From the sequence record PZ534534.1: a stretch of DNA of 64,000 bases; one strand, written 5' to 3'. The notes beneath the pieces are model-generated. The model was not told the origin of the DNA, did no database searches, and was given only the letters and a program-made list of their open reading frames with translations. Below are positions 1 through 64,000 of the stretch, in pieces. The position numbers and the translations under genes were made by a program. Within the stretch, counting starts at the first letter, position 1, and every line of letters begins with the position of its first letter. This stretch comes from a phage.

Positions 1-198
1 CCTATGCCTAGCAGAGGGGTTGATGATGTAAGGATAGCAAACCGTTTTAAAACCACCTACAGAGAGTCAAGAGTCTACCCTGGACATGTGATGTGCTCTG
101 GTAACTACGCTTATAAACACCCTTATCAAGGTGATTACTGGACAGGTGCTATCCAAAAACTTGTAAATGGTCAATGGATCACTATATCTTATGCTTAA
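1..198 (+). CDS. hypothetical protein, C-terminal fragment (5' end lies upstream of window)
   Basis: Open frame runs from position 1 with no upstream stop; ends at TAA 196-198. No motif recognised. Confidence 0.3.
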   Translation, partial: PMPSRGVDDVRIANRFKTTYRESRVYPGHVMCSGNYAYKHPYQGDYWTGAIQKLVNGQWITISYA

Positions 199-209
199 AA
201 AGAGGGTAA

Positions 210-476
210 ATGAAACTAACTCAGTTTTTATGGGGACTGGTTGCGGCATCTGATGACCCTACGAAAGTGTCCCAATCTAAGCTATGGTCGAACATAGGCA
301 TGGCGGTGATGACTGGGGGGTTTATTCATATGGGGGATAATGATACGCTTCCTGAATGGTATGCGTGGATATACGCGCCTTCAGTAGCTTGCCCCCAGCT
401 TATTAGCAAATTCATCTCGCTCCGGTGGGGTTGCCAGCACCCTGACCACGTTAAAAACGAAGAGCAAAAAGCTTAA
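210..476 (+). CDS. hypothetical protein (88 aa)
   Basis: ORF with AGAGGG Shine-Dalgarno-like sequence upstream of ATG; same strand as fibre genes. No motif recognised. Confidence 0.45.
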   Translation: MKLTQFLWGLVAASDDPTKVSQSKLWSNIGMAVMTGGFIHMGDNDTLPEWYAWIYAPSVACPQLISKFISLRWGCQHPDHVKNEEQKA

Positions 477-485
477 GGAGAAATC

Positions 486-2231
486 ATGGCGCAAGACATG
501 ACAAGCTTTGAGCAGGCGGTAGATCAAGTAATTGTTGATTCTGAACGTTTGCACCTGATTGTCAACGGTAACGCTGTGGATGAAGTTGTCGTAGAGGATG
601 GGACCACCATCCCTACGGTACGAAAAGCCATGCTTGACACCCTTTATTTTAAAACGCCACCGATCCCTTGGGCGTATGGTGCATCCACAACAGTTTTTAA
701 CCAGCTGTACGAGTTTAAAGGGGACACAGGCCCTCAGTGGTGGTACGCTCCCGCAGCATCAAAATCTAACCCGGTTAGAATGCCAGCAGATCCTTCACAA
801 TCTCCAAACTGGAGATTATATACCGATTCTGCAGTAATGGCAAAATACTACGCAAAACTTAACAGTCCGAGGTTCGAAGGTGACCCGCGAGTACCTACGC
901 CTCCAATGGACGACAAATCCGAGTCTATAGCAAACACAGAGTTTGTTGTTGACTATGTGGATAGCATATTTGAAGCCATGGAGGGAATGAAAGTTACTGT
1001 AGGATCTTTGGTGGTAAAAGGTCTTACAGAACTTGCTAACACTATAGTTGGTGGCACACTCACCTTACATGGGCCTGTTAATGGAGCAGATTCTACTGCA
1101 CGCTTCAGGAACCTAATCCTCACGGCAAATACTTCTACACTTACTTTTGCGTGGAGTGATCCTAAGCATGCAGACTGGAGAAGCACAGAGCTGCAACCTC
1201 ATGAAGTGTCCACCCACAGGGTTATAGCTGACACTATAACTTCTGGGAAACCAGTGGCTAATAATAACGATGTGCATTTTGATGGTCTAGGTAATAACTT
1301 TTTTGACTACGTGTACATTCGTGGTAATGCCATGAAGGCAGCAACCGAACCGACATTGCAGGTAGATGGAACCACCAGGGTTAAGAACCTTGAGGTGACA
1401 GGCACTGTTACAGGGATAACCTACTCTGTCGATGGCACCATGATTTACCCTAGCTATATTGAAAGCACGGGGGACGCATTAATAAATGGTGATTTAGAAG
1501 TTGGCGGATCTGTAGTTATTCGAGGTACAGCCTCTATCCAAAACATAGCTCTGAATACCCTAAGAGTCAATGAGCGTGCAACTTTTGAAGGGGAAGGGCT
1601 TACAGCCAACAAAGGTGTAATTACCGAGCTGACAACCACTACTTTAACTGCAACAACTGCAAACTCTGAAAACTGCAACGTTACCAGAAACTTGCAGGTA
1701 AATGGAGATGTTAGTTTAAACGCAGCAGGGACGGGCACCACCTACCTTCACAACCTTGAAATATCCGGCACAGTGACTGGGTGGCTGCCAGACTTCTCTA
1801 ATGTCAACTTTGTTTGTAATGGCATTAACTCCAGTGGCAAGATAACCACCTCTCAAGAAATTGAGGCGGGTAAAACCATTACTGCCCCTACTTTCCACGC
1901 AGGAAAGGTAGATTTTGATTTAGAGGAGGTTGACGCGTCCAGTGGGACATGGACACCTAACGGGCAGGCCAGTATGTATGTTGTCCACGCGAAAGGGGAT
2001 TTTACAATAGGACAATGGCCTGGTACATCAGCGGAAGATAAACCTTATCCATTCACTGCGGTTATCTATGTCATTCAGGATGCTGTAGGTCACAACGTGA
2101 CTTTGCACGATAAGTATGCTATCCTGTCGGCAACGCCTGTTATTAATAACAAGGCTAATAGTGTTACCTTGCTGCAATTAACATATTGTGGTGTTGGTGA
2201 TATCGTAGACGTAGTAATTGCACAACGTTAA
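486..2231 (+). CDS. putative tail fibre / structural protein (581 aa)
   Basis: AAGGAG RBS 6 nt upstream of ATG. Thr/Gly/Asn-rich beta-strand repeats (TGTVTGITYSVDG, TTTTLTATTAN) typical of fibre/adhesin proteins; lies directly upstream of giant fibre gene. Product is inference. Confidence 0.55.
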   Translation: MAQDMTSFEQAVDQVIVDSERLHLIVNGNAVDEVVVEDGTTIPTVRKAMLDTLYFKTPPIPWAYGASTTVFNQLYEFKGDTGPQWWYAPAASKSNPVRMPADPSQSPNWRLYTDSAVMAKYYAKLNSPRFEGDPRVPTPPMDDKSESIANTEFVVDYVDSIFEAMEGMKVTVGSLVVKGLTELANTIVGGTLTLHGPVNGADSTARFRNLILTANTSTLTFAWSDPKHADWRSTELQPHEVSTHRVIADTITSGKPVANNNDVHFDGLGNNFFDYVYIRGNAMKAATEPTLQVDGTTRVKNLEVTGTVTGITYSVDGTMIYPSYIESTGDALINGDLEVGGSVVIRGTASIQNIALNTLRVNERATFEGEGLTANKGVITELTTTTLTATTANSENCNVTRNLQVNGDVSLNAAGTGTTYLHNLEISGTVTGWLPDFSNVNFVCNGINSSGKITTSQEIEAGKTITAPTFHAGKVDFDLEEVDASSGTWTPNGQASMYVVHAKGDFTIGQWPGTSAEDKPYPFTAVIYVIQDAVGHNVTLHDKYAILSATPVINNKANSVTLLQLTYCGVGDIVDVVIAQR

Positions 2232-2243
2232 TATATATCTAAC

Positions 2244-2267
2244 CGCTCCTGACGGGGCGGTTTTCTT
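2244..2267 (+). terminator. rho-independent terminator
   Basis: Hairpin CCGCTCC-TGAC-GGGGCGG followed by TTTTCTT, immediately after stop of 486..2231. Confidence 0.6.
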
Positions 2268-2281
2268 ATCTGGAGAACACA

Positions 2282-5200
2282 ATGCTTCCAATCCCTTTGC
2301 TAAAACTTGGTCGTCATTTCCTCGATAAGAGGGGTGGAATTAAGGAACTTGCTGTTCTGTCATACCCAATAGACAACAGTGATGGTACAAGCAACACAGT
2401 ATCCTATGTAAATAGCTTAGCTATACTTTTTGATGATGGTCAGCTTAATATTACTGGCTATAATAGGTTCGGAGAGTGTCGGACTGGAGATCTTGATACA
2501 ATAAACTATCCTAATGAGGCAGCTTGGAACGTAGACCATGTTTGGAGAGCTGACCGTGCATTTGTAATCCGCACATTCGATAATAAATTTTTCTATATTG
2601 GTTGCACAGCTGGTCTTATCGGATCGGAGGCAGCAGGTGGAAACGATGTTTGTGTCAGAGAGTGGACACCTTTGCCGGAACAGATCGTAACAGGGTTGCA
2701 TTTGGACACCCATCCTGAGAGACTTGTTGAAGTAATGGGTGGCGTAAACAATACCGTGTGGGTAATTGCTGCACCAGAGGCTGATGGTATGCTTCACCTG
2801 TACGGCTCTGGCAATAATACTTACGGCTCTCTTCATGTTGACAAAAGTCAACACGCTACTCCAGTTAAGATCGGTGAAACATCTGAAAGTCCAGAGACAG
2901 GTCCTTGGAAAAATCCAAGAATTAATTGTGAAGTTCATGACAACTCGGTTATTTTTGGTGGTCCTAACGGATTCTGGATTGCAGGTTACGACTTTCTGAG
3001 AAATAACAGTAGAAACGACCTTGTTTGGCCTCCTGTGCAGATTACTCGTAACGATTTGAGGGGCATTCCTGCAGATGAGGAGTGGAAAGGGTTTATGTGT
3101 GGTCCTAACGGGGCAGTAATTGCTACACAGAGGATGCATAGACCCGATGACCAGCAGCTTGTTAACGTATTTTATGGTCAAAACATTTGGGGAGATGATA
3201 CATGGCGGGAACTGAATATCACCTACACCCATGAGGTAATGATGGCTCGTGGGTACGGCACAAGTGGCATTTTCTTCAATAATGGCACTAAGCAGTATCG
3301 TGGGTTCTCTCGCAACTTATGTAATGATATTGGTGCACAATCTGCAAACAATAGTCCTAGGGCCGATTTTATCCACTATCAAGCTCTTGCTACAGCTAAA
3401 TATGTTGAGCAACGCCTGCCAGTCAGCTGGACAGAGAGTGTTTATTTCCAAGGCATCCACAGAGAAGGTTTCTTAGGTACCTTTACTGTTGTTAATGGTA
3501 AACTTTGGTGGTCAGGTATCCCAAGGGGAAGTTTTACAGGATCTAATAACCTCTTTGGCGGCAGACTTAACAGCCAAGGGTTCACAGAGATTCCGGAGAA
3601 TTGGTATAAAAATGTCCCGGTAGACAGTTGGGGTGTTGAGGATATTTTCGACGTTAACGGTGTTAGCAGCGTTAGCAATATTTACATTGGTGACACGGTC
3701 AAGATGAAATTGAAGCCTCAGCCAGAGGGGGCTACGTTCATTATTGACAAGATTGAACTGGTAAATGCTGCAGGCACGGTTGTTACAGATGCAAATTACC
3801 AATTCTCCACCAACTGGAACCACGGAGGGGCCAATGAAGTTGTTGTCACCCAGTATAACAGAAATGTTAACAGACGTGGCCTGTACTCTGTAAAAATAAC
3901 CTATCATGACAAGCATGGCACAGGCAGAACCCATACGACAAGGACTTTGAACTGGAACACCATAGTTCCTGCGTACCCGTCTGATGGTAAATGGCATACT
4001 GTCGGTAGAAACAAACAGTTCCATGTTAATGATACTGTATACTTTGGGCTGAATGGGACCCAGCCTGCAGTAGAAGGGGATACATCGTATATGGTCAGAC
4101 TCCACAGAATGGATGCTGGATCAGTCACTTATGATGTGACCCAAGAGATCTACGATCAAAGACGCGCCACGTATGACAATATTGTGAAAACACAAGCCTT
4201 GTGGGAGTTCAATCCTAATGGCAAGGGTGGTAAAATGTTGCAGGTTAATGAGCAGAACGGAACGTCGTTGACTGTTCACGAACACCCAGACCCTTGGCCT
4301 GATCCTGGAAAACCTCACCCAGGAGCTCGTACACTGAAAATTGTCAGCCATGATGCAGGGTATTTCGGAATACGCTGGGAAGCTACAGTAAGATATGTCG
4401 ACGGGACAACAAACAACATAGGGATTACACTTGGCGGCACTAGTGAAGATAACTCGCTGAAAATTGCCTACACGCCCAGAGGTATCTCTATTGATAATAT
4501 GGATGTTGTTCGCAATGGTTACGGCGATGTGAATGTCAAAGTTACTCTTGGCGAACATCTTGGTGGGGAAAGGATCATCATGTATGCCTTTGATCATGAT
4601 CCACGCACCAATGGAACTTATGCAAATCAGGCATGGAGTTACCTGATAAATGCACCTGAGCCGAATACTAAAGAGTTCTACTATGGTATGAAGCGAGATG
4701 TGTGCAAGAAAACAGGAACACATGACTGGATTGCTATCTGCGTTAAAGATGAGCGCACAGCTTGGGATGAGCCTGTTAACAGATGGTTCATAGGTATTCC
4801 TACCAGAAGTGATAAGTATGTCGCAGAATATATTGTATGCATGGGCGGTACCAACCTAAACATGTGTTGGAACGAAGATGTAAACAAATACTCTGATTAT
4901 GACTATATGAGGGATTACTCTTGTAATTTGTGGTTTAACCAAACTACAGGTTACCCTCCAAGACAGGCGAGAGTAAACCCTGCAATCTTCACAGACACGC
5001 AGGTTTTCTTGACAAAACAGGCCAACGAGGTCCAGACCTTCAAGAACAAATACGACCCTAATAAGTGGTTCTATAACTGCTATGGGGCATTTTTCTGGGG
5101 ACCTGGAGAATTACCTGGTGGTGGCTCTTGTTTTGAGGCTGCAACTTACGCCAGTGACAGATTTATGGGCCAGGTCAAGAAATACAAGATAATTCCAGGG

Positions 5201-7909
5201 CCTGAAACTTTAGGCAACGCTGTCGACCCCTATATCATCATGAGTGATCTAAGATCGAACATGGATGGAACATCCATATCTATGCAAGTTCCGGTAACAA
5301 ACGGATACAAGCGTGTTGTGATGATCATTAAGTGCGATCTGATAGGTAAGCAAGTTCTTGCAGAGAACGGAACTTCCACCCACCTATTTGAGACTGCTCT
5401 GCACTATCAGTTTGCTGATTCACCTTTTGCAGGGGATAAGAGAATATCTGACACAGACGCTGTGCGATGCAAGAAATTTATGCTAGGTGGTGGGTGGTGG
5501 TGGTATGAATTTGACTTAACAGACAAATTCACCGACACGTCTAAAGTAGTGACGGGGCTTCGTCTAGACCTTGGCGAAAACATGCACAAAAGTGTTTGTG
5601 ATGGCACCTACGGTGACCCAACAATCTACTTAAAGTATGTCTCTTTTGAGCACCCAGAGGATGTTGTTTATGGTCCAAAACTGAGACTGTTTGGCAATTG
5701 GATTGCTAAAGACAGGGTAGGTATGGGCAAGAAGGTAAGAGGCTTCTTAATAGATGCCGGTACAGAGGACATGCTAGTCAATGCAGTGTGGCCTGAATTA
5801 CCTGGGACTCAGTGGAACAACTCAGCCAAATCTATAAACTGGTTCAATATCCACAGGGCTATGTGGACAACCAACTGTTACCTGTGGAAAGAGCTGAATG
5901 ACGGCGCTTTCGGGTTCACAGGCGGCAGAAGAATGGCAATCATTTGCTGGACAACGTTGCAAAGATGTTATGACCATGACTACGAGATTGGAGGTAGGGC
6001 ATGGAAAAATATTAGGGATAGAATCATAACCAACTTTGCAGATCCTAACGGTGGTGGAGCGTATGGCTTCGACTGCAGCAGGCTCATCCATTTGAACGGA
6101 TCCTCTGCCTACAAGAAAGAAGGTTACTCTGGGTCTATGATAGAATGGGGCCTGGTGAAAGATGCTCGCGTGCTGATGGGTCAACAACTTGCTGCTGCAA
6201 TAGGTCCTAATGCAGTGCAATCTGTTAAACCTGCGTGGTTTGATATCCCATTGTGGTCATCCGGTACACCAGGAACTGCTGCAATCAACCCTACCACGGG
6301 GGATCTGGAAATCTCTTGGGAGGACTTGAAGCAGGTTGGAGGCTGGGATAAAACAGGGTATCAGGTCCAGTGGTGGAGGGCTGATGGATCTTTAGCCGCT
6401 GATGAGTTTGTTAAGGACAATTTCTACACCATGTCCTCTGCAAAAGCACAGGAATTGTTCGGTCAGGCAACTCCGTCAACGATCACCATGTCTATGTGCT
6501 GTAAAGACAACAGGACTGGAGCTTTGGGGCCAAGGGTTGCTAAAGTTTTCTCAGGTATTAAATGGAATCTACCTGTCCAAAGTATTTCATGGAAGCAAAT
6601 AGGTGATAACAAGCTGCTGGTTACCCCTGCCTGTCAGTTCAACGCAACTCTTAACGTTGATCCTGCTGTTGCGGCAAACTCAGCTAAAGCTTCTGACTTC
6701 TCTGTGTCTAACACTGCTATGGCAGATGTGAGGAAGATTGACACGCTGAACGCCAGAATTACCTGTAAAAACACTTATGGCACATTCCAAATCATCAACA
6801 ACTTCACAGATGCTGATTCTAAGGTAGTGAGGACAGCAAGCCAGACTCTGAGTTTAGGAACTCTGGCCTATGCGGCACTGATCACCGAACAGTCGGCAAC
6901 ACTCCAAGGAGGCGGTGTAGGCAAGTCCATTGCAACACCTGTGTGGAAGCCAAATGAGTGGGTTGTGTTTGATTTGACTGTGGACTTCTCCAGCGATAAT
7001 AACTGGACATGGGTAAGGAATTGTTTGTCACAGTTGATGGGCGGTCCAAGCTCCGTTAGTGATAGTCACGACTCTACTGACCCGAGTGTGTTCCAGGTAG
7101 GTAAAACTCACCCAGAGACTGGAGAAACGTTGCCTGACAGGAAGTATGCGTTGGTTTGCATCTCTTACGGGAAGGCAGATGTCACATTCTCAGGGACACA
7201 CACTTATAACGGAACTTACAACTTCTCAAGGAAGTATAGTCTCAAAGCAGGGAACATTATAGACGAGGTCGGTGTGCTGTATAATCCGGGCAACGGCATA
7301 GGGATTGTGGGCGGTAAACTGCAGATGCAGGAACCTTCTATCACCCCTTCCAACGTATCCGGGATTAGAAAGACTTGGGAAAGTAGTAATACCAACATTG
7401 CAACAGTGGATGCCACCACAGGGCTGGTAACATTTAAAGCTACTGGGAATGTCACCATAAAGTTTGTAGTTAGAGATGATGCAGGCCGCAAAACGTCTTC
7501 AACATCGTTTACTGTCAGACAGATGGCACCTCAGTGGTTTATTTGGGAAGGAAATCCTCTTGACGGGGCTTACCCTAGACCTGCAGGAACGTCCAATATG
7601 AGGGTCTTTACCGGTCCGGTCATGAACAATCCGACCACAACCACCAACCCTACATTTTTTGGTGCTTACATACCTGAAATTATTGGCCTACCAAGGAACC
7701 AGATACAACTGCTTTTCGGAGCAGGTGTTGATGGTCTAGCCACTTTTGGGTACAGTGACAACATTGATGCAGCCAGAAGCTCGGGTTGGATTGGATTTAA
7801 GTTTCAGTGGAACCCTGGTGGTAGAACATTAGGTGTTGCAAGCATAGGTGTTATGCTACCTGGTAACCAGCAATACCATCTCGAAGCTTATACAAACTTC
7901 CCTAGTTAA
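2282..7909 (+). CDS. giant tail fibre / host-recognition protein (1875 aa) with C-terminal bacterial Ig-like (BIG2-type) domain
   Basis: Single uninterrupted 5.6-kb ORF, GGAG RBS. C-terminal segment ...NVSGIRKTWESSNTNIATVDATTGLVTFKATGNVTIKFVVRDDAGRKTSSTSFTV matches the BIG2 Ig-like pattern (established family knowledge). N-terminal Gly/Asn repeats (LYGSGNNTYGSLHV) resemble RCC1-like propeller blades (weak). Tail-fibre role is inference. Confidence 0.6.
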   Translation: MLPIPLLKLGRHFLDKRGGIKELAVLSYPIDNSDGTSNTVSYVNSLAILFDDGQLNITGYNRFGECRTGDLDTINYPNEAAWNVDHVWRADRAFVIRTFDNKFFYIGCTAGLIGSEAAGGNDVCVREWTPLPEQIVTGLHLDTHPERLVEVMGGVNNTVWVIAAPEADGMLHLYGSGNNTYGSLHVDKSQHATPVKIGETSESPETGPWKNPRINCEVHDNSVIFGGPNGFWIAGYDFLRNNSRNDLVWPPVQITRNDLRGIPADEEWKGFMCGPNGAVIATQRMHRPDDQQLVNVFYGQNIWGDDTWRELNITYTHEVMMARGYGTSGIFFNNGTKQYRGFSRNLCNDIGAQSANNSPRADFIHYQALATAKYVEQRLPVSWTESVYFQGIHREGFLGTFTVVNGKLWWSGIPRGSFTGSNNLFGGRLNSQGFTEIPENWYKNVPVDSWGVEDIFDVNGVSSVSNIYIGDTVKMKLKPQPEGATFIIDKIELVNAAGTVVTDANYQFSTNWNHGGANEVVVTQYNRNVNRRGLYSVKITYHDKHGTGRTHTTRTLNWNTIVPAYPSDGKWHTVGRNKQFHVNDTVYFGLNGTQPAVEGDTSYMVRLHRMDAGSVTYDVTQEIYDQRRATYDNIVKTQALWEFNPNGKGGKMLQVNEQNGTSLTVHEHPDPWPDPGKPHPGARTLKIVSHDAGYFGIRWEATVRYVDGTTNNIGITLGGTSEDNSLKIAYTPRGISIDNMDVVRNGYGDVNVKVTLGEHLGGERIIMYAFDHDPRTNGTYANQAWSYLINAPEPNTKEFYYGMKRDVCKKTGTHDWIAICVKDERTAWDEPVNRWFIGIPTRSDKYVAEYIVCMGGTNLNMCWNEDVNKYSDYDYMRDYSCNLWFNQTTGYPPRQARVNPAIFTDTQVFLTKQANEVQTFKNKYDPNKWFYNCYGAFFWGPGELPGGGSCFEAATYASDRFMGQVKKYKIIPGPETLGNAVDPYIIMSDLRSNMDGTSISMQVPVTNGYKRVVMIIKCDLIGKQVLAENGTSTHLFETALHYQFADSPFAGDKRISDTDAVRCKKFMLGGGWWWYEFDLTDKFTDTSKVVTGLRLDLGENMHKSVCDGTYGDPTIYLKYVSFEHPEDVVYGPKLRLFGNWIAKDRVGMGKKVRGFLIDAGTEDMLVNAVWPELPGTQWNNSAKSINWFNIHRAMWTTNCYLWKELNDGAFGFTGGRRMAIICWTTLQRCYDHDYEIGGRAWKNIRDRIITNFADPNGGGAYGFDCSRLIHLNGSSAYKKEGYSGSMIEWGLVKDARVLMGQQLAAAIGPNAVQSVKPAWFDIPLWSSGTPGTAAINPTTGDLEISWEDLKQVGGWDKTGYQVQWWRADGSLAADEFVKDNFYTMSSAKAQELFGQATPSTITMSMCCKDNRTGALGPRVAKVFSGIKWNLPVQSISWKQIGDNKLLVTPACQFNATLNVDPAVAANSAKASDFSVSNTAMADVRKIDTLNARITCKNTYGTFQIINNFTDADSKVVRTASQTLSLGTLAYAALITEQSATLQGGGVGKSIATPVWKPNEWVVFDLTVDFSSDNNWTWVRNCLSQLMGGPSSVSDSHDSTDPSVFQVGKTHPETGETLPDRKYALVCISYGKADVTFSGTHTYNGTYNFSRKYSLKAGNIIDEVGVLYNPGNGIGIVGGKLQMQEPSITPSNVSGIRKTWESSNTNIATVDATTGLVTFKATGNVTIKFVVRDDAGRKTSSTSFTVRQMAPQWFIWEGNPLDGAYPRPAGTSNMRVFTGPVMNNPTTTTNPTFFGAYIPEIIGLPRNQIQLLFGAGVDGLATFGYSDNIDAARSSGWIGFKFQWNPGGRTLGVASIGVMLPGNQQYHLEAYTNFPS

Positions 7910-7924
7910 CAGGAGGCAAATAAA

Positions 7925-7952
7925 AAGGGGCCAGACGGCCCCTTTCTTTTTA
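7925..7952. terminator. bidirectional rho-independent terminator between convergent genes
   Basis: GGGGCC-AGAC-GGCCCC hairpin flanked by A-tract upstream and TTTCTTTTT downstream; lies between + gene ending 7909 and - gene ending 7956. Confidence 0.7.
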
Positions 7953-7955
7953 TAA

Positions 7956-8156
7956 TTAGTAATATTCCCAACACGACCCATCTTCAGACGGCTGGACACG
8001 CTTACCTTCATGATCGACATAGGTGTAACCACAGCCTTCACAGATAACAGGGGCCGCATAACCTTCCTTCCACTGGTCCTCTGTGATCAGTCCTTTCAGA
8101 TCTCCGCAGTCACGACCAAACAACTCTTCAGAACAATCTTTGCAAAAATCAGCCAT
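7956..8156 (-). CDS. small Cys-rich hypothetical protein (66 aa)
   Basis: ORF with CxxC...CxxC spacing (CKDCSEE...CEGCGY), possible zinc ribbon; first gene of minus-strand block. Confidence 0.45.
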   Translation of the reverse strand: MADFCKDCSEELFGRDCGDLKGLITEDQWKEGYAAPVICEGCGYTYVDHEGKRVQPSEDGSCWEYY

Positions 8157-8159
8157 TTC

Positions 8160-8606
8160 TCAGTCCTCGCATTTAACAAATTTTTCTACAGATCCACCAA
8201 GCACAGCTTGTTGTTTAATGGCACTTTCTTCATCATAGTGGATAGATTTATGTTCCGTACCTCCAAACTTACCTGTGTGGAAGGTGTGCACCCAAATCTC
8301 TTTAGGAAGGGATTTATTCTCTTCCTCCACCAACTCCCACATACCCCACAAGTGATCTGCGATATCTCTGATGAAATATCCCTCACCGAGGTTTGTATTC
8401 ACACTATAAGCTGATTCGTGATCTCCGCAAATATAACGGAAGGCAGTGTACTCTTTACCTGGTGTGAAGTGAGTGTCCATTAGTATAGCTGTTAAAGAAT
8501 AAGGGTCTCGAAAGCCTAAGAACTTTAGTTTAACAATTTCGACATTTACATCCGCAAGATTATCCATGACGATCTCCTCTGTTCGGTTGGTGAGATAATC
8601 ATACAT
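8160..8606 (-). CDS. hypothetical protein (148 aa)
   Basis: ORF tightly packed with neighbours on minus strand; no motif recognised. Confidence 0.5.
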   Translation of the reverse strand: MYDYLTNRTEEIVMDNLADVNVEIVKLKFLGFRDPYSLTAILMDTHFTPGKEYTAFRYICGDHESAYSVNTNLGEGYFIRDIADHLWGMWELVEEENKSLPKEIWVHTFHTGKFGGTEHKSIHYDEESAIKQQAVLGGSVEKFVKCED

Positions 8607-8731
8607 AGATCTGGTGTTGGTGTCAAGTTTAATTTTAAGCGATTCTGGGGGGGTATTTTGTTCAGGAGGGTAATCACACAGGGTAGGGCAATTTATGAAG
8701 GCACAGGCCTCGTTTGAGGCCTTAAAATAGG

Positions 8732-9112
8732 TTATGACGCTTTGACGTAGCGCTCTGACAAAGCTGGGAAGCCAAAAGCAGTACCTATACTACCGTATGC
8801 TACCCACCATTGAAGTTCATCGTGACACCATTTTCCGATCAGGAAGGTGCTGGGGTAGCGGGTCAGTATTTTGGCATAAGCTTTAGGGTCTGCATCCTCT
8901 GGGATAATGATACTTGGAACATCTTTGTTATGACCACAGCAGCAGTTTAGAGTTTTCAATCCTGCCGCCCATAGACTCATGATAGGCTTAGCCATGCACT
9001 TATCAAGGCACACACGTTTTTTGCCGTCACGGAGCTTTTTAGGCACATCAACGATAACATTTTGATGCTTGGCACCTTTCACTTTCCAATTATAGGATTT
9101 ACACTTGCACAT
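8732..9112 (-). CDS. hypothetical Cys-rich protein (126 aa)
   Basis: ORF; N-terminal CKCKSYNWKVKG and CCCGHNKD cysteine cluster; function unknown. Confidence 0.45.
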   Translation of the reverse strand: MCKCKSYNWKVKGAKHQNVIVDVPKKLRDGKKRVCLDKCMAKPIMSLWAAGLKTLNCCCGHNKDVPSIIIPEDADPKAYAKILTRYPSTFLIGKWCHDELQWWVAYGSIGTAFGFPALSERYVKAS

Positions 9113-9139
9113 TTAATCAGTCTCCATCTAGAAAGCAAT

Positions 9140-9313
9140 ACTTTACTTAAAATCTTTGTCACCTATTACGATTGCACGAATCCACTCATTGTGATGTTCA
9201 ATGGCGGTAAGGTGTAACATAATGCAGTGATTGTCATTACCAAACACGGTGCGGTAAGCTTTAGCAGCACCATGATATAACTTCCACATCAGGTAATGAT
9301 ATCTTCGCCTCAT
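9140..9313 (-). CDS. small hypothetical protein (57 aa), absent from ORF track
   Basis: ATG overlaps stop of upstream gene in ATGA arrangement (translational coupling); translated MRRRYHYLMWKLYHG... by hand. Confidence 0.3.
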
Positions 9314-9789
9314 GGCTCTTTCTCCGGTTCAGGATCTGGGTAATCTTCAATAATAAAGGGCCATCCGTTCCGCTTAGCCTCAGACTTGTACTCAATCTCC
9401 TTCATTGCAAACTCTAACTGATTCTTAGCCGGAATACATGCCGGAGAATCATCAATCCAGATATCTGGGTAGATATCAAACTGCGCCAAGTAGGCTGCCT
9501 TCTGCACACCGCCTGTGTAGAACACACCAACATCGAGCTCCTTGCGCCAATACTCAATGTCTACATTGTCTTGAGTAATGAATCGGAAAGTCACAAGGTA
9601 GACTGTCCACCCCTCCTTCTTCAGATCCCTGATCAGGCGGGAGAAGATGAAAGGGCTCGCATTAAACGTTCCATCAAAGTCGATGGCAATGATGTGTGTG
9701 CCGTGGCGAGTCTCGTATGGATTGCTTGTGGTAAGATTACTGTAGTTAAAAGGAACTTCTTCCCCGCAGTAGCTGTAGTCCATATTCAC
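9310..9789 (-). CDS. HAD-superfamily phosphatase (possible nucleotidase)
   Basis: HAD motif I IAIDFDGT (DxDxT), motif II VYLVTFR, motif III Lys (GGVQKAAY), motif IV DIWIDDS read in translation. Substrate is inference. Confidence 0.6.
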   Translation of the reverse strand: MNMDYSYCGEEVPFNYSNLTTSNPYETRHGTHIIAIDFDGTFNASPFIFSRLIRDLKKEGWTVYLVTFRFITQDNVDIEYWRKELDVGVFYTGGVQKAAYLAQFDIYPDIWIDDSPACIPAKNQLEFAMKEIEYKSEAKRNGWPFIIEDYPDPEPEKEP

Positions 9790-10061
9790 ACCTTCTCGTT
9801 GATAAATTTACGGGCGGTTTGGTGGGTTGTTTCTGCTGTCTTCAGAATGATATTAATTTTATTGTCAAGATCATTCATCTCTGCAGTTAGTTCAGGAATC
9901 TCTCCGGCATGCATAGTGAAATCATACATAGACATGCCCAGAATCTCATTGATGCGACGGTTGCATTCTGCAGCACGCTGGTTCATTTTCCAAGCTAACA
10001 CCAAAGCCTCCTGCGTAGCCTCTAGTGCAAAATCTAATACGTCGGCCTCTTCTTTCGTCAT
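9786..10061 (-). CDS. hypothetical protein (91 aa)
   Basis: ORF with 4-nt overlap to downstream gene; no motif recognised. Confidence 0.5.
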   Translation of the reverse strand: MTKEEADVLDFALEATQEALVLAWKMNQRAAECNRRINEILGMSMYDFTMHAGEIPELTAEMNDLDNKINIILKTAETTHQTARKFINEKV

Positions 10062-10120
10062 CTCAGTCTCTCCTGTTGTATTGTTGTTGGTAGGTGCATG
10101 AATACCTTATAACTCACCTT

Positions 10121-10651
10121 TTATTCAAACTGTAATAGCAAGTCCACTACCGCGCTAGGTCTGTCAACAAATTCCCCAGGTCCACATGCCCACAGAGGGT
10201 ATCCGTCTACATACCGCCAAATCCAACCTGCGGTGTGGAGTTCGAGCAGGGCAGTGCCGTCCTTACTGTCAACCACTCTTTCCCACAGTGTCGGGCAGCG
10301 AAGCTTGAGGACCGGATCACCTCCCTTATACCCGTCCATGTAGATACCCATTGCAAAGTTCAGCATCATCTTTTTGTGCACTGATCTCTTACTGAGGGTG
10401 CTCATCACTTCCTCTTTGTGAATGTTTGTAAGCTTCTCTTTGGCTACCCGCAGATCGTTGCAACCATTGTTCAGCAGATCTTCCAGACACTTGATCCGAA
10501 GGTCGTGAATGTCTTTGTCGTGTACCGTTGGCACAGGGTCGTAGCGGTATAGCACTGTTGATACAAGGTTGCTCGGGTGTGGGTCTGACAGCAACCCATA
10601 CCCAATGTCTCTGTCAAGCTTTCCTGTGTTGTAAGCCACATTGACCGCCAT
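10121..10651 (-). CDS. hypothetical protein (176 aa)
   Basis: ORF in minus-strand array; no motif recognised. Confidence 0.5.
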   Translation of the reverse strand: MAVNVAYNTGKLDRDIGYGLLSDPHPSNLVSTVLYRYDPVPTVHDKDIHDLRIKCLEDLLNNGCNDLRVAKEKLTNIHKEEVMSTLSKRSVHKKMMLNFAMGIYMDGYKGGDPVLKLRCPTLWERVVDSKDGTALLELHTAGWIWRYVDGYPLWACGPGEFVDRPSAVVDLLLQFE

Positions 10652-10653
10652 GA

Positions 10654-10899
10654 CTATAGCTCCACTAGCAAAGTGCTTTCAAAGTGCCGTTCATGCAGAC
10701 CGTTGTAAGGGACCACTTCCACAACACCATCACGGACATACGGGGCCATCATAGTGGTATAATCTCCAAACGGGTTGGTATTGTCACTAACCACAACCAC
10801 CTTCTGCCCTTCCTTGGCAGAGTGCCAAATAGATCTGCACTTCATCAGGTGTTCTAGAGCTCCAGGTAAAATTTTGTTACGTTCTTTACGGGTCTTCAT
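10654..10899 (-). CDS. hypothetical protein (81 aa)
   Basis: ORF, 2-nt spacing to next gene. Confidence 0.45.
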   Translation of the reverse strand: MKTRKERNKILPGALEHLMKCRSIWHSAKEGQKVVVVSDNTNPFGDYTTMMAPYVRDGVVEVVPYNGLHERHFESTLLVEL

Positions 10900-11345
10900 A
10901 ACAGGTATAGCTCCTTATGAAAGTGGTCTTTTAATTTCTCACTGAGAAACTTCTTGATACCTTCCTCTAAAGTGTTTTCGATGTAGTCCAGCTTAACTGC
11001 TTCGATGGACATATCATAGATTGCCAGCTCTAAGCTGTCAAGTCCCATCATAGCATGAACCATAAGATTTTCATCTTCAGATACATTCAGGGGACTTCCT
11101 ATAACATCTGTAGGTAGGATAGTTTCCCAATTATTCTGAGCGGTAGTTCTCCCGCCATCTACTTTACGGCGCAGTTCGAATGTGTTCTTAGTGTAGAACA
11201 CTTCATAAGAAACGATACGACTGTCACTCTCATAATAGACGAAGTTCAGGTAGGATCCTAGCCGCAGTCGGCAAACTTCCACCCCAAACCATTGTTTCTT
11301 ATAAGAATTCAGGCTAATGCTGTCGCATTCACGTTTGCTCAACAC
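10896..11345 (-). CDS. hypothetical protein (149 aa)
   Basis: ORF overlapping downstream gene by 4 nt. Confidence 0.5.
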   Translation of the reverse strand: MLSKRECDSISLNSYKKQWFGVEVCRLRLGSYLNFVYYESDSRIVSYEVFYTKNTFELRRKVDGGRTTAQNNWETILPTDVIGSPLNVSEDENLMVHAMMGLDSLELAIYDMSIEAVKLDYIENTLEEGIKKFLSEKLKDHFHKELYLL

Positions 11346-11361
11346 GGTTATCTCCTTTTTG

Positions 11362-11595
11362 TTAATCTTCGTAAATCAGGATTTCTGCTTTAGGTTTTCG
11401 TGCTTTCAGGTCCAGCTCTATCCAGTGCACCATAGCTGTTTCAAGAAAAACAGCCTGTATGCATCCGTCTTCAGCGTGCCCTACCAGCATAACAAGATCT
11501 TCACCTTCATCATCTGCATCACGAACATACAAAATCTCTCCAGATTCAAAGTCTTTCACAACCTGATTGCTGGATAATTTACGAATTTTTGCCAT
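11362..11595 (-). CDS. hypothetical protein (77 aa)
   Basis: ORF in array. Confidence 0.45.
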   Translation of the reverse strand: MAKIRKLSSNQVVKDFESGEILYVRDADDEGEDLVMLVGHAEDGCIQAVFLETAMVHWIELDLKARKPKAEILIYED

Positions 11596-11596
11596 A

Positions 11597-11860
11597 TCAG
11601 AAACCCTCTAAAAAGCTCTTGTAGAAAATAATCTCAGTATCCACACCAGTCACAATCTTGTCGTTCCTGATTTCATCTGTAAGATAGGTGTCAAAACGCA
11701 GCACCTGTGTGGTATTGTCACACATCCACTCGGCTGTGACCATGGCAAAAATCTTAGCATCTTCATTATCCGGTGTGAATGTTACCACCTCACCGCATTT
11801 AAACTTTTCGATAGGTTGCGTGTTAGCTTTTGGTTCTGCAATAGTGATTTTTGTAGTCAT
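11597..11860 (-). CDS. hypothetical protein (87 aa)
   Basis: ORF in array. Confidence 0.45.
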   Translation of the reverse strand: MTTKITIAEPKANTQPIEKFKCGEVVTFTPDNEDAKIFAMVTAEWMCDNTTQVLRFDTYLTDEIRNDKIVTGVDTEIIFYKSFLEGF

Positions 11861-12126
11861 TACTCTTCCTTCATAGTTTCACCAAATACTTCGATACGAG
11901 CGTCAAGCTCTGTTGCTTTCAGCTCCCCAACAAAATCTTTCAGTTCTTTCTCGTCAAGATCGTATGCCCACACACAAGATGAGCATGCAGATTTCACGAT
12001 TAGCAGTGTAGATACACGGCCTGACTCTGTAATCATGCTCACAATGGTTCCTACAGGGAACGTGTTGATAGCTTTTTTAACTGGGCGTTCAGCTTTAATT
12101 ACTACCTCTGTTGCCATAAATACCAT
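11860..12126 (-). CDS. hypothetical protein (88 aa)
   Basis: ORF in array. Confidence 0.45.
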   Translation of the reverse strand: MVFMATEVVIKAERPVKKAINTFPVGTIVSMITESGRVSTLLIVKSACSSCVWAYDLDEKELKDFVGELKATELDARIEVFGETMKEE

Positions 12127-12132
12127 CCTCTC

Positions 12133-13614
12133 TTACTTAGCGTACTCGATTAATTCCACAGTTTTCCCAAAGCTCGGGATATAATTTTTATTATACCCTT
12201 CGGTGAGAACCCATAAAGTATCGTACTTTTTCCACTTGTTGTCAACAGCCTTTTGTTCAAAGTTATGCTCAAAGTAGAGGTCGGTAAGGACGATGACATC
12301 TTTTGCATTCGGTATGTTAGCATCCAGATACTCGAACACGCAGGCGGCTGTTGTGCCCCATGTTGAGTGGACCTCATAGTTAATCATCTCATCGATGTTA
12401 CCGCGAGTGTATACTTTAACCTCTCCAACCTCCGTTGACCAACAGAACATAGTAACCTTAAACTCTTTATACAAATTGCACAACCCGGTGATCTCATTGA
12501 ACATTTTCTTTAAAGTTCTTTGTGAGATCGACCCAGAAACGTCTAAAGCCACTACAATATCTATAGTGTTTTCCGGATTACGACCAGGAACAATAACGTG
12601 TTGATTCTTGTTTATAGCTCCAACTTTTCGCATTGTGGTGGTCAAAGACCCAGATCGGCGACCAGGTTTTCTGTAGGTTAACTCAGCCTTTCTTTTAGAT
12701 AACATACGTTGCTTAATAATATCTATATAATTGATTACAGGCTTGCCTCTGTTTTTGACAAACTCGCGCACCGCCTCGGGGCAACGACCTCCTGAAGCTT
12801 GCATTGCTGCTTCCAACATGTCACCAGAGTCCTGCATGGCCTGATCTTTGTCAGATTGACTGATTACTGGTTGCGGCTGATCATACCCCATAGCCTTTCC
12901 AAGATCATCACTAGTGCCACCGTTCCCGCTCATGTGATCATCGGTTTGTCGTTTATCTCCTTGGGAGTTCTCACCTTTACCGTTCTTACTTTTACCGCCA
13001 TTCTGATCTCTTTGTTTATCAAGAACTGCATAGACGTTCTCAGCAATCCATCCATGAAACCTCATGTCGCAGTAGCAATTAGCTAAGAAGCCAAAAGGCT
13101 TACCTTTTACGAACTCAGTGCTTTTCCCCTTCGGGAAGAAAACACAAGGAGGCTTGCTAAAGTCAACCACAAGACCTGTGTTGATAACGTGATCACAAGC
13201 AATATTGAACAGTTCCGGCTCAAAGCTTTTACCACGGACCAGATGATCACAGATAATATGCCCCACCTCATGTGACAGAAGAAAGGCCACCTCTTTCACA
13301 GATTTTGGGGAATAGAAAACCTCAGCCATCTCAAACTGCTTGTCAGTCAGAGATGCTTTAAGAATGGTTTTACGCTCATCCGCCAACCCCATAATGAACT
13401 CAGGGCTGTAGTAGATGCGTTTATGGTCGGTTGCCATGGTGGAGCACCATGTGTGGTTTTCTACGAACTGCAACCCTGACAGTAGTGTGCCATAAAACGG
13501 CAGCTTTTCAAGGAGATACATACGTGCAGCCTGCAACATTCTCAGGGCATCATCTTTCTGCGAGGCAATGATTTCTGAACTTCTGCTATCCATTAAAACT
13601 CCAGAAGGGGCCAT
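12133..13614 (-). CDS. vWA-domain protein with N-terminal HExxH metallopeptidase-like domain
   Basis: HExxH motif LLSHEVGHIICDH in N-terminal half; vWA MIDAS motif VALDVSGSIS (DxSxS) in C-terminal half. Architecture resembles metallopeptidase-vWA partners of MoxR ATPases (established family knowledge). Confidence 0.65.
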   Translation of the reverse strand: MAPSGVLMDSRSSEIIASQKDDALRMLQAARMYLLEKLPFYGTLLSGLQFVENHTWCSTMATDHKRIYYSPEFIMGLADERKTILKASLTDKQFEMAEVFYSPKSVKEVAFLLSHEVGHIICDHLVRGKSFEPELFNIACDHVINTGLVVDFSKPPCVFFPKGKSTEFVKGKPFGFLANCYCDMRFHGWIAENVYAVLDKQRDQNGGKSKNGKGENSQGDKRQTDDHMSGNGGTSDDLGKAMGYDQPQPVISQSDKDQAMQDSGDMLEAAMQASGGRCPEAVREFVKNRGKPVINYIDIIKQRMLSKRKAELTYRKPGRRSGSLTTTMRKVGAINKNQHVIVPGRNPENTIDIVVALDVSGSISQRTLKKMFNEITGLCNLYKEFKVTMFCWSTEVGEVKVYTRGNIDEMINYEVHSTWGTTAACVFEYLDANIPNAKDVIVLTDLYFEHNFEQKAVDNKWKKYDTLWVLTEGYNKNYIPSFGKTVELIEYAK

Positions 13615-13626
13615 TGGCCCCTGTCA

Positions 13627-14670
13627 TTATTTAACGTGTTTGAAAATACCTGCCAACTCGGTCATTGTCATGCGGGTGGTCTTCATAAGATCTGTCATAG
13701 CTTTCTCCATAATTGGAGATACTACCATAAAGTTTCCTTTAGTGAAACCTTTATTCCAGTCGGTCACCAACAGGGGTTTAAGTCCAGCTCCAAGACGTTC
13801 ACCAGTTAAAGCACAGCATTTGCGAATATACGAACTCTTAAATTGGCTGAATGACAGATCAACTTTCATACCTACATCGTAGAACGTTTGACAATAGAAA
13901 GTGTAAGCTTTGGCAATCTCAACATCATCAGGTAGTGCAGGAACCTCTTCTGTAAGCTCCTCTTCGACCTCCTGAGTCTCTTTTTCCTCTTCATGCACCT
14001 GTTGCGTCATTTCTTCAATCTCTTCTGTGATAGGCTCGTTTACAATGTCGGAAATGTGCTTCTTGGGTGCACGATAAGTAACTTTAGACATCGGTAGCAT
14101 ATCTTCCTCCTCTTCTTCGTCAAAGAGTGCTAGTTTATCCTCTTCCGTTCCATATTGCAAGATGAAATCTTCAAAAGTATAATCACCTTTCAATTTCTCC
14201 ATACGCTCTTCGCTCAGGTGGAGCATCATCTGCTGGACAATTTTTCGATCAGTTTCGTCTTTAATCAAGACTGCAGTCTTTTTATCTACCAGACAGTCCT
14301 TTAGAGAGTTGCATCTCAATCCCACCACACAACAGTTATCAGCCGCATAAGGACCTTCATCATCTATCCGCTCCAGAGATGGGTAGAAAGGATTCCCCAG
14401 CCCGTTTTCATCTGTGTGCATGTCAAAAGGTATAAGGGTATAGTCGCATACTCCATCTCCTAAAAGTTTTTTACCAAATAGGAGGTATTCTTCCCATGAC
14501 AGGTCGAACTCTATATCTCGTTTCCGTGCGTTATTCTGTTTGCGTCTATATTTTTTGAGCAAGCGCTCTAACTCTTCTGGTGTATAATATTTTTCAAGAT
14601 TCATGAGTCGTCTCTCGTGCTCTGTAAGTGAAGAAATCGTATCAATTGTCTCAACAGATGTCAACATCAA
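13627..14670 (-). CDS. putative His-Me finger (HNH-like) endonuclease-domain protein with acidic C-terminal extension
   Basis: N-terminal region ...GDGVCDYTLIPF...SLERIDDEGPYAADNCCVVGLRCNSLKD resembles the DRID-type HNH pattern; Glu-rich middle; internal ATG preceded by GAGGAGG lies in a 29-bp inverted repeat shared with gene 15935..16291. Confidence 0.4.
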   Translation of the reverse strand: MMLTSVETIDTISSLTEHERRLMNLEKYYTPEELERLLKKYRRKQNNARKRDIEFDLSWEEYLLFGKKLLGDGVCDYTLIPFDMHTDENGLGNPFYPSLERIDDEGPYAADNCCVVGLRCNSLKDCLVDKKTAVLIKDETDRKIVQQMMLHLSEERMEKLKGDYTFEDFILQYGTEEDKLALFDEEEEEDMLPMSKVTYRAPKKHISDIVNEPITEEIEEMTQQVHEEEKETQEVEEELTEEVPALPDDVEIAKAYTFYCQTFYDVGMKVDLSFSQFKSSYIRKCCALTGERLGAGLKPLLVTDWNKGFTKGNFMVVSPIMEKAMTDLMKTTRMTMTELAGIFKHVK

Positions 14671-14677
14671 AAACGTG

Positions 14678-14706
14678 TTGACTTTACTCTAACTCCACAA
14701 TATAGT
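14678..14706 (+). promoter_or_regulatory. sigma70-type promoter (TTGACT-17-TATAGT)
   Basis: Read directly in divergent intergenic region upstream of 14747 gene. Confidence 0.55.
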
Positions 14707-14746
14707 GCACCCATTCGAAAGAAAACTAACATAGGAGCACTTACTT

Positions 14747-15646
14747 ATGGCAAATCTTAACAGTTTTAGTACGCGGTGGAAACAGGACATAACAACCAAT
14801 CTTTCAGCTGGGGACATCCTTTCTGCAATTTACGAGGCTTTAGATGATAAAGCTACTTCAAAAGCGGTTTGTACCAACCCATTAATTCCTATAGTGATGA
14901 AGGTTATTGAGCGTAGATTGGTATCTGGGTCTGATAAGTGGACATATTTAGATAATGAAGGACACACCTATTCCAATGGGTATGTCGATATAAAAGTAGA
15001 ATACGCGGTATCATACCGCCGGAGCGGTTCTGTAACTTTCAACTTCTCTGGAGGTTTTCGATCTCTGGCTACCTCACCTTTTGTTTCCTCAGAGGAGAAG
15101 TATGAGCTGCCATTTCTTTGGATGATGGCTAACGCGACAGGAAAAACCCCCGTTAGCATCCGAGTAAAATACAACTACAACGGATCTAGTAAGATCTATG
15201 CCGAAAGTGTCTCAGCAAGTTTTTATTTTGTGATGGGGGATGGAATCCTCAAACATATAAAGATGTGCGATATGCATGATGTTATAAATGAAGTGACTGA
15301 TAAGAATGTTCTAGTGAAAGACCTCAACAATTTTTATACACCTGGAGACTATTACGTCAGCCGTCCGCTGTGCATCTTTAATGCCGCACACCCTCTAGGT
15401 GAGTATTTGATCGCCAATAGCGATATTGCCAATAACCGCTTCGAGGTAGCAAGAGTTCAGAATGAGGTATTGACATCTTGCAAGAGCGGTGATAAGTTTA
15501 CCGAAGAAGAGATGGGTGTTTTAGAAATGATGGGATATAAGTGTAGCCTTTGGGTAGATGAGGTGTTTAATGATTGCATCTATGGACAGGATATTTACCC
15601 ATTAAAGAAGTATACTGATACAAGTTTAATTTATGCGAGGGTTTGA
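14747..15646 (+). CDS. hypothetical protein (299 aa)
   Basis: ORF with GGAG RBS; first gene of long plus-strand block. Confidence 0.6.
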   Translation: MANLNSFSTRWKQDITTNLSAGDILSAIYEALDDKATSKAVCTNPLIPIVMKVIERRLVSGSDKWTYLDNEGHTYSNGYVDIKVEYAVSYRRSGSVTFNFSGGFRSLATSPFVSSEEKYELPFLWMMANATGKTPVSIRVKYNYNGSSKIYAESVSASFYFVMGDGILKHIKMCDMHDVINEVTDKNVLVKDLNNFYTPGDYYVSRPLCIFNAAHPLGEYLIANSDIANNRFEVARVQNEVLTSCKSGDKFTEEEMGVLEMMGYKCSLWVDEVFNDCIYGQDIYPLKKYTDTSLIYARV

Positions 15647-15921
15647 CTATGATGAAGGCATGTGGTAATGTATATTACGTCGGTGAACATGTTCAGGCAG
15701 ACAGTGTGTGGAAATCTATTAAGTCCACCACTGACGATGCCTTTCTGAGTGGACTATGTTTCCCCAATCCGGGAGACATCCTCCCTCATCCTGGAGATTT
15801 TGTTGTCAACAAGATGGACGGTTATACCGTGTGCCTGATGGTTGAAAAAATCTTTTTAGACACTAGACACAATCACCGTCTTGTGTTAAAATTTCAAGAA
15901 TGTAAAATGACAATTGCCTAA
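15643..15921 (+). CDS. hypothetical protein (92 aa)
   Basis: ORF overlapping upstream stop by 4 nt. Confidence 0.5.
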   Translation: MTMMKACGNVYYVGEHVQADSVWKSIKSTTDDAFLSGLCFPNPGDILPHPGDFVVNKMDGYTVCLMVEKIFLDTRHNHRLVLKFQECKMTIA

Positions 15922-15934
15922 GGAGACCTTACCG

Positions 15935-16291
15935 ATGTCTAAAGTTACTTATCGTGCAGCTATTTACTGCAATGAACACCCAATCAATAATGATGGTCAC
16001 TGCCTTTTTAAAGAAAATCAATTGGGCTGTATTGTCCTCCCTGATGAAGGGGAAGGTTATCTGATTGCATTGACAGGGTTTGAACCTAAGGCTCTGGAAG
16101 CCAATCTGGACTACCTGGTAGAAGAGGGTGCTGCAGACCTGGTTGCCAATGGCCTCTCCATAAGCCTTGACGAAGTAGAGCGCTTCATGGGCAATTACCG
16201 TGTAGTGCGTGAGTTTACTATCGAGGTGGAAACTCCCGAGTGGGGTAGCCATGAAACTAATGCCGAAGAAAAAGAAGAGGAGGTAGAATAA
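15935..16291 (+). CDS. hypothetical acidic protein (118 aa)
   Basis: ATG with AGGAGA RBS 8 nt upstream (track start 15914 is TTG in same frame); N-terminus MSKVTYRA lies in 29-bp inverted repeat. Confidence 0.5.
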   Translation: MSKVTYRAAIYCNEHPINNDGHCLFKENQLGCIVLPDEGEGYLIALTGFEPKALEANLDYLVEEGAADLVANGLSISLDEVERFMGNYRVVREFTIEVETPEWGSHETNAEEKEEEVE

Positions 16292-16548
16292 TGAAAGTGC
16301 AGATCTTGACTAATGCCGAGAAGATGTTTATTGAAGATACACCTTTTGAAGCTGGTGAGCTACAGTTCGTTTATTTTGTTGACTTAGATAAGGTGTTTCC
16401 TGCACTGAATCTAGGTTTGGATGAAGTTCCTCATAAGGTTTTGTGCCAAGTTGTTCGTGCCTTAGCGGCAGAGGGGGAGTTCCACACCCTTCAAGATGTC
16501 CAGACCTACGGGTATCTTGAACTACAACGAGAAGAAGAGGTGGACTGA
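16291..16548 (+). CDS. hypothetical protein (85 aa)
   Basis: ORF; ATGA overlap with upstream gene. Confidence 0.5.
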   Translation: MKVQILTNAEKMFIEDTPFEAGELQFVYFVDLDKVFPALNLGLDEVPHKVLCQVVRALAAEGEFHTLQDVQTYGYLELQREEEVD

Positions 16549-16550
16549 TA

Positions 16551-16931
16551 ATGGCTCAGTGGAAGACAACAGTTGACCTTCATGATCAGTGGTTAGGACG
16601 CATCACTGAAGACGGGAAGCTAGTGGAGTGGGACAATAAGCATGTTAGCGAGTTGGCAAGTATTGTGGCTGGCAAGTTACGCTCCAAGTTCCCTGAACAA
16701 CTGGATCCTGATAGTTCAAAGTTCGATCCTGAGTTAGAGGATGTTGTATACTACTTCGACACCGTTGATGACTACGACGCGTGGTTTGCAGCACGGGAGC
16801 TTTACCCACAAGGCTCTGCTATGCGCCAGATGGAAGAAGATTATCCTCCGTGTGAGCAATTCAATAGTGCAATGACTTGCCTCTATGATTGGGCAGATAA
16901 GAACCTTGTCTGGATTCGGACTGCATTTTAG
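16551..16931 (+). CDS. hypothetical protein (126 aa)
   Basis: ORF in array. Confidence 0.5.
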   Translation: MAQWKTTVDLHDQWLGRITEDGKLVEWDNKHVSELASIVAGKLRSKFPEQLDPDSSKFDPELEDVVYYFDTVDDYDAWFAARELYPQGSAMRQMEEDYPPCEQFNSAMTCLYDWADKNLVWIRTAF

Positions 16932-16975
16932 TGGGCAGGAATGGCGGCAAGGATGCTGCTTAAGGAGTAGTAGAG

Positions 16976-17245
16976 ATGTTATACCAGCAATATGAACTTC
17001 GTGCAGAAAAAGAGTTAAATTTTGACAAAGATATTCACAGATATTATTATGGGAAAGTTAGAGGGCAAGCAAGAAAGTGTACTCCAACACTCTTTTATGC
17101 CAGCAGACGACTAGCGCCAGAAGAGGCAACAGCAGAAAGGGTTGCGTACAACTGGAGAGTCACGTATGATATTGACAGATTCGATGTGATATCTGTTTTG
17201 GAAAACTTTGAAAACACTTACACACAAGTAGAGGACTTTTACTAA
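16976..17245 (+). CDS. hypothetical protein (89 aa)
   Basis: ORF; stop overlaps start of next gene. Confidence 0.5.
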   Translation: MLYQQYELRAEKELNFDKDIHRYYYGKVRGQARKCTPTLFYASRRLAPEEATAERVAYNWRVTYDIDRFDVISVLENFENTYTQVEDFY

Positions 17246-18429
17246 TGTCAAGAAACGTATTCGAAAGTGGTCAAATCACTGTCCGTGAGTTGCCAGCTAT
17301 TATTCAGTTTGCCCAACGTCATAGCCGATCTGTCCTAATTTTGGGACCAATGGGTGTGGGTAAAAGCCAGGTGATGAAGCAGATCGCTGATAATATGTTC
17401 GGTGAGCGAGATGACAACCTTGTTGACGTGCGACTGTCAGATAAAGATCCTGCCGACTTATCTGGGCTACCTATCCCTGTAGAAGCGGATGGAACTACAC
17501 GTACAGTGTTTGCAATTCCAGAATTTTGGCCTGCGGATCCTGACTGGAGCGGAATTATCTTTCTGGATGAGCTCACTCATGCAGATAACTACCTGCAAAA
17601 GGTTGCAATGCAAATTATGCTTGACCACAAGTGCGGCACCTATGCATTCCCTAAAGGTTCTGTTTTTGTGGCTGCGGGTAACCGTTCTACAGATGGTGCG
17701 GTTCTTTCGGCGCTCGAAGCCCCTCTGGCTAACCGTTTTATCATTGTAGAGGTTACAAGCAATGCAGAGGTGTTTATTGAGGACTACGCATTCCTCAACG
17801 GGGTTCACTCCTCTGTAATTGGGTATCTGAAAAGAGTTCCATCAGCTATTGATAATTATGAGGCTATGGCTGAGATTAATTGTCCATCTTTTGCCACACC
17901 ACGATCTTGGGTTGCTGCATCTGACATCTTGCACGATTTTGACAGCGGTATTATTTCTGACGCTATGGCCCGTGTTCTTCTACAAGGTGCTATTGGTCAC
18001 ACTGCAGCGGTAGAGATCTGGACTTACCACACCAAGAAACGTAATTTACCGGAAATCGGTCGGATTATGGCAGGTGGCTGCAAAGAATACGTAGGTCCTA
18101 AGCAGCCAGACATTTTGTGGATTCTTGGATCTGAAGGTTGTATCGCTATTCGCAATATGATGGAAAATGCAAGTATCTCAGACGAAGATCTTGTCAGCTG
18201 CGTGGCAAACTTCCTCGATTTCCTTTGGGAAAACTTCAAGGACGAGAACCGAGATTTTGTATTCTCAGTCTTTATGGCGATGATGAAACCTAATGCCTTA
18301 GGAAATGCCTTGCTTATCGGTAAAGGGCGTGACAAGATTGTTGCTCAGCTGATCAAAGCATACCCAAACCTGATGAAGATTGTAAAAGAGTTTGGTGAAG
18401 AGTTTAGCGCCATTTTGGCTAAAGCTTAA
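17245..18429 (+). CDS. MoxR-like AAA+ ATPase (AAA_5 type)
   Basis: Walker A LILGPMGVGKSQ and Walker B IIFLDELTHAD, then FVAAGNRSTDG arrangement typical of MoxR/CbbQ-type ATPases. Functional partner of vWA protein is inference. Confidence 0.65.
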   Translation: MSRNVFESGQITVRELPAIIQFAQRHSRSVLILGPMGVGKSQVMKQIADNMFGERDDNLVDVRLSDKDPADLSGLPIPVEADGTTRTVFAIPEFWPADPDWSGIIFLDELTHADNYLQKVAMQIMLDHKCGTYAFPKGSVFVAAGNRSTDGAVLSALEAPLANRFIIVEVTSNAEVFIEDYAFLNGVHSSVIGYLKRVPSAIDNYEAMAEINCPSFATPRSWVAASDILHDFDSGIISDAMARVLLQGAIGHTAAVEIWTYHTKKRNLPEIGRIMAGGCKEYVGPKQPDILWILGSEGCIAIRNMMENASISDEDLVSCVANFLDFLWENFKDENRDFVFSVFMAMMKPNALGNALLIGKGRDKIVAQLIKAYPNLMKIVKEFGEEFSAILAKA

Positions 18430-18439
18430 GGGGGGTTGT

Positions 18440-18820
18440 ATGGCTAAAGTAGGTAAGCGGGGAAACTACCTGGTGGTATTGACCGAGGAGCCGGAGAAGG
18501 AGTACGAATGCAGCTCCACTTGCGTGATCGATATCCGAGAAAAAGATGTAGATGAAGTCTGGTTTAAAATATTGGACGCTTGCGATAGCAGTGATTATTT
18601 CTTCATTTATGTCAACGATAAGGCTGGATTCTTCCATGACGACGGAGAGTTGCCGTATGAAATCTATGAACTTGTAGAGGCTTGCCATCGTGGAGATGCG
18701 GAGTTGTTTGGCCTACGGCTGAAAAGCGGTAAATTCTTCTATCAAGATGAGTGCATGAATCTTCATAACTTTGTAGAGGGAACTTGCAACGATGGAGAGA
18801 TTTTGGCACACTACGATTAA
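18440..18820 (+). CDS. hypothetical protein (126 aa)
   Basis: ATG with GGGGGG RBS (track start 18392 overlaps previous gene). Confidence 0.5.
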   Translation: MAKVGKRGNYLVVLTEEPEKEYECSSTCVIDIREKDVDEVWFKILDACDSSDYFFIYVNDKAGFFHDDGELPYEIYELVEACHRGDAELFGLRLKSGKFFYQDECMNLHNFVEGTCNDGEILAHYD

Positions 18821-18828
18821 TTTCTAAG

Positions 18829-18860
18829 ACCTCCCCCGCTTCGGCGGGGATTTTCTATTT
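18829..18860 (+). terminator. rho-independent terminator (UUCG tetraloop)
   Basis: CCCCGC-TTCG-GCGGGG hairpin followed by ATTTTCTATTT. Confidence 0.7.
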
Positions 18861-18869
18861 GGAGTCATT

Positions 18870-19370
18870 GTGAAAATTAAGATCTTTGCTATTATTTTGA
18901 GCGCACTTTTATCGCTGCCTGTTGTTGCAGCACCAAAACAAAAAGTATATCATACTTGCAAGCCATCAGATACTAAGGAAAACATTCTGGCATGCAATAT
19001 CTACAGGGAAGCTAGAGGAGATGGCACGATGGGTATGCTGGCATCTGGGTTTGCCACACTAAACAGGAAATCCCACCCTAAATACCCAGACACTATAAGA
19101 AAGATTGTCTACCAACCTAACCAGTTTTCGTGGACAAACCACGGCAAAACTTTTAAGGTGACAGAAAAAGATTCATGGGATCACGCTAAAAGTCTTGCAA
19201 AGATGCTTCTAAAGGTCTATAATAACAACCATGTTGCATACATGGCTATGGACATAACAGGTGGAGCAACACACTACCATACAACCAAAGTACGACCGAA
19301 ATGGGCAAAAAAGATGCAGAGGACAGCTCAATTCGGGAGCCATATCTACTACAAGGAGCGCAATAAATGA
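18870..19370 (+). CDS. secreted SleB-type cell-wall hydrolase (Hydrolase_2 family), candidate lysis enzyme
   Basis: GTG start after GGAG RBS; N-terminal signal peptide MKIKIFAIILSALLSLPVVAAP; EARGDG...LNRK...YPDTI...VYQPNQFSW matches conserved core of SleB-type hydrolases. Confidence 0.65.
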   Translation: MKIKIFAIILSALLSLPVVAAPKQKVYHTCKPSDTKENILACNIYREARGDGTMGMLASGFATLNRKSHPKYPDTIRKIVYQPNQFSWTNHGKTFKVTEKDSWDHAKSLAKMLLKVYNNNHVAYMAMDITGGATHYHTTKVRPKWAKKMQRTAQFGSHIYYKERNK

Positions 19371-21349
19371 TTGTAAACAGTAATGAAACTAAAGCGGTAC
19401 TAACCGGGAATATGGAGGTCACCAGGGGCTCAATTTCTCTGAACAAAGAGACTTTTGGGCTAATCATTAAAGGGATTTACGAAGATAAGGTGCTGGCAAG
19501 CTGCCGTGAACCAATCTTCAATGCCGTGGACTCCCATGTTGAGTCTGGACGGGGTGATGTACCGATCATTATTCACTCTCCTACAGACCTTGAACCATAC
19601 TTCTTTGTGCAGGACGTTGGATTGGGCATGTCAGAAGAGATGGTCCGCAACACTTTCATGAATCTCGGGGAGTCAACCAAGCGCAACAGCAACGCTCTGG
19701 TAGGTAATAAAGGTGTTGGTTCAAAGGCTCCGTTCAGTATGGTGGACACTTTCGATGTTATCAGTGTGCACAATGGTGTTGAAAGCACATATCTATTGTT
19801 CTTGGATCAGGGTATCCCAAACGTTACCAAGATCCGTGAGCGGAAGACTGAAGAGCACAACGGGGTAAAAGTTCAGTTCCATGTTAAGAAAGAGCATGTC
19901 CTGAAATATCGCACTGCTATTGCGTCATGCCTACGCTATGCAAAGTTTCCGTTTACCGTTACCGACCCTATGACCAGTAAGATGCTGGAAGGTGATAAGG
20001 TTGAGGCGCAGTATCACTACGAGAAGGATGGTTGGAAAATGACCATCCTGAAAGGTTATACCAGCTCTGATGAGAGCCGTGTGGTGATGGGACACCAACC
20101 TTACCGCTCTAAGTTTCTGGAAACATTGACAGACTACCCTGCAATCTGTGTAGAGATCCCTATCGGGGATTGCAATATTAACCCTGGGCGCGAATGGACC
20201 ATAGAGGGGCACGACGATGGTGGATTCCAAGAGCGTCTGGAGGCTTTTGTCAAAGAGGGTATCCGTCTTCGTGGGGCAGAAGTTGTTGCGGAATTGGAGA
20301 CAGCAAAAACATCCTCAGAAGCACGTGAGATGATGAAGAACAGTGGAGTGTTCGGGCACATCTTCGGTAAGAATTTTATGTGGGACAGATGGGAAGAAAC
20401 AGGGCTTGGCGACTTAGGCGATTGTGAAATTTTCGCTGGAGGCTTAAATAAAGGCCGCATAGGCTATGCTCGTTACGGAAAGTCGGAGTTCTTACGAGGT
20501 GTATACCTTGTATTTAACGACGGAGATGGCAAATATAACCGAAATAAGTGTAACTATTTAAGCGAAATCACCGGACGCAACGTTTTCTATTGCCGGAATA
20601 CGGATCTAGTGAAAGAGTTTAAAGAGGCGGCACACCATCCGTTCTTTGCAGATACTGTCAAATTGTTATCAGAGCTCCCTCGCCGACCTGCGAAGAAAGG
20701 TGAAACAAAAACTCATTACGAGCCAGGTTATTGGGTTAAAAAGCTTGAGAAGGATGGTTACTTCCGTCGTGAACGTATTACTAAGGCAGAGTTCAAGAAG
20801 ATTAAGCACTGCATTCCTTATGAAGGTGATATCCAACGTGGAAGTTGTTGGCTGGGACAGCTGAGTAACATCTACCAGCAAAATTATGACCGTGTGCGTG
20901 CGGCACTCCAGATTCCTGAAGGGGAAGACCTGTACCTGGTATCAGAATCCCGTCTGCTTTGGACTGATCCTGATTGCCAGTATGTTACAGAGAAAAATGT
21001 GGAACATTTGTTGAAAGAGGATGCTTGGAAATTCTTACTGACTCGCGCAGCAAATGAAACTTCATATGACAGCCTGTATAGACAATTAGGGAAAATTATT
21101 CCCATGCAAGATTTTGGAAATTATCGGCCACATTTCCACAAGTGGGAAGGTAACACCGCGTGGAAGCACAGTGAGCTAAATCATCGTGCCAAAATCTTAA
21201 TCGCCAACCGAGTTAAATGCGGGAAGGCCTATATTGCAAGATTGGAAAAGAAATACCCACTTTTGAAGCATGTAGGCTTGAAATATTGGGACACTCCTGC
21301 TATGATTGAATACCGTGAACTGATCGATACAAAGAATAACATCAAATAA
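19367..21349 (+). CDS. rIIA: rIIA-like protein with GHKL (Bergerat-fold) ATPase domain
   Basis: N-terminal VQDVGLGMSEEMVRNTFMNLGESTK...GNKGVGSKAPFSM fits GHKL G1/G2 boxes; size (660 aa) and position next to a second large gene fit phage rIIA/rIIB pairs. rIIA identity is inference. Confidence 0.45.
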   Translation: MIVNSNETKAVLTGNMEVTRGSISLNKETFGLIIKGIYEDKVLASCREPIFNAVDSHVESGRGDVPIIIHSPTDLEPYFFVQDVGLGMSEEMVRNTFMNLGESTKRNSNALVGNKGVGSKAPFSMVDTFDVISVHNGVESTYLLFLDQGIPNVTKIRERKTEEHNGVKVQFHVKKEHVLKYRTAIASCLRYAKFPFTVTDPMTSKMLEGDKVEAQYHYEKDGWKMTILKGYTSSDESRVVMGHQPYRSKFLETLTDYPAICVEIPIGDCNINPGREWTIEGHDDGGFQERLEAFVKEGIRLRGAEVVAELETAKTSSEAREMMKNSGVFGHIFGKNFMWDRWEETGLGDLGDCEIFAGGLNKGRIGYARYGKSEFLRGVYLVFNDGDGKYNRNKCNYLSEITGRNVFYCRNTDLVKEFKEAAHHPFFADTVKLLSELPRRPAKKGETKTHYEPGYWVKKLEKDGYFRRERITKAEFKKIKHCIPYEGDIQRGSCWLGQLSNIYQQNYDRVRAALQIPEGEDLYLVSESRLLWTDPDCQYVTEKNVEHLLKEDAWKFLLTRAANETSYDSLYRQLGKIIPMQDFGNYRPHFHKWEGNTAWKHSELNHRAKILIANRVKCGKAYIARLEKKYPLLKHVGLKYWDTPAMIEYRELIDTKNNIK

Positions 21350-21359
21350 GGAGACCAAG

Positions 21360-22565
21360 ATGATTTTCATCTACGAACATTTCAAAACCCGTAAAGAAGC
21401 ACGAGACCGCCGTGCAGAACTTGAGAAGAAGGGTTTCACATGTGCCATTGAGAAAGGCGACACAACCTGGACACTGGCAGTTGGTGCCCCAGAGTTGTTC
21501 GATCCTGACCGTGACAGCGTCTGCTACACCCGTGAGGATTTTGAAACCCGCGAAGAGGCCCGTTTATTTCGATACGGTCTGGAAGATAACGGTAAGTACG
21601 CCATGATCTTAGATTTAGGCGAAGGGTCCGTTAAACGTTGGGGCGTGGTATACCCACTGTGTGTTGTTCATGGTGTGGGGTTCACTGGGGTAGCAATCAA
21701 GTCAGAAGAACCTTTAGTAGAAGTCAAAGATCCGGTGCTGGAGGTGGTGAGCAGCGTATCTCAGCAACAGACTCGAAGTATTGAGCCTTTGGTAGTTATT
21801 TGTGGGGAACTCCTCCAGATCACCTGCAACGAAGGCATTTTTGAAATTCGCCGCAGCGAAAGTGAGGAAGTTTACCAGAAAGTCTTCGACCATATCTCTG
21901 TTCAGGAATATGATGAGGCAATTGGTGAAATCCTTGTCTGGCTGGAACGCAAGAATGAGTTCACCACACTTGCAGACAACCTGGTCATGAAAGATGGTAA
22001 GCTCTACTACTACGGTGTAGAGATGCGATCCACCATTGCAAAGAAAATTGAGAAAGATTATGCAGACGGAACACTGGATGACCGCTATGTGAAATTCCTC
22101 GTTCGCCTGCTGCGCAATCCTTCTGCAAAATCTGTAAACATGCTCTACGATTTTATGCAGGCCAACGATATCCAGATTGCAGAAGATGGTCGAATCATTT
22201 GCTACAAAGGGGTTCAGTTTAACGGCAGCAAGTGGGTGGATTGGCACAGTGGTAAAGTTCCACAATACCAGGGGGCTTTTGTATCCATGCCTCGTAACTT
22301 TGTAGAGGATGATCCGGAAGCTGCGTGCTCTTATGGCTTACACTGCGCCAGCAAAGAGTATGCAAAGAGCTACGGCACTGTAATGACTGTTATGGTTGAC
22401 CCTGCAGATGTGGTTAGTGTGCCATACCAACACAATAGCGCTAAGTGCCGTGCATGCCGCTATGAGATTGTGGTAGCTCCGGAAGCACGCAAAGATGGAG
22501 ACCCTATTGAATATGTAGTTGATCGTGACGGTAACACTATCGACATTCTTTACGAGGAGGCGTAA
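21360..22565 (+). CDS. hypothetical protein (401 aa), possibly rIIB-like by position
   Basis: Large ORF directly downstream of rIIA-like gene; no diagnostic motif recognised. Confidence 0.5.
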   Translation: MIFIYEHFKTRKEARDRRAELEKKGFTCAIEKGDTTWTLAVGAPELFDPDRDSVCYTREDFETREEARLFRYGLEDNGKYAMILDLGEGSVKRWGVVYPLCVVHGVGFTGVAIKSEEPLVEVKDPVLEVVSSVSQQQTRSIEPLVVICGELLQITCNEGIFEIRRSESEEVYQKVFDHISVQEYDEAIGEILVWLERKNEFTTLADNLVMKDGKLYYYGVEMRSTIAKKIEKDYADGTLDDRYVKFLVRLLRNPSAKSVNMLYDFMQANDIQIAEDGRIICYKGVQFNGSKWVDWHSGKVPQYQGAFVSMPRNFVEDDPEAACSYGLHCASKEYAKSYGTVMTVMVDPADVVSVPYQHNSAKCRACRYEIVVAPEARKDGDPIEYVVDRDGNTIDILYEEA

Positions 22566-23935
22566 TGGAAAAAGGGCAGTATGATGTAGGCACAGATGCT
22601 GCCCTCGTTGCAATCATGAGTGGTGAGAATGTCTTCGTTTCAGGACCTGCAGGTTGTGGGAAGACGTATCTCATCAACATGATCCAGTCAATGTATGGAG
22701 ACTCTTGCATAACGGTTGCCCCGACAGGGGTAGCCGCTTTAAACGTTAATGGAGCAACAGCACACCGAACCTTCGATCTTGCAGCAGGTGTGAGCATGGA
22801 GTCAGACTGGACCGCAATAAGGGCAAAAACAGCAAAGCCTTTGAAAAGCAAGGCATTTACCATCCTGATTATCGATGAAATCTCTATGATCCGTGCTGAT
22901 AAGTTTATAGAGATGGATAGGAAACTCCGCTTCCTTCGAAAAAATGACAAACCTTTCGGAGGCATACAGGTCATATTGTTTGGCGATTTTTACCAGGCAC
23001 CTCCTGTTGTCTCTTCTATGGAGAAGGAAGCCTACTTCAACTTCTACCATACGGACCTGTGTTGCTATACCGAATCTTGGAAAGAGCTTGACCTCCACAA
23101 CATAGCCTTAGTAGATCAGTTCCGACAGGAGTCTATTCGATTTGCCACAATGCTCAACTGTGTTCGTGAGGGTCGTCGCATAAAAGAGGTTGTAGCAGAA
23201 CTTAATGCTCGCTGTTACAAAGGCGGTGTACCAACAGACGCTCTCACAATTTGCGCCACCAACAAACAAGCAGAGGAAGTGAACAGAAGGTTCTATGATG
23301 CCATCAACGCCCCAGAGAAGGTATACACTGGTGAAATGAAGGGTAAGTTTCCCTCCACCCTGCCAGTTGAGCAGGAGATGAAGTTGAAAATTGGCATGAA
23401 AGTTATGATAACCGCCAACGATGTTGACCCGACGCACAAGGTACCTTATTATGTTAACGGAACACGTGCCACAATTGTTAAATTTAAGAACAAGGCGGTG
23501 GTGGTAGAGCTTGAAGATGGAACACAGGTTGACATAGAGCAGAGGTTGTGGGAGAATAACGAGTATAAGCCCTCTCAGAGATACAACATTGCAGAAAGGA
23601 AGATGGAGAAGTTTATAGAGAGGGTAGTGATTGGGTCATACAAGCAACTTCCTCTGAAATCTGGGTACGCCGTAACATCTCATAAAAGTCAAGGACTTAC
23701 GCTAGATTGTTACAACCTGGACCTTGGAAAGAACGGAGCTTTCTCTCCTGGGATGACGTATGTTGCTTTGAGTCGGGTTAAGACAATACAAGGAATAAAC
23801 TTGTTGCGTCCACTAAGAGAAGTTGACATTATTGTTGACCCGCGAGTCGTAGAGTTTTACAATACAACATTCCCTGACTTAGACAAAATTGTCAGGAAAG
23901 ATTTTGAAACCAGAGCAGAAGAGGGGGACGTATGA
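22565..23935 (+). CDS. dda: Dda/RecD/PIF1-like SF1B DNA helicase
   Basis: Walker A VSGPAGCGKTYL, motif II ILIIDEISMI, and C-terminal VTSHKSQGLTLD...YVALSRV motifs characteristic of RecD/Dda family. Confidence 0.7.
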   Translation: MEKGQYDVGTDAALVAIMSGENVFVSGPAGCGKTYLINMIQSMYGDSCITVAPTGVAALNVNGATAHRTFDLAAGVSMESDWTAIRAKTAKPLKSKAFTILIIDEISMIRADKFIEMDRKLRFLRKNDKPFGGIQVILFGDFYQAPPVVSSMEKEAYFNFYHTDLCCYTESWKELDLHNIALVDQFRQESIRFATMLNCVREGRRIKEVVAELNARCYKGGVPTDALTICATNKQAEEVNRRFYDAINAPEKVYTGEMKGKFPSTLPVEQEMKLKIGMKVMITANDVDPTHKVPYYVNGTRATIVKFKNKAVVVELEDGTQVDIEQRLWENNEYKPSQRYNIAERKMEKFIERVVIGSYKQLPLKSGYAVTSHKSQGLTLDCYNLDLGKNGAFSPGMTYVALSRVKTIQGINLLRPLREVDIIVDPRVVEFYNTTFPDLDKIVRKDFETRAEEGDV

Positions 23936-24273
23936 GTTTGTGGAGAAATATCGTTAACTACGTGTGTGGCAATCCGACTCCTGAAGAGAAGAATGTTGTG
24001 ATTCACGATTTTACTAAAAGATCTCGTGAAAAAGATCTACTGCTAACAAAGGTGACTGATAAAGATCCTGCAGTAGGAGACTGGGCAGGTTTTGCGTTTA
24101 CATCGGACAAATACACCTTTAACAAAGGTGACTACCTTGTTGTAGATTTTAACGAAGACATTGAGGGTGCTGGACCTTACTATCAAACCCTTATTGTTGC
24201 AGGGTGTGTTAATCTCTCTGCAGGCATGCACAGTTTGATTCTTTTTGAGCTTGACTCTGAAGACCTTGAGTAG
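23932..24273 (+). CDS. hypothetical protein (113 aa)
   Basis: ORF overlapping upstream stop. Confidence 0.5.
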   Translation: MSLWRNIVNYVCGNPTPEEKNVVIHDFTKRSREKDLLLTKVTDKDPAVGDWAGFAFTSDKYTFNKGDYLVVDFNEDIEGAGPYYQTLIVAGCVNLSAGMHSLILFELDSEDLE

Positions 24274-24334
24274 TAAGGTGTGAGTATAAAGGGGAGGCAC
24301 TCCTCCCCACAAAAACTAAGGAGAGCACCAAACG

Positions 24335-25660
24335 ATGAGTAAAACCAAATTAGAACTTACCTGGATAGGTAAAAACGAGCGCAAAAAGTTAGAGCCGCAC
24401 ATTTTGTTAGAAGATTCTAGCAAATCTTACCACAGCCAGAAGGTGACCGAAAACGATATTTTTGATAATAAACTGATTTTTGGAGATAACTTATTAGCAT
24501 TGAAGGCGCTAGAGCAAGAGTATGCATGCAAAGTGAAGTGTGTTTACATAGACCCACCATTCAATACCGGGAGGGCTTTTGAGCACTACGATGATAGCCT
24601 GGAGCATTCCATTTGGCTGGGCTTAATGAGGGATAGGTTAGAAATAATTCGTAATCTTCTGAGTGATGATGGGGTAATATTCGTTCACTTAGATGGTTGC
24701 GAAATGGCGTATTTAAAAGTTTTGATGGACGAGATTTTTGGTCGTGCAAATCAGTTAAATACCATCTCGATGACCACAAATTCCCCTTCAGGATTTAAGG
24801 CAACAGGAGCCACAGTTTTCTCCACAGCAAACTTTTTGCTTGTATATGCAAAAGATCGCAACCAGAAACCGCTTAACAAAATCTATATACCTAAAGGGTA
24901 TGATACAGGATATAACAAATACCTATTAAACCCGGATGACCATTATAAAAATTGGACGTGGTGTGGTATTGCCGATGCGTTTGCAAAGGCCAATGGCTAT
25001 AAAGATGCAAAAGAAGCCAAGAAAAAACTGCCTGACACATTCGATGATGAATTAGCACAATTCGCAATTGATAATGCAGAACGTGTATTTCAATCTGTTG
25101 CAATTGGTGGTGGTGCTAAAATAAAGAGAAAAGAAACTATCGAGAAGTCAAAGAAAGACAGGGATAAGGTTTATGTACATCCAAATGAGGATGTTGAAGG
25201 ATTTTATATCGCAAATGGTAGGCAAATGGTCTTTTACTCCAACAGGCTTTTGGAAATTGACGGTGAGATGCAGCCTGCGGAACTAATAACTGATGTTTGG
25301 ACAGATATTAGTTGGAATGGAATAGCAAATGAAGGTGGCGTTAGTTTCAAAAATGGTAAAAAACCAGAAGCGCTTTTGAAGCGGATTTTCGAGATGTGTA
25401 CGCGAGAAGGCGATTTGGTATTGGATTCATTCGGTGGTTCGGGAACTACTGCTGCTGTAGCTCACAAAATGAAAAGACGTTGGATCTTGATCGAACTGGG
25501 TGATCATTGTCATACCCATATTATTCCGCGCTTGGAAAAAGTGATCGATGGCGAAGATCAAGGTGGTATTTCTAAGTCTGTAAACTGGCAAGGTGGTGGT
25601 GGCTTCCGTTATTACAAACTTACCCCGGCCTTAATTGCGAAAGATATGTCTGATCAATAA
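24335..25660 (+). CDS. DNA methyltransferase, N6-adenine/N4-cytosine class (beta-type motif order)
   Basis: Catalytic motif IV VYIDPPFNTG precedes AdoMet motif I VLDSFGGSGTT (beta-class order). Target base and site unknown. Confidence 0.7.
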   Translation: MSKTKLELTWIGKNERKKLEPHILLEDSSKSYHSQKVTENDIFDNKLIFGDNLLALKALEQEYACKVKCVYIDPPFNTGRAFEHYDDSLEHSIWLGLMRDRLEIIRNLLSDDGVIFVHLDGCEMAYLKVLMDEIFGRANQLNTISMTTNSPSGFKATGATVFSTANFLLVYAKDRNQKPLNKIYIPKGYDTGYNKYLLNPDDHYKNWTWCGIADAFAKANGYKDAKEAKKKLPDTFDDELAQFAIDNAERVFQSVAIGGGAKIKRKETIEKSKKDRDKVYVHPNEDVEGFYIANGRQMVFYSNRLLEIDGEMQPAELITDVWTDISWNGIANEGGVSFKNGKKPEALLKRIFEMCTREGDLVLDSFGGSGTTAAVAHKMKRRWILIELGDHCHTHIIPRLEKVIDGEDQGGISKSVNWQGGGGFRYYKLTPALIAKDMSDQ

Positions 25661-25673
25661 AGAGTACAATCAA

Positions 25674-25979
25674 ATGATGAAACGTTATAAACCATACACT
25701 TTTGAAATCGATTTCGAACTTGACGATATGTTTACTGTAGAAGCTCAGGCAGTTGTCCAGTTGCCAGACCCGGAGTGCCGTGATTCTGATGTTGACTATT
25801 ACGGATTTAGACAAATTACCGATGTGCATGTTTACCACAACGGTGAAGAGGTGGACTTCCACCAACTGCCAAACGATTTGCGACACTCAATTTACAAACG
25901 TGCAGCCCGTGAACTAGAGTCCTATCTGGATGCAGCGACGACAGCAGCTGCATTTGCTGAAGAAGTGGGAGGTTTCTGA
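25674..25979 (+). CDS. hypothetical protein (101 aa)
   Basis: ATG chosen downstream of MTase stop; track start 25635 is TTG in same frame. Confidence 0.45.
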   Translation: MMKRYKPYTFEIDFELDDMFTVEAQAVVQLPDPECRDSDVDYYGFRQITDVHVYHNGEEVDFHQLPNDLRHSIYKRAARELESYLDAATTAAAFAEEVGGF

Positions 25980-26377
25980 TGATTACAGGTGTGAAGATTA
26001 TCCAATACCACTTAACTAAATTGGAAGATGCTGAAAAAGAGCTTGCAGAAGTTCTGAATAGTGGATATACTTTGCTATCATGCGCCTGCTCAGATACCTA
26101 CGCTGTGTGGACACTTATCCGGAAGGAAGAGCCTGCGGGGATCTTGGTGCCAAACCCTAAGATCATTAGTGAGGTGGATGACTATGCTCAGGACGGCCTG
26201 CCAGAAGGCTGGGAAGTATGGGAAGGTGGTGAAAACCCTGCACCAGGTAAGTGGGTAAAATACAAACTACGTAGCGGTGCACAGTACGCTGACTACTCTG
26301 ATGACCTGGATTGGAGTCATTCTTCACCAGGATCATCTGCAAGTTCATATGATATCATAGCTTTTCAGGAAGAATAA
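25979..26377 (+). CDS. hypothetical protein (132 aa)
   Basis: ORF in array. Confidence 0.5.
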   Translation: MITGVKIIQYHLTKLEDAEKELAEVLNSGYTLLSCACSDTYAVWTLIRKEEPAGILVPNPKIISEVDDYAQDGLPEGWEVWEGGENPAPGKWVKYKLRSGAQYADYSDDLDWSHSSPGSSASSYDIIAFQEE

Positions 26378-26389
26378 GGAGATAGTGTT

Positions 26390-26872
26390 ATGTCAGATTT
26401 TATGTGGAAAGTAGGTTACGCAGCTCCTGAAATGTGTGAGGCTTGCTTTGTGAAAATAGGCCGCGAGGATATCGACAAAGTGATCCTTAAGTTTCGTGAT
26501 GTGGCTGTGATCGGCAACCGAGTGCTTAAGCACTTAAAGAATCTGAAGCTCACTAAAAAGAAGTTCTTCGGACTTTTCGAAGAGAAAGTTGATGCTTGGA
26601 CCCATTGCATCCAGGAAGCTAAATCTCACTACAGTGCTATCGTTACTCCAGAACGGGTAGCCAAGATGGAAGGATTCATCAACAGCACAGAATTTGAGTG
26701 TCTGAAAGCTGCACTCGATAGTTATCCGAAATGCCTCAAGCACTTGGACAAGTATGTAGAAAAGGATGGGGAAATGTATCTCACCCTGGACGCATACTAT
26801 GAGATGCAAGAAATTTTAAATTTAGATTTGACATTGGTATCCACCGAGTATACAATAGGTATCCGGGTTTAA
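26390..26872 (+). CDS. hypothetical protein (160 aa)
   Basis: ORF with GGAG RBS. Confidence 0.55.
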   Translation: MSDFMWKVGYAAPEMCEACFVKIGREDIDKVILKFRDVAVIGNRVLKHLKNLKLTKKKFFGLFEEKVDAWTHCIQEAKSHYSAIVTPERVAKMEGFINSTEFECLKAALDSYPKCLKHLDKYVEKDGEMYLTLDAYYEMQEILNLDLTLVSTEYTIGIRV

Positions 26873-26877
26873 CACTA

Positions 26878-26906
26878 GGCCCTGCCCGAAAGGGTGGGGC
26901 TTTTTG
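26878..26906 (+). terminator. rho-independent terminator (GNRA loop)
   Basis: GCCCTGCCC-GAAA-GGGTGGGGC hairpin followed by TTTTTG; near-identical copy at 39174. Confidence 0.6.
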
Positions 26907-26923
26907 CATTAGGAGACAGCAAA

Positions 26924-27688
26924 TTGAAATTCATCTACAAAGAACACTACCACAAAGGTGTTGTGTGGAGTCTATTTGACGGGTCTGGTGGTGCAGTTAT
27001 TGACTGGGCAAAAGCTGGGTACCTGTGCCTGTGCTTTAATGCAGAAGGTGCTGACCACGGCAGTTATGCAGAGGTGATAACCGATCATCCTAACATTCAC
27101 TATGTGGATTATTGGATTGACCCATGGTTCCCTCAAGAAACTTTTTGCATGTATCCAGCTCCAGACTTTATTCTTGCATTTCCTCCGTGCACGCATTTAG
27201 CGGTATCAGGAGCTGCACACTTTAAGAAAAAGCTGGCTAAGGACCCACTGATCCAAATTAATGCTGTAAAGGATGCTCGGGTTGCGGAAGAGTTGGGAGA
27301 GATTTACGATTGCCCGTGGCATGTAGAGAATCCTGTAGGTGTTATGTCCACACTGTGGCGCAAACCTGATTACCGTTTTCACCCTTCGGATTATGGCGGG
27401 TATTTACCGGAAGATGATGTAAATCCATGGTTTCCTGAATTTATAGCTCCACGTGATGCCTATCCAAAAATAACTTGCGGCTGGATAGGTAATGGATTTA
27501 TAATCCCAGCCACAAAACCTGTCCCGCAAATAGTTGACGTGGTTAGCGGGTATTCCATGCAACACGCCAAGCTGGGTGGAAAGAGTGCAAGAACGAAGAT
27601 GATTCGAAGCCTCACACCACGTGGCTGGGCAAAAGCCGTATTCTTAGCAAACGAGCCTGTAGTAAGGAGCAGAATTAATGGGAAGTAA
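26924..27688 (+). CDS. DNA cytosine-5 methyltransferase
   Basis: Motif I SLFDGSGG (FxGxGG), motif IV FPPCTHLAVSG (PC dipeptide), motif VI HVENPVG (ENV) read in order. Start set to TTG 26924 after AGGAGA RBS because track start 26894 (GTG) lies in terminator hairpin. Confidence 0.6.
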   Translation: MKFIYKEHYHKGVVWSLFDGSGGAVIDWAKAGYLCLCFNAEGADHGSYAEVITDHPNIHYVDYWIDPWFPQETFCMYPAPDFILAFPPCTHLAVSGAAHFKKKLAKDPLIQINAVKDARVAEELGEIYDCPWHVENPVGVMSTLWRKPDYRFHPSDYGGYLPEDDVNPWFPEFIAPRDAYPKITCGWIGNGFIIPATKPVPQIVDVVSGYSMQHAKLGGKSARTKMIRSLTPRGWAKAVFLANEPVVRSRINGK

Positions 27689-29756
27689 ATTTATGGCATC
27701 TGCATACAACCGTTTCGGTGAGCCAAACCCGGTTGCAACAAGATACAAAAGTGGGGGTAGTATGAAACGAGACTATCGTGATGAAAAAGAGGTTGAAACT
27801 GTAGAGACTGTTTTAGAAAATACTAAAATTGTCCCTGTCCCACAACAAAATATCGGTCTGATGGCTGCACAATATTTTGGTGTGCGATCAGCATTGTCCC
27901 AAGAAGATGGTGTGACAGTCACTGCAACATATTTCCCATATTACGACCGCTACGGAAATCTGTCCGGTTTCAAAAAGCGTGACTGGACTAAGCCGAAAGA
28001 GCAGAAAGGGCACTGGTCTGTAGTAGGCATAGTGAAGGCTAACTCCCAGATGTTTGGTCAAAAGCTGTGTGCATCTTCCAACAACCGTAAGCAGATTAAC
28101 GTTTGTGAGGGAGAAGGTGATGTTATTGCAGCATGGCAGGCTGCATATCAGATACAAGTAAAAGGGATTCTCACCAACGCTAAAGCCCCGGCAAAAGTGA
28201 AGCAGTGGGCTAAAGAGGTCCAGGACGGGATCGACGCAGTTATCAACGGTGGTGATCTGGCAGGAAAACCCTGCCTACCTTTTGTTGGAATTAACTGTGG
28301 ATGTGCAAACGCAGTAGATACTTTTGCAAACAATGAGAAATTTATCCGTAGCTACGGAACAGTGGTCCTTGCAATGGACAACGATGCAGCTAACGAGATA
28401 GAGAAGCAAAAACACGTTATCAAAGGTGTTGAAGCCACACATAATATCGCAGCATTTTTGATGGCTGATAACGTTTACCACGTGGAATATCCTGGCGAGG
28501 TAAACGACCCTGATGGTGTAAAAGATATCCGTGACATGCTGAAGGCTAAAAAGCTGGAAGATATTGTAAACATGTTCCGGCATCCTGTTAAGTATGTGCC
28601 GGATGCTGTGTCGGATTTAGAAGACTTCTCTATCGAATCTTTGCGGAAAAAGACTTCCAACGGGGTAGATATCAGCGCAGAGTTCCCAAAACTGCAAAAA
28701 ATGCTGAAAGGCTTGCACAAAGGGACACTTGTAATGCTTACAGGTCCATCAGGAGGCGGTAAAACAACTGTAGCTAAAAAACTGGAACACTGTATTGCAA
28801 GATACCTAATGGACCCGACATGTCCAAAGGCTGATGATTACGAAGAGGATGATCGTCTATGCATGATTCATCTTGAGGAGGACCCAGAGGAAGCAATTAA
28901 CTCCTTGTATGCAAACCAGTTAGGGTTTGATGTTAAAGAGTTTGTTGAAGATCCTAGCCAGTTTTTAACTGATCAAGAACACGCAGAGATTCACCAATCA
29001 TGGGCAAAAGCTGGAAAAATCAAAGTGTTCAAACATTTCGGATCTATTCCGGTGGACGAGTTGATTACCAAGCTTAAGCAAATGGTTTGCCTGTACCATT
29101 GCCGTTATATTGTGCTGGATCACCTGTCCATGGTAATTTCAGGGCTTAATGTTAAGGATGAGCGAAAAGAGCTGGACATGGCTATGACCCAACTGGCTGC
29201 GTTTTGTAAGCAGTTTAACGTGTTTATCCTAGTGATCGCTCACCTCAAACGTACAGAGATTGTGCCTCCTAAGGACAAGGATGGTAACCCGTTACCTTTC
29301 TGGTATCCTGTGCGAAAAGAGAATTTGCGAGGATCGGCTGGGCTTGAACAGTTGAGTTGGGTAGTCATAGGTGTTGAGGCTGAAGAAATGGTAGATCGTT
29401 CTCGTGGTCGTGTCCGTTTAGTAGGTCTTAAAAACCGTCCAGCAAAAACATTGGGTATTGCGGATACTTTGGTTATGGACCCACATACAGGTAAGTTCCA
29501 TGATGCCAGTAATTGGTACTGGGACAAAGAAATGCAGATGTTTACAGACGGAGAAGGTGGGGAGGTTGTTTGGAGACCTCAGGCCATGTTTGAGGACCAA
29601 GAGCATGCAGTTGTAGAAACACCTATGGGCAAGGTTGTAGCTGATAAGGTTGTAACTCCTACTATTAAGCCTGTTGACACGCAGGAAGACCTCCAGTACG
29701 ATGATCCATCTTCTGATCCGGTCCCCGGTTTTGAAGATGATGAAACACCTTTTTAA
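27678..29756 (+). CDS. primase-helicase (TOPRIM primase plus DnaB-like helicase, T7 gp4-like)
   Basis: TOPRIM motifs NVCEGEGDVIAAW and VVLAMDNDAANE in middle; helicase Walker A MLTGPSGGGKTT and Walker B YIVLDHLSM in C-terminal half. No N-terminal zinc ribbon seen. Confidence 0.65.
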   Translation: MGSKFMASAYNRFGEPNPVATRYKSGGSMKRDYRDEKEVETVETVLENTKIVPVPQQNIGLMAAQYFGVRSALSQEDGVTVTATYFPYYDRYGNLSGFKKRDWTKPKEQKGHWSVVGIVKANSQMFGQKLCASSNNRKQINVCEGEGDVIAAWQAAYQIQVKGILTNAKAPAKVKQWAKEVQDGIDAVINGGDLAGKPCLPFVGINCGCANAVDTFANNEKFIRSYGTVVLAMDNDAANEIEKQKHVIKGVEATHNIAAFLMADNVYHVEYPGEVNDPDGVKDIRDMLKAKKLEDIVNMFRHPVKYVPDAVSDLEDFSIESLRKKTSNGVDISAEFPKLQKMLKGLHKGTLVMLTGPSGGGKTTVAKKLEHCIARYLMDPTCPKADDYEEDDRLCMIHLEEDPEEAINSLYANQLGFDVKEFVEDPSQFLTDQEHAEIHQSWAKAGKIKVFKHFGSIPVDELITKLKQMVCLYHCRYIVLDHLSMVISGLNVKDERKELDMAMTQLAAFCKQFNVFILVIAHLKRTEIVPPKDKDGNPLPFWYPVRKENLRGSAGLEQLSWVVIGVEAEEMVDRSRGRVRLVGLKNRPAKTLGIADTLVMDPHTGKFHDASNWYWDKEMQMFTDGEGGEVVWRPQAMFEDQEHAVVETPMGKVVADKVVTPTIKPVDTQEDLQYDDPSSDPVPGFEDDETPF

Positions 29757-29814
29757 TGTTTAACAAAGAGTGGGAGGGGTAGTACAACCGCCTCCCCTTT
29801 AAGGAGAACACTTT

Positions 29815-30549
29815 ATGAACGAGTTCAGAGACCACTGTGTAGCCAACCACCTGTGGTCAGAGATACTGGAGTATGACGGTCAAAATCTTTTTTGGAAGAT
29901 AGACATTCTGGCAGGTAGCGGTGTAGGATATGTTAAAACTTCAGCAGGCTCCAGAGCTGACAAGGGGCAAGATGCTGATGGCAGGCCTGTAGTTAGTCTA
30001 GGAAAGCATTGCACTAAAGGTGCCCACGTCATAATCTGGGAAATGTTTAACGGCCCTGTACCGGAAGGGTATGAGGTTGACCACATCAAGGAGATAAGGG
30101 AAACAGGTGGTGTGGCTGATAACAGTATTCAAAATTTGCAACTACTCGAGCCCACAGATAACAAAAAGAAAAGTTGCAAGATACCTCGTAGCAACAACAA
30201 ATCTGGCAGGGTCGGGGTGCACTATTCTGAAGAAAGAGATGCATGGATAGCTCAAGGCACAGACTCTGTAGGGGAAAGGGTCTGGCTAGGCCAGTACAGA
30301 ACTTTTGAAGAGGCAGAGTGGGCAAGAAAGTTCTTCGAAGATAATGGTTTTTCGCACAAGAGTGGAAGAGCCGTGCAGTATAATAATACCAGCGGTTGCT
30401 CAGGGGTGAATTGGGATAAAACCCATGAAAGATGGGTAGCCAGAATTTATGTAGATGGTAAAAGGAAATGCCTTGGGTATTTCAAGAATAGGGACGATGC
30501 AATAGCTGCAAGAAAGAATGCTGAGAAGAAACAGGAGGGGACAGTATGA
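29815..30549 (+). CDS. HNH homing endonuclease with AP2 DNA-binding domains
   Basis: HNH core GYEVDHIKEIRETGGVADNSIQNLQLL; two AP2-like segments (GVHYSEERDAWIAQ..., GVNWDKTHERWVARIYVDGKRKCLGYFKNRDDAIAARKNAE). Free-standing between primase-helicase and DNA polymerase. Confidence 0.65.
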   Translation: MNEFRDHCVANHLWSEILEYDGQNLFWKIDILAGSGVGYVKTSAGSRADKGQDADGRPVVSLGKHCTKGAHVIIWEMFNGPVPEGYEVDHIKEIRETGGVADNSIQNLQLLEPTDNKKKSCKIPRSNNKSGRVGVHYSEERDAWIAQGTDSVGERVWLGQYRTFEEAEWARKFFEDNGFSHKSGRAVQYNNTSGCSGVNWDKTHERWVARIYVDGKRKCLGYFKNRDDAIAARKNAEKKQEGTV

Positions 30550-32969
30550 GTAATTGGTGCTTCGATCTGGAGGCCTCTGGGCTTTTGGAAGACCCAGATC
30601 TTTATTATCACTGCGGTCTGTTTAAAGAGCTGAATAAGAACCGTTTTATGCTGTTCCTTCCTCTAAATGACCGCACACACTACTCCGAGGAGGATATAGA
30701 AAAGGCCAAGAACTTCATTCTGGCAAAGAAAACTCTTTATAAAGATTTTGAAGTTCGCATAGCAGATTTTTCGGAGTTGGAAGGTTGGCTTACAGGCAAT
30801 TCCGACTGGTCACCAACAGCTTTGAACTGCCATAACTGCTACAGTTATGACTTTATGCTGATGGAAAGATTATCCGGTATTCATTTTGATATGTTCCGTG
30901 ATCCTAAATGCATGGGGACTATCAACGACCACCAGGTTAACCTGTTTGATACGTTGGCGATGAGTCGAATTTTGTGGCCTGATCGCCCTTTACCAAAAGG
31001 TTGTCCGGACTCTGTATTCAACCCGGTTACTAAGAAAATGCAGCCTGTTGGTCCTCACGGCCTTATGGCATGGGGCTACGCCCTTGGTAACCAGAAAGTT
31101 CAAATTGATGACTGGCGCGATCTTCCGTTGTGGAAGTATGTGGATCGTGTATTCGAGGACGTTATCATCCAGGAGCTGCTCTGGAAAGAGCTGGTAGCGG
31201 AATCAAAAGGTGTATTCTACGGCAAATCTGACATGCAGAACTTTATGTACGATCCTGCCAAAGAGAAGCCGAAAGGGTTCAAGAAGATCACCTGGAAGAA
31301 CGCATTACGCCGAGGCATGCTGCAGCACTTCCTGATGGAGCTGCAGGCCCGTCAGGGTGTGTATTTCGACATAGACGGGGCTATTGCTTTACGTGACCGC
31401 TGTGATGCGTGGATGAAAGAGATCGCTGATCGTGTTGAACCTCAACTTCCTTTAAAAGAGTTATCAATATCTCAGCGGCCTAAATTCCCTGAAAAGCCGT
31501 TCAACCAAGATGGGACAATTTCCAATAATGGCTGGAAATGGTTAAAAGATAAGCTTGGCTACCCTGTAGACATGAGCGCTTTAGAGTTCAAAGCCCCACC
31601 TAAGCGAGCATTTACCTCTACAGGAGATGTCAGTAAGATAGGGATAAAATGGTGTGAAGAGATGGGCTGCAAAGACCCCGATAAGATGGCTGATTTCTTG
31701 AGAGGCTATATTAAGGGCACCTCCACACCACAACCTTTACCTAAAGAGCTAATGGATCAGGCAATAAGTGATCTACAGCAGAAGCGAATGCCGGACTGCA
31801 AGATACCTATGAAAATCAGCAACCAGGACGACATTAAGCGATACCTGATCAGTGCTGGTTGGCTTCCGACAATGTGGAGAACTAAGGATGTAACTAAAGA
31901 CAGCAAGAAGAAAGCTCTACCTGATGCAGATGTTGATGCACGAGTATATGCATATATGGACGAGCTTTTAGAGTCAGAGTATTGTGACCTGATTATCAAC
32001 TTCTGGAACAAAACTGATGCTAAGTTCCAGACAACCGTGCACAAGTTCCGAAGCTTTCCTAACTCCGAAAGGATTAAAAAGGAAGTATTCGGGAAAATAC
32101 GTAGAAAAGCTAGGGCACTTATTACTTCTCCGCAACTGAAAGATACGTTTGGACACCTATGCCCGAATCTTGAAAAATTGAACGGAGAGATGGCTAAAGA
32201 TATCGTCTTGTGGTTATCATTGCGAAACCGCAGATCGGTCCTTGATCCAATCAAGGAGGATAAGGTTGATACTGGTCTTCTTAATCACCCACGTTTGAAG
32301 ATTGACCATAAGCTTCCTGCTAAAAGTTCTGGGTTAACAAACACTTCACGACAGAAACACAGTATTTGTGCAAACATGCCTAAACCATCTCCTAAAGTGG
32401 TTATGGGTAAAGAGATGCGTAGTCTGTGGGGTGTTCCTCCTGGATACTTTCAGATCGGTATTGACGGGTCCAACTTAGAGCAGCTTATCGGGGCTTGGGG
32501 TGCCTTTGAGTTCGACAACGGCTTGTATTATGATGTTGTAAGTAACGGGGACGCACACCAAAACAATGCTGAGGCATATACAAAAGTAGCAGGCAGAGAG
32601 GTGTCTCGTAACGACGGTAAACCTATCACGTATGGGGTTATGTACGGGGCACAAAAAGATAAAGTTGCAGATATGCTGGACATCTCTCCAGAGTTGGGAC
32701 AAAGGGTAATCGATGCACTTTGGGATGCCAACCCTGGTCTTAAGGGGCGTAAAGAGGATCTGGAGAAATTCTGGGAAGCAACGGGTAAGAAGTTTATCTA
32801 CTCTTTTGATGGTCATGCTATCTGGACCCGATCTAAACACTCTTTACTTAATGCATACCAACAGAATGGTGGTGCATCGCTGTGTGACTTAGTTGGGATA
32901 CTCATGCACCACCAAATGGTGAAGCGTGGGTGGTACGATGAAGGTGTCCGTCGTATTATCTATTACCAT
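30546..32969 (+). CDS. DNA polymerase, family A (T7 gp5-like), exon 1
   Basis: Exo I motif FDLEASGL at N-terminus; motif B RNDGKPITYGVMYG; FDGHAIWTRSKHSLLNAYQQNGGASLCDL parallels T7 gp5 segment before motif C; frame ends ...IIYYH then stop, inside motif C. Confidence 0.75.
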
Positions 32970-33812
32970 AAATAACATTGTGGCTTCATAGAGTGATCTA
33001 TGTCGAATAACCTCTTTAATTGACGGGAAAGCTAAGTTGACTTTTACACCTGAGTATGGTAAAAGCTCAATATGCTAATCCGCAGCGAAGACTAAAGGGG
33101 TGTAGTTAAAATGGCTAGAACAGCTGATTATCACGGGTATACCGTGTTTGATGATGGAACAATACCTTTATCGAAACGTGATCATACAACAATGTTTTGT
33201 TTTGATAATGGTAGAGGTTACCTTTGCGTAACCATGCTAATCGAGGGGAAGCAGTGCACAAAAGGTGTCCACCACCTGGTTGCTGAATGCTTTGTATCAA
33301 ACCCGGATCCTGAAAGGCTCACATGGGTGAACCATAAGGATGGGAATAAGTACAACAATGCATACTGGAACCTGGAATGGACCACCCCTGGTGGAAATAT
33401 CAAGCACGCCTATGATAATGACCTCAGAGTAAGGCCAGTTGGTGAGTATAATGCCAACGCTGTGCTGACAGAAGATGAGGTAATAGAGATTTGCGAACTG
33501 TTGCAGAGTGGTCTACGACAATGCGAGATTAGGGATCTTGGATATCCTTATGAGACCGTCAGGGCTATAAAGCAAAGAAGACAGTGGAAACATATCTCTA
33601 AAAACTACACCTGGTAGTAACGTTCAGAGACTATCGAAAGCATAGCTCCAACACAGGTTGGTGTGAAGAAGCGAGTAGAGTAGGCCAGCAAGTGCGGTCG
33701 AAATGGGAGGTGCCTTGTTACCAAGGCAGTGAGGTAGTCCGATCCATACAGGAAACTGTATGGCTATGCACGTAATGGTGCGGGGTAGCTTAACGACCTA
33801 CCTGAACAGATG
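32970..33812 (+). mobile_element. group I intron interrupting DNA polymerase motif C
   Basis: Exon 1 ends in T (cat), intron ends in G (...cagatg). Joined exons read YYH|DEYQLQV, restoring YHDE motif C. P7-like CAGAGACTA and TAGTCCGA segments lie downstream of internal ORF. Boundaries +/- a few nt. Confidence 0.6.
33111..33617 (+). CDS. intron-encoded HNH homing endonuclease
   Basis: VHHLVAECFVSNPDPERLTWVNHKDGNKYNNAYWNLEW is a typical HNH_3 signature; ORF lies inside the intron. Confidence 0.65.
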   Translation: MARTADYHGYTVFDDGTIPLSKRDHTTMFCFDNGRGYLCVTMLIEGKQCTKGVHHLVAECFVSNPDPERLTWVNHKDGNKYNNAYWNLEWTTPGGNIKHAYDNDLRVRPVGEYNANAVLTEDEVIEICELLQSGLRQCEIRDLGYPYETVRAIKQRRQWKHISKNYTW

Positions 33813-34166
33813 GATGAGTACCAACTTCAGGTCCCTGACACGCCTAAGTATAAGACTGTGTACACCTTCGACACAATTGAAGAATTGGAAGCATTTAAGG
33901 CAGAGCAGGAAGCCAAACTTCATGTGTTCGACGGTCATAAGTACAAAAAGGCACGCAAGGATGAGGACGGAAACGAAGTGGTTGACAGAGACGGAAACAC
34001 GGTGTACGATCCTATCCTGAACGATGACGGAAAGCTTGAACTTATCTGGAGCCCTGTGGGTGAAATGGTGGTGCATTGCTTCTGGCAAGCTTCTAAAATG
34101 ATGGGAGTCCCGTTCCAGATCACAGGTGAATACTTGTGTGGTCGTAATTGGGGTGATTGTCACTAA
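33813..34166 (+). CDS. DNA polymerase, family A, exon 2 (C-terminal motif C region)
   Basis: Begins DEYQLQV and ends ...GEYLCGRNWGDCH, parallel to T7 gp5 C-terminus ...GKMGPNWAICH; same frame as exon 1. Confidence 0.65.
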   Translation, partial: DEYQLQVPDTPKYKTVYTFDTIEELEAFKAEQEAKLHVFDGHKYKKARKDEDGNEVVDRDGNTVYDPILNDDGKLELIWSPVGEMVVHCFWQASKMMGVPFQITGEYLCGRNWGDCH

Positions 34167-34215
34167 TGTAAACTATCAACACATGGAAGTGTTGTTGAGC
34201 AAAGAGGAGACTTTT

Positions 34216-34500
34216 ATGGTAGTAGAACCAACAAAAACATTTACATCCATGACTATTCCTGTTATTATGCAGGTGGAGTGTGTTCAGGTATCTCAAGTGT
34301 GGCCTGGCACCAAAATCCCAACAGGGCCTGATTTCTTTCAGGTTGGGAAAGTGTACAATGTCTGGAAGGCACCAGATTGTTACCCTTTCATTAAAGATGA
34401 CCGTGGAATGTTGTGGTATCTTGGAAATGATTTGACACTGCACCTTGGGAATGCTATTATTGCAGTATTCAGACTTAACAAGAAGGAGACCGATCAATGA
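34216..34500 (+). CDS. hypothetical small protein, paralog family 1
   Basis: ATG after AAGAGGAG RBS (track start 34126 would overlap polymerase exon 2). C-terminus FFQVGKVYNVWKAP...GMLWYLG shared with next two genes. Confidence 0.5.
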   Translation: MVVEPTKTFTSMTIPVIMQVECVQVSQVWPGTKIPTGPDFFQVGKVYNVWKAPDCYPFIKDDRGMLWYLGNDLTLHLGNAIIAVFRLNKKETDQ

Positions 34501-34724
34501 CAACTTTGGTTAAAGCTACTTTTGTAGAAGAAAAGATGACAGACCTGTCCTTCTTTAAAGAAGGAAAGACCTACGAGGTTTATTACGATAAAGATCGTGC
34601 AAACAAGATGATTAAAGACGAGGAAGGGATTGCCTGGTTTATCTCCCATCTGGCAAACGGTGAGTATCATATCTACGGAACCACCCTGCTTGCCAAGTTT
34701 GTAGCTGTTGAAGAGGACCTATGA
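34497..34724 (+). CDS. hypothetical small protein, paralog family 1
   Basis: FFKEGKTYEVYYD...EEGIAWFISH...YHIYGTTLLAKF pattern shared with neighbours. Confidence 0.5.
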   Translation: MTTLVKATFVEEKMTDLSFFKEGKTYEVYYDKDRANKMIKDEEGIAWFISHLANGEYHIYGTTLLAKFVAVEEDL

Positions 34725-34915
34725 AAGTAAAGTATCTGGCTGAGGGTATGAGTAGGTATTTCACCCTTGGTGAAGAATATTGGCCCTTTACAAGCAACGG
34801 CGATGTCTACGTGAAAGATAATTTCGGCACTCCGTGGTTTCTGCACTCTAATGGGCTGGGATACTCCATTTACTGTGGTGCAGTGAACAACACAACCCTT
34901 GCAGAGTTCGTTTAG
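34721..34915 (+). CDS. hypothetical small protein, paralog family 1
   Basis: YFTLGEEYWPF...FGTPWFLHSNG...YSIYCGAV pattern shared with neighbours. Confidence 0.5.
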   Translation: MKVKYLAEGMSRYFTLGEEYWPFTSNGDVYVKDNFGTPWFLHSNGLGYSIYCGAVNNTTLAEFV

Positions 34916-34925
34916 AGGAGGTAGA

Positions 34926-35297
34926 ATGTTAGTAAAAGGTACCCACACAGTCAAACAACGTATCGAAGTTGAGATCGATGACTGTGAGCTGAAGCATATT
35001 TTACGATCATGCTCCAACGTTTTGCTCCTCAGTATTCTCCAGGAGCGAGTGGAGAACGAGTTCTTAAATGCACTGGCAGGCCGCCCTGGTGACTTCTGTG
35101 TGCGTAAGCGTGGTGACAACAAGTCATGGCTGTGGGAGATAGACGCAGAATGGGATTACCACAAAAATGAGGGTATAGATGAGCCTATTCGTGAATTGAC
35201 AGACAAAGAGGTTCAGACGTACAATGAAGTTTGTCATTGGGCAACACGCCAACAAATTTACCTCGACCCTGTGTGGCTGATTGAAAATAGTCATTGA
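34926..35297 (+). CDS. hypothetical protein (123 aa)
   Basis: ATG after GAGGAGG RBS (track start 34899 upstream in same frame). Confidence 0.5.
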   Translation: MLVKGTHTVKQRIEVEIDDCELKHILRSCSNVLLLSILQERVENEFLNALAGRPGDFCVRKRGDNKSWLWEIDAEWDYHKNEGIDEPIRELTDKEVQTYNEVCHWATRQQIYLDPVWLIENSH

Positions 35298-35322
35298 CAA
35301 GAAGTAAGATTAGATATAAGAT
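35294..35322 (+). promoter_or_regulatory. sigma70-type promoter (TTGACA-17-TAAGAT)
   Basis: Read directly upstream of 35374 gene. Confidence 0.5.
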
Positions 35323-35373
35323 GCTTCACACAAACAGAGAGTTGATTTTTAAATAATTGAGGAGACTGCTAAA

Positions 35374-35628
35374 ATGAAAATCATGTTGAAACCAGCATGC
35401 GTTGCAAATGACCGAGCTTTTAAAGATTGCACGCTTGGTGCTATTTATGAAGCAGAGTTTTGTGAGAACCCTTTAGTAAAAGCCCTTTTGGAAGAAGGGG
35501 CTCCTTTATCACAAGAAGAGATTGATGAGCTGGAAAACTCAGCCCAGTGCCTTACCTTTAAAGATGATGAAGGAGATTCTGTCTGGTGCACCGTTAACGA
35601 AGTGGTTTTTGTAAAACCTGAACATTAA
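35374..35628 (+). CDS. hypothetical small protein, paralog family 2
   Basis: KP..AFKDCT...DDEGDSVWCT pattern shared with 35692 gene. Confidence 0.55.
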   Translation: MKIMLKPACVANDRAFKDCTLGAIYEAEFCENPLVKALLEEGAPLSQEEIDELENSAQCLTFKDDEGDSVWCTVNEVVFVKPEH

Positions 35629-35631
35629 TAC

Positions 35632-35660
35632 TTGACAAGAAAGATGGGGCCAGATATAAT
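35632..35660 (+). promoter_or_regulatory. consensus sigma70 promoter (TTGACA-17-TATAAT) with -10 embedded in GATGGGGCC/GGCCCCATC palindrome
   Basis: Perfect -35 and -10 hexamers with 17-bp spacer read directly; inverted repeat brackets the -10. Confidence 0.65.
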
Positions 35661-35691
35661 GGCCCCATCTAAGAAAAAGGAGACCATAGCA

Positions 35692-35952
35692 ATGACCAAA
35701 CAATATCAACGAATTAAAGCCAAGGTTAAGCCAGACTATCTGGAGAAGGACTCCGCTTTTCGGGACTGCACAGCTGACAAAGTTTACACAGGGGCCGTCC
35801 TGTTGAACGATAAACTTGAAGTAGATGTGCTGGGTAAAGAGGCCGTTATCGAGGATGACAACGGTGACTGTGTTTTCTGCACCACACGGGAGCTAGAAGT
35901 CTTAGAATACTTCGGTGAAATCTTCAACTCCTTAGACGACGAGGAAGCGTGA
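35692..35952 (+). CDS. hypothetical small protein, paralog family 2
   Basis: ATG after AAGGAG RBS; KPDYLEKDSAFRDCT...DDNGDCVFCT pattern. Confidence 0.55.
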   Translation: MTKQYQRIKAKVKPDYLEKDSAFRDCTADKVYTGAVLLNDKLEVDVLGKEAVIEDDNGDCVFCTTRELEVLEYFGEIFNSLDDEEA

Positions 35953-36341
35953 TGAAAAATATTTGGGATATTGATATCTTTGAAGCCTCTAAGCTTGACG
36001 GTGCTGATGGAGTTATTATGGTGTCTGATGGCAAGGCAACACTAACTTCCGGAGATATCATCTATGACTTGGACGAGCTGGCGCTTCTGAAATCTACCGG
36101 TAACACTTTAGAGGAGCGTCTTCAAGGCTTCGCCTTCAAAGAAGGCACAAATACCGCCATGATGTGCACCACACGGACAGTTCAGGTTGGTAACGGTGTC
36201 TATATGATCATTGCTGTGTGTCCTAAATTCAGCAACGTCAATAAAGATGATGCTGACGCTGTCAACGATGTGGTTGTTCTCTTCGTGGGTGACGCTATGG
36301 CAGATCTGATGAATGCAGGAGAAGCAGCAAATGAAGACTGA
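35949..36341 (+). CDS. hypothetical protein (130 aa)
   Basis: ORF overlapping upstream stop. Confidence 0.5.
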   Translation: MMKNIWDIDIFEASKLDGADGVIMVSDGKATLTSGDIIYDLDELALLKSTGNTLEERLQGFAFKEGTNTAMMCTTRTVQVGNGVYMIIAVCPKFSNVNKDDADAVNDVVVLFVGDAMADLMNAGEAANED

Positions 36342-36633
36342 AAACATCACCCCAGCAGGGTTTTTAAAAGTATACCGTGAACTGCTATATACTACAGAGG
36401 ACAGTGTTCTAGAGTATCCAGAATATCTTTTGCTGTATAAGTATCTGCAGGAGGCTGGTGAAAATCTGCCAGTTAGTGCAGAAGGTGGTCCAAACTGGAT
36501 ATACAGCGCATGGAGAAAGGTTGACATTCTCCCAGACCCAGGTAAAGATATGGTAGTTTGGCAGCTTATCAACAACATCGGGATTCCAATCTTTGATGAA
36601 GCTGTTAAAATCTATTTTGAACTTGACGATTAA
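36331..36633 (+). CDS. hypothetical protein (100 aa)
   Basis: ATG after AGGAGA RBS; 11-nt overlap with upstream gene. Confidence 0.45.
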   Translation: MKTENITPAGFLKVYRELLYTTEDSVLEYPEYLLLYKYLQEAGENLPVSAEGGPNWIYSAWRKVDILPDPGKDMVVWQLINNIGIPIFDEAVKIYFELDD

Positions 36634-36650
36634 TATCAGGAGACCTTAAG

Positions 36651-36896
36651 ATGGCTGAAGCAGTTGCTCGCGCAGGACAGAAAGTACGTTGTGTGGAAGT
36701 AGGTTTTGGTGGCAAAGGGTGTCAAAACTTGACTCAAGGTAAGGAATACGCTGTTATTTCTGGTGGTGGCGACGAGAGTATTGTGTTCGAGGACCACATC
36801 CTGGATGCTGAAAACTTTGAAATCTTTGACGACGATGGGGATCCGATCACCTGCCTGCTAGACGGGAATTGGGGAACTTTTGAAGTGATTGGCTAA
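36651..36896 (+). CDS. hypothetical small protein (81 aa)
   Basis: GGAG RBS; DDDGDPITC motif loosely related to family 2. Confidence 0.5.
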   Translation: MAEAVARAGQKVRCVEVGFGGKGCQNLTQGKEYAVISGGGDESIVFEDHILDAENFEIFDDDGDPITCLLDGNWGTFEVIG

Positions 36897-36979
36897 CAAA
36901 TACCTATTGTAATTTGCAGAAGGGGATGCTAAAATAGTGTCTCCTTCTATGTTGTTCAAATAAAATCGGAGATTCCATA

Positions 36980-37345
36980 ATGGAACAAATGAACGATCAA
37001 ACGTCGGTTGCAATGAACGAGCAAGAACAACCTCAAGAATTTTTCTTAGGGTTAAGTAAAGATCAAGTGTCTCTTTTGCTAGTGCTTTCTTCTTTCATGG
37101 GAAGACTTCAGGAGCTCACACAACAACCGGAGGCTGAACAATTATTTCAGGCTCTGCGTGAAGAAGAAAAATATCGTCGTTTGGACTATGCCTTAGGTTG
37201 GGTAGCTCAACAACGAGATATGCTAATGGCCCTCTCTGGGACTACAAGTTTTGCAATGGGGCTGTTGGCTCAAGTTCAGGACAAATTAATTCAAGCAGGG
37301 TTTGCACATACGGCAAACACTAACGAAGAACAAGGAGACAAATAA
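36980..37345 (+). CDS. hypothetical protein (121 aa)
   Basis: GGAG RBS; Gln-rich. Confidence 0.5.
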   Translation: MEQMNDQTSVAMNEQEQPQEFFLGLSKDQVSLLLVLSSFMGRLQELTQQPEAEQLFQALREEEKYRRLDYALGWVAQQRDMLMALSGTTSFAMGLLAQVQDKLIQAGFAHTANTNEEQGDK

Positions 37346-38571
37346 TGAGCGTTATTCAACAATTCGCTAACCCGATGAATCCGCGTGAAACTGTTTTACT
37401 GGCTCACGGCATGATTAAACGTGTCAGCATCAAGCCTATCAAAGGTGCTGATCCTACAACAGGTATTAAAACCACTGTGTGGCAAGGTAAGAAAATTGAA
37501 TCCAGCCACACCATCTCTTTACTGATTTCTGAACTGGATTCCTCTGATAACCTGCTTCAAGGTGGTGAAGAAGTTTGGATCAGCATGGGTGATAAGCTGC
37601 TTAAACCTGGTCATCAAGACTCTGTCTCTGTTAAAATTGATGACAAGTGGGAAACCGTAACGCCGGGATGGATCGTAAATATCCCTTTGAAGGCAAACGA
37701 GCATAACGGTAAGACCTATTACAAAGGCTCACTGGCTAAGATGGTCAAGCTGGGTGCAGGAGAGGCTCCAGCAGCGACTCAGCAGCAAAAACAGCAACAA
37801 GGTGCACAATCACAAGGCCAGAAGCAGAAACCTCAGCAGAATGCCAATCAGGACGTTTTACGCATCTATGGCGATGTGACTCAGATTGTTGGCAACGTGG
37901 TTACTGTTAATGACCACAAGATTGGCGAAGGTGCTATGGTTGTAACTGATGAGCAGCTTAAAGACCTGGTGGTAGGTGGTCGTGTTGCAGCCATTGTTGA
38001 CAAAGACACCGGAAACATTATCAGTGGTTTCAAAGCCTATCCCCCTAAGGCAGAGAACGGCACTCAAGGCTCTGGTGGCAAGCGTAAATCCTCTTACGAC
38101 CCTATTGGTGTGGAGACGGGACATAGCATCAACGCGTTGCAAATCATCCTGGATCGCGGGTTTAAGGTAGACGACCCACTAGGTGTGGCTAAAACACTGC
38201 ACGTAGTCACCATTGAGCTTAAGAAAGAGTATGCTCAAGCCACCAACCGAACCGAAGATGAAGTAGGTGCCAGTGTCGGTAATGCGGTGTTGAACGCTTG
38301 TCGCCGTATTGACAAGAAAACGAAAGTTGAGGATTTTGCAGCGGCAATTACTGCAGAAGCAAAAGATGTCTTGACTAATCTGGCTGAGCCGTTGTACGAT
38401 TGGATCAAGAACGGTGCTGGGTCCACTGACCATCAAGAACCTCAAGCTGCCAAGCAGGAAGCTGCTCCACAGCAAAACACTATAGACGCTCCTCCTGTAA
38501 ATGATGAGGAAGATGACCCGATGGATCAGAATCCGGCGCAGTATGAGTTCGATGACTCGATCCCTTTCTAA
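37345..38571 (+). CDS. putative ssDNA-binding protein with SSB-type acidic C-terminal tail
   Basis: Ends ...YEFDDSIPF, mimicking bacterial SSB C-terminal tip DDDIPF; Gln/Gly-rich linker QQQKQQQGAQSQGQKQKPQQ; location in replication module. OB fold not verified. Confidence 0.45.
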   Translation: MSVIQQFANPMNPRETVLLAHGMIKRVSIKPIKGADPTTGIKTTVWQGKKIESSHTISLLISELDSSDNLLQGGEEVWISMGDKLLKPGHQDSVSVKIDDKWETVTPGWIVNIPLKANEHNGKTYYKGSLAKMVKLGAGEAPAATQQQKQQQGAQSQGQKQKPQQNANQDVLRIYGDVTQIVGNVVTVNDHKIGEGAMVVTDEQLKDLVVGGRVAAIVDKDTGNIISGFKAYPPKAENGTQGSGGKRKSSYDPIGVETGHSINALQIILDRGFKVDDPLGVAKTLHVVTIELKKEYAQATNRTEDEVGASVGNAVLNACRRIDKKTKVEDFAAAITAEAKDVLTNLAEPLYDWIKNGAGSTDHQEPQAAKQEAAPQQNTIDAPPVNDEEDDPMDQNPAQYEFDDSIPF

Positions 38572-38579
38572 GGTCAGTT

Positions 38580-39158
38580 ATGAAATGCAAACGTTGTGGG
38601 GAGGACAAGGAGGCCTCCGACTTCTATACCAGCAACAAATCAACGTGCAAAGAGTGCTGTAAGAAGGCCAGCAGGGAGGCTGACCAATTTGCTAAAGACT
38701 CTTCAGAAAAAGGTGTAATACGTGTGTTGTACAAGACTCAAAAGTGCAACAGCAAGCAAAGAGGTCACCCTCCTCCGACTTACACCAAAAAAGAGTTTAA
38801 GGAGTGGCTATACCTGAACGGTTACAAAGAGTTGTATGATCAGTGGGTAGCCAGCGGATACGACAAAAGGAAAAAGCCTTCTTGTGACAGGATAGATGAT
38901 TTCAAAGGGTACTCTTTTGATAATATCCGTTTAACGACCTGGGGAGAAAATAAAGACAAGCAGACAGAGGATATTTTGTTACATAGAAGCACCAGCGGTA
39001 GACGGTGCAAAAATGTAAGGAGGTTGGACATGAATGGCAACGTTCTTAAAGAGTGGGTATCCCACAACTCTTGCAGCAGAGAAACCGGAATATATGTTGG
39101 TTACTACATTCATGAAAAAATTCCAGCTCCCGATGGATACCTCTATGAATACTTCTAA
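38580..39158 (+). CDS. putative endonuclease-like protein with N-terminal zinc ribbon
   Basis: N-terminal CxxC...CxxC (CKRCGED...CKECCKK); CDRIDDFKGYSFDNIRL resembles DRID-type His-Me finger motif. Weak. Confidence 0.35.
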   Translation: MKCKRCGEDKEASDFYTSNKSTCKECCKKASREADQFAKDSSEKGVIRVLYKTQKCNSKQRGHPPPTYTKKEFKEWLYLNGYKELYDQWVASGYDKRKKPSCDRIDDFKGYSFDNIRLTTWGENKDKQTEDILLHRSTSGRRCKNVRRLDMNGNVLKEWVSHNSCSRETGIYVGYYIHEKIPAPDGYLYEYF

Positions 39159-39173
39159 CATCTAGTTAACATA

Positions 39174-39203
39174 GCCCTGCCCGAAATGGTGGGGCATTTT
39201 TGT
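39174..39203 (+). terminator. rho-independent terminator (near-identical to 26878 copy)
   Basis: GCCCTGCCCGAAATGGTGGGGC hairpin followed by ATTTTTG. Confidence 0.55.
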
Positions 39204-39220
39204 ATAAGGAGATCTGAAAA

Positions 39221-39637
39221 ATGACATTAGAAGATATCATTGTTAAACCTGAGAACTATGACCAATACAACCTGTCAACTCAATCTGTAGACCTTGGATG
39301 CGCCACAGTCAGTGCATGGCTGGTTAACGGAAAAGAGCTGGATAAATGCTTAGAAGCTCACATGTCTATTAACAAGTTTCTGGATGAAAATACTCACTGG
39401 CTTGAAGGTGCAGGCGTATATGCTTCATGGTTGGAGAGTATGGGATTCGACTACCAATCTGAAGAGGGGTGGTGGAGCTATTTAGCTATCTGCCCAGAGA
39501 CGCTGCAATGCTTCATGAAATATTCTGAAGATTTGGAGTACCGGGCGGTGGTTGATAGTGCTATTGCCCGTTATAGCCGTAAACCTTTTTCCCACGACAT
39601 TAAAACTGTGGAAGAATTTGTTGAAGTTTTCTGTTGA
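39221..39637 (+). CDS. hypothetical protein (138 aa)
   Basis: ORF with AAGGAG RBS. Confidence 0.55.
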   Translation: MTLEDIIVKPENYDQYNLSTQSVDLGCATVSAWLVNGKELDKCLEAHMSINKFLDENTHWLEGAGVYASWLESMGFDYQSEEGWWSYLAICPETLQCFMKYSEDLEYRAVVDSAIARYSRKPFSHDIKTVEEFVEVFC

Positions 39638-39733
39638 CACAAGTTGAAAGGTGTGTAATTATAACTTCATAGAACGGGAGGACGTGATGAACGAAGAAAA
39701 CTGGGATGTATAACTAACAGGAGGCCACTGCCC

Positions 39734-39931
39734 ATGATTTATCGAATCCGTGTAAGAGAAGATGCACCAGGCTGTTACTTTGACTGGCGTGGGTGGTGGT
39801 TTCTCCACCCGATGGATGGACTCACAGATAGAATGCTGGATGCTGCCCTTTATACAGATACCGACATAGAATATAATCTCTATCTGAAGGACGGTATAGA
39901 TAACGGTCTATTTGAAGCAATTCCTGTGTAA
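39734..39931 (+). CDS. hypothetical protein (65 aa)
   Basis: ORF with AGGAGG RBS. Confidence 0.5.
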   Translation: MIYRIRVREDAPGCYFDWRGWWFLHPMDGLTDRMLDAALYTDTDIEYNLYLKDGIDNGLFEAIPV

Positions 39932-39999
39932 GAGACTGTGATAGCCATGTTTTATGATCTTCCTGTAGCACCACCACCTGTTGAACCCGGAGAACTAAG

Positions 40000-40425
40000 A
40001 TGATCTATGAAATGCCAAAACTGATTCGTGACGATGCCCAAAACGCTCACACCATTATTATGGGCAAACGCATGGATATTATTTGTCATAAAGATTTCTG
40101 GGAAGGAAGTTACTTCACAGAGTATTTTGGTAAACTGGACAATGGTCTGCTGATCCAGTTCTACACCGATGCGGAAAACAACATTCCCTGGGAGTTCGAA
40201 ACTGAAGATGTCCATAAACTTTTCACCTTCCTCGGTATTAAGGTTAAGGCCAAGTTTGAAGAAGGTGAGTGCGACGATTGTGGATTTTATGAGGTAACAG
40301 ATTTCTACCTTCCTAGCGGTAAGAACCTTTACTATGAAAGCCACTTCGGTAACTCCAATATGCCACAGTGCTGGACTGAGTTTTTTGAAATTGCGGAAGA
40401 GGAGCTGGCTTACCGTGATTATTGA
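40000..40425 (+). CDS. hypothetical protein (141 aa)
   Basis: ORF in array. Confidence 0.5.
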   Translation: MIYEMPKLIRDDAQNAHTIIMGKRMDIICHKDFWEGSYFTEYFGKLDNGLLIQFYTDAENNIPWEFETEDVHKLFTFLGIKVKAKFEEGECDDCGFYEVTDFYLPSGKNLYYESHFGNSNMPQCWTEFFEIAEEELAYRDY

Positions 40426-40873
40426 TACTGTAGAGGGAGATTTAATCTCCCTTTTTAAGAGTGGTGCTGGTCACCTGATCCACGGTTGTAACTGCTTCCA
40501 CACAATGGGCAAGGGTATAGCAAAACAGATTGCCCGTGAGTTTCCTCAAGCACTGTCAGCCGACAAAGAGACTAGATACGGTTGCCTAAGTAAACTGGGT
40601 GCGTTCTCCCGATGGGAGCACTTATCTCCGATAGGTATTGTCTACGGAATCAATCTATATACCCAGTTCTACCCAGGACCTAATGCTGAGTATTTCTCAA
40701 TCCTGAAAGGCTTTGAGCTAGTCAATGAAGTATTCAGCGGATCGACTTTACCATTCTACATCCCTAAGATCGGGTGCGGCATAGGCGGTTTGAAGTTGGA
40801 ACACGTAGAGGACGTTATTAACCTTGCCACTTTCGACATAGATATTGTCGTGGTGGAGTACAAAAAGTGTTGA
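40415..40873 (+). CDS. macro-domain-like protein (putative ADP-ribose binding/processing)
   Basis: GTG start after GAGGAG; N-terminal VEGDLISLFKSGAGHLIHGCNCFHTMGKGIAKQIAREFP resembles macro-domain core. Not HMM-verified. Confidence 0.45.
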   Translation: MIIDTVEGDLISLFKSGAGHLIHGCNCFHTMGKGIAKQIAREFPQALSADKETRYGCLSKLGAFSRWEHLSPIGIVYGINLYTQFYPGPNAEYFSILKGFELVNEVFSGSTLPFYIPKIGCGIGGLKLEHVEDVINLATFDIDIVVVEYKKC

Positions 40874-40927
40874 CGACCATCTTCTGAGGTGATATAGTTT
40901 CCACGACAACTAAGAGAGGAGAGCACT

Positions 40928-41098
40928 GTGGAGACTAAAATCTTAATTCTTGCTGTGGTAGATACAACCGAAGGAGCTATATTCGAATCTGCAGGAGGGT
41001 ATTTCTACCTACCATACGGAAAAAGAACTTCCGAGCCAAGTAAAGATTCAATCCTCAAAGTGTTCCCGTGTGCTTTCTGGCTGGAGATTTTGGTATAA
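40928..41098 (+). CDS. small hypothetical protein (56 aa), absent from ORF track
   Basis: GTG start after GAGGAG RBS; translated by hand. Confidence 0.25.
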   Translation: METKILILAVVDTTEGAIFESAGGYFYLPYGKRTSEPSKDSILKVFPCAFWLEILV

Positions 41099-41124
41099 GA
41101 TTGCAGAGGATTTGGGAGAGAATT

Positions 41125-41319
41125 ATGAGAAACAAGAAAGAACTTTACTCCGGTGAGTGGATCAACGATCAACAGGTGGGAGAGGTAACCTGCTTCCGAT
41201 GTTTTACCAGGTACAATCTTAAAACTGCACCAAAAAGTGTTCCAAAGACTGACGGTTACTACATAAAAGAACCTCATTGCCCAAAATGTAAATGCCGATT
41301 GTACTGGAGCAATCTGTAA
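41125..41319 (+). CDS. small zinc-ribbon protein (64 aa)
   Basis: ATG after GGGAGAG; CFRCF...CPKCKC four-Cys pattern. Confidence 0.5.
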   Translation: MRNKKELYSGEWINDQQVGEVTCFRCFTRYNLKTAPKSVPKTDGYYIKEPHCPKCKCRLYWSNL

Positions 41320-41323
41320 GAGG

Positions 41324-41352
41324 TTGACATCTGAAAACTGCAGTGTATAATA
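41324..41352 (+). promoter_or_regulatory. consensus sigma70 promoter (TTGACA-17-TATAAT)
   Basis: Perfect hexamers read directly upstream of 41383 gene. Confidence 0.65.
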
Positions 41353-41382
41353 TACGCATAAACTAACAGAGGGTGATGTATT

Positions 41383-41574
41383 ATGGTAATTTTTAACCGG
41401 GATGGTATCATAGTTAGACAGCACCCGTTCCTTGAATACTATCAAATTGAGCAATGGTGCTACGGGGATTGCAGTCACTCCTATGGGCAAAGTTGGGGAT
41501 ATCGTGCAGTTTTTGAATCCACAGACCTTGACAAAGTAAGACAGAAAGTTTTAGAACTTATTAACAACAAGTGA
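41383..41574 (+). CDS. hypothetical protein (63 aa)
   Basis: ORF downstream of consensus promoter, GAGGG RBS. Confidence 0.5.
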   Translation: MVIFNRDGIIVRQHPFLEYYQIEQWCYGDCSHSYGQSWGYRAVFESTDLDKVRQKVLELINNK

Positions 41575-41584
41575 GTATCGTGCC

Positions 41585-41917
41585 ATGGTAACATTGGAAA
41601 GACGTAAAGCTATCGCCGCCACACTGGCAGACATCTTTTGGGATTGCAACTTAAAAGATACCCGAAATTGTGGCGCATCTGTAGATGTATTATTCCCACG
41701 GCCTACTATTGTTGCAATGGGCAACCTGCTCGATGTGGTATATGGAGCATGGGACAAGGAAGGTGGATTCTATATCTGGCAACCTGACTACGGGACTTGG
41801 AAAGAGGTTAGTGGTTCTTCGGACTTCACTCCTGCAGTGGCTAAAATGGATGGCTGGAAAATCTATGTCGGTAACGACATGGAACTGAAAGGCGAAATTG
41901 TTTACTGGTTACCTTAA
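41585..41917 (+). CDS. hypothetical protein (110 aa)
   Basis: ORF in array. Confidence 0.5.
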   Translation: MVTLERRKAIAATLADIFWDCNLKDTRNCGASVDVLFPRPTIVAMGNLLDVVYGAWDKEGGFYIWQPDYGTWKEVSGSSDFTPAVAKMDGWKIYVGNDMELKGEIVYWLP

Positions 41918-41938
41918 GAAAGTCCAGGAGATAAAGTT

Positions 41939-42184
41939 ATGAACAAAGGGTGGACATTTGTAGACGGCGTTAAAAACATGCCTCTAGGAAAGTATATTGT
42001 AGCCATGGCAGATGAGAATGGCAAGGTTGATTTCGGAGTTTGCGAGGTTGTTCTTGCAGGATCTGGTGACTATGCTCACAAAACTGGGATAATTAACGGT
42101 CATTTCTACTTTGATTACAACCCTGTTGTGGCGTATATGGCTATGCCAGAGTTCGAGCTCCCAAAGGAAGGTGCAGATGTTTAA
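41939..42184 (+). CDS. hypothetical protein (81 aa)
   Basis: AGGAGA RBS. Confidence 0.5.
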   Translation: MNKGWTFVDGVKNMPLGKYIVAMADENGKVDFGVCEVVLAGSGDYAHKTGIINGHFYFDYNPVVAYMAMPEFELPKEGADV

Positions 42185-42374
42185 GCTTAAATCTGCATGG
42201 AACATCGCTGTGGGGGACGAGATCCGTATCCCAGGTGGAAAGACCATTATGAAAATATCTCGTATCGAGTACGAAGGTGATCGTGTATTTCATATCTTTG
42301 CAGAAGATGGTCGAGAAATTTATATACAGGCAGGCTCTCACATCTATATTCGTAAGAAAGGGGAGGACAAATGA
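42177..42374 (+). CDS. hypothetical protein (65 aa)
   Basis: ATG after AAGGAAGG overlapping upstream stop (track start 42111 in same frame). Confidence 0.45.
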   Translation: MFKLKSAWNIAVGDEIRIPGGKTIMKISRIEYEGDRVFHIFAEDGREIYIQAGSHIYIRKKGEDK

Positions 42375-42700
42375 CAGAGATCATCATTTCAACTGCAGGG
42401 TATGTATTCCTGACAATCATTGCGCTGGCTATTCTGGTGGCGGTGTATGGATTTGTTATCCTTCCTATTCTTGAGACATTTAGTTTGTGTCGGTGTTGGA
42501 GAAAAGCTTACGGTCCACAACCATGGAAGGACTGGCCCCACCTGGTGCGCTTAGCGTTCTCTTATGCTTACGATCACTCCAGTAGTGCATGCATAACCGG
42601 ATACCACGCCCACAACTGGAGCTGGGAAGGGTTGAGGAAATGGAATGTTACAAAGACCATACCTCTGCGCATGTACAAACCTAAAAACAAAGACAACTGA
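42371..42700 (+). CDS. membrane protein (109 aa)
   Basis: N-terminal hydrophobic segment IIISTAGYVFLTIIALAILVAVYGFVILPIL; GGGGAGG RBS. Confidence 0.5.
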   Translation: MTEIIISTAGYVFLTIIALAILVAVYGFVILPILETFSLCRCWRKAYGPQPWKDWPHLVRLAFSYAYDHSSSACITGYHAHNWSWEGLRKWNVTKTIPLRMYKPKNKDN

Positions 42701-42724
42701 TACTTGAAAATTCCTGGCATATCA

Positions 42725-43200
42725 AGTATAAGGGGGATTTCTAAAATGGATTTCCTCCTTTTGATATTTCACCGGGCTGGATATTTTAAAATTCTTAGAA
42801 AATCAGAAAATGGATCGAAAACTAAAATGGATTTTTCAGAGTAGGCGCGACAAGCTGAATAGCTCATCCTATCGTTTGCACCATATTCCAGACCACCATT
42901 ATAGATTTCCCACACATGCTAACCTCCCTCTACTAGAACTTCCTCCACTTACCCTTGACCTTCTATGGTAACAATCTAACCACTATCTTGAAGTTGCGGT
43001 GCAGCTTTCCAGGTACTCGATCTACTTTTCATTCCAGGGCTTGGATTTTCTGAAAATTTTTCTCGATAAATTTCTCAGTACTCGATCTGTTTTTCGTTTT
43101 CTGAATCGGATTTTCTGGAAATCGTTCCGGATCTCGACCTGAAATTTTTGGGGACGAAATCTATTTTTCGTTTTCAGAAATGGATTTTTAAAATTTCTAT
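42725..43200. repeat. iteron-like direct-repeat region (GGATTTTC[T/G]GAAA and TACTCGATCT...TTTTCGTTTTC units)
   Basis: At least six GGATTT(T/C)-containing units plus duplicated TACTCGATCT and TTTTCGTTTTC blocks in AT-rich gene-free DNA, read directly. Confidence 0.5.
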
Positions 43201-43665
43201 ATGGGAATATTTTATGGGGCACTGTTTTATAGGAAATTGTTACGGAGGGTAATTAGCATGCTAATTAAATTTATTAAATGCGAGGGATTCTTATTTAGAA
43301 TTTTGAATGATAATTATTCTCGTTTGCAGAATAACGGGCAGGCCCGGTGATTGTCTCCCGGCCCCTGCTGCCCCGGCTTGTTATTATAGTATCACACAGG
43401 ACAAAGAAGGCAAGGATTTTTTGCATAAATTTTTAAATGATAATGATAACCGTTCTCATTTTATGAAGCGCCCATCCCCGGTGGTTGTCTCCCCCGTCAC
43501 CGGTGCCTGCCGTCCTTTCGATAGGTATATTATGCCGCCTGGCGGGGCCGCTGTCAACACTTTTCAAAAAATTTTTCTAACCTGATGCGCTAACCGTTGC
43601 AACCTGGCGGGGCCAGCCTGGCAGGTCCGCACTATAAAGTAAACAGCTACAGAAGAGGTACAAAA

Positions 43666-43842
43666 ATGAAAGGTAATGCTACTCGCCTGGGAAATGTAGT
43701 GATTAATGATACGGAAGCTATCGCCCTGGTTGAAAAGGTTATGGCGGGAGCGTTGGAACATAAAGAAGAGTACGAAAAAAAATGGTGGTTAACCTGGCGG
43801 GGGGCGGCAGGTGGATTCTATCATAAAAATAATTTAAAATAG
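43666..43842 (+). CDS. small early protein (58 aa)
   Basis: ATG after AGAAGAGG RBS (track start 43597 lies in GC-rich repeat). Confidence 0.45.
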   Translation: MKGNATRLGNVVINDTEAIALVEKVMAGALEHKEEYEKKWWLTWRGAAGGFYHKNNLK

Positions 43843-43844
43843 TC

Positions 43845-43874
43845 GTTGACAACAAGGTTAATCATGGTATTATT
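43845..43874 (+). promoter_or_regulatory. sigma70-type promoter (TTGACA-18-TATTAT)
   Basis: Read directly; track ORF start 43846 falls inside this promoter. Confidence 0.5.
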
Positions 43875-43923
43875 ACCCTACAAGGTGAACAACACCGCAC
43901 TAACCAGTAAAGAGGATAAATTT

Positions 43924-44121
43924 ATGAACGCATACGGGATCAAAGTACGTCGCAACACTCGCCAGGTGGTCACCAATCAAGTGATTTGCCGGGTGGATGT
44001 AACCATTAACAACGGGCAAGGCCTTTATAAATTTCGTCGCGGTCATAGCTATACCCTGCAACAGCTTGATCGTTGCGCCCTGACAAAAGGACAGATCAAC
44101 CACTGGTTTAATAAAAAATAA
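43924..44121 (+). CDS. small early protein (65 aa)
   Basis: ATG after AAGAGGA RBS downstream of promoter. Confidence 0.5.
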   Translation: MNAYGIKVRRNTRQVVTNQVICRVDVTINNGQGLYKFRRGHSYTLQQLDRCALTKGQINHWFNKK

Positions 44122-44124
44122 GTA

Positions 44125-44153
44125 TTGACATATAGTCCGACACCAAATACACT
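44125..44153 (+). promoter_or_regulatory. sigma70-type promoter (TTGACA-17-TACACT)
   Basis: Read directly upstream of 44186 gene. Confidence 0.5.
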
Positions 44154-44185
44154 AAAAGCACAAAAGACACTAAGAGGATAAAATC

Positions 44186-44584
44186 ATGAAAACCACTACC
44201 TTTAATTTTGATAATGCGGACTTTTCTTTTTCTGATGTCAAGAACTGCCGCCGTGATCGTGGATTTTACAAGGCTTATAATCTGGTGGGCCTGGACGATG
44301 ACAATAATTTGCACGAAGTAGCTGAGATCCGGTATTATGCCGCCGCCAGCGGGAACACTCACTACTGCGTGTTTTGGATTCACGACAACAAGAACAATAA
44401 GTACGGTTATACTGGCGGCAAGGCGAGCGGTCACGGTTACGATAAAGCTAACGCAGCACTTGAGGGCGCATTAAATGCTATGGGGATCACTGCCGACGGC
44501 TGGATCTACGAAGAAGAGTTTTTGTCGGCACTTGCTGACCACCTGGGCTATAAAAAACACATTGTAACATGTGCCCACGAATAA
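44186..44584 (+). CDS. early protein (132 aa)
   Basis: AAGAGGA RBS. Confidence 0.55.
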   Translation: MKTTTFNFDNADFSFSDVKNCRRDRGFYKAYNLVGLDDDNNLHEVAEIRYYAAASGNTHYCVFWIHDNKNNKYGYTGGKASGHGYDKANAALEGALNAMGITADGWIYEEEFLSALADHLGYKKHIVTCAHE

Positions 44585-44668
44585 AAAATTATTGACACGC
44601 TGCAAAATTCAAGTAAACTATACACAAAAGGCGGGAATGTTTCCCGCCAACACAAAGGAAAAAAGATC

Positions 44669-45064
44669 ATGAATAAGAACGTACGCCGCATCATGAACGA
44701 ACTGGCAAACGATGAAAAAATTATTGATATGCATTTGGTCAACATTTGCCACCGTTGTGTAACATACAACAACCGCGCCGCGAAAGCGCGTGAGATGAAC
44801 GCAAAAGGCACCTTAAAGCCCTTTCAGGTGGTTGTAAAATCTATAACTAGCGCAGCAGGCCAGGCGCATGACCACAACAACGAGAGCGCTAATATTGATC
44901 CGTCTTACGTAATGAAACGGATCCGGACTTGCAAGAATAAAGAGCAGGTGTATAACGTCATAGATTGGCTGGACTCCCTGGGCGATGTGGTTTACAATAG
45001 GTTTTCTGCAGCTATTGAGATTCAGTTAGACAGGTTGGACGGGAAAGTACTGAAAACTTACTGA
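44669..45064 (+). CDS. early protein (131 aa)
   Basis: 5' leader hairpin GCGGGAA-TGT-TTCCCGC then ACACAAAGGA RBS. Confidence 0.55.
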   Translation: MNKNVRRIMNELANDEKIIDMHLVNICHRCVTYNNRAAKAREMNAKGTLKPFQVVVKSITSAAGQAHDHNNESANIDPSYVMKRIRTCKNKEQVYNVIDWLDSLGDVVYNRFSAAIEIQLDRLDGKVLKTY

Positions 45065-45065
45065 G

Positions 45066-45111
45066 TTTATTTTTAGATGGCCTTGACTCCAGGGCCATCA
45101 ATAAAGTAAAC
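45066..45111 (+). repeat. conserved about 46-bp regulatory element, copy 1 (UP-like A/T tract + GATGGCC-TTGACTCCA-GGCCATC palindrome + AATAAAGTAAAC)
   Basis: Near-identical copies at 45688 and 49405; palindrome contains TTGACT. Confidence 0.6.
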
Positions 45112-45144
45112 TAACCACAGTTGAGCGGAAAGGGGGGCTTAAAG

Positions 45145-45264
45145 ATGAGTACTACACGCCAGCACACAAAGGTAACTATTATCGTTTGCATCATTGGGTA
45201 CATCCTGGCGCAAATGTTGATGGGTAGCGCCAACGGTGTCGCAAAATTTTTCTTAAACTTTTAA
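45145..45264 (+). CDS. small hydrophobic peptide (39 aa), absent from ORF track
   Basis: ATG after AAAGGGGGG RBS; IIVCIIGYILAQMLMG hydrophobic core; translated by hand. Confidence 0.35.
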   Translation: MSTTRQHTKVTIIVCIIGYILAQMLMGSANGVAKFFLNF

Positions 45265-45292
45265 TTGACAAGCTAACTTAAATCGATATAAT
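45265..45292 (+). promoter_or_regulatory. sigma70-type promoter (TTGACA-16-TATAAT)
   Basis: Read directly; followed by AAACGGGAAAACTTCCC leader hairpin. Confidence 0.55.
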
Positions 45293-45343
45293 AAGCACAT
45301 AAACGGGAAAACTTCCCAGAATACACAAAAGGAGAAAAACACC

Positions 45344-45685
45344 ATGACTACTATGACCGCCGCAGAAAAAGCTATGCAGATCGCTGAACTGAAAAAACAG
45401 ATCGCAGACCTTGAGAATAAGATCGATAACTTTGAAATCGACGAGGACAAGTACGACGAAAACTATGATGAATGGTTAGACGAGATCTACGGCGAAATTA
45501 TGATCGGAAACATTTCTTTTCTTCCGTCGCGTATCCTCAAGGAGTTAGATCCTATCGCTTACCGCTGCGGATTTAGCGACTACATCGACAGCCTGGATAT
45601 TGAGGACGATGAAGAATACCAGGAATTGCAGACAGAGCTGGAAGAAATGAAAGAAGAGCTTTCAGAGCTGGAAGAAAACGAGTAA
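45344..45685 (+). CDS. acidic coiled-coil early protein (113 aa)
   Basis: AAAGGAGAAAAAC RBS; heptad-like Glu/Leu-rich sequence. Confidence 0.55.
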   Translation: MTTMTAAEKAMQIAELKKQIADLENKIDNFEIDEDKYDENYDEWLDEIYGEIMIGNISFLPSRILKELDPIAYRCGFSDYIDSLDIEDDEEYQELQTELEEMKEELSELEENE

Positions 45686-45687
45686 AA

Positions 45688-45733
45688 TTTATTTTTAGAT
45701 GGCCTTGACTCCAGGGCCATCAATAAAGTAAAC
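45688..45733 (+). repeat. conserved about 46-bp regulatory element, copy 2
   Basis: Identical core to copy 1. Confidence 0.6.
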
Positions 45734-45772
45734 TTTACACTGTTAACACTGAACTAATGAGGAGTTAAAACC

Positions 45773-46018
45773 ATGGCAGCACTAATCACAAAATATTATG
45801 CGCCCACCAACACCAAAAGCGCCCGTATCATGGTAAAAGGCTTCGGACGTAAAAAGGTTTACACCTGGGATTATGCCTTAGACACGGAAGACAACTACAC
45901 CAACGCGATGACCGATTTTATTAATGATCTGAACACGCGGATCTTGACAAATTATAAAATTACCGATATTGCCTATATAGGGGAAGGCGGGATCTGTTTT
46001 GTCGGTATCGTCAAATAA
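45773..46018 (+). CDS. early protein (81 aa)
   Basis: TIR GGAGTTAAAACCATGGC identical to that of 50019 gene. Confidence 0.55.
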   Translation: MAALITKYYAPTNTKSARIMVKGFGRKKVYTWDYALDTEDNYTNAMTDFINDLNTRILTNYKITDIAYIGEGGICFVGIVK

Positions 46019-46093
46019 GCTGTTTTTTCGGTGGTCCTGGTAGCAGGGCCATCTATAAAGACAGTTTATCAACACAATGAAAGGAGAAAGTAC

Positions 46094-46447
46094 ATGATCA
46101 GCGGGGCAAGTTTTATTATTGGCGCTATTGCTACGGCTTTAATTGTAAACAAGATCCAATCTAAAAACGAAAAAGAGAGCAACGCGCTCACAGAATACCC
46201 ATTTTGGGTATTCAACGACAATGAAGACTACATTATCAAGTACAAGAATGAGAAGGGCGACCAGGTAACACCGCGACCGATCCCGGCTTACAAAATGCAG
46301 GAAACACTATACCGCCTAAAGGCTGGGGGCGCAAAAATTGTAGACTTTTGGGGATACGATCACACAGATCAGGAAGTTATAAAGCGCCGTATCCGGGCTA
46401 TTCAGGCCAATATTGAAGTTAGCAAGGGGGGAATATATGAAAATTAA
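46094..46447 (+). CDS. membrane-anchored early protein (117 aa)
   Basis: ATG after AAGGAGAAAG; N-terminal TM helix ISGASFIIGAIATALIV (track start 46031 lies in upstream palindrome). Confidence 0.5.
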   Translation: MISGASFIIGAIATALIVNKIQSKNEKESNALTEYPFWVFNDNEDYIIKYKNEKGDQVTPRPIPAYKMQETLYRLKAGGAKIVDFWGYDHTDQEVIKRRIRAIQANIEVSKGGIYEN

Positions 46448-46634
46448 TTTCGAGAAAATTGTAAAGCGCCCTCATGATTCCGAAGAGCTGCCAGAACGCC
46501 GCCAGCGTAACAATAAACTGAATAAGCCAAAAAGGTTTGGGAAGATCTGGCGTAATCATTATGATCGTAAATTGCCCGGCCTACTTTTGGAACGTGAACG
46601 ACAGGCAGAACGATACCGCCATAAAGACAAATAA
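46437..46634 (+). CDS. small basic early protein (65 aa)
   Basis: ATG after AAGGGGGG; Arg/Lys-rich. Confidence 0.45.
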   Translation: MKINFEKIVKRPHDSEELPERRQRNNKLNKPKRFGKIWRNHYDRKLPGLLLERERQAERYRHKDK

Positions 46635-46641
46635 CAACCAA

Positions 46642-46672
46642 CGCCCCGCCATTGTGCGGGGCTTTTTATTTC
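46642..46672 (+). terminator. rho-independent terminator
   Basis: GCCCCGC-cattgt-GCGGGGC hairpin followed by TTTTTATTT. Confidence 0.7.
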
Positions 46673-46792
46673 TATCCTACGAATAGCGCCCCTGGTTGGC
46701 CCTGTAAGCGCCAAAAAGGCCCCCACCTATGCAATCGCCCCCTTTAACCTGAAAACATCGCCCAAGGCCGTTTTATGGCGTTAAAAATATCA

Positions 46793-46820
46793 TTGACATC
46801 GTCAACAGGTTAGCTATACT
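46793..46820 (+). promoter_or_regulatory. sigma70-type promoter (TTGACA-16-TATACT)
   Basis: Read directly. Confidence 0.55.
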
Positions 46821-46852
46821 AACCACATCAAAGAGAGAAAGGAGTAAACGCC

Positions 46853-47113
46853 ATGCGTAAATTAAAAAATTTTGATAAAGTTGATGTTGTCCTGAATAAT
46901 TTTTACTACTGCAACAACAAGGCTATTTGGTGGCGTGATAGTTCCACCGATAAAGTCAAGGCGCGCTTTCTCCAGGGGCACTGGCAAGGCCGCCCAGTGA
47001 TTAAAATCATGGGGCAATTGGTAGCGTTTAAAAATTGCCGCCGTGTTGATGACGTTGAGGAGATTTTAAACATTTTGCGCCACAATAATTTAAAAAATAG
47101 TGTTGACAAGTAA
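46853..47113 (+). CDS. early protein (86 aa)
   Basis: AAAGGAG RBS. Confidence 0.55.
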   Translation: MRKLKNFDKVDVVLNNFYYCNNKAIWWRDSSTDKVKARFLQGHWQGRPVIKIMGQLVAFKNCRRVDDVEEILNILRHNNLKNSVDK

Positions 47114-47129
47114 ATCTTGATAAGTATAC
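47102..47129 (+). promoter_or_regulatory. sigma70-type promoter (TTGACA-16-TATACT) overlapping end of upstream gene
   Basis: Read directly; followed by AAACGGGAAAACTTCCCG leader hairpin. Confidence 0.55.
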
Positions 47130-47187
47130 TTAAACACGTAAACGGGAAAACTTCCCGCCACTAACAAAGAAAACAGGAGAAAATATC

Positions 47188-47811
47188 ATGACCACCGTTA
47201 ACATTACCACAGGTTACAATTTATCTTTCGACGTGCTGACCGACGAACAAAAAGAAAAAGCCATTGAAATGGTACGCGAAAGAGAAGAACACAGCGGGGA
47301 TGACTTTTTTGCAGAAAGTGTAATTGAACACTACAAAGAATATATCTTTCCAGAGTACGGCCTTGAAGATACCGAAGTACATTGGTCCGGCTTTTGGTGC
47401 CAGGGTGACGGCGCTTCAATCAGTGCTGAAAACGTGGATTTAGAAAAATTTTTGCGTAAAGTAAAGGCCCTGACCAAGTTCCGATCAATTCGTCACTTGT
47501 TCGGCACAATGCACGATGGCGAGTTATCAGCCAGTGTTGAACGCGACAAGTACAGCCATTACAGCCATGAAAACACTGTAAGCGGATACATTGATACCAC
47601 CTGGCTAGATCTGACCGCCAAACAAGAAAACAAAGTGGAAGACCTGGAAGAGCTGATCACCGAGACGGTACGGGAGCTATCCCGCAAGGTTTACGTAGAC
47701 CTGGAGGGGGCCTATCTTGAACAATTCACTACCGAAAACCTGATCGGCCTTATCGAGGCCAATGATTGGCGGTTTGATGTGGATGAAGATGGCGAGATGA
47801 CTTTTTCATAA
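47188..47811 (+). CDS. early protein (207 aa)
   Basis: ACAGGAGAAAA RBS; acidic. Confidence 0.6.
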   Translation: MTTVNITTGYNLSFDVLTDEQKEKAIEMVREREEHSGDDFFAESVIEHYKEYIFPEYGLEDTEVHWSGFWCQGDGASISAENVDLEKFLRKVKALTKFRSIRHLFGTMHDGELSASVERDKYSHYSHENTVSGYIDTTWLDLTAKQENKVEDLEELITETVRELSRKVYVDLEGAYLEQFTTENLIGLIEANDWRFDVDEDGEMTFS

Positions 47812-47901
47812 ATAAAGTGTTGCAATAACCTAAAAACCTGCTATATTAAAACTCAAGGGGGCAAGACGTTTGCCCCCACACAAAACAAAGAGGAAAACAT
47901 C

Positions 47902-48282
47902 ATGAAAAACACTACTAAAGCTATTGACACCGTTATGTTTAACCTGGTTACCTTTCGCGAGGATATGAAAGATCTTCCGCGTGAAACAGTGTGCGACCAT
48001 ATCGAAAACTATCGCAAACTAATCAAAGAGTTGCCTTTAAAACGTGATCAGTATGCGGCTAACGCCATGCTTAATGCCATGATCAAAAAGATGATCCAGT
48101 GTGATTTAACTCTAGCCTATGATTATGCGGGTGGTCGTTTTGCAGTATACAATCAGCCCGTGCCCGGTATGAGCACCACCGAAGAATTGCACGCGCTCAA
48201 TCTAAAACAAGACGTGTGGGATAGTATGCCTCGCGTGGTGGTATGGGTAGAAAGCGGAAAGATTTACGGCGATAATTTTTAA
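47902..48282 (+). CDS. early protein (126 aa)
   Basis: Leader hairpin GGGGGCAAGACGTTTGCCCCC + ACACAAAACAAAGAGGAAAAC RBS. Confidence 0.55.
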   Translation: MKNTTKAIDTVMFNLVTFREDMKDLPRETVCDHIENYRKLIKELPLKRDQYAANAMLNAMIKKMIQCDLTLAYDYAGGRFAVYNQPVPGMSTTEELHALNLKQDVWDSMPRVVVWVESGKIYGDNF

Positions 48283-48291
48283 TCAGGTAAC

Positions 48292-48316
48292 AGGCGGCAT
48301 ATTTGCCGCCTTATTG
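48292..48316 (+). terminator. rho-independent terminator
   Basis: GGCGGCA-tat-TGCCGCC hairpin followed by TTATTGTT. Confidence 0.6.
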
Positions 48317-48346
48317 TTAATCAGAACTGTAAAAGAGGTACATAGA

Positions 48347-48718
48347 ATGGAATTTATTATTTTGGCTGTATTGGTTGCCTTGTTTAACGCCTGGATCGCT
48401 GGCAAGATGGGAAGATCCGCCTTTTTATGGTTTATTATATCTATTTTCCTGGGGGTGGTTGCAACTATTGTATTGGTTATCCTTGCAATTGTTGACAAGG
48501 GGAATAATAGAAAGGGTAAAGTATTTTCAGACCTGTACGACGCTCAAACGTTTGTCAACGCCTATTATAGTGATCTTCCAGTCTCCCTACGTTGCAGCCT
48601 TGCACAACAGGTTTTCGATGAAGCTAAAACCAGAGATCACGCCCATGAGATTTGTTTAACTGAGGCGGATCGCTTATTTGAGAGGAATAGAAAATATGTG
48701 GGCCAGCCGTTTAAATAA
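48347..48718 (+). CDS. membrane protein (123 aa, two predicted TM segments)
   Basis: ATG after AAAAGAGG; MEFIILAVLVALFNAWIAG and FLWFIISIFLGVVATIVLVILAIV hydrophobic segments. Confidence 0.5.
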   Translation: MEFIILAVLVALFNAWIAGKMGRSAFLWFIISIFLGVVATIVLVILAIVDKGNNRKGKVFSDLYDAQTFVNAYYSDLPVSLRCSLAQQVFDEAKTRDHAHEICLTEADRLFERNRKYVGQPFK

Positions 48719-48937
48719 TACCACGTTAATTAATCCATTTAGTGAAGATTTGAGGCCAGCCGCCTGGCGGGATGGATTCAATAATGAAAGCTTTATTTTC
48801 AGGCCTGATCTTAAGGAATTTTATAACAATGGATCGAACAACGACAGAGATAATTTTTCTTGTAATGTGCGTGGTGATAATACTCCTGGGGGCCATTGCA
48901 AACCACGTCACTACTAACAGGAGGAAAGGGGGAGACG

Positions 48938-49057
48938 ATGACACCCAAGGATAAGCCCCGCACCGATAAGGCGCGCCGTGTTATGGTATGGCTGGAGATC
49001 ATCGCCCTTGAAATATTGTTAGGCGTAGGGATGTATTTTATCGCTGTACGCACCTGA
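48938..49057 (+). CDS. small membrane peptide (39 aa), absent from ORF track
   Basis: ATG after AGGAGGAAAGGGGGAG RBS; C-terminal TM WLEIIALEILLGVGMYFIAV; followed by terminator. Confidence 0.4.
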   Translation: MTPKDKPRTDKARRVMVWLEIIALEILLGVGMYFIAVRT

Positions 49058-49061
49058 TAAC

Positions 49062-49090
49062 GGCCCCCGATCCCTGGGGGCCTAACTTTT
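49062..49090 (+). terminator. rho-independent terminator
   Basis: GGCCCCC-gatccct-GGGGGCC hairpin followed by TAACTTTTC. Confidence 0.55.
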
Positions 49091-49113
49091 CAAAAAATTT
49101 TTCTTCCGGGGTG

Positions 49114-49141
49114 TTGCAATCCGGTCCAGAATATGGATAAT
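49114..49141 (+). promoter_or_regulatory. sigma70-type promoter with extended -10 (TTGCAA-16-TGGATAAT)
   Basis: Read directly; same AATATGGATAATA block recurs at 49951. Confidence 0.5.
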
Positions 49142-49201
49142 AACAATCAACGGGGAGACACTCCCCCACCACATAGACAAAGTTCCAAAAGGAGAAACAA
49201 A

Positions 49202-49402
49202 ATGAGCAACAATATCCGCGTTATTAACTTCAAAAAAGAAGAAAAAATTGCTGTGCTGGTTGATGGTCAAGAAATATTCAAGGGGTATTATGAAGATCAT
49301 CAGGTGGCGATCAGTATTACCCGCGTGATTGGTTATCATAATTTCTACCCCCAAGGCGCTGAGGCAGCAGTTAAACGAATCAAAGAGATTGTAGGCCTGT
49401 AA
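49202..49402 (+). CDS. small early protein (66 aa)
   Basis: ATG after AAAGGAGAAAC (track start 49133 upstream in same frame). Confidence 0.5.
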   Translation: MSNNIRVINFKKEEKIAVLVDGQEIFKGYYEDHQVAISITRVIGYHNFYPQGAEAAVKRIKEIVGL

Positions 49403-49404
49403 AA

Positions 49405-49450
49405 TTTATTTTTAGATGGTCTTGACTCCAGGACCATCAATAAAGTAAAT
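49405..49450 (+). repeat. conserved about 46-bp regulatory element, copy 3 (compensatory variant GATGGTC...GACCATC)
   Basis: Same element as copies 1 and 2, with paired substitutions that preserve the inverted repeat. Confidence 0.6.
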
Positions 49451-49493
49451 TTAAACCCTGTTAAAATAATCAGTGCAAAAAGGAGCAATGATC

Positions 49494-49793
49494 ATGTTTA
49501 TACCCGCCAATAATCTTTATTTCTTTGATGGTCAGATCGTAGACGGCGTGGAAGTTGAGATCACTGGATGTCAAGGCGGCCAGGTAATGATCTTCCGCAA
49601 TAGTGCATTTAACGATCAATTCATTACAATGACCATGGAAGTCAAAAAGCTGGACGATAAGAAGACACTCATTGACTATTCCGTGAAAGATCATCCAGAC
49701 TACCACATGATCTATGGTGATTTGTGCATTGTTGACCGTGACAAGGTGGGCGGCATTGTGATCGCTATTGTGAACGATGTTTTCTCTGAATAA
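49494..49793 (+). CDS. early protein (99 aa)
   Basis: ATG after AAAAGGAG. Confidence 0.5.
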   Translation: MFIPANNLYFFDGQIVDGVEVEITGCQGGQVMIFRNSAFNDQFITMTMEVKKLDDKKTLIDYSVKDHPDYHMIYGDLCIVDRDKVGGIVIAIVNDVFSE

Positions 49794-49933
49794 TTCCAGC
49801 AAATGATGCAAAATAAGGCCCATGGCAGGGCCTGCAGCGATATAATCACATAAAGGCTATGCGGTTGCATGGCCTTTATTATTTTGGCGCTACAGCGGCC
49901 CCCAAGGCGCTTAAAAAATTTTTAAAGAAGTAC

Positions 49934-49961
49934 TTGCATCAAGCCCTACAATATGGATAAT
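49934..49961 (+). promoter_or_regulatory. sigma70-type promoter with extended -10 (TTGCAT-16-TGGATAAT)
   Basis: Read directly upstream of 50019 gene. Confidence 0.5.
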
Positions 49962-50018
49962 AGGACGTGTCAGGGGGGCGGCCCCCAATCATTAACCGGA
50001 TAGATAGGAGTTAAAACC

Positions 50019-50303
50019 ATGGCTATTGTTACCGTTGGCGATGTAGTAGAAATGGAAGCAAAATACTTAAAAGCGGGTATGCATATCCTACGCAACGATC
50101 TTGAACTAGTCCTGACAATGGTTGACTATAATCCCGGTCAGGATTATCCAAGCATCGACTACTTTTTTGAGTATGTCGATGAAGAGCTAAAAGAGGATGA
50201 GGCCTATTGCGGTGAGTTCTGCAACTTCTTTTGTCCTGATGAGGTTGTAAAAGTTATCTATCAACCTGGCGTACCTTTCCCGCTGCATGCTATCAACAAA
50301 TAA
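50019..50303 (+). CDS. early protein (94 aa)
   Basis: AGGAGTTAAAACCATGGC TIR. Confidence 0.55.
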   Translation: MAIVTVGDVVEMEAKYLKAGMHILRNDLELVLTMVDYNPGQDYPSIDYFFEYVDEELKEDEAYCGEFCNFFCPDEVVKVIYQPGVPFPLHAINK

Positions 50304-50358
50304 ACCTGGCGGGGCCGAAAAGGCCCCCAATTATGAAAATAAAGAGAGGCAAATCATC

Positions 50359-50478
50359 ATGATGGAACAAATTAAACGCACCGAGGCTATTAATGGCAAC
50401 GTGATCTATTTTGTCAGCAATAACGAAAAAGGCGTACCCTATGCGGCGGTAATAGTACAACCTGACGGCGATTATTAG
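50359..50478 (+). CDS. small early peptide (39 aa)
   Basis: ATG after AGAGAGG downstream of GGGGCC-GAAAA-GGCCCC hairpin (track start 50287 upstream in same frame). Confidence 0.35.
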   Translation: MMEQIKRTEAINGNVIYFVSNNEKGVPYAAVIVQPDGDY

Positions 50479-50663
50479 TTTACTGTGTACGGCGCTTATT
50501 CTTTTGGGCGTCCGGTGCATGATAGAATTTTGAAAGTAGCGAACCCTACCGGGAAAAATATCACAGCAGAAAAATTTTTTGAAAATAGTTGACATGACCA
50601 TATAAGACTGTAGTATATAAATCAAAGGGGCAAGCCCCACCAACCACAAAGAGGATAAAAATC

Positions 50664-50843
50664 ATGGCTATTATTGCAAAGACTGAGATCGTAGGCTTGG
50701 ATTCTATTCTCCTCGCATATGAGGAAGCTATAGAAATGTATGTGGTTTCCTATGGTGAGTATATCCGTGAATATAAATCTATTGATCTGGCTTTTGAATG
50801 TTATATTCGCCAGGTTAATAAAGCGTACGATGATTATCGTTAA
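50664..50843 (+). CDS. small early protein (59 aa), absent from ORF track
   Basis: Leader hairpin GGGGCAAGCCCC + ACCACAAAGAGGATAAAAATC RBS + ATG; TTGACA promoter at 50589. Confidence 0.5.
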   Translation: MAIIAKTEIVGLDSILLAYEEAIEMYVVSYGEYIREYKSIDLAFECYIRQVNKAYDDYR

Positions 50844-50933
50844 AATAGTTTGAAAACAAACAACCATCTTACAAAGCATAATACATAAGGCGGTGGAATG
50901 GTCCGCCACCTGGAACAAGAAGAGGAAAACAAG

Positions 50934-51038
50934 ATGAAACAGAAATTAATTGATGCGGTGATCCTAGCTATTGCCCTGGGTATTGGCCTGATTGCAACCA
51001 TGTCTAATATGATCTTGTCTTCCAACGGTATCGGGTGA
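50934..51038 (+). CDS. small membrane peptide (34 aa), absent from ORF track
   Basis: AAGAAGAGGAAAAC RBS; hydrophobic AVILAIALGIGLIA. Confidence 0.35.
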   Translation: MKQKLIDAVILAIALGIGLIATMSNMILSSNGIG

Positions 51039-51047
51039 GGTTGGCAA

Positions 51048-51263
51048 ATGATCACTAACAAAACAGGCAAAACAGAATTTTTACGCAACTTACAGATCGG
51101 CAAGCCTGAGATCTGGTATTGCACTAAAACACCACGTGACGAAATGAAAGACTTCACCGCCACGCTGCAACGGGTAAAGATATCCATCACGCAGAAAAAG
51201 GCCTTATTAGTGGTGGAAGGTGAGATCCCCCAAACCGTTGTTATAGTTGAGCGTACAGCATAG
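51048..51263 (+). CDS. small early protein (71 aa)
   Basis: GAGGT RBS. Confidence 0.5.
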   Translation: MITNKTGKTEFLRNLQIGKPEIWYCTKTPRDEMKDFTATLQRVKISITQKKALLVVEGEIPQTVVIVERTA

Positions 51264-51354
51264 TTTAATTTATACCGATACCCGAAAATTAACCAACAAA
51301 GCATAAACAGGCGGTTACCGCCGCCTTAAACGTAGCAGAAAGAGGATAGACACA

Positions 51355-51639
51355 ATGAAAAAGATGATCGCAGTGGTTGCCCTAGTTGTTGGACTTAATG
51401 CGCCTGTAATGGCCAAAGAGCTGGCAAAAGAGGTTAATCTAACGGATATTCATGCCGTCAATCGAATCGGGGTTACTTATCGCTTATGCCTTGCCACTAA
51501 AACTTTTAAGGACGGCACAACAGAGTACTACGGATTCGAGGGTGTCCGGTGCGGTGAGCTTGCTCGCGACCTTAAGGAAGATCCAGACCTGGAAGATCTG
51601 CCCATCACCGTAAACGGTAAAGCTTACGTAAACCGTTAA
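51355..51639 (+). CDS. secreted small protein with signal peptide (94 aa)
   Basis: AAAGAGGA RBS; N-terminal MKKMIAVVALVVGLNAPVMA signal-peptide-like segment. Confidence 0.55.
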   Translation: MKKMIAVVALVVGLNAPVMAKELAKEVNLTDIHAVNRIGVTYRLCLATKTFKDGTTEYYGFEGVRCGELARDLKEDPDLEDLPITVNGKAYVNR

Positions 51640-51641
51640 CC

Positions 51642-51776
51642 ATGAGAAAGATAATCATCACCTTGGGGATTGTGGTGGCAATATTGGCGCTCTTTCCCCT
51701 TATGGTTAGGTATGTGCTGATCGGTATTGTCCTGGTAGTCAGTGATCTATTGGAAACGGTTGGCACCTTGTTTTAA
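51642..51776 (+). CDS. small membrane peptide (44 aa), absent from ORF track
   Basis: ATG 2 nt after upstream stop (coupled); two hydrophobic stretches. Confidence 0.3.
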   Translation: MRKIIITLGIVVAILALFPLMVRYVLIGIVLVVSDLLETVGTLF

Positions 51777-51788
51777 AGAGCGGTAAAA

Positions 51789-51980
51789 ATGAATATCGAA
51801 CAAGTTAGAAAGGTATTGGCGGTACTGCGTTATCATAATCATAGAAAGGTTATAGACGATCCTGATTATGTTGATTCAAGTCTGGAAGGGGATACACTGC
51901 AAGCCATAAGCAACATGCAAGAATTGCTAAAGCGCATGACAGAGAAAAACCGACCGGACTACATAGGCGAAAAAATATAA
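51789..51980 (+). CDS. small early protein (63 aa)
   Basis: ORF from track; weak terminator-like hairpin follows. Confidence 0.45.
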   Translation: MNIEQVRKVLAVLRYHNHRKVIDDPDYVDSSLEGDTLQAISNMQELLKRMTEKNRPDYIGEKI

Positions 51981-52192
51981 TATTTATAAACTACAAAACA
52001 GGGCTTGCAATGGTCCTGTTTTTTGTTATACTTGTTTCACGGCAGGCACCTGGCGACAGGGGGAGACAATCACCGGGTGTGCCTGCTATATAAAAACTAT
52101 AAAAACCGTTGACATCTGCCAGGTGGTGGGGTAGCATTTATCTCGAAGGGGGCAAAAGCGCCCACACAACAACCGGAAGAGAGGAAAACGCC

Positions 52193-52465
52193 ATGTTAAG
52201 CTGGATTAACCAAGAAGTTGAATCACGTTTTAATGCTATTTGGGATCTCATCGAAAAAGAGGACGGAACATCAAGCCCTTATCTCAATAATCTTGAATTC
52301 CATTTCGTGGAAGCGATGAACGCAGAACATGATCACGAAGGTGGTGCGGATGAATTCGCTAAAGGATATGGCTTCAACAATGCCAACGAAATGATCGAGG
52401 CGGTTGTACTCCAGGCTGAGGAAGATTATCAATTAAAAACGCTTGAATTCTGCCGCCGTAAGTAA
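52193..52465 (+). CDS. early protein (90 aa)
   Basis: ATG after GGAAGAGAGGAAAAC preceded by leader hairpin (track start 52109 lies in promoter). Confidence 0.5.
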   Translation: MLSWINQEVESRFNAIWDLIEKEDGTSSPYLNNLEFHFVEAMNAEHDHEGGADEFAKGYGFNNANEMIEAVVLQAEEDYQLKTLEFCRRK

Positions 52466-52525
52466 TAAGATAATGACACGGGCCAAAAGGCCCACTAATC
52501 AGAACCACACAAAGGGAGAAAGAAA

Positions 52526-52744
52526 ATGACAACCCGTAAAATTAAAGTTGTTTGCATTGAATCGACTGGGGGCGCTTTTGTAGTTGGTCAGGAATATAAT
52601 GCGGTTTTAATGGGTACGGATTGGAAGGTTAAAGGCCTTAATGGTTACGAGTACGGCACTACTTGCGGCTTGCGTGGTCGAATCGGATACGTGAGTTTAG
52701 ACAATAAAGAAAAATTTGTTTTCGACACCCTTGTGAGTAAATAG
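52526..52744 (+). CDS. small early protein (72 aa)
   Basis: Leader hairpin GGGCCAAAAGGCCC + CACACAAAGGGAGAAAG RBS. Confidence 0.55.
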   Translation: MTTRKIKVVCIESTGGAFVVGQEYNAVLMGTDWKVKGLNGYEYGTTCGLRGRIGYVSLDNKEKFVFDTLVSK

Positions 52745-52822
52745 CATGAATTGCTAAAAACTGATCTGCGAACTGCTGTATTATCAACTAATCAAAACGA
52801 ACCACATAAAGAGGAAAACATC

Positions 52823-53086
52823 ATGAAACGTCTGGATCAGCTTAAATTAGTTCAGTACATGGCCTACAGAATTCTTGAAGTCCAAAAAGGTAGCAAAAAA
52901 GAGGTTTGCGAGAAAGCTTATAAGATCTTTACTCGCAAAAAAGATGACTGGATGCTACGCCAGACCAAAAAATCCGATATCCTGGGGTACCTGGAAGAAG
53001 AGATCCGGCTTGAAGAGCAAGAAGAGATCCGCCGTAGTGAGGCAGATTATCAGGCAGCTTGGGAAAACTGGATGAGCAACAAATAA
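52823..53086 (+). CDS. early protein (87 aa)
   Basis: ATG after CATAAAGAGGAAAACATC (track start 52751 upstream in same frame). Confidence 0.5.
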   Translation: MKRLDQLKLVQYMAYRILEVQKGSKKEVCEKAYKIFTRKKDDWMLRQTKKSDILGYLEEEIRLEEQEEIRRSEADYQAAWENWMSNK

Positions 53087-53152
53087 TACAACAAGTTACA
53101 TGGTCAGGGGCAATAAAGCCCCTTGATCACATAAAAATTATGCTATCCTTGG

Positions 53153-53181
53153 TTGACAGGGATCGGCAGTTTTGCTATATT
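53153..53181 (+). promoter_or_regulatory. sigma70-type promoter (TTGACA-17-TATATT)
   Basis: Read directly upstream of 53232 gene. Confidence 0.55.
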
Positions 53182-53231
53182 CTTTTTTGAAGGGAAGTTG
53201 TAAGAAAATTAACTGAGAGGTAAAAAACACC

Positions 53232-53651
53232 ATGAACATTAAATCTGATAATCCGGCATATAGCTTTGATAACGCTTTTTGTCACGGTCCGGCGGCGAAA
53301 GGATTCGAAATCGATGGTAAACTAATTATTGTCAATGTTGACGGGGAAGAGGTTGCAGTATATCCGGTGGCGGACGTTAAAAGCCGTCTACAATGCCGCA
53401 TGGATGTTACCGCCTATCAGCTTGATCCGGTCCGCATAGTTGCCCTGGTCCTGGAAGAAGAAATTAAAGCCATGCACCATAGCAACAGATTTATTGGTGA
53501 CGCGCAGGATAATATGAAAGTATGCCGCCATAAAGTTAATGAAGTGCTTAAAGAGTACGGTTATAAAGATCTTATGATCAAACGTGAGGAAAAATTCCGC
53601 TACCGTAACGACCTGGCAAATCGGATTTTTGAAATATACGAATCATTATAA
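53232..53651 (+). CDS. early protein (139 aa)
   Basis: GAGAGG RBS; last gene of plus-strand early block. Confidence 0.55.
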   Translation: MNIKSDNPAYSFDNAFCHGPAAKGFEIDGKLIIVNVDGEEVAVYPVADVKSRLQCRMDVTAYQLDPVRIVALVLEEEIKAMHHSNRFIGDAQDNMKVCRHKVNEVLKEYGYKDLMIKREEKFRYRNDLANRIFEIYESL

Positions 53652-53670
53652 TTTTTTAACTGAATTATCA

Positions 53671-53699
53671 AGGGGCTTAGGCCCCTTTCTTTTTGTCTG
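53671..53699 (+). terminator. rho-independent terminator
   Basis: AGGGGC-tta-GCCCCT hairpin followed by TTCTTTTTG. Confidence 0.7.
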
Positions 53700-56098
53700 C
53701 TCTTCTCCTACCATAAACGGCCCTACCTGGCAAGTGGAATAATTGACTAGCTATTAATCCCACACACTGTACAAATATACATGGAAAATAACTATTGCAT
53801 AATTTTTCATTGTGTGGTAGCAAGGCCATTTTTGCCCGTTTTCTCTCCCAAAATTGCACGTAATGCCGCTATTGCATAAATTTTAACCTGATGCATATCT
53901 TCAATATCTTGTCAACAAATAAAAATTCTTATAAGTCATACACTTACACAACATCGAAAGCGTGTCCTATGCGAAAAATCGAGTATAACTATAGCCGCCA
54001 GATTTCAGAATTTACGTACGCTCACCATTCTATAGCTTGCTAAGTATTTATTCCAACCATAGAATAACGGAATAGTCAATACCTGCATAAAATAATTATT
54101 CGTTTAAATTGCATAACATAAATCAGCTCAGGTGTCAACATTTTTCGTAAACAGTCCGAAATTGTCACGGCAAGTTATCATAAGCAGAGAAATCTTTAGT
54201 CGTCTAATGTTTACTGTACGTTACTATACTAACTGGAATCATTAGATGACTAACAGAAAGATAAGAAATAATTAATAATGTAATTGTTTTACCTGTAACA
54301 ATAAGGCAACTATGCAAACGAATGGCATGGCGCGACGGAGTCGCGACATAATATAAAAGCAGTAACCATCACCCCCGTGATAGTTTGTCTGCAAACTATT
54401 AATCAGATCATAGTTGCCTTGTATTTAGTTAATCATGACATAACAAGCAAGGCAACTATAGATCTGCTAATAGTTGCCCTGCTTTTATATTATGTCATAT
54501 ATTATTAACTTGTTAATTGTTAACTTGCTAATTGTTTTCATGCAAACGAATGTCATGGCTTATCATATCTGTGTAAACTGTCAAGGTGTAAACAGTCTAT
54601 GCGGGAACAATCTATACGTGAACAGTGAAACATGAAATAATAACAGTCGTTATTGTGCCATATTGTGTCCGGTGTGTCAGACAAGTTTTTCTCCTCTTTG
54701 TCAAGTGCTGCATGAAAAATTTACAAACTGGTATGGTAGCATTTTTGCGGCCCTGTTTACATTCAGCGATGTATGTATAATCCTTGTTGTGTGGGCGTTT
54801 AGACGTCTAGACGGTTGGAAGTCTGCAGGTCAATATCTAATCTATTGGCTGCTAACTATATCCCACACAAATAGTAAGAAATATGATTGTTATATGCGTA
54901 AACTGTAACTCATGTTATCAATCCCTGTATGTATCGCCAGTGGTGCGCATAATGGGTATTATGTTAAATTGCCCGTAATGATAACTATTCTCACAATGAT
55001 AGGTATTCTCATTCACCCCCACAAGATAGGTTGCAAATGTTGTGCCACTGTGTGAACGGCCTCACCTATTAATTTGCCTCACTGCCTCGATATTTGAGAA
55101 TTATTATAAGAATGAGAAGTATTCCCATTTCGTCCGCCTGGCAGCACTCCAGTCGCTACCGCTCATGACAGGGCAGAACTAGACCCTCTTCAGATATTTC
55201 TGGCTGACTCTTCAGGTCTGTGTGGGAAAAGCCAACCTCTCCGGCGGGGAAGGGGAGGTCAATTAAAAAATTTACGTGGTGTATGAAGCGCTCTTCAGGT
55301 AAGGCATGTGTTATGGGATGAAACCCTCTTCAGGCAATGATATTTGTGGGTGTGATATTTGCTGGAAAGCCAGATATGACGGGACTCCCGGCGGGGCAGG
55401 GGTAGTACAGACAAGGAAAATGTGGGGATGTGGTGGGAGTAAATTGATCAGACAGGTAGAGTATGGAATATGTTACAGGTATGTTAAATAGGGAGGCTGA
55501 ATATCTGTAAGATTTGTGTGTAAAATCAAAGACTTAAGTGGTGTTGTGGTATTTTCTATAAATAATTCAAGTTTAATAGGTAATATTTGTCTCTATCCGC
55601 CTTGTGTGGTAAACAGATTCAGATGAGATTGGTTTACAAGTGTATACATAATATACAAATTAAAGATACAAGAAACCCCCCTCCCCCTTCGGCTACCATT
55701 CACCTTTTCCTCTGACTGGTACTTAAACACTTATTCAGACTCTTCAGGTTATCACCCATATATCATATGGCAGTGACTGGTGTCCTCCGGCCACTCTTTC
55801 GTCACCCGTCCGCTTCGCCATGCTAATGCCATAGCCAATGGTTCGGTTGTTCACCCTGTTCACTCAGGTGTATCTCCATACCCCTTCAAACCGAAGAGAA
55901 CAGAAAACCCGAATTACTCGGTAAAAGAAAAGAGAAGAACTTAATTTTATCAGGATAGGCAAGAATGTCAAGGCATGACTGCTCACTAAACAAGCAAACA
56001 GTCATGTGTGGGAGGTAAGTGATTGTGGTGGTAGGAAATTTAGTTGAAAGATGTGTTATAGGTGCTTCCAGCACTTTAGCCGGGCAGCTAATTGTGTG
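53700..56098. other. 2.4-kb gene-free strand-switch region with nested palindromes and iterated motifs (candidate replication origin / regulatory hub)
   Basis: No convincing ORF on either strand; inverted repeats, direct repeats and six CTCTTCAGG copies read directly. Confidence 0.5.
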
Positions 56099-56395
56099 TC
56101 AGTCCAGCGGTTCATCCTCTACTTCACTGAAATCAATATTCATGGTCTCTTCCCAACCATCGATCTCAGCACAAGAGTGGAGTTCTTTAGGGTTTACTCC
56201 CAAAGCCTCAGCAACAGAGTCTATATTTAACACCTCTGGCAGGTATGATTCATCGAATTCAAGGTAAATCAGGCCACGAGTGTTGTCAGCCCCACCAAAT
56301 ATTTCTATCTTCATAAAATCTCCTCTGGGAATGAGAGTGTGAACAGGGTTTTATACGTTCCAATGCACAAGAATTATACACGTTTGCCTCTTCAG
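55186..56395 (+). repeat. six dispersed copies of CTCTTCAGG-type motif, all in same orientation
   Basis: Copies at about 55186, 55208, 55291, 55326, 55740, 56387, read directly. Confidence 0.5.
56099..56314 (-). CDS. small acidic protein (71 aa)
   Basis: GAGGAG RBS 6 nt upstream on minus strand. Confidence 0.5.
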   Translation of the reverse strand: MKIEIFGGADNTRGLIYLEFDESYLPEVLNIDSVAEALGVNPKELHSCAEIDGWEETMNIDFSEVEDEPLD

Positions 56396-56435
56396 GCCAT
56401 GCTTTAGCATGAGGAACCTGTGTGGGCTCGGTGCT

Positions 56436-56648
56436 TCATAGTCTACCACCTCTGAACTCTTCGTGCTCAGGCATAATAGAGAACCAGATATCTACGATGT
56501 CCTCCCACGTCAGGTCATCAGCCTCAGGATCTGTCTGGGACGAAGATGAAGAGTCCTCAGAATCTAAGTTTTCCTCTTTAACTGGCTCATCCAAGGGACA
56601 TATGGTCACTCCTTCGGATGTCTCTTCAGATGCATGTGTGTTGATCAT
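56436..56648 (-). CDS. small acidic Ser/Glu/Asp-rich protein (70 aa)
   Basis: ORF with GGGTGGA RBS. Confidence 0.45.
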   Translation of the reverse strand: MINTHASEETSEGVTICPLDEPVKEENLDSEDSSSSSQTDPEADDLTWEDIVDIWFSIMPEHEEFRGGRL

Positions 56649-57008
56649 GTTCCACCCGTGAGTATTCCGGCAACAGCCGCTATGGACGTAATGATCATCA
56701 GGATCACCACTAAAACTTCGGACAATGTTCTCATTGTGTACTCCATATTCTACAAACTATGTGTGGATACTATCACTGGATCGGTAATGTGTCAACAGAA
56801 ACGCCGCGAGGGTTTGGTTAAAATCCGAGCGTATGGTGATTTGGGTCAAAACGGACGTGCGTTCTCGCTACGCTCGAAAGAGAGATTTGTTTGTAGGAAG
56901 CTCTTAAACGCTCTGTAACGAGATTATCTGTCCAAGGTATGCAATCGTGCACCAGATAAAGAAAAGGACGCCACAGAGCGTCCTAGGTGTCTTAAATTTG
57001 ATATTTTG

Positions 57009-57320
57009 CTATACCCATGAGGGCTTATCAAGGTTGGAGTAGCTGAAAGGTGTCAAAAGGTGACTGTCAAAATCTCTCAAACTATCCAAATCTTTTTCCT
57101 CGTCCTGACACCATCTGTGCCTACATTTATTGTTGTAGTGCATAGAATGCATAGCGTTCTGCAACTTAACAGGCACAAGTGATTCAGGAGTAGATAGTAT
57201 TGTTGGGTATGCCAGAACCACCTCAAACAGTGGAAACACATCGAAACTAAAGTCTACCTCTGCAGAGGTTGATGGCATGTAAGAGTATTTAGCCGCCTTT
57301 GTAGACATAATCCACCTCAC
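57009..57320 (-). CDS. hypothetical protein (103 aa)
   Basis: ORF overlapping upstream gene by 4 nt. Confidence 0.5.
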   Translation of the reverse strand: MRWIMSTKAAKYSYMPSTSAEVDFSFDVFPLFEVVLAYPTILSTPESLVPVKLQNAMHSMHYNNKCRHRWCQDEEKDLDSLRDFDSHLLTPFSYSNLDKPSWV

Positions 57321-57643
57321 ACAGGTTTGATAATACCTTTACCGAATAACTCTTCGTATCTAATCTTATCCGGATCCCACTCCTGGATAATTTCGAAGAC
57401 AATATCCAACCCTGGGATAATCACTTCTCCAGTGTCGAGCTTAGCAAGAACAAAACCGGAGGGTTGAATGGTTTCCCAGTTGCGCCGATTGGAATAGAAG
57501 ACCTCGAAAATATCGCCGACCTTTATCTGTTGATCAAGATGTTCAAGATTCTCTTTCATATAGACGCAGCGGATTTTTCGTGCAGGCCATAGACCACCTG
57601 CATCACGTTCATTCAATTCTTTTACAGTGATAGGTATACCCAT
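57317..57643 (-). CDS. hypothetical protein (108 aa)
   Basis: ORF in array. Confidence 0.5.
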   Translation of the reverse strand: MGIPITVKELNERDAGGLWPARKIRCVYMKENLEHLDQQIKVGDIFEVFYSNRRNWETIQPSGFVLAKLDTGEVIIPGLDIVFEIIQEWDPDKIRYEELFGKGIIKPV

Positions 57644-57670
57644 CTCAAATCTCCTTCATAGATAGTAAAA

Positions 57671-57696
57671 AGAGGGGTCCAAGCCCCTCTTTTTGT
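57671..57696. terminator. bidirectional rho-independent terminator
   Basis: AGAGGGG-tccaag-CCCCTCT hairpin flanked by A-tract and T-tract; lies just 3' of minus-strand gene 57699..58004. Confidence 0.65.
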
Positions 57697-57698
57697 CA

Positions 57699-58004
57699 TT
57701 ATTCTACAGAGCGTTTGAACAGAATGTCTGCCTCGGACATGTGCTCAACCTCTTCTTCGATTTTAGCTCGACGTTTTTCAGCCTCATAGCGAATATCGAA
57801 CTCGGTAGCCACCAGAGATTTGATGAATTTAGGAGAATACAGGTGATCCTGCTTCTCAACGAGAATGATATCCTTGATGGCATCTTTCAGATCTTTAATC
57901 TGAAGTTGGAGTTCCACCAGTTCTTCGATTGTTTTGCGAAGGCGATCACGCTCTGCAGTGTCAGAAGGAAGAGAGGTGAACAGTTCAACTTTAGATTTAG
58001 CCAT
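57699..58004 (-). CDS. coiled-coil protein (101 aa)
   Basis: Glu/Lys/Leu-rich heptad-like sequence. Confidence 0.5.
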   Translation of the reverse strand: MAKSKVELFTSLPSDTAERDRLRKTIEELVELQLQIKDLKDAIKDIILVEKQDHLYSPKFIKSLVATEFDIRYEAEKRRAKIEEEVEHMSEADILFKRSVE

Positions 58005-58032
58005 AGTAAGAGTCTCCTTATGTTGTTTTAAA

Positions 58033-58284
58033 TTAACGTTCTACAAAAATACCGTTTAGTTCAATAACCAGGAATTTCTGGTCTTCACTGTCGTCTCGTG
58101 CCAGCACCTCACAGACGTATCGGTCATCTCCATCATCATCGCAGTCAAATACAAGACTGAGGACTTTATCATGATAAACCTTCGCCACTACCGCCTCGTA
58201 AGTATTGCCGATTGTGAATCCAAGATAATCTCCGATGCATTTGACAACAACATGGTCGCCAGCATTCAAGTCAATCTTCGTCAT
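58033..58284 (-). CDS. hypothetical protein (83 aa)
   Basis: ATG after AAGGAG RBS (track start 58350 upstream in same frame). Confidence 0.5.
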   Translation of the reverse strand: MTKIDLNAGDHVVVKCIGDYLGFTIGNTYEAVVAKVYHDKVLSLVFDCDDDGDDRYVCEVLARDDSEDQKFLVIELNGIFVER

Positions 58285-58439
58285 TACTGCGCTCCTTGGG
58301 TAATAATACTGTATGTAAAACTTTAACCAGAGATGTGAATAACGCCCCAAAACACACCGATAGCGCTAAAACAGACAAGGCCATCATTAAAGCTTCAGTA
58401 AAATCAGTCACTCCTCACCTCTTGTTAGTCACTATACTG

Positions 58440-58703
58440 TCATTTATCCTTGCCGTCAAGAACTTTTTTAAATCTTTCAGGGATATCGCCTGTTCTTAGA
58501 TAGCTCATGACCTCACAAGGTTCCCACTTGAATTTCTTACAAAGCAGGGCGGCTGAGATTGTTTCATTGCGAAAAGAAAGGATATTAATATCCCATTCTG
58601 AGAACCCCAACTTCCGAAGGGTAGCTACAGAAATCCTCACCGCAACCCAGCAGCAAAAACATGCAACAAACGCCACTGCTATAACCCACATCAGGATGTT
58701 CAT
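58440..58703 (-). CDS. membrane protein (87 aa)
   Basis: N-terminal TM MNILMWVIAVAFVACFCCWVAV. Confidence 0.5.
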   Translation of the reverse strand: MNILMWVIAVAFVACFCCWVAVRISVATLRKLGFSEWDINILSFRNETISAALLCKKFKWEPCEVMSYLRTGDIPERFKKVLDGKDK

Positions 58704-58792
58704 ACAAGCACCTCACTGAAATACAAGACACAGTGTTAAGGTTACTGACCAGCAAATAATTAGCAGGACCATTGCAACCTTGGCAAGATTTA

Positions 58793-59080
58793 TCATAGTG
58801 CCTCTAAGATTTCATATCCTTCAGGTCGAAATACAAGCCACTCCGTGGCTCCGTTTGGTCGATACGCTTTATACAGAACAACCTGATCTCGGCACATGCA
58901 CATGGCTACATAGTTTTCATCCACACCTGCAGCCTGCATTGCATCTTCTTCTCCGGCAACTGCTTTGCTTACAACTTCCTTGGTAGGCAGGTGTGCGATC
59001 AGCTCGTCACCATCATTAATTCCAAAATGACTGAGTTCTCCATTGGTATCTTTAATCTTAATCTTAACCAGATCTTTCAT
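58793..59080 (-). CDS. small acidic protein (95 aa)
   Basis: ORF in tandem array. Confidence 0.5.
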   Translation of the reverse strand: MKDLVKIKIKDTNGELSHFGINDGDELIAHLPTKEVVSKAVAGEEDAMQAAGVDENYVAMCMCRDQVVLYKAYRPNGATEWLVFRPEGYEILEAL

Positions 59081-59409
59081 TAGTCTTTCTCCAGGTTCAA
59101 AGGTCCTAAGATTTCATATGCTAGATTAGAAGTTACCAGAGGGTCTTCTGCATCTTTAGTATTGTACCACCCGTGAATAACCAGAGTCCCACTTTGTTTC
59201 ATATCCAACTGGAACTGTTCTGCAGTTTCCTCATCCATCTCTAAGATCTCCATGAGGTATTTGATGTTAGGAAGGTATGCAGCTGTTACAGTTCCCTCCA
59301 CCAAACCTTCGGGCCAACCTACATCCGGATGACAAGTAGGAACCAGATTAGTCAGCTTAATAGTGTACGCTTTTTCTGCACGAGCCTTCAGTAACGGGTC
59401 AATCTTCAT
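59080..59409 (-). CDS. small acidic protein (109 aa)
   Basis: ORF in tandem array; 1-nt overlaps. Confidence 0.5.
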   Translation of the reverse strand: MKIDPLLKARAEKAYTIKLTNLVPTCHPDVGWPEGLVEGTVTAAYLPNIKYLMEILEMDEETAEQFQLDMKQSGTLVIHGWYNTKDAEDPLVTSNLAYEILGPLNLEKD

Positions 59410-59759
59410 TATTCGTCCTCCTCTTCGGTGCCTGCTTCCAGTAATAAGTTAAGAATATCTTCTGCACAAGGTTCATAGAACTCTTGGCCTTCATTATCGA
59501 TGATTTTGTAGTCATCTCCACGAATAATCAGGGGATCACTCTCAAAATTATCGAGACCTTTAACAACGACAACACGATCGATTGCCATCATTGTAAGAAC
59601 TTTATCGACATCTTCCTCTGCTACACCATACTGCAGCAGAATGTCTTTGGTAGGAGGAACAGCATCCACCACAACGCCGTTACCAAAACCTTCTGGAAGT
59701 TTAGCTAAAATATCTTCCGGAACCACATTCACATCAAAACCGGTAATTTCTACTTTCAT
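59409..59759 (-). CDS. small acidic protein (116 aa), paralog family C
   Basis: MKVEITGFD... and acidic tail; resembles 59760 and 61184 genes. Confidence 0.5.
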   Translation of the reverse strand: MKVEITGFDVNVVPEDILAKLPEGFGNGVVVDAVPPTKDILLQYGVAEEDVDKVLTMMAIDRVVVVKGLDNFESDPLIIRGDDYKIIDNEGQEFYEPCAEDILNLLLEAGTEEEDE

Positions 59760-60020
59760 TTACAGCACCTCTTCGTCAACTACTTCATAAAAATGGCCTG
59801 GGATTGCAATAGCGTTCTCACCTTCACCTACAAACACAGTTCCGTCAAGAATCAACATCATAAGAATTTCTGTAATATCCTCTTCCGGAACGTTGCCAAA
59901 ACCTTTAATCAGCTCGTAGGTTGGAATATTTACCTCTAAGATGTCACCATCTTTAGAACGGAAATCAACACCGTCCTGAATCTCTGCCGTTTCAAGGTTT
60001 TTCAATTTAATCTTCATCAA
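59760..60020 (-). CDS. small acidic protein (86 aa), paralog family C
   Basis: MMKIKLKNL...GEGENAIAIPGHFYEVVDEEVL parallels 61184 gene ending ...GNGEELIVTPDVYEIVEE. Confidence 0.5.
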   Translation of the reverse strand: MMKIKLKNLETAEIQDGVDFRSKDGDILEVNIPTYELIKGFGNVPEEDITEILMMLILDGTVFVGEGENAIAIPGHFYEVVDEEVL

Positions 60021-60096
60021 TCGGTCTCCTGTCTTGTTAAGATGAAGGTATTATTTCACACAGGGTTGGCGTTGTCAACACCTGTGTGCAAGAAAA

Positions 60097-60492
60097 TTAC
60101 TGAAACAGTGCGGATAAATTACCTTCTGGTGGGAACTTATCTGCCAAAAACGGTGTTAGCACAGTAGCCTTCTGAAGATCTGGGGTCCACTCGTTGTTCA
60201 GAACATCCCAGTAGTACGCAATGTTGCTGTGTGGGTGCCGCATTACGAACTTTTTCCCTTCGTAGTCATCTGAAACCTCTACAGAAGAAATAACAACAGA
60301 ATCTTCAAGGGTTTCTTCATAGAAAGATCCGCCTTCAAATTTCCAACGAGATGCAAGAGCCCCTGCCTTGAACGCTGCAGATAACGGACTGTCGGCAAGA
60401 ACATACATTTCTTGCACTCTGTCGCTGCGATCTTTGCTTCTTACGTTGTATACAGTATCTGAGCTATACTCAACACGGTATAGGCTTACCAT
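60097..60492 (-). CDS. hypothetical protein (131 aa), paralog family B
   Basis: Shares ...HPHSNIAYYWDVLNNEWTPD... with 62304 gene (...HPDSRVKHYWNARTKTWTPF...). Confidence 0.55.
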   Translation of the reverse strand: MVSLYRVEYSSDTVYNVRSKDRSDRVQEMYVLADSPLSAAFKAGALASRWKFEGGSFYEETLEDSVVISSVEVSDDYEGKKFVMRHPHSNIAYYWDVLNNEWTPDLQKATVLTPFLADKFPPEGNLSALFQ

Positions 60493-60824
60493 TACCGCAC
60501 CTCCTCAATAACTTCCACATCTGAACCTACCACAAATGCAAAAGGACAGGTTTCATGAAAGACATCCGGATCGCCGCCAAGCTTGCTAACAATCTCTCCA
60601 CCACTAATAAACACAAGCTCACCGATATTCATCAGATTGCTGAAATAGTACCCATAATGATTAAAGAATGCAGCAGGGTCAGGTAGACTAGTAGCCTCAA
60701 GCACTACATCAGTTGAGGTTACTTTCTTATCATAACCTCTCGCCTTTTGAGATGCAAGATCTGCAGAATCCTCAGGCGACCGGAGATGCACAGGAATTGT
60801 TTCACCAATAAAGCGTACTTTCAT
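60492..60824 (-). CDS. hypothetical protein (110 aa), paralog family A
   Basis: ATG chosen (MKVRFIGE...) by analogy to paralogs; shares ...ISGGEIV...VVGSDVEVIEEV with 62704 and 62948 genes. Confidence 0.5.
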   Translation of the reverse strand: MKVRFIGETIPVHLRSPEDSADLASQKARGYDKKVTSTDVVLEATSLPDPAAFFNHYGYYFSNLMNIGELVFISGGEIVSKLGGDPDVFHETCPFAFVVGSDVEVIEEVR

Positions 60825-60828
60825 ATTA

Positions 60829-61092
60829 TCACCCAACAACCATAGCTTCAAAAGGGGTCATGAACGAATAAACGGCATCATCATCTGCTTCAGGGAATGC
60901 TCCCAAAGACTTCATGTCTGAGCCCTTGACAAATACAAGGTTTTGATCAAAAGCTTCTTGAGGATCAATCCGATACATATTCCGTAGAATATCGCCTACC
61001 TCCTCATCAAGAGGTGAGTATGCTGTGCACGTTTTTCCGATCAAGCTTTGAGAATCAGGGTATCCACCTGAAGTTTTAAAATAAACAATCAT
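60829..61092 (-). CDS. hypothetical protein (87 aa)
   Basis: ORF in tandem array. Confidence 0.5.
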   Translation of the reverse strand: MIVYFKTSGGYPDSQSLIGKTCTAYSPLDEEVGDILRNMYRIDPQEAFDQNLVFVKGSDMKSLGAFPEADDDAVYSFMTPFEAMVVG

Positions 61093-61183
61093 ATAGTATC
61101 ACCTCTGGTAAGAGATTGGGATTCCTTTCCCACAAATAATTACAAACCTTCCTTATCGAGGAAGTATGCTAATCCAAGCAGGA

Positions 61184-61453
61184 TTATTCCTCTACAATCT
61201 CATACACATCCGGAGTTACAATCAACTCTTCTCCGTTACCCGGTGCAACAAACACCACCAGACCTTCAGGTGTGTGCTTTTTAGCCATCTCGATGACATC
61301 TTCTCGCAGAGCTGGCTCCATCAGATCAAAACCTTCACCCAAGGCATCACGAACCACCTTCATGTAGTCCACTGGTTGTGCTTCAACAATCATGCCTTCA
61401 ACCAGTCCACAGTTTTTGTCTGCCAGCTCAGTTTTGAATAATTTAATTTTCAT
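61184..61453 (-). CDS. small acidic protein (89 aa), paralog family C
   Basis: MKIKLFKTEL...YEIVEE. Confidence 0.5.
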   Translation of the reverse strand: MKIKLFKTELADKNCGLVEGMIVEAQPVDYMKVVRDALGEGFDLMEPALREDVIEMAKKHTPEGLVVFVAPGNGEELIVTPDVYEIVEE

Positions 61454-61590
61454 TTAGAGGTCTCCTCAATTATTTGATATCAATAGCCGTAACCTAACAC
61501 ATTAACTACAACTGCGATTGCAAACATAATTTCAAAGCATGCAATCTCTACACTTGGGACTAATTTCTTAATCACGCCCATTGTAGCACC

Positions 61591-61908
61591 TCATTCTCCA
61601 AAGTCAATCTTTACTTTTCCTTTCCCTTTACCTTTCTTTCCACCACATTTAGCCAGCTGACGTGCTGCAACATCTACCATACGGTCAGTTGCCTCGTAAG
61701 CATCACTGCCTTTAGCTTTGGCAATAACTTCTTTTCCAGAAGTGTCAAAAATGAACGCCATAACTTCCTGGTGATCATTTTCAACTTTTACACTTACACG
61801 TGCATGATTTACAGAAGGATGTAGACGCTCCAGTTTTGACATTTTGTGGGAAATGAAAGACACCATACCTTCGGTGATTTCTACGTTGCCAGTGATCTCA
61901 ATTTGCAT
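61591..61908 (-). CDS. hpf: ribosome hibernation promoting factor / RaiA (YfiA) family homologue
   Basis: MQIEITGNVEITEGM...KLERL...VSVKVEN...AKAKGSDAYEATDRMVDVAARQLAK parallels E. coli HPF (MQLNITGNNVEITEAL...KLEQY...VVLKVEK...AEGQDMYAAIDGLIDKLARQLTK) along full length; Lys/Gly tail. Recalled alignment, not computed. Confidence 0.7.
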   Translation of the reverse strand: MQIEITGNVEITEGMVSFISHKMSKLERLHPSVNHARVSVKVENDHQEVMAFIFDTSGKEVIAKAKGSDAYEATDRMVDVAARQLAKCGGKKGKGKGKVKIDFGE

Positions 61909-61995
61909 AACGTGCTCCTCTCAAGGAAGGGAGAATAACAACCATCTCTCTTTGAAAACAATAATACTATAGCTGAAGCGTTGTGTCAACAGTTT

Positions 61996-62286
61996 TTACA
62001 GCTTGTTGTCGATAGTATCTAAAATATCTACAGCAAGATCTGCCATTTTTCGAACATACTCTGCAAACTCAACAGGATCCTTGATCAAAGAATTCACAGG
62101 GTCGTACCCTAGAGCGTTCAAAATGGCTGCAGCATCTACAACCTTTTCATCATTTGCAAAGATCTCTCCGTCAAACTTATAGGTCCATTTTGAGTCAATC
62201 TTGGCAGGGCATGGTTGGTACATGCTTGTTACACCATCGTCTTTAACCTCTCCTGCGTTATCAATATTCAGAACTAAATCCATCAT
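61996..62286 (-). CDS. hypothetical protein (96 aa)
   Basis: ORF in tandem array. Confidence 0.5.
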   Translation of the reverse strand: MMDLVLNIDNAGEVKDDGVTSMYQPCPAKIDSKWTYKFDGEIFANDEKVVDAAAILNALGYDPVNSLIKDPVEFAEYVRKMADLAVDILDTIDNKL

Positions 62287-62303
62287 AGTGGCACCTCACT
62301 GTT

Positions 62304-62702
62304 TCAGTTTAGCTTTTCTTCAACAACCCCATAGCTCGGGGCAGAGTCAAGAGCTTTTTGGTTTAAAAGTGGTGTAGCAGAATCTGCAAACGGTGTCCAA
62401 GTTTTTGTTCTGGCATTCCAGTAATGCTTCACTCTGGAATCTGGATGCACTATAACAAAAACTTTTTCACTTGTCAACACATTAATTTCTTCTGCACCTT
62501 TGCTGATAATTTCTCCGTCATAGCCACCAGTCTGGTACCCTTCGTACCATGTTCTTGCATAGGCATAGCCAGCCTGCCAGCATGCAGCCTCCTCCGAGGT
62601 GGAGACTACGTAGAAGTCTTTCTCAAATTCTGGAATACGTCCTTGCTTTACGCTCCAAGCTCCGCGAATTTTCATTGTTACTTTGAAAAGCTTGTTCTTC
62701 AT
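62304..62702 (-). CDS. hypothetical protein (132 aa), paralog family B
   Basis: See 60097 gene. Confidence 0.55.
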   Translation of the reverse strand: MKNKLFKVTMKIRGAWSVKQGRIPEFEKDFYVVSTSEEAACWQAGYAYARTWYEGYQTGGYDGEIISKGAEEINVLTSEKVFVIVHPDSRVKHYWNARTKTWTPFADSATPLLNQKALDSAPSYGVVEEKLN

Positions 62703-62703
62703 A

Positions 62704-62958
62704 CTACCGCTCTACAATCTCTACATCTGTTCCTACACCGAAGGCATAGTAATGTTCTTCCTCAAAGTAATACTTGGGGACACCAGCTTTGATCAGATCT
62801 GACCCGCGAATAAATACCACACAGTGTGATACAGTGGAATGCTTCTGACGCACAGGATCGTTGTCAGGCAACCATTCGAAGTATGCCGCAGGTACGACCT
62901 TTCCTTTCAGGAAGGATTGTCCCAAGTAGACGTTAGAGTCAAGAATTTTAACCTTCAT
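62704..62958 (-). CDS. hypothetical protein (84 aa), paralog family A
   Basis: MKVKILDSNVYLGQ...IRGSDLIKAG...GTDVEIVER. Confidence 0.55.
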   Translation of the reverse strand: MKVKILDSNVYLGQSFLKGKVVPAAYFEWLPDNDPVRQKHSTVSHCVVFIRGSDLIKAGVPKYYFEEEHYYAFGVGTDVEIVER

Positions 62959-63175
62959 GATCGTCCTCCACTATCTCCACATCCTCTCCTAGGGCAAAGT
63001 TGTAGGTCCACTGACTGTCAAAGCATTCCTGAGATGCGCCAGCGGCAATAAGAGCTGACCCTTTTATTTTTAAAAGGTCAGGGTAATCTTTATTAGGAAC
63101 AGCGGTAAACACTTTTCCAACCAAAGGCTCTTGACCAATATAGAAGCTTGAATCTAAAACTTTAACTTTCATCAA
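62948..63175 (-). CDS. hypothetical protein (75 aa), paralog family A
   Basis: MMKVKVLDSSFYIGQ...IKGSALIAAG...GEDVEIVEDD. Confidence 0.55.
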   Translation of the reverse strand: MMKVKVLDSSFYIGQEPLVGKVFTAVPNKDYPDLLKIKGSALIAAGASQECFDSQWTYNFALGEDVEIVEDDHEG

Positions 63176-63459
63176 CGGTCTCCATCAGGTGGTTGTGGGA
63201 CGTAAACACTGTTACGAATATCGTCCGCAGTATAGTAATAAGTGTCTCCAACCCTATCTCTGGCTGCAATGTACTCTGCTATACCAATAAGTGCCATTGA
63301 TTTGGTGGCGTATCTTCCCAACTCGTTAGCTCCCCAGTAGAATTTAGACCAATAGGGAATAAGACCGAACAAATATACCTTTTGACGAACTTCCCAGTAA
63401 GTGCCTTTCCCGACAAGTTTAAACTCAACTTCACCACTGTTAACCTTTTTCATTATCAA
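63172..63459 (-). CDS. hypothetical protein (95 aa)
   Basis: ORF in tandem array. Confidence 0.5.
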   Translation of the reverse strand: MIMKKVNSGEVEFKLVGKGTYWEVRQKVYLFGLIPYWSKFYWGANELGRYATKSMALIGIAEYIAARDRVGDTYYYTADDIRNSVYVPQPPDGDR

Positions 63460-63752
63460 TCTCCCTCCACCGTGGTTGGATTGTCAGTAAGAAATTGAGC
63501 ATTGGCTGGAGGAACGCCTGACATTTTCCACACAACCATAAGTTTGTAACCAGGCACTCTATTAAGTGCAGATCGAGTAGAGTTTGTGCACGTATACTTT
63601 CTCTTTCCAAACCCGTTCTCCATCATAATCCAGTACCCAGTATCTTTGTCACCAGGTATTGGTAGACCACATTCATCAACCCACTGAATGGACCACGGCA
63701 CGATGGCTACAGCTTTATATTTAAACTTTTTAAACCACTCAAAAAGTTTCAT
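63456..63752 (-). CDS. hypothetical protein (98 aa)
   Basis: ORF in tandem array. Confidence 0.5.
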   Translation of the reverse strand: MKLFEWFKKFKYKAVAIVPWSIQWVDECGLPIPGDKDTGYWIMMENGFGKRKYTCTNSTRSALNRVPGYKLMVVWKMSGVPPANAQFLTDNPTTVEGD

Positions 63753-63755
63753 AAT

Positions 63756-63845
63756 TCAGCCTCGCATAGACATAATCACTATAAACAGGCAAACAATGAA
63801 TCCGAATGCCACGCCACCCATAAACGTTAATATTGATGCAATCAT
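63756..63845 (-). CDS. small hydrophobic peptide (29 aa), absent from ORF track
   Basis: ATG overlaps stop of upstream partial gene (TGACTATGA); MIASILTFMGGVAFGFIVCLFIVIM hydrophobic; translated by hand. Confidence 0.3.
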   Translation of the reverse strand: MIASILTFMGGVAFGFIVCLFIVIMSMRG

Positions 63846-63847
63846 AG

Positions 63848-64000
63848 TCAATCAGCCTCGCTTGGCAACTCTTCTACCTTAACATGCCGAAAAGTGTTAC
63901 CGTAATGGTTGATCCATGACATCAGCTCGCTTTCTTGCTCTTCCTCTGGGATGAACTCTCGAATGCTGACAAGTTTTAAGAAAACCCAATCACAATCTGC
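63848..64000 (-). CDS. hypothetical protein, C-terminal fragment (5' end beyond window)
   Basis: Minus-strand frame open from window edge to TGA at 63848-63850. Confidence 0.35.
   Translation of the reverse strand, partial: ADCDWVFLKLVSIREFIPEEEQESELMSWINHYGNTFRHVKVEELPSEAD

Follow-up and report, generated by a model that had tools for sequence, protein, structure and literature searches.

Lys44 of the Oenococcus phage fOg44 is exported by the Sec pathway and cleaved by signal peptidase; it is the sole endolysin of its phage, with a Gram-positive host and a fold other than that of the enzyme described here. The SAR endolysins, such as P1 Lyz and phage 21 R, keep an uncleaved SAR domain, rich in Gly, Ala and Ser, that tethers the inactive enzyme. 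Large virulent phages, T5 and PAK_P3 among them, repeatedly carry within their replication genes a gene that combines an export signal with a Hydrolase_2 domain. In the rV5 group, gp2 of rV5 has carried a Hydrolase_2 “cell wall hydrolase” annotation since 2013, and a 2020 publication on phage CB7 assigned a predicted signal peptide to the orthologue CB7_83, stated as data not shown that it is toxic when expressed in E. coli, and reported its conservation in all Vequintavirinae genera. A 2026 PNAS paper on “toxic phage products” concerns T5 pre-early genes, not this hydrolase.

We analyzed a 64,000-nucleotide stretch of phage DNA (sequence record PZ534534.1), hereafter the window, which is a Vequintavirus sequence 98.7% identical to MaxTheCat. 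Its hydrolase gene is the same gene as rV5 gp2, MaxTheCat bas57_0064, Pectobacterium CB7_83 and Cronobacter CR3_087, and all of it, from gene to domain to signal peptide, is already annotated and published and is not new. The protein is 98-99% identical to those of the rV5 group. The gene, which 116 Vequintavirus records contain, differs from that of MaxTheCat by nine synonymous changes and one non-synonymous, conservative change; by sequence comparison, it is under purifying selection. A word-indexed homologue search returned 10 proteins only, and the family was then gathered by exhaustive search. The features of the locus, with the more distant holin candidate, are as follows.

18834..18858, plus strand: terminator-like hairpin, CCCCGC-UUCG-GCGGGG with a T-rich tail (terminator scan, RNA fold, sequence)
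18862..18865, plus strand: Shine-Dalgarno sequence GGAG, 4 nt ahead of the hydrolase GTG (sequence)
18870..19370, plus strand: hydrolase gene, orthologue of rV5 gp2 and MaxTheCat bas57_0064 (ORF list, Pfam, PHROG, homologue searches)
18870..18929, plus strand: signal peptide, residues 1-20, MKIKIFAIILSALLSLPVVA (rule-based), with a predicted signal peptidase I cut after A20, V-V-A/A-P
18930..19367, plus strand: predicted mature periplasmic enzyme, 146 aa, 16.9 kDa, pI 9.95, net charge about +16, if processed as predicted
18957-18959 and 18993-18995, plus strand: Cys30 and Cys42, the only cysteines of the hydrolase, a candidate periplasmic disulfide
18981..19355, plus strand: Hydrolase_2 / SleB-fold catalytic domain, about residues 38-162 (Pfam, SleB alignment, conservation, AlphaFold2)
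19008..19010, plus strand: codon of Glu47, the predicted catalytic Glu, in the motif Y-R-E-A-R-G-D (alignment with SleB, conservation)
19195..19223, plus strand: sigma-70-like site TTGCAA-17-TATAAT, 10/12 matches, within the hydrolase gene towards its 3′ end (promoter scan)
19367..21349, plus strand: rIIA, whose start shares ATGA with the hydrolase stop (profile match, sequence)
21360..22565, plus strand: rIIB (phrog_609, E=9e-62)
48344..48718, plus strand: homologue of the MaxTheCat “putative holin” bas57_0112, with two N-terminal TMDs (phrog_13090, function unknown)

The precursor is a protein of 166 aa (19.0 kDa, pI 10.0) encoded from a GTG start. Its gene sits among replication and anti-defence genes, the replication setting having been recognized in a previous sequence-only reading of this DNA; it shares a transcription unit with rIIA/B, helicase, primase and polymerase, the Dda/PIF1 helicase gene lying downstream of rIIA and rIIB. 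The overlap of the rIIA start with the hydrolase stop suggests translational coupling, and in the Vequintavirus EdH4, rIIA/rIIB counter lambda RexAB and are otherwise dispensable. That reading had set the gene between a MoxR-like ATPase and a rIIA-like gene, which is correct on the rIIA side but not on the other, where an uncharacterized ORF of 126 aa (18440-18820) intervenes between the ATPase gene (17245-18429) and the hydrolase. It had also stated that no holin is adjacent, and indeed no plausible membrane-protein ORF flanks the hydrolase on the coding strand in the window. A two-gene module common to T5, made up of the 126-aa gene (gp3) and the hydrolase, was rejected: gp3 compared with the T5 neighbour gives a BLASTP E value of 0.53, and the tblastn matches of gp3 are confined to Vequintavirus. 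In Table S3 of the rV5 report, “T5.083” stands on the gp3 row; T5.083 is the Hydrolase_2 gene of T5 itself, and the entry is most likely a homologue listed against the wrong row.

Four relatives that belong to the Vequintavirinae or stand near them, namely A73, SSBI34, L017 and Certrevirus, have other surroundings of the gene. In them, a small two-TMD holin-like ORF lies directly 3′ of the hydrolase gene, and rIIA/B may be absent, whereas in this phage the hydrolase overlaps rIIA through ATGA and no two-TMD ORF follows. In these four, and also in ACP17, the two-TMD ORF overlaps the hydrolase gene. Its position next to the gene in the four relatives points towards a link with lysis. Searching the window for a relocated homologue by tblastn and phmmer --max yielded nothing below E=0.2, a weak negative given that short membrane proteins diverge fast.

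The N-terminus, MKIKIFAIILSALLSLPVVA followed by APKQK, has an n-region of charge +2, an h-region of 15 residues, Pro at -4 and V-x-A at -3/-1. The h-region, IFAIILSALLSLPVV, is strongly hydrophobic (I, L, V or F at 10 of 15 positions, G, A, S or T at four). We called the signal peptide by sequence rules, with orthologue conservation as backing, and both agree with the classical signal peptide proposed earlier: as in a lysin of the Lys44 type, the signal is predicted to be of the cleavable type I. Every orthologue examined has an equivalent signal, sequence divergence notwithstanding. Equivalent signals occur in SSBI34, VEcB, P8734, A73, L017, T5.083, Cr30, YB07, ACP17 and F88, and of the 150 family representatives nearest to the hydrolase, 146 have an N-terminal export signal. 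The pLDDT of the hydrolase model averages 47 and 56 over residues 1-10 and 11-20, and is at least 84 from residue 21 onward. One published blanket statement, of ambiguous scope, runs contrary to a type I signal peptide. A lipoprotein was rejected, there being no lipobox beside the h-region, as was a SAR endolysin: SAR endolysins, as predicted also for the window hydrolase, reach the murein of Gram-negative hosts by Sec and without a holin, but the h-region of the window hydrolase is not SAR-like in composition, and a good V-x-A site, V-V-A/A-P, comes after it. A canonical holin-dependent endolysin would be cytoplasmic and without signal, at odds with the classical signal peptide, and no holin or spanin gene adjoins the hydrolase in the window. 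Nor does the hydrolase fit a virion-associated lysin: its gene belongs to the replication region and not to a tail or baseplate module, and a signal peptide cannot be reconciled with virion assembly in the cytoplasm. The baseplate holds other wall-hydrolase candidates, and in the rV5 supplementary files, MS data included, a search by term found “hydrolase” in the gene table only, a negative of little weight.

The mature part matches Pfam Hydrolase_2 (PF07486) over residues 51-161 with E=2.1e-19 and 70.4 bits, above the cut-off of 27, as well as PHROG 938 (E=1.6e-27) and, by sequence, the catalytic domains of SleB in 4F55 and 4FET. The AlphaFold2 model has a pLDDT of 88, and in a fold search of the PDB these same two structures were the sole matches at E<=0.001 (TM 0.74-0.79). 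E47 aligns to the first Glu of YGESRGE in the catalytic domains of B. cereus and B. anthracis SleB, which we take to be the SleB catalytic residue. It is kept in 154 of 155 aligned relatives, R66 and H158 are kept in all 155, and the near-invariant residues E47, R49, N65, R66, Q85-W88, P143, W145 and H158 are all present in the hydrolase. Profile score, fold and an intact active-site Glu thus agree on the Hydrolase_2 (SleB-like) core that had been read from the letters. We infer that the protein is a small, very basic enzyme of the Hydrolase_2 (SleB/CwlJ catalytic-domain) family that cleaves the glycan strands of peptidoglycan. The SleB domain has been placed in the lytic transglycosylase class, and the predicted mode of cutting, at the MurNAc-GlcNAc bond, is probably that of a lytic transglycosylase.

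The hydrolase is, however, not a true SleB, since it falls below the cut-off of the SleB equivalog TIGR02869 of NCBIfam (48.3 bits against 236.5, over profile positions 82-201 only) and has no N-terminal peptidoglycan-binding domain, the Pfam search yielding Hydrolase_2 only. Residues 21-37 form in the model a short linker after the signal peptide. Despite the shared fold and the motif Y-x-E-[AS]-R-G-[ED], identity to Bacillus SleB is 24%, and the muramic-delta-lactam of the spore cortex, the substrate of SleB, is absent from E. coli. The Cys30/Cys42 pair is kept in SSBI34, VEcB, P8734, A73 and L017, while most other exported relatives have another pair, at columns 39 and 77 (each in 109 of 155 sequences). 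The copies of VEN and AS51, which are signal-less, have on inspection no Cys at the positions of either pair.

The nearest parallels in other phages share both the domain and the setting, with the same placement in T5, PAK_P3, Cr30, YB07, ACP17 and F88. T5.083, a second wall hydrolase that lies far from the T5 lys-holin cassette, is about 40% identical over the catalytic domain and has a classical cleavable signal peptide (SSQA/SH) as in the window hydrolase, but it has a Cys39/Cys77-type pair in place of C30/C42 and no rII neighbours. The Nankokuvirus PAK_P3 encodes gp151, about 36% identical to the window hydrolase, among ligase, DprA and helicase genes, and has besides it a separate late endolysin-spanin cassette (gp28-spanin), again a pattern of two lysins. 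The N-terminal hydrophobic segment of gp151 differs in being longer and weaker; no cleavage site is evident in it, and it resembles an anchor or a SAR domain. Like Lys44, these rV5-like enzymes would reach their substrate by Sec and signal peptidase and not through a holin hole; unlike Lys44, they coexist with a canonical endolysin, and such coexistence was found in three of the three groups checked (T5, rV5-like phages and PAK_P3).

Vequintaviruses have no lysis cassette, the genes for their endolysin, putative holin and spanins being distributed over three separate loci. The MaxTheCat endolysin is a homologue of lambda R (1AM7, E=3e-56), and LysECP26, an rV5-like version of this type, has been purified and is lytic in vitro, where it required outer-membrane permeabilisers. 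The homologue of the MaxTheCat putative holin lies in the window far from the hydrolase (48344..48718), its identity as a holin being putative. The position of the hydrolase outside a lysis cassette, which had been pointed out earlier, is thus ordinary for phages of this genus. The proposal that the hydrolase is the exported endolysin of the phage keeps its export signal and probably loses the role of main lysin, a separate lambda-R-type endolysin being at hand. A separate canonical lysis cassette, sufficient by itself, had been named as what would count against that proposal; the canonical endolysin goes part of the way, its sufficiency aside.

We then considered expression. The hairpin, which adjoins the ribosome-binding site on its 5′ side, is also found in MaxTheCat and has an analogue in the Klebsiella phage P8734, and it would act as a terminator. 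This hairpin immediately upstream and the GTG start suggest that expression of the hydrolase is probably low; GTG or TTG starts occur in four of the six Vequintavirinae-related lineages examined. The promoter scan of the window found no convincing sigma-70 promoter between the hairpin and the hydrolase start, while SSBI34, A73 and VEcB have near-consensus sigma-70 promoters immediately upstream of the gene. The sigma-70-like site at 19195..19223, about 145 nt upstream of rIIA and identical in MaxTheCat, is a consensus match only, and the scan gave 14 sites in total against 11.6 expected by chance. PAK_P3 gp151 RNA stands at the same level at 3.5 and 13 min, and in the literature searched we found no direct RNA or protein timing data for any Vequintavirus. 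Genome-wide CRISPRi-ART data cover the hydrolase gene in T5 and not in EdH4. Knock-down of T5.083 scored “Not Fit”, so that a contribution to laboratory fitness was not detected; T5 lys and several virion genes likewise scored “Not Fit”, which indicates a low sensitivity, and the T5 holin scored “Fit”.

Based on these data, we tentatively favor the explanation, which may well be right but which we do not hold firmly, that the hydrolase is a Sec-exported periplasmic accessory lysin and not the main endolysin. The protein would carry a classical type I signal peptide when synthesized and would leave the cytoplasm through Sec, so that it would reach the murein without a holin. Signal peptidase I would cut the precursor after Ala20, releasing a soluble 16.9-kDa periplasmic hydrolase, probably stabilized by a Cys30-Cys42 disulfide. 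It would be transcribed alongside replication and anti-defence genes rather than with late structural genes, probably at a low dose. By nicking or weakening the sacculus, the exported enzyme may speed up lysis or make it more robust after the holin has fired. The principal agent of lysis would be the cytoplasmic lambda-R-type endolysin, with holin and spanins. An active periplasmic muramidase present from early infection should be lethal, and the accessory-lysin explanation therefore assumes a low dose or a restricted (e.g., exolytic) activity.

Alternatively, the hydrolase may be a periplasmic factor that remodels the murein of the infected cell in early or mid-infection and is not a lysis enzyme, which we regard as unlikely, though worth serious consideration. 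Candidate tasks are muropeptide release or turnover, a block of septation, cell enlargement, or an envelope change directed against superinfection or defence. This would suit a gene coupled to rIIA among replication and anti-defence genes, a placement that recurs in T5, PAK_P3, Cr30, YB07, ACP17 and F88, as well as the complete canonical lysis genes that T5, rV5-like phages and PAK_P3 already possess. PAK_P3 gp151, transcribed early and late alike, is not late-specific, and its authors tied it to the accumulation of wall precursors in infection, but that link is their speculation and we know of no precedent for such a factor. Moreover, the holin-like ORF beside the gene in four relatives favors lysis, and members of the family serve lysis elsewhere, signal-less ones occupying the lysis position in Vibrio podophages and a Hydrolase_2 protein being the only endolysin candidate of pf16.

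The reports on Vequintavirinae bear on more than one explanation: the Hydrolase_2 enzyme is the one wall hydrolase reported across all genera, whereas the second wall hydrolase varies in type in Certrevirus. This is in keeping with remodelling, and equally with a principal endolysin that is exported by Sec, accumulates in the periplasm and is set free once a holin or pinholin dissipates the membrane potential; the enzyme of the lambda-R type would then be accessory or redundant. This principal-endolysin explanation we consider somewhat less probable still. It would account for the overlapping two-TMD ORF of A73, SSBI34, L017, Certrevirus and ACP17 and for the toxicity of the expressed orthologue; it has in pf16 a phage whose sole endolysin candidate is of this family, and the “Fit” holin and “Not Fit” lys of T5 are compatible with redundant lysins. 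However, this phage has no holin-like gene next to the hydrolase and no detectable relocated homologue of one, it possesses a lambda R homologue of a type that is lytic in vitro, knock-down of T5.083 had no measurable effect, and the probable pre-late expression fits a main lysis enzyme poorly.

An enzyme secreted or released to attack neighbouring cells, e.g., as a cationic lysin that works from without once its own host has burst, is very improbable: the mature protein is indeed very basic (pI 9.95, net charge about +16) and Hydrolase_2 lysins from Gram-negative phages have been noted for high positive charge, but in a Gram-negative host a Sec signal leads only to the periplasm, and the outer membrane of the neighbours bars access, as the need of LysECP26 for permeabilisers illustrates, so this part of the sequence-only reading finds no support. 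T4 Spackle is an early periplasmic protein that acts on lysozymes, and a catalytically dead or binding-only protein, such as an inhibitor or decoy, has in it a precedent and otherwise nothing specific in its favor; with every near-invariant residue kept, E47, R66 and H158 included, and the gene under purifying selection, it is the least credible explanation of all.

Taken together, the finding itself is ordinary, and its residual value is a well-posed question about the role of the exported enzyme, which can be addressed directly, as both CRISPRi-ART and Cas13a editing have already been used on the Vequintavirus EdH4. A lysin predicted to be holin-independent, targeted to the periplasm and strongly cationic may also be of interest for enzybiotic design. 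Several unrelated families of virulent coliphages and Pseudomonas phages retain a predicted Sec-exported wall hydrolase under purifying selection, and T5, rV5-like phages and PAK_P3 keep theirs despite a complete canonical lysis system. It is possible, though on balance unlikely, that signal-bearing Hydrolase_2 proteins are conserved early or middle periplasmic factors of unrelated large virulent phages, whose job would be sacculus remodelling or that of a redundant lysin, not the final burst. The phages that would be taken in by such a class all have Gram-negative hosts and comprise T5-like, rV5-like, phi92-like and PAK_P3-like phages, Cr30, ACP17 and others. Redundancy of lysins, if true, would explain why knock-down of the T5 endolysin carries no fitness cost while knock-down of the holin is costly.

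Escherichia phage MaxTheCat, a member of the genus Vequintavirus, is 98.7% identical to this region, and the rV5-like genomes that match the region at 95% or above number more than 100. The hydrolase gene lies exactly where the sequence-only reading had placed it, and its product is 98-99% identical to rV5-like copies labeled “cell wall hydrolase,” “SleB,” or “endolysin.” It differs from the MaxTheCat gene by nine synonymous changes and one conservative non-synonymous change and, judged by this comparison, is under purifying selection. The same protein appears as gp2, with PF07486, in the 2013 rV5 gene table (PMC3606486). The 2020 paper on phage CB7 (Certrevirus) reported a SleB-like protein in all Vequintavirinae genera, toxic when expressed in E. 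coli (“data not shown”), with a predicted signal peptide in the CB7 orthologue CB7_83; a 2025 paper described “two endolysins” in BME3 and PVP-SE1, the second being SleB-like and in the replication module. Since domain, signal peptide, toxicity, and location are thus in print, the earlier finding is correct but already published and annotated, and its interpretation is borne out in part. The homologue “T5.083” stands on the gp3 row of rV5 Table S3 (PMC3606486, supplementary file 3) and most likely belongs to the gp2 row, because T5.083 is the Hydrolase_2 gene of T5, in which no homologue of gp3 could be detected. In GenBank MG065644-MG065682, 16 records labeled as Campylobacter jejuni phages (including C2, C5, D1, and A112b) are ~97% identical to this rV5-like E. 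coli phage over 5.6 kb, probably reflecting wrong host labels or contaminated preparations.

The proposed SleB-type core is confirmed by profile score, motif, and predicted fold. Residues 51-161 match Pfam Hydrolase_2 (PF07486; E=2.1e-19, 70.4 bits against a cut-off of 27), the protein matches PHROG 938 (E=1.6e-27), and its sequence can be aligned with the crystallized SleB catalytic domains 4F55 and 4FET. These are also the only PDB matches at E<=0.001 of its AlphaFold2 model (pLDDT 88, pTM 0.80), with TM scores of 0.74-0.79 and an rmsd of 2.7 A to 4FET. The protein is a Hydrolase_2 member and not a SleB equivalog, scoring 48 bits against 236.5 and having no binding domain. Of the 11,355 family representatives that an exhaustive search retrieved at E<1e-3, the best 150 were aligned with the hydrolase, its homologues from T5, PAK_P3, and VEN, and the catalytic domain of B. 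cereus SleB (155 sequences). Glu47, in a Y-x-E-A-R-G motif aligning to SleB YGESRGE, is kept in 154 of them, and Arg66 and His158 in all 155. Because every near-invariant residue of this alignment is retained, the hydrolase appears competent for catalysis. The SleB domain itself is assigned to the lytic transglycosylases.

The N terminus reads MKIKIFAIILSALLSLPVVA/APKQK, with predicted cleavage at the slash. It has an n-region of charge +2, an h-region of 15 residues, 10 of them strongly hydrophobic, V-x-A at -3/-1, and Pro at -4, Pro occurring on the + side only at +2. By these sequence rules, rather than by a SignalP score, it is a classical SPase I signal. SAR domains are Gly/Ala/Ser-rich and uncleaved, and the h-region and cleavage site exclude this type; a lipobox reading was also rejected. 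Orthologues at 41-59% identity keep the signal architecture with different sequences, and an export signal was found heuristically in 146 of the 150 nearest representatives (best 150 of 11,355). Rules, orthologues, and the CB7_83 prediction together uphold the signal peptide; one published blanket statement to the contrary, ambiguous in scope, was weighed lightly. C30 and C42, the only cysteines, are conserved in the Vequintavirinae-type clade, most other exported relatives have a different pair (columns 39 and 77, 109/155 sequences each), and signal-less copies from Vibrio podophages have no Cys at the positions of either pair, a distribution that fits oxidative folding in the periplasm. The protein belongs neither to the canonical cytoplasmic nor to the SAR endolysins; by sequence alone, it resembles Lys44-type Sec-exported, processed lysins.

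Relatives: signal end of the orthologue; element upstream of the hydrolase gene; ORF directly 3′
SSBI34 (Salmonella phage): ...APALA/KE; promoter TTGACA-17-TATACT; L007:3932-4162, 76 aa, two TMDs, unannotated, ATGA overlap with the hydrolase stop
A73: ...VTYA/KE; promoter TTGACA-17-TAAGCT; A73_74, 70 aa, two TMDs
VEcB: ...VVAQA/EA; promoter TTGCAA-17-TACAAT
P8734 (Klebsiella phage): ...PVLA/KD; similar hairpin; L009:3952-4107, 51 aa, hydrophobic, unannotated
Metagenomic contig L017: ORF 6583-6813, 76 aa, two TMDs

Features of the hydrolase locus
17245-18429, ATPase upstream of the hydrolase (phrog_1297; “MoxR” in rV5 and BASEL annotations)
18834-18858 (+), strong GC-rich hairpin with UUCG loop and T-run, ~12 nt upstream of the ribosome-binding site of the hydrolase gene
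18870..19370 (+), hydrolase, 166 aa, GTG start, GGAG four bases before

The replication-module location is likewise borne out, with a 126-aa ORF of unassigned function, restricted to Vequintavirus, also lying between ATPase and hydrolase. The rIIA start overlaps the hydrolase stop (ATGA), followed by rIIB, a Dda/PIF1 helicase, a primase-helicase, and DNA polymerase, and the rV5 authors assigned these genes to one of the genome's four transcription units, apart from the late structural unit. The order of hydrolase upstream of (rIIA-rIIB-)helicase is kept down to 45% identity in Vequintavirinae and close relatives. We found no convincing promoter between hairpin and ribosome-binding site, so transcripts must start farther upstream and cross the hairpin, one candidate promoter being that at 17022 (TTGACA-17-TATTAT). 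In sister genera (SSBI34, A73, VEcB), a near-consensus sigma-70 promoter lies directly upstream of the gene, its -10 box falling inside the equivalent hairpin in SSBI34 and A73. We infer from these sites that unmodified host RNA polymerase would transcribe the gene, and that expression would therefore not be late-only; with GTG or TTG starts in four of six lineages examined in or near Vequintavirinae, the dose would seem deliberately low.

Within the gene, a sigma-70-like site (TTGCAA-17-TATAAT, 19195-19223, +), ~145 nt upstream of rIIA and identical in MaxTheCat, might, as a consensus match only, give an rIIA/B transcript independent of the hydrolase. Residues 8-42 of rIIB (21360-22565, +), whose N terminus has two apparent F-x-T-R-x-E-A-R repeats, give a sub-threshold SPOR-domain match (E=0.0014, 19.3 bits against 21). 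SPOR domains bind denuded glycan strands, and such a match beside a glycan-cleaving enzyme would be notable but may be chance. In the Vequintavirus EdH4, rIIA/rIIB act against lambda RexAB and are not needed otherwise.

That the gene lies outside a lysis cassette is true but no anomaly in itself, as Vequintaviruses have none and their lysis genes are scattered. MaxTheCat carries, by annotation, i- and o-spanins adjoining terminase, a putative holin at 84.1 kb, and, at 124.6 kb (counterpart outside the window), a 156-aa endolysin homologous to lambda R (1AM7, E=3e-56). LysECP26, 98% identical to this endolysin, was purified and lyses outer-membrane-permeabilized Gram-negative bacteria. The proposed holins differ: the window homologue (48344-48718, +) is a “putative holin” in BASEL genomes and belongs to phrog_13090, a PHROG without assigned function, whereas the rV5 paper proposed the 78-aa gp129. 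Between 48.7 and 51.8 kb there are several more small membrane ORFs, a 94-aa protein (51355-51639, +; phrog_9845, without assigned function) has a predicted classical signal peptide, MKKMIAVVALVVGLNAPVMA/KE, and the baseplate module holds two more wall-hydrolase candidates.

We tentatively favor, at somewhat under even odds, a model in which the hydrolase would be exported by Sec, processed by SPase, and soluble in the periplasm, where this glycan-cleaving enzyme, made at low dose from replication-region transcripts, would act without a holin as an accessory lysin alongside the endolysin of lambda-R type. The model is weakest in explaining why the cell would tolerate an active murein hydrolase before lysis; a low dose, or some restriction on how the enzyme acts, is assumed.

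Export-signal-bearing Hydrolase_2 genes lie among replication/recombination genes in many large virulent phages, including T5 (T5.083), PAK_P3 (gp151, between ligase and DprA/helicase), Cr30 (gp191), YB07 (gp174), ACP17 (gp140), and F88_0212. T5 has in addition a canonical lys and holin cassette, and PAK_P3 a DUF3380 endolysin (gp28) with spanins. By contrast, the Vibrio podophages VEN and AS51 carry theirs, which are signal-less, near the end of the genome record, presumably the lysis-gene position of such phages, and the VEN copy adjoins a membrane protein gene. For PAK_P3 gp151, RNA levels are unchanged between 3.5 and 13 min (log2FC 0.62, p=0.28), and the PAK_P3 authors speculated that gp151 explains wall-precursor build-up during infection. 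These data and the genomic placement also suit a non-lytic murein remodeling factor, which we consider unlikely but the closest competitor. A SleB-domain protein of PA5oct was not found in virions. In a transcriptome-wide CRISPRi-ART screen of T5, T5.083 and the canonical endolysin lys (T5.040) were “Not Fit” and holin T5.041 “Fit” (PMC11879866), a pattern that two redundant lysins could produce, as could low sensitivity of the screen, and that is no evidence for redundancy: several virion and replication genes also scored “Not Fit,” and the method misses some known essential genes (shown for T4).

Slightly less probable than murein remodeling is the alternative that the protein is the main endolysin, of the Sec type and set off by a holin or pinholin. 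In favor of this are the occurrence of the gene in every Vequintavirinae genus and a small two-TMD partner ORF directly 3′ of the hydrolase in relatives within or close to the subfamily, often with stop/start overlap. The SSBI34 and P8734 ORFs are positional equivalents of A73_74, the L017 ORF, and the two-TMD “class II holin” candidate of CB7, which the CB7 paper found overlapping the SleB-like gene in Certrevirus; in ACP17, a two-TMD ORF overlaps the hydrolase start instead. In phage pf16, a Hydrolase_2 protein is the sole candidate for an endolysin. This alternative fits the window phage poorly: unlike A73, SSBI34, L017, and Certrevirus, the window has no adjacent two-TMD ORF, as the sequence-only reading had noted of a holin, and no detectable relocated homologue. 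Action on neighboring cells, also suggested there, is very improbable, since Sec delivers to the periplasm only, and a catalytically inactive binder, given the intact active site, even more so.

The Sec-exported accessory lysin would be one case of a second, exported wall hydrolase that recurs in virulent phages, and this recurrence is a tractable research question.

Follow-up and report, generated by a model that had tools for sequence, protein, structure and literature searches.

Why should a phage carry two DNA methyltransferases of different chemistry within 3.4 kb, with no cognate restriction enzyme beside either of them, and what might they do for it? The question arises from the window, by which we mean the whole stretch of DNA that was analysed (64,000 nucleotides of sequence record PZ534534.1), where a sequence-only reading had found the pair and taken it as orphan anti-restriction methylation of the phage genome. 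The phage is a Vequintavirus, an rV5-like E. coli myophage with 97-99% identity to published genomes. Both open reading frames, which we call MT1 (24335..25660) and MT2 (26924..27688), lie on the + strand, where that reading had placed them and as do all the features described below, and their limits agree with annotated CDS boundaries in the near-identical phages isim and WalterGehring. The difference in chemistry was borne out, MT1 being a beta-class amino-methyltransferase and MT2 of the C5-cytosine type. The pair is not new: it is present in GenBank records and has been remarked on for related phages, and dozens of published Vequintavirus genomes, that of the BASEL phage Bas51 among them, have both genes annotated. 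Orphan phage methyltransferases being textbook matter as well, the finding as first put carries no novelty; it is real but ordinary, since MT1 is a shortened host restriction-modification (R-M) methylase and MT2 a compact cytosine methylase of a kind common in phages.

MT1 is preceded by a ribosome-binding site, AGGAG, read from the sequence at 24320..24324, and encodes 441 aa which comparison with Pfam, PADLOC, the PDB and the E. coli protein P0273 assigns to a C-terminally truncated type III Mod. The DPPF and FGGSGTT motifs on which the sequence-only reading had relied are found as motif IV at aa 73-76 (24551..24562) and motif I at aa 366-372 (25430..25450), the former before the recognition domain and the latter after it, an order that fits the beta class. 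Family matches are far beyond chance: Pfam N6_N4_Mtase gives E 8e-42 and covers 1-216 of the 221 profile positions, its two halves being separated by a large insertion, and PADLOC MTase_III (PDLC03636) gives E 1.9e-202 over positions 2-443 of 575. The best solved relatives are type III Mods (PDB 6k0w, E 2.3e-28; 4zcf, E 7.3e-24). Going by family alone, MT1 would modify adenine at N6 rather than cytosine at N4. Compared with the Mods of EcoP15I (4zcf), H. pylori (6k0w), Mbo45V (7dsu) and E. coli (P0273), MT1 has the same order of DPPF, recognition domain and FGGSGTT and shares the N-terminal region, catalytic core and recognition domain, but it lacks the ~125-aa C-terminal domain (which contacts Res in EcoP15I), has no adjoining res, and is carried by a lytic phage as a 1.33-kb insert.

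The bacterial relative of MT1 is a close one. MT1 is 95% identical at the amino acid level (418/438) to P0273, a 567-aa E. coli Mod (for example WP_024226319.1 of strain SMN152SH1), and the homology stops at P0273 residue 438 of 567. In nucleotides, homology to the type III mod of E. coli chromosomes extends from 24322 to 25669 (blastn against L008, 93.3% identity over 1363 aligned positions). Near 25650 a deletion of 11 nt causes a frameshift that creates the TAA at 25658..25660, so that MT1 stops just before the mod homology itself ends at 25669. On this comparison MT1 is a type III mod gene of which the phage has captured the 5' three-quarters. The full-length mod, on E. coli chromosomes, lies directly upstream of a gene for a 910-aa protein that matches PADLOC REase_III with E 8.8e-191. 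Thus a cognate nuclease exists in potential hosts, and any anti-restriction effect of MT1 would therefore be specific, not general. Inside the phage, the view that there is no cognate restriction enzyme holds: Pfam and PADLOC restriction-enzyme models, REase_III included, matched none of the ORFs from 22565 to 30549, where the sole endonuclease-type match is an HNH/AP2 homing endonuclease and the helicase is of PIF1/SF1 type.

Of 5426 complete E. coli genomes, 24-29 (~0.5%) have the Mod-Res locus. The same pairing is seen in Acinetobacter, and homologues of ~540-640 aa with 58-75% identity are spread across many bacterial taxa. In both E. coli and Acinetobacter a DrmD-like SNF2 helicase is linked to the locus, which carries variable defence cargo. 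Two other identities for the locus were considered and rejected. MADS came into question through the PGAP name mads1 for an HTH gene; it works with a specificity subunit at a bipartite site, TCAGNNNNTCC, and also needs MAD6-8, whereas the E. coli locus consists of Mod plus Res. ARMADA II or DISARM came into question through the DrmD-like SNF2 gene and was rejected because the locus has no YprA/DUF1998 helicase.

What the truncation removes can be judged from EcoP15I, in which the C-terminal domain (aa 539-644) of ModA contacts Res, dimerisation proceeds via the N-terminal and methyltransferase domains, Mod2 methylates alone, and Res also touches the methyltransferase domain (PMC4490356). An alignment offset of about +75 to EcoP15I places the end of MT1 at approximately residue 515, that is, at the boundary between the methyltransferase and C-terminal domains; MT1, which ends at position 443 of the 575-position profile, is thus without the Res-contacting domain. 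Short forms of ~440 aa occur with at least five different tails and one shared end boundary, one of them in a different type of phage. Comparison of the phage gene with its E. coli counterpart gives a dN/dS of 0.088 (dS 0.22; 437 codons), which indicates purifying selection on MT1, and 2 of the 19 amino acid changes fall between residues 180 and 335.

Within the genus MT1 is an accessory gene. It sits in an insert of 1,333 bp (24339..25671), recognised from the empty site in EduardKellenberger (MZ501061), whose limits can be placed no more exactly than a 9-bp imperfect direct repeat allows (AAACGATGA at 24330..24338 and AAATGATGA at 25672..25680). About three-quarters of Vequintavirus genomes carry the insert and ~30 of 117 are without it. 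The polymorphism leaves a clean empty site, at which the same ribosome-binding site and ATG are used by the next ORF. Within the phage collection MT1 is confined to Vequintavirus; its 441-aa ORF is intact in most of the 87 phage records, and some database copies are shorter still (342-389 aa). Three hypothetical ORFs follow: one of 100 aa (25677..25979; phrog_4240 only, no PADLOC match), one of 132 aa (25979..26377; phrog_11995) and one of 160 aa (26390..26872; phrog_12900), the latter two of unknown function and with no Pfam or PADLOC match. The first was considered as a split-off Mod C-terminus and rejected, its similarity to P0273 being only a 7-aa junction remnant. Upstream of MT2 lie a match to the sigma-70 consensus, TTGACA-17-TACAAT (11/12; 26828..26856), of a kind that is not in excess across the region and is a consensus match only, and, between the 160-aa ORF and MT2, a G+C-rich, terminator-like hairpin with a run of T behind it (26877..26902).

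MT2 encodes 254 aa from a TTG start behind an AGGAG ribosome-binding site (26911..26915), and its 3' end overlaps the primase/helicase gene, which starts at 27678, by 11 nt; MT2 is the first gene of the replication operon. The motifs reported as FxGxGG, PC and ENV are present as FDGSGG (motif I, aa 18-23; 26975..26992), PPC (motif IV, with catalytic Cys89; 27182..27190) and ENP (motif VI, with Glu135; 27326..27334), followed by YPKIT with Lys182 (27461..27475). PPC is invariant in alignment A1, and across 28 relatives both PPC and ENP are invariant and the G-S of motif I is nearly so. Further on, RSLTPRGWAKAVF (27605..27643) resembles motif IX of C5 methyltransferases, a motif that we assigned by inspection; alignment A1 has here the near-invariant block GGKSxRTKxIRSLTPRG, and MT2 ends 14 residues after the motif IX-like block. 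Like canonical C5 enzymes (PF00145: M.HhaI, M.HaeIII, E. coli Dcm and the DNMT3 catalytic domain), MT2 has a Rossmann-type fold and FxGxG, PC and EN(V/P) in order, and its catalytic fold is that of a C5 methyltransferase, predicted to be DNMT3-like. Unlike them it is ~70-220 residues shorter and lacks a PF00145 match, a sizeable target-recognition domain, motif X and a recognisable QxRxR. Pfam and NCBIfam returned nothing for MT2, the former giving no PF00145 match at either E <= 0.01 or E <= 1, whereas 19 of the 28 relatives match PF00145 at E <= 1 (best E 1.3e-06). Among PDB sequences, phmmer and profile searches found nothing beyond matches below threshold, over motifs I-IV, and in an hhalign comparison with E. 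coli Dcm motif IV alone aligned. QxRxR (motif VIII) and GN(A/S)V (motif X) are absent from both the MT2 sequence and the family consensus, and the RSLTPRG block follows the last core strand by only ~40 residues. The classification as a cytosine-5 enzyme is upheld by motifs and fold, with the amendment that MT2 is not a canonical PF00145 protein and belongs to a compact Dcm-like family of phages.

That family, which MT2 matches through phrog_757 (E 6.9e-87), comprises 1477 phage records; in a search of 50%-identity cluster representatives (E <= 0.001) the relatives were mostly ~170-260 aa among the best 150 of 1009 matches. Within the genus MT2 is core (116-117 of 117 Vequintavirus records), and elsewhere T1-like and lambdoid phages also have family members in their replication or nin-type regions. 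The informative comparison is with the Dcm-like proteins of Drexlerviridae (KarlJaspers bas06_0055 and the near-identical K42 Dcm; TLS dcm). K42 Dcm places 5-methylcytosine on msDNA, as seen by LC-MS, and triggers retron Ec86; its activity depends on C82, E128, K175 and K176, four residues mutated only together, and the gene is dispensable, escape mutants deleting or disrupting it (10.1101/2023.08.16.553469). MT2 is likewise compact (254 aa against 236 aa), 54% identical to bas06_0055 (E 3e-86) and similar in its predicted DNMT3-like fold, and its C89, E135 and invariant K182 stand at the same spacing as C82, E128 and K175. It differs in having Ile183 in place of the second lysine, K176, and a variable segment before GGKS that is 'GYSxQH' in type where K42 has 'NPGW'; since this short segment differs, the target site of MT2 may differ too. 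The settings also differ, one being the replication operon of a 137-kb myovirus and the other a T1-like siphovirus. CCWGG counts in the window gave no sign of avoidance that might hint at the MT2 target (133 observed against 82 expected from base composition or 109 from a first-order Markov model) and are uninformative in this respect.

Mobile elements employ orphan methyltransferases against restriction (PMC12707154). BASEL Vequintavirinae, including phages with both genes, were 'exceptionally susceptible' to the six R-M systems tested, namely EcoKI, EcoCFT_I, EcoRI, EcoRV, EcoP1_I and EcoCFT_II (PMC8594841), which contradicts broad anti-restriction, so any protection given by the methyltransferases must be narrow. 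In Drexlerviridae the same study saw no association of restriction resistance with methyltransferase genes (PMC8594841). Our literature search for methylation data on Vequintavirus or rV5 found no methylome study, and the rV5 genome paper mentions neither methylation nor restriction.

We consider it probable that both enzymes are active on the phage's own replicating DNA, with different histories and different scopes. The comparisons above establish homology and domain content, as well as the origin, selection and distribution of the genes; enzyme activity in this phage, the sites targeted and any protection are inferred. A 1.33-kb piece of type III mod from an enterobacterial host would have been inserted behind an existing phage ribosome-binding site by illegitimate recombination, leaving a protein that, in EcoP15I terms, retains the dimerisation region at its N-terminus together with catalytic core and target-recognition domain, and lacks the Res-docking C-terminal domain. 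Made early in infection, MT1 would form a stand-alone Mod dimer and methylate adenine at N6 in a single strand of the very asymmetric site protected by the source system. This would render progeny DNA, and perhaps also DNA in replication, immune to that particular type III system, and no restriction complexes would form with host Res. MT2, translationally coupled to primase/helicase at the head of the replication operon, would deposit 5-methylcytosine at a short site on new phage DNA, possibly a CCWGG-like site or perhaps a different one; its protection would be site-specific, not general, and retron Ec86-type systems could incidentally sense MT2. For MT1, protection specific to its source system is the best reading. 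Several observations count against the reading as a whole: a quarter of the genus does without MT1, and in MT2 there is neither a motif X, nor a recognisable QxRxR, nor a target-recognition domain of any great size, and isoleucine stands for K176. For MT2 in particular, the work on K42 concerns a protein that is 54% identical to it and has another variable segment. The selective benefit of MT1 is also not obvious, given the rarity of the source system in E. coli.

Another way to view the truncation, which we put forward tentatively and regard as unlikely, is that loss of the Res-docking domain is itself the adaptation. Phages would repeatedly capture type III mod and keep its N-terminal, catalytic and recognition parts, giving a 'Res-blind' Mod that methylates the source site, is unable to arm host Res, and perhaps poisons Mod2Res by forming heterodimers with the 95%-identical host Mod. 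If this were true, the MT1 polymorphism would track exposure to hosts with the rare type III locus.

The other alternatives fare less well. It is rather improbable that MT2 serves mainly in phage DNA metabolism (marking replicated DNA, timing transcription or packaging, or evading a non-R-M system) with anti-restriction secondary. The core status of the gene, its place at the head of the primase/helicase-polymerase operon, the replication and nin-type locations of its family, the Drexlerviridae result and the CCWGG counts are all consistent with such a role; however, no family member has a demonstrated regulatory role, the K42 gene is dispensable, and co-expression with replication is equally expected of a protective enzyme acting on nascent DNA. 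We doubt strongly that the two enzymes are broad-spectrum orphans shielding the genome from host restriction generally: both are orphans in the phage, and this is the usual interpretation of such genes (PMC12707154; PMC12210895), but Vequintavirinae with both genes were susceptible to all R-M classes tested, and the recognition domain of MT1 is that of one particular type III system. There is very little to recommend MT1 as a non-functional, hitch-hiking host fragment decaying as a pseudogene. Its frameshifted end, its absence from a quarter of the genus and the 342-389-aa copies would suit decay, but the low dN/dS, the intact ORF, a truncation at a domain boundary that leaves the Pfam catalytic domain complete, and the recurrence of that boundary with different tails all argue otherwise. 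Least probable of all is that MT1 is chiefly a decoy, with methylation secondary, whose heterodimers with host Mod cannot hold Res and so poison the host enzyme, a purely inferential scheme that draws on the retained dimerisation regions, the missing ModA-type Res contact and the 95% identity of N-terminal domain and core to host Mod, but which would need neither the catalytic motifs nor the recognition domain that purifying selection maintains and which must contend with the methyltransferase domain of EcoP15I also contacting Res.

MT1 nonetheless offers a clean natural experiment. Close phages with and without it are available in a public collection and the exact bacterial source type III locus has been identified, so that both the specific arms-race prediction and what the C-terminal domain of Mod does can be tested directly. 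Through MT2, Vequintavirus is connected with the Dcm-like family of phages by which retron Ec86 is triggered, from which we predict that these phages, widely used as therapeutic candidates, may be sensed by that retron. A comparable pair is described in Certrevirus phage CB7, also of the subfamily Vequintavirinae, with an N6A methylase and a C5 methylase detected by HHpred (PMC7344957). Like the present phage, CB7 is a large myovirus with an adenine methylase, a cryptic cytosine methylase and no restriction gene, but its adenine enzyme is described as Dam-type, whereas MT1 is a truncated type III Mod.

The beta-class amino-methyltransferase gene that the sequence-only reading had placed at 24335..25660 (+), here MT1, is a real open reading frame of 441 aa with the claimed DPPF (aa 73-76) and FGGSGTT (aa 366-372) motifs. 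It matches the Pfam N6_N4_Mtase model (E 8e-42); among solved structures the type III Mods come closest to it, and the PADLOC MTase_III model aligns with it at E 1.9e-202, limited to positions 2-443 of 575. Searching databases with MT1 retrieved a full-length E. coli type III Mod of 567 aa with 95% amino-acid identity across residues 1-438 (418/438). As DNA, window 24322..25669 shares 93.3% identity with the E. coli mod gene; an 11-nt deletion near 25650 throws the MT1 frame into a TAA at 25658, and the similarity ends at 25669. MT1 is a captured, truncated type III Mod. G+C content is 39.8% in MT1, 41.1% in the E. coli gene and 43.7% over the window. Full-length mod is chromosomal in E. coli and is carried by 24-29 of 5426 complete genomes; strains SMN152SH1 and 2014C-3011 are examples of carriers. 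Homologues of ~540-640 aa with 58-75% identity are spread across many bacterial taxa, so the gene passed from host into phage. In a set of 50,697 phage records MT1 is confined to Vequintavirus (87 records, 90-99% identity; next best <41%).

Within that genus MT1 is an accessory gene: Bas51 (WalterGehring) and rV5 carry it, and in about 30 of 117 genomes (e.g. BASEL phage Bas59 EduardKellenberger, navn) window 24339..25671, exactly 1,333 bp, is missing. In the empty site a 100-aa ORF is driven directly by the RBS and ATG that MT1 uses. On either side of the insert lie AAACGATGA and AAATGATGA, and these flanks, together with the 5' end of E. coli mod (GAAATGATGAGC), point to a microhomology-mediated insertion.

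The position of the truncation can be read against EcoP15I Mod, which comprises an NTD (14-60), a methyltransferase core (62-262 and 390-516), a TRD (263-384) and a CTD (539-644); the NTD and core mediate its dimerisation, Mod2 acts as a methyltransferase by itself, and Res is contacted extensively by the CTD of ModA (PMC4490356). The alignment offset from MT1 to EcoP15I is about +75, so that MT1 ends at approximately EcoP15I residue 515, the core/CTD boundary. Thus, in comparison with EcoP15I Mod, MT1 lacks the Res-contacting domain. The small ORF following MT1 was considered as the missing Mod domain and rejected by comparison. Other Mod forms of ~440 aa stop at the same boundary, followed by C-terminal tails of at least five unrelated kinds. 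One of them, a 444-aa Mod with 84% identity to MT1 (locus L020, 6001..7335), belongs to a different phage type that carries NrdD/NrdG, PhoH and ClpP, with a D12-class Dam gene (8999..9886) close to its Mod; a second phage lineage thus also has a CTD-less Mod, truncated where MT1 is.

In E. coli the mod gene lies in an island ordered as HTH gene, DrmD-like SNF2 helicase, AbiD/AbiU-type genes, Mod and a 910-aa REase_III-type protein (E 8.8e-191 to REase_III). Three Mod-Res loci were examined (L008, the E. coli chromosomal locus, 4106..14464; L012, 3366..12571; L014, 4129..13478). Their SNF2 helicase matches PADLOC DrmD (E 9.4e-209), and in Acinetobacter the SNF2...Mod-Res frame recurs around other cargo between SNF2 and mod, namely an AAA_21 ATPase and DUF4276 as opposed to the AbiD and AbiU-like genes of E. 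coli. The HTH gene, named mads1 by PGAP, precedes Mod-Res in the E. coli loci only. The locus does not fit MADS, DISARM or ARMADA II, and looks like a type III-like operon hosting variable defence genes.

The second gene, MT2 (26924..27688 (+), 254 aa), is likewise real and annotated at the same coordinates in relatives. Of the cytosine-5 motifs attributed to it, FDGSGG and PPC are present, while the third is ENP and not ENV. MT2 has no match in Pfam or NCBIfam, so the motif call needed independent support. At 90% identity the homologues fall into more than 3,500 clusters, and searching 50%-identity cluster representatives gave 1009 matches (E <= 0.001), the best 150 of which are mostly ~170-260 aa. 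Across the family alignment PPC, ENP and GGKSxRTKxIRSLTPRG vary little or not at all. The family occurs in 1477 phage records, among them T1-like phages (TLS 'dcm') and BASEL Drexlerviridae, whose annotation reads 'Dcm-like C5 cytosine methyltransferase'. It is present, too, in lambdoid-type phages, where a PF05869 Dam lies two genes upstream of it and NinG/RusA/Q adjoin it. MT2 belongs to this compact phage Dcm-like family. Unlike canonical C5 enzymes, its members have no motif X, no QxRxR that can be recognised and no recognition domain of appreciable size. The closest non-identical relatives of MT2, the sister-clade proteins P0002 and P0003 (80-81% identity; phage contigs no longer than ~12 kb), carry FDGSE or FNGSD where motif I of MT2 reads FDGSG; in this clade, loss of the last AdoMet-motif glycine may mean that activity is lost or changed.

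A characterised relative is available for comparison. The 711-bp gene bas06_0055 of KarlJaspers codes for a protein with 54% identity to MT2 (E 3e-86). According to a preprint, the dcm of K42 (711 bp; 95% identical genome) puts 5mC on retron Ec86 msDNA, as seen by LC-MS, requires C82/E128/K175/K176 to do so, and is the Ec86 trigger, with a CCWGG site implicated (10.1101/2023.08.16.553469). In MT2 the corresponding C89, E135 and K182 are spaced as in the K42 enzyme, with Ile replacing the second Lys. The short variable segments differ (GYSMQH in MT2, NPGW in K42), and the target of MT2 may therefore differ too.

MT2 starts at a TTG with AGGAG nine bases upstream; an earlier in-frame GTG falls within a hairpin. 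The 3' end of the upstream 160-aa ORF holds a near-consensus promoter-like site (TTGACA-17-TACAAT), followed within ~20 nt by a strong terminator-like hairpin and T run (window 26828..26902) and directly by the MT2 RBS. A transcript from this site must read through the hairpin, which may act in attenuation or as a terminator for upstream transcripts. The last 11 nt of MT2 overlap the beginning of the primase/helicase gene.

As the sequence-only reading held, no restriction endonuclease lies beside either gene: none of the neighbours matches a restriction-enzyme model. In general terms, the use of orphan methyltransferases by mobile elements against restriction is established (PMC12707154). We consider it moderately probable that both genes serve narrow, site-specific self-methylation. 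MT1 would be a Mod unable to dock Res, protecting against the type III system from which it was copied, and MT2 would be a replication-coupled 5mC enzyme. The rival for MT2 is a non-defence role; the gene is found in 116-117 of 117 Vequintavirus records, MT1-less ones included. For MT1, one rival casts the CTD-less protein as a decoy. Another holds that it is dead; with a dN/dS of 0.088 relative to E. coli mod (dS 0.22), the phage copy is not decaying. Residues 180-335 hold only 2 of the 19 replacements separating MT1 from E. coli Mod, and with the low dN/dS this leads us to expect MT1 to share the target site of the source system. Broad protection by both enzymes is contradicted by BASEL data: Vequintavirinae of that collection, several of them with both genes, are 'exceptionally susceptible' to six restriction-modification systems, two each of types I, II and III (PMC8594841).

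The pair itself is already known: Bas51 (WalterGehring) annotates a 'putative N6 adenine methyltransferase' and a 'Dcm-like C5 cytosine methyltransferase', and a similar pair is discussed for Certrevirus CB7 (PMC7344957). The host origin, CTD loss and insertion polymorphism of MT1, for which we found no description in the literature searchable here, are incremental insights.

At 97-99% identity, window positions 24000..28000 match 118 phage records, essentially all of genus Vequintavirus (including rV5, FFH2, Murica, BASEL and Danish wastewater isolates). Genes run in the order rIIA, rIIB, PIF1-type helicase, 113-aa ORF, MT1, three small ORFs, MT2, primase/helicase, HNH-AP2 homing endonuclease and DNA polymerase. 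The HNH_3/AP2 gene (29815..30549) overlaps the polymerase start by 4 nt; the near-identical phage isim has no gene at this site and has an HNH gene after the polymerase, a mobile-endonuclease polymorphism. Between 16 and 26 unannotated MG0656xx records (e.g. MG065661, MG065682, MG065658) labelled 'Campylobacter phage', host C. jejuni, are ~97% identical to E. coli Vequintavirus here, and are probably mislabelled or contaminant assemblies.

Follow-up and report, generated by a model that had tools for sequence, protein, structure and literature searches.

A group I intron with an HNH endonuclease gene in motif C of the DNA polymerase gene of an rV5-like E. coli phage

Introduction

In the window analysed here, meaning the whole stretch of 64,000 nucleotides, the reading frame of a DNA polymerase gene breaks off inside catalytic motif C and is taken up again further downstream, which raises the question of how, and whether, the two parts come to form one enzyme. 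A sequence-only reading had proposed that a group I intron carrying an HNH homing endonuclease gene separates them. It is suggested here that the window is very probably the DNA of an rV5-like (Vequintavirus) E. coli myovirus whose T7-type polymerase gene is split in motif C by a mobile, IA2-like group I intron of 843 nt that is spliced and homing. Our analysis confirmed that the feature is real and had been interpreted correctly, and also that it is already known. The window is about 98% identical in nucleotide sequence to published Vequintavirus genomes, e.g. phiWec189 and FFH2, and in BASEL-collection records the polymerase is annotated as a two-piece join set around the endonuclease gene; a two-piece join is given for WalterGehring (MZ501111) and for MaxTheCat (MZ501094).

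The polymerase gene and its exons

The open reading frame at 30546..32975 on the plus strand encodes 809 amino acids and terminates in ...RRIIYYHK*. The sequence-only reading had the length, the stop and the RRIIYYH right, but the stop does not follow the His directly: a Lys stands between, and the six bases that encode this Lys and the stop, AAATAA, already belong to the intron, which they open. The parts of the locus are as follows.

30546..32969, plus strand: DNA polymerase exon 1, 808 codons ending ...RRIIYYH (open reading frame list, Pfam DNA_pol_A and T7 gp5 matches)
32970..33812, plus strand: group I intron, IA2-like, 843 nt, with AAATAA at its 5' end and ...CAGATG at its 3' end (omega G at 33812)
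33813..34166, plus strand: DNA polymerase exon 2, 117 codons plus stop, DEYQLQV...NWGDCH

The gap measures 281 codons, and exon 2 opens in an unchanged frame at 33813 (GAT GAG TAC, or DEY), so that the earlier account of an in-frame restart and an NWGDCH end holds for the coordinates as well as for the comparison with T7. Joining the exons gives a family A polymerase of 925 residues (~106 kDa) that reads ...IIYYH|DEYQLQV...NWGDCH; the predicted spliced mRNA would carry the junction ...UAUUACCAU|GAUGAGUAC... and the protein the junction peptide IIYYHDEYQLQVPDTPK. In this product YYHDEYQL aligns with WVHDEIQV of T7, residues 651-658 (BLASTP, 7e-20), and the HDE of motif C that is restored by exon ligation falls on T7 H653-D654-E655, which bears out the placing of the break within this motif. 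Structures of T7 gp5 match the spliced polymerase across the junction (E=1.9e-16), and the C-terminal GRNWGDCH shares the pattern NWxxCH with the GPNWAICH of T7 gp5 (NC_001604). The Pfam DNA_pol_A match to the polymerase, at 28.6 bits, lies under the curated cut-off of 34.3. Exon 2 by itself gave only chance-level matches to solved structures; it is assigned to the polymerase because it matches PHROG 8888 (DNA polymerase, 4.5e-58) and because the two parts are contiguous in the genes of intronless phages. An exact look-up found neither the spliced 925-aa protein nor the 809-aa product in the protein collection. These comparisons support the identification of the host gene as a T7-type family A polymerase, in which the break separates the His codon of motif C from the Asp codon.

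Intronless alleles proved informative in fixing the site of insertion. At this position slur16 reads TATTACCAT|GACGAATAT (CCAT|GAC), and the inserted block is therefore exactly 32970..33812, without sliding ambiguity. The octapeptide YYHDEYQL is contiguous in all the intronless alleles, namely those of slur16, ECP2309, KE22, CR8 and ICP1. Among Vequintavirus genomes, with exons 98-100% identical, three types of allele occur: an intron with the open reading frame, an intron without it, and no intron. Such presence/absence polymorphism at one fixed site is a signature of homing, in agreement with the earlier suggestion of homing into a conserved site. With respect to the third base of the Asp codon, 12 of 13 copies with the intron have GAU; since the intronless alleles are divided between GAC (3/5) and GAU (2/5), the tracking of GAU with the intron is a weak trend only.

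The group I ribozyme

The Rfam model RF00028 gives a full-length match to 32960..33762 with 29.4 bits (E=2.3e-5 locally, 0.0015 window-wide). The gathering score of this model is 50 bits, so that a search of the whole window at the default Rfam threshold reported nothing and the intron was recovered with an E-value threshold. We attribute the low score to the 532-nt loop in P6 that holds the open reading frame, which exceeds what the model absorbs. A natural allele lacking the frame, in phage JLBYU08, scores 72.5 bits against the same model (E=2.1e-18), and its ribozyme core differs from that of the window by a single base. The helices of the window intron were placed as follows.

32966..32983, plus strand: P1, exon CCAU and intron AA (32966..32971) paired with the internal guide UUGUGG (32978..32983)
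32976..32979 with 33813..33816, plus strand: P10 (4 bp, read from sequence), in which CAUU can pair with exon 2 GAUG
32987..33002, plus strand: P2 hairpin with a GUGA (GNRA) tetraloop; compensatory changes in 6/6 pairs
33011..33016, plus strand: P3 5' strand CCUCUU, partner GGGAGG at 33705..33710 (helix 3); compensatory in 3/6 pairs
33020..33085, plus strand: P4-P5-P5a domain, from the Rfam alignment and single-sequence MFE folds
33020..33027 with 33079..33085, plus strand: P4, UUGaCGGG with UCCGCAG
33041..33065, plus strand: P5a
33091..33107, plus strand: P6a 5' strand, which includes AAGGGG, the Shine-Dalgarno sequence for the HNH frame; partner 33603..33618
33603..33618, plus strand: P6a 3' strand, spanning the last HNH codons and the UAG stop
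33624..33633, plus strand: P7 5' strand (TCAGAGACTA / UCAGAGACUA), in agreement with the Rfam consensus GUUCAaAGACUA in the allele lacking the frame
33634..33704, plus strand: P7.1/P7.2 extension between P7 and P3' (helices 5-7), with an invariant GUAG ahead of P7.2
33705..33710, plus strand: P3 3' strand GGGAGG
33711..33728, plus strand: P8 hairpin; compensatory in 5/6 pairs
33735..33742, plus strand: P7 3' strand (TAGTCCGA / UAGUCCGA)
33744..33763, plus strand: P9; helices 9-11 are P9, P9.1 and P9.2, all with compensatory changes
33769..33780, plus strand: P9.1, as for P9
33783..33803, plus strand: P9.2, as for P9

P1 comprises 6 bp, with a U32969-G32980 wobble at the splice site, and is 100% paired and invariant in 12 copies (RNAalifold helix 1). 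As had been read, the 5' splice site lies directly after U32969 and the intron finishes with G33812; this terminal omega G closes every copy. The P7-like segments that had been pointed out earlier are the two strands of P7, between which two pairs show compensatory change.

Covariation was assessed in 12 diverged copies from eight phage groups, from which the open reading frame had been trimmed by hand around P6. In this alignment 97.8% of positions assigned to helices pair, against 38-43% in slid controls, and compensatory changes occur in 30 of 54 pairs, among them pairs of P2, P3, P7, P8 and P9; none of 500 shuffles reached the observed values. P4-P6 were left out of the count because the MAFFT registers differ between copies with and without a bulged A, and their support comes from the Rfam alignment and most of the single-sequence folds. 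Segment MFE folds recovered P4/P5 in most of 13 copies; Av-05 fails, and the segments of SPA01 and qdvp001 were mis-extracted. Every core helix is intact in the window intron. The group I fold proposed earlier is thus borne out by the RF00028 match, the covarying helices and the score of the JLBYU08 allele, and this evidence from sequence comparison supports the view that a group I ribozyme separates the two exons. With regard to its subgroup, IA2 introns have P7.1/P7.2 linked by GUA, and the 71-nt insert between P7 and P3' here, with covarying hairpins and the invariant GUAG, makes the intron a candidate for IA2.

The HNH endonuclease gene

The loop of P6a holds an open reading frame, at the place where the sequence-only reading had seen an HNH gene.

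33111..33617, plus strand: gene for an HNH homing endonuclease of 168 aa, enclosed by the P6a loop

It matches PHROG 59 (1.5e-36), the family reported for the polymerase introns of Bastillevirinae, and an identical protein in phage FFH2 carries the name H-N-H homing endonuclease. I-HmuI (1U3E) was the sole solved structure to match (E=3e-5), with vHrLVA...HkDGNkxNN...NLxW aligned; Pfam HNH_3 gave 17.7 bits, under its cut-off of 24.8. These matches support an I-HmuI-like HNH endonuclease as the putative product of the gene placed in P6a. Through the P6a stem (-17.7 kcal/mol, 10+4 bp) the Shine-Dalgarno region of the gene pairs with its own last codons and stop, and for this reason translation of the endonuclease would be expected to be limited in the folded RNA.

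Relationship to known introns

The closest relatives lie in the same gene. WalterGehring, MaxTheCat, CB7 and phiTE share the host gene and the YYH|DE site with the window, and their ribozyme cores are homologous. The BASEL copies show only strain-level differences from the window, and the HNH gene of WalterGehring is 97.6% identical to that of the window, whereas MaxTheCat and rV5 have a 276-nt version of the intron that lacks the frame and whose core is ~69% identical. In the Pectobacterium phages CB7 and phiTE the HNH protein is shorter (127 aa) and more distant and the P5 domain is enlarged. The internal guide is shared by these copies as well, as AAATAACATTGTGG or, in CB7, as AAGTAACATTGTGG.

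Residue 881 of E. coli Pol I is the His of its His881-Asp882-Glu883, so that an intron at residue 881 in this numbering would occupy the same His|Asp junction. This is the position reported for the polymerase intron of the T7-like phages PhiI (ΦI) and W31 (PMC3428280), which also resemble the window in having a T7-type family A polymerase as host gene and an HNH frame in P6a; they are podoviruses, unlike the rV5-like myovirus studied here. The family A polymerase introns of SPO1, SP82, Bastille and Pf-WMP3 likewise encode nicking HNH enzymes of the same family (I-HmuI, I-HmuII, I-BasI and I-PfoP3I, respectively), but these introns sit elsewhere in the gene, at residue 674 of the fingers region (PMC3428280). 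Salmonella phage S.Kent 1-2-1 was considered as a T7-like carrier and rejected: its group I intron (51 bits) lies at the SPO1-type ...RLSASNP| site of a different polymerase. No T7-like genome with an intron of the window type was found among weak blastn/tblastn matches, of which that to the Zobellviridae phage T5S1 was uninformative.

Alternative explanations

It could be argued that splicing never takes place in this split gene, and that two polypeptides, of 809 and 118 aa, are made separately and assemble into an active polymerase. There is a precedent for this in the NrdA of Aeromonas phage Aeh1, split by mobE and cited in the CB7 paper (PMC7344957), and the same paper has one HNH-associated intron of its own without splicing. 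An ATG at 33810 opens the 118-aa frame, and the polymerase is entered as two separate CDSs in many GenBank records. That ATG is not conserved, however, as the introns of rV5 and MaxTheCat end in CTATTG, and the second piece of rV5, as annotated, starts at a GTG within the exon. Separate products would also part the His from the Asp-Glu inside a single catalytic motif and leave no cause for the upkeep of a conserved, covarying ribozyme spacer, and the homologous CB7 intron does splice, as established by RT-PCR and Sanger sequencing of the cDNA (PMC7344957). We consider this explanation very improbable.

It is, in our judgement, slighter still in probability that the intron is a decaying relic, inefficiently spliced, with the polymerase effectively a pseudogene and replication carried out by another enzyme. 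The window scores under the Rfam threshold and the shortened variants and those lacking the frame show that the element erodes, but the P6 loop accounts for the low score of a core that is one base removed from a 72.5-bit copy and has its helices intact. Dozens of viable isolates share the arrangement, and the exons are under purifying selection, the polymerase being 100% identical in amino acids to that of intronless slur16 across the junction region. In the part of the window that was looked at, no second polymerase was noticed. Removal at the protein level, as an intein, might be brought to mind by the relative Mangalyan, which has an intein-like in-frame insertion elsewhere in its polymerase gene. 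Here the insertion is without intein motifs, its sequence is that of a group I ribozyme, and the polymerase frame stops two codons into it and again at 33786; these in-frame stops exclude the intein.

Proposed mechanism and origin

If the polymerase gene is interrupted by a mobile group I intron, as we propose, the pre-mRNA would fold into the P1-P9.2 core, and an exogenous guanosine would attack after U32969, which P1 holds in a U-G wobble. Exon 1, once released, would then attack after omega G33812, aligned by the 4-bp P10, to give an mRNA for the 925-aa polymerase, with ...YYHDEYQL... restored. Unspliced RNA would meet the stop two codons into the intron and yield the 809-aa product without both carboxylates of motif C. 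By analogy with related systems, the 168-aa HNH endonuclease may nick or cut intronless polymerase alleles of co-infecting relatives, and repair after the cleavage might then copy the intron into them.

A broader interpretation, to which we give slightly less than even weight, is that in very different phages the His|Asp junction of motif C is occupied by a single lineage of ribozyme plus HNH, that the HNH gene was repeatedly lost while the ribozyme was kept, and that P6a acts as a conserved switch through which the endonuclease is translated from precursor RNA that is unfolded. Such a lineage could take in five genera of the Vequintavirinae, Pseudomonas Pakpunavirus SPA01, Aeromonas Plateaulakevirus 4L372D and Vibrio qdvp001; PhiI and W31, which are T7-like, may belong to it too. 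In the literature searched we found no comparative description of a ribozyme-HNH lineage at His|Asp or of the P6a switch.

Significance

An intron in the Vequintavirus polymerase does not in itself open a new question. In most rV5-like GenBank records, among them those of rV5, FFH2, FV3 and phiWec189, the polymerase stands as two unrelated CDSs or hypothetical proteins, and in the published description of rV5 a 775-aa product was taken as the complete enzyme. Exact splice sites would correct these records, as well as the pangenome and phylogeny pipelines in which the polymerase serves as a marker. The intron adds another case in which a homing element targets an essential replication gene at its most conserved codons and, in the phage represented by the window, would make an essential enzyme dependent on RNA self-splicing.

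Structure of the interrupted polymerase gene

The interval 30546..34166 shares 95-98% nucleotide identity with dozens of rV5-like coliphages (Vequintavirus), e.g. phiWec189, FFH2, ECML-10 and WalterGehring, and its neighbouring genes agree with that identity. The gene order is primase-helicase, HNH-AP2 gene, then polymerase, the last as two reading frames:

27678..29756, primase-helicase, T7 gp4-like, upstream of the polymerase
29815..30549, + strand, free-standing HNH-AP2 endonuclease gene (Pfam HNH_3 5e-12, AP2, PHROG 99)
30546..32975, + strand, polymerase ORF, 809 aa, C-terminus ...EGVRRIIYYHK*
33810..34166, second ORF, M-DEYQLQV...GRNWGDCH

Taking out 32970..33812 (843 nt, 281 codons) fuses both ORFs in frame, and the conceptually spliced product of 925 aa reads ...IIYYHDEYQLQV... 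across the junction. The removed block starts with AAATAA, a Lys codon and a stop, and ends ...CAGATG; a U stands directly 5' of it and G is its final base. The sequence-only reading had proposed a group I intron with an HNH ORF in motif C of a family A DNA polymerase, and both the observation and its interpretation hold. Its same-frame resumption after 843 nt, the U and G at the boundaries, the position of the HNH ORF (present in the ORF list) and the P7-like segments TCAGAGACTA (33624..33633) and TAGTCCGA (33735..33742) were all recovered. The sole correction concerns the 809-aa frame, which has the length and stop described and ends in YYHK, not YYH.

Searching with the C-terminal 267 aa of the spliced protein (tblastn) returned a single uninterrupted 801-nt piece, at 98-100% identity, in slur16, EC22.5-2, rV5_ev147 and ECP2309. 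The slur16 DNA reads ...TATTACCAT|GACGAATAT... at the empty site, which fixes the inserted block at 32970..33812 without an alternative register. YYHDEYQL is also contiguous in the remoter intronless relatives Salmonella KE22, Cronobacter CR8 and Vibrio ICP1.

Compared with intronless slur16, exon 1 differs at one position in its final 40 nt, and exon 2 has five synonymous differences within its opening 18 nt (window 33813..33832 against 751..770 of the slur16 stretch, L004). This cluster would fit co-conversion, or divergence of the target site on its exon 2 side; FFH2 and JLBYU08 have the intron together with a slur16-like exon 2, so the differences do not correlate cleanly with the intron.

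The stop of the HNH-AP2 gene overlaps the polymerase start codon (ATGA). The gene is missing in JLBYU08 and Mangalyan, where the primase directly adjoins the polymerase, which points to a second, independently mobile element beside the same polymerase gene.

The insertion site in motif C

Structures of T7 gp5 align with the spliced protein (E=1.9e-16) over a region that spans the junction, and BLASTP against T7 gp5 from NC_001604 (7e-20) pairs YYHDEYQL with WVHDEIQV. This alignment, in which HDE is matched, puts the break between the residues that correspond to His653 and Asp654 of T7. The intron thus parts the motif C His from both carboxylates, and a protein made from unspliced mRNA would be without these two residues. 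The resemblance of the C-terminus NWGDCH to the end of T7 gp5 also stands, both being NWxxCH. In E. coli Pol I the His of the His881-Asp882-Glu883 motif carries the number 881. A secondary source places the insertion of the T7-like phages PhiI and W31 at residue 881 in that numbering (PMC3428280).

The ribozyme

At the Rfam gathering threshold no match to the group I model RF00028 is reported in the window. Under an E-value threshold there is one full-length match in the 64 kb, at 32960..33762 (29.4 bits; E=2.3e-5 in the local search, 0.0015 when all 64 kb are searched), the score being low because the model cannot place the 500-nt P6 insertion and misassigns P7. JLBYU08 offers a natural control: its ORF-less intron (329 nt), only one base away from the window over its 5' 121 nt and 3' 194 nt, scores 72.5 bits (E=2.1e-18), in agreement with the group I assignment made earlier; in its alignment the P7 consensus covers the window's GUUCAGAGACUA and UAGUC.

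Copies at the same His|Asp site were collected from Vequintavirus (window, WalterGehring, MaxTheCat/rV5, JLBYU08), Avunavirus (Av-05, 24-2-1), Mydovirus (AV124), Seunavirus (SSE121), Certrevirus (phiTE, CB7, PBES02), Aeromonas phage 4L372D, Pseudomonas phage SPA01 and Vibrio phage qdvp001. RNAalifold, applied to 12 of them with the P6 loop trimmed off, finds P1, P2, P3, P7.x, P8, P9, P9.1 and P9.2. With P7 added as a pseudoknot before pairs were counted, standard pairs occupy 97.8% of cells (38-43% with partners slid 1-3 columns), and compensatory changes occur at 30 of 54 pairs, values reached by none of 500 shuffles. All six pairs of P2 vary and its GNRA loop is kept; P7 exchanges G-C for A-U and U-A for C-G. 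The formal count covers the helices outside the P4-P5 domain, where the copies align in shifted registers; the MFE fold of that domain has the expected helices in most copies but fails for Av-05, and the SPA01 and qdvp001 segments were mis-extracted. By the JLBYU08 score and the covariation, the inserted block is a group I ribozyme. Between P7 and P3' it has an insert of two hairpins with an invariant GUAG, which fits subgroup IA2 as described and makes that a candidate assignment. The RNA elements of the intron include:

32966..32971 (exon CCAU + intron AA) with 32978..32983 (UUGUGG), P1, U32969 opposite G32980
32976..32979 (CAUU), candidate P10, adjoining the P1 guide and able to pair with GAUG at the start of exon 2
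33091..33107 (with AAGGGG Shine-Dalgarno) with 33603..33618 (last codons + UAG stop), P6a closing stem, duplex -17.7 kcal/mol

The P6a loop houses the HNH ORF. Its 168-aa product matches PHROG 59 'HNH endonuclease' (1.5e-36) and is identical to the protein deposited for FFH2 as 'H-N-H homing endonuclease'; its only significant solved relative, with the HNH motif aligned, is I-HmuI (1U3E), the nicking enzyme of the SPO1 polymerase intron. The position of the stem over the Shine-Dalgarno and stop suggests, as a model, that the endonuclease would be poorly translated from the folded RNA. Homologous endonucleases in other genera have 46-76% identity, those of phiTE and 4L372D being more remote, and the ribozyme is kept with the ORF lost in rV5, MaxTheCat, JLBYU08, 24-2-1 and qdvp001.

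Proposed splicing and spread

Near-identical genomes show three states at this one site: intron with ORF, intron without ORF, and empty. Such a polymorphism is what a homing cycle would predict. The intron would self-splice from the polymerase pre-mRNA and restore motif C, and the HNH enzyme would drive it into intronless alleles during mixed infection. Alternatively, the polymerase might be permanently split into two subunits, the second beginning at the ATG at 33810. This is unlikely on three counts: that ATG is not conserved (CTATTG stands in its place in rV5 and MaxTheCat), nothing would maintain a covarying ribozyme, and the homologous intron of CB7 does splice. The standard mechanism, self-splicing with HNH-promoted spread, is the best explanation.

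Related introns and significance

The rV5 genome paper described introns in the terminase gene and took a 775-aa product as the polymerase, and so the polymerase intron was missed; the reference genome, NC_011041, holds an ORF-less copy of 276 nt (3001..3276 of compared stretch L010). In that record small hypothetical ORFs, gp222 and gp221, are drawn across the intron and the second polymerase piece is truncated. The BASEL-collection authors set intron boundaries through comparative genomics, and the WalterGehring and MaxTheCat records join the polymerase from two pieces, with a nested homing endonuclease in WalterGehring. In Pectobacterium phage CB7 both HNH-containing polymerase introns splice, as found by RT-PCR and cDNA sequencing (PMC7344957). 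The site of the CB7_50-bearing intron (...RRIIYYH|DEYQLEV...) and its first bases, AAGTAACATTGTGGC, make it the homologue of the window intron.

Other insertions occur in these polymerases. A second HNH-containing one lies further upstream, at ...GKGVTYG|(V)MYGAQ... within the conserved motif B (YG) region, in phiTE (L009 1906..2620), CB7 (L011), SSE121 (L014), Av-05 (L007) and 24-2-1 (L013); the window is uninterrupted there (KPITYGVMYGAQ). Exon 1 of Mangalyan (OR449013; L002 1461..4859) has an in-frame 323-aa insertion (...SNGDAH|QNNAEAY...) that runs from CYSGDTQIL... to ...VAVCGN, followed by Cys, and resembles an intein that contains an endonuclease domain; VB-EcoM-WM has the same insertion by length, and the window has none. 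Intron query positions 85-157 (P5a-P4'-P6) match a second place in Vequintavirus genomes, about 70 kb distant, over 50-80 nt with 85-94% identity (e.g. slur16 93350..93427; the rV5_ev168 record labels it 'Terminase, large subunit'). The terminase introns known from rV5, which are related, are the probable source of this match. The second place lies outside the window, whose sole group I match is the polymerase intron. Salmonella phage S.Kent 1-2-1 (OR850875, an unannotated 42.6-kb contig; L012 1841..2527) carries, in another kind of DNA polymerase, a group I intron that scores 51 bits against RF00028 and encodes a 180-aa HNH ORF; it is inserted at the SPO1/Pf-WMP3-type site, ...TGRLSASNP|.

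The polymerase intron is thus already annotated in this phage group and experimentally confirmed in a homologue. Many records still show the polymerase as two CDSs and are to be corrected, and the breadth of the single intron lineage and the P6a arrangement, possibly undescribed, add a little to what is known of it.
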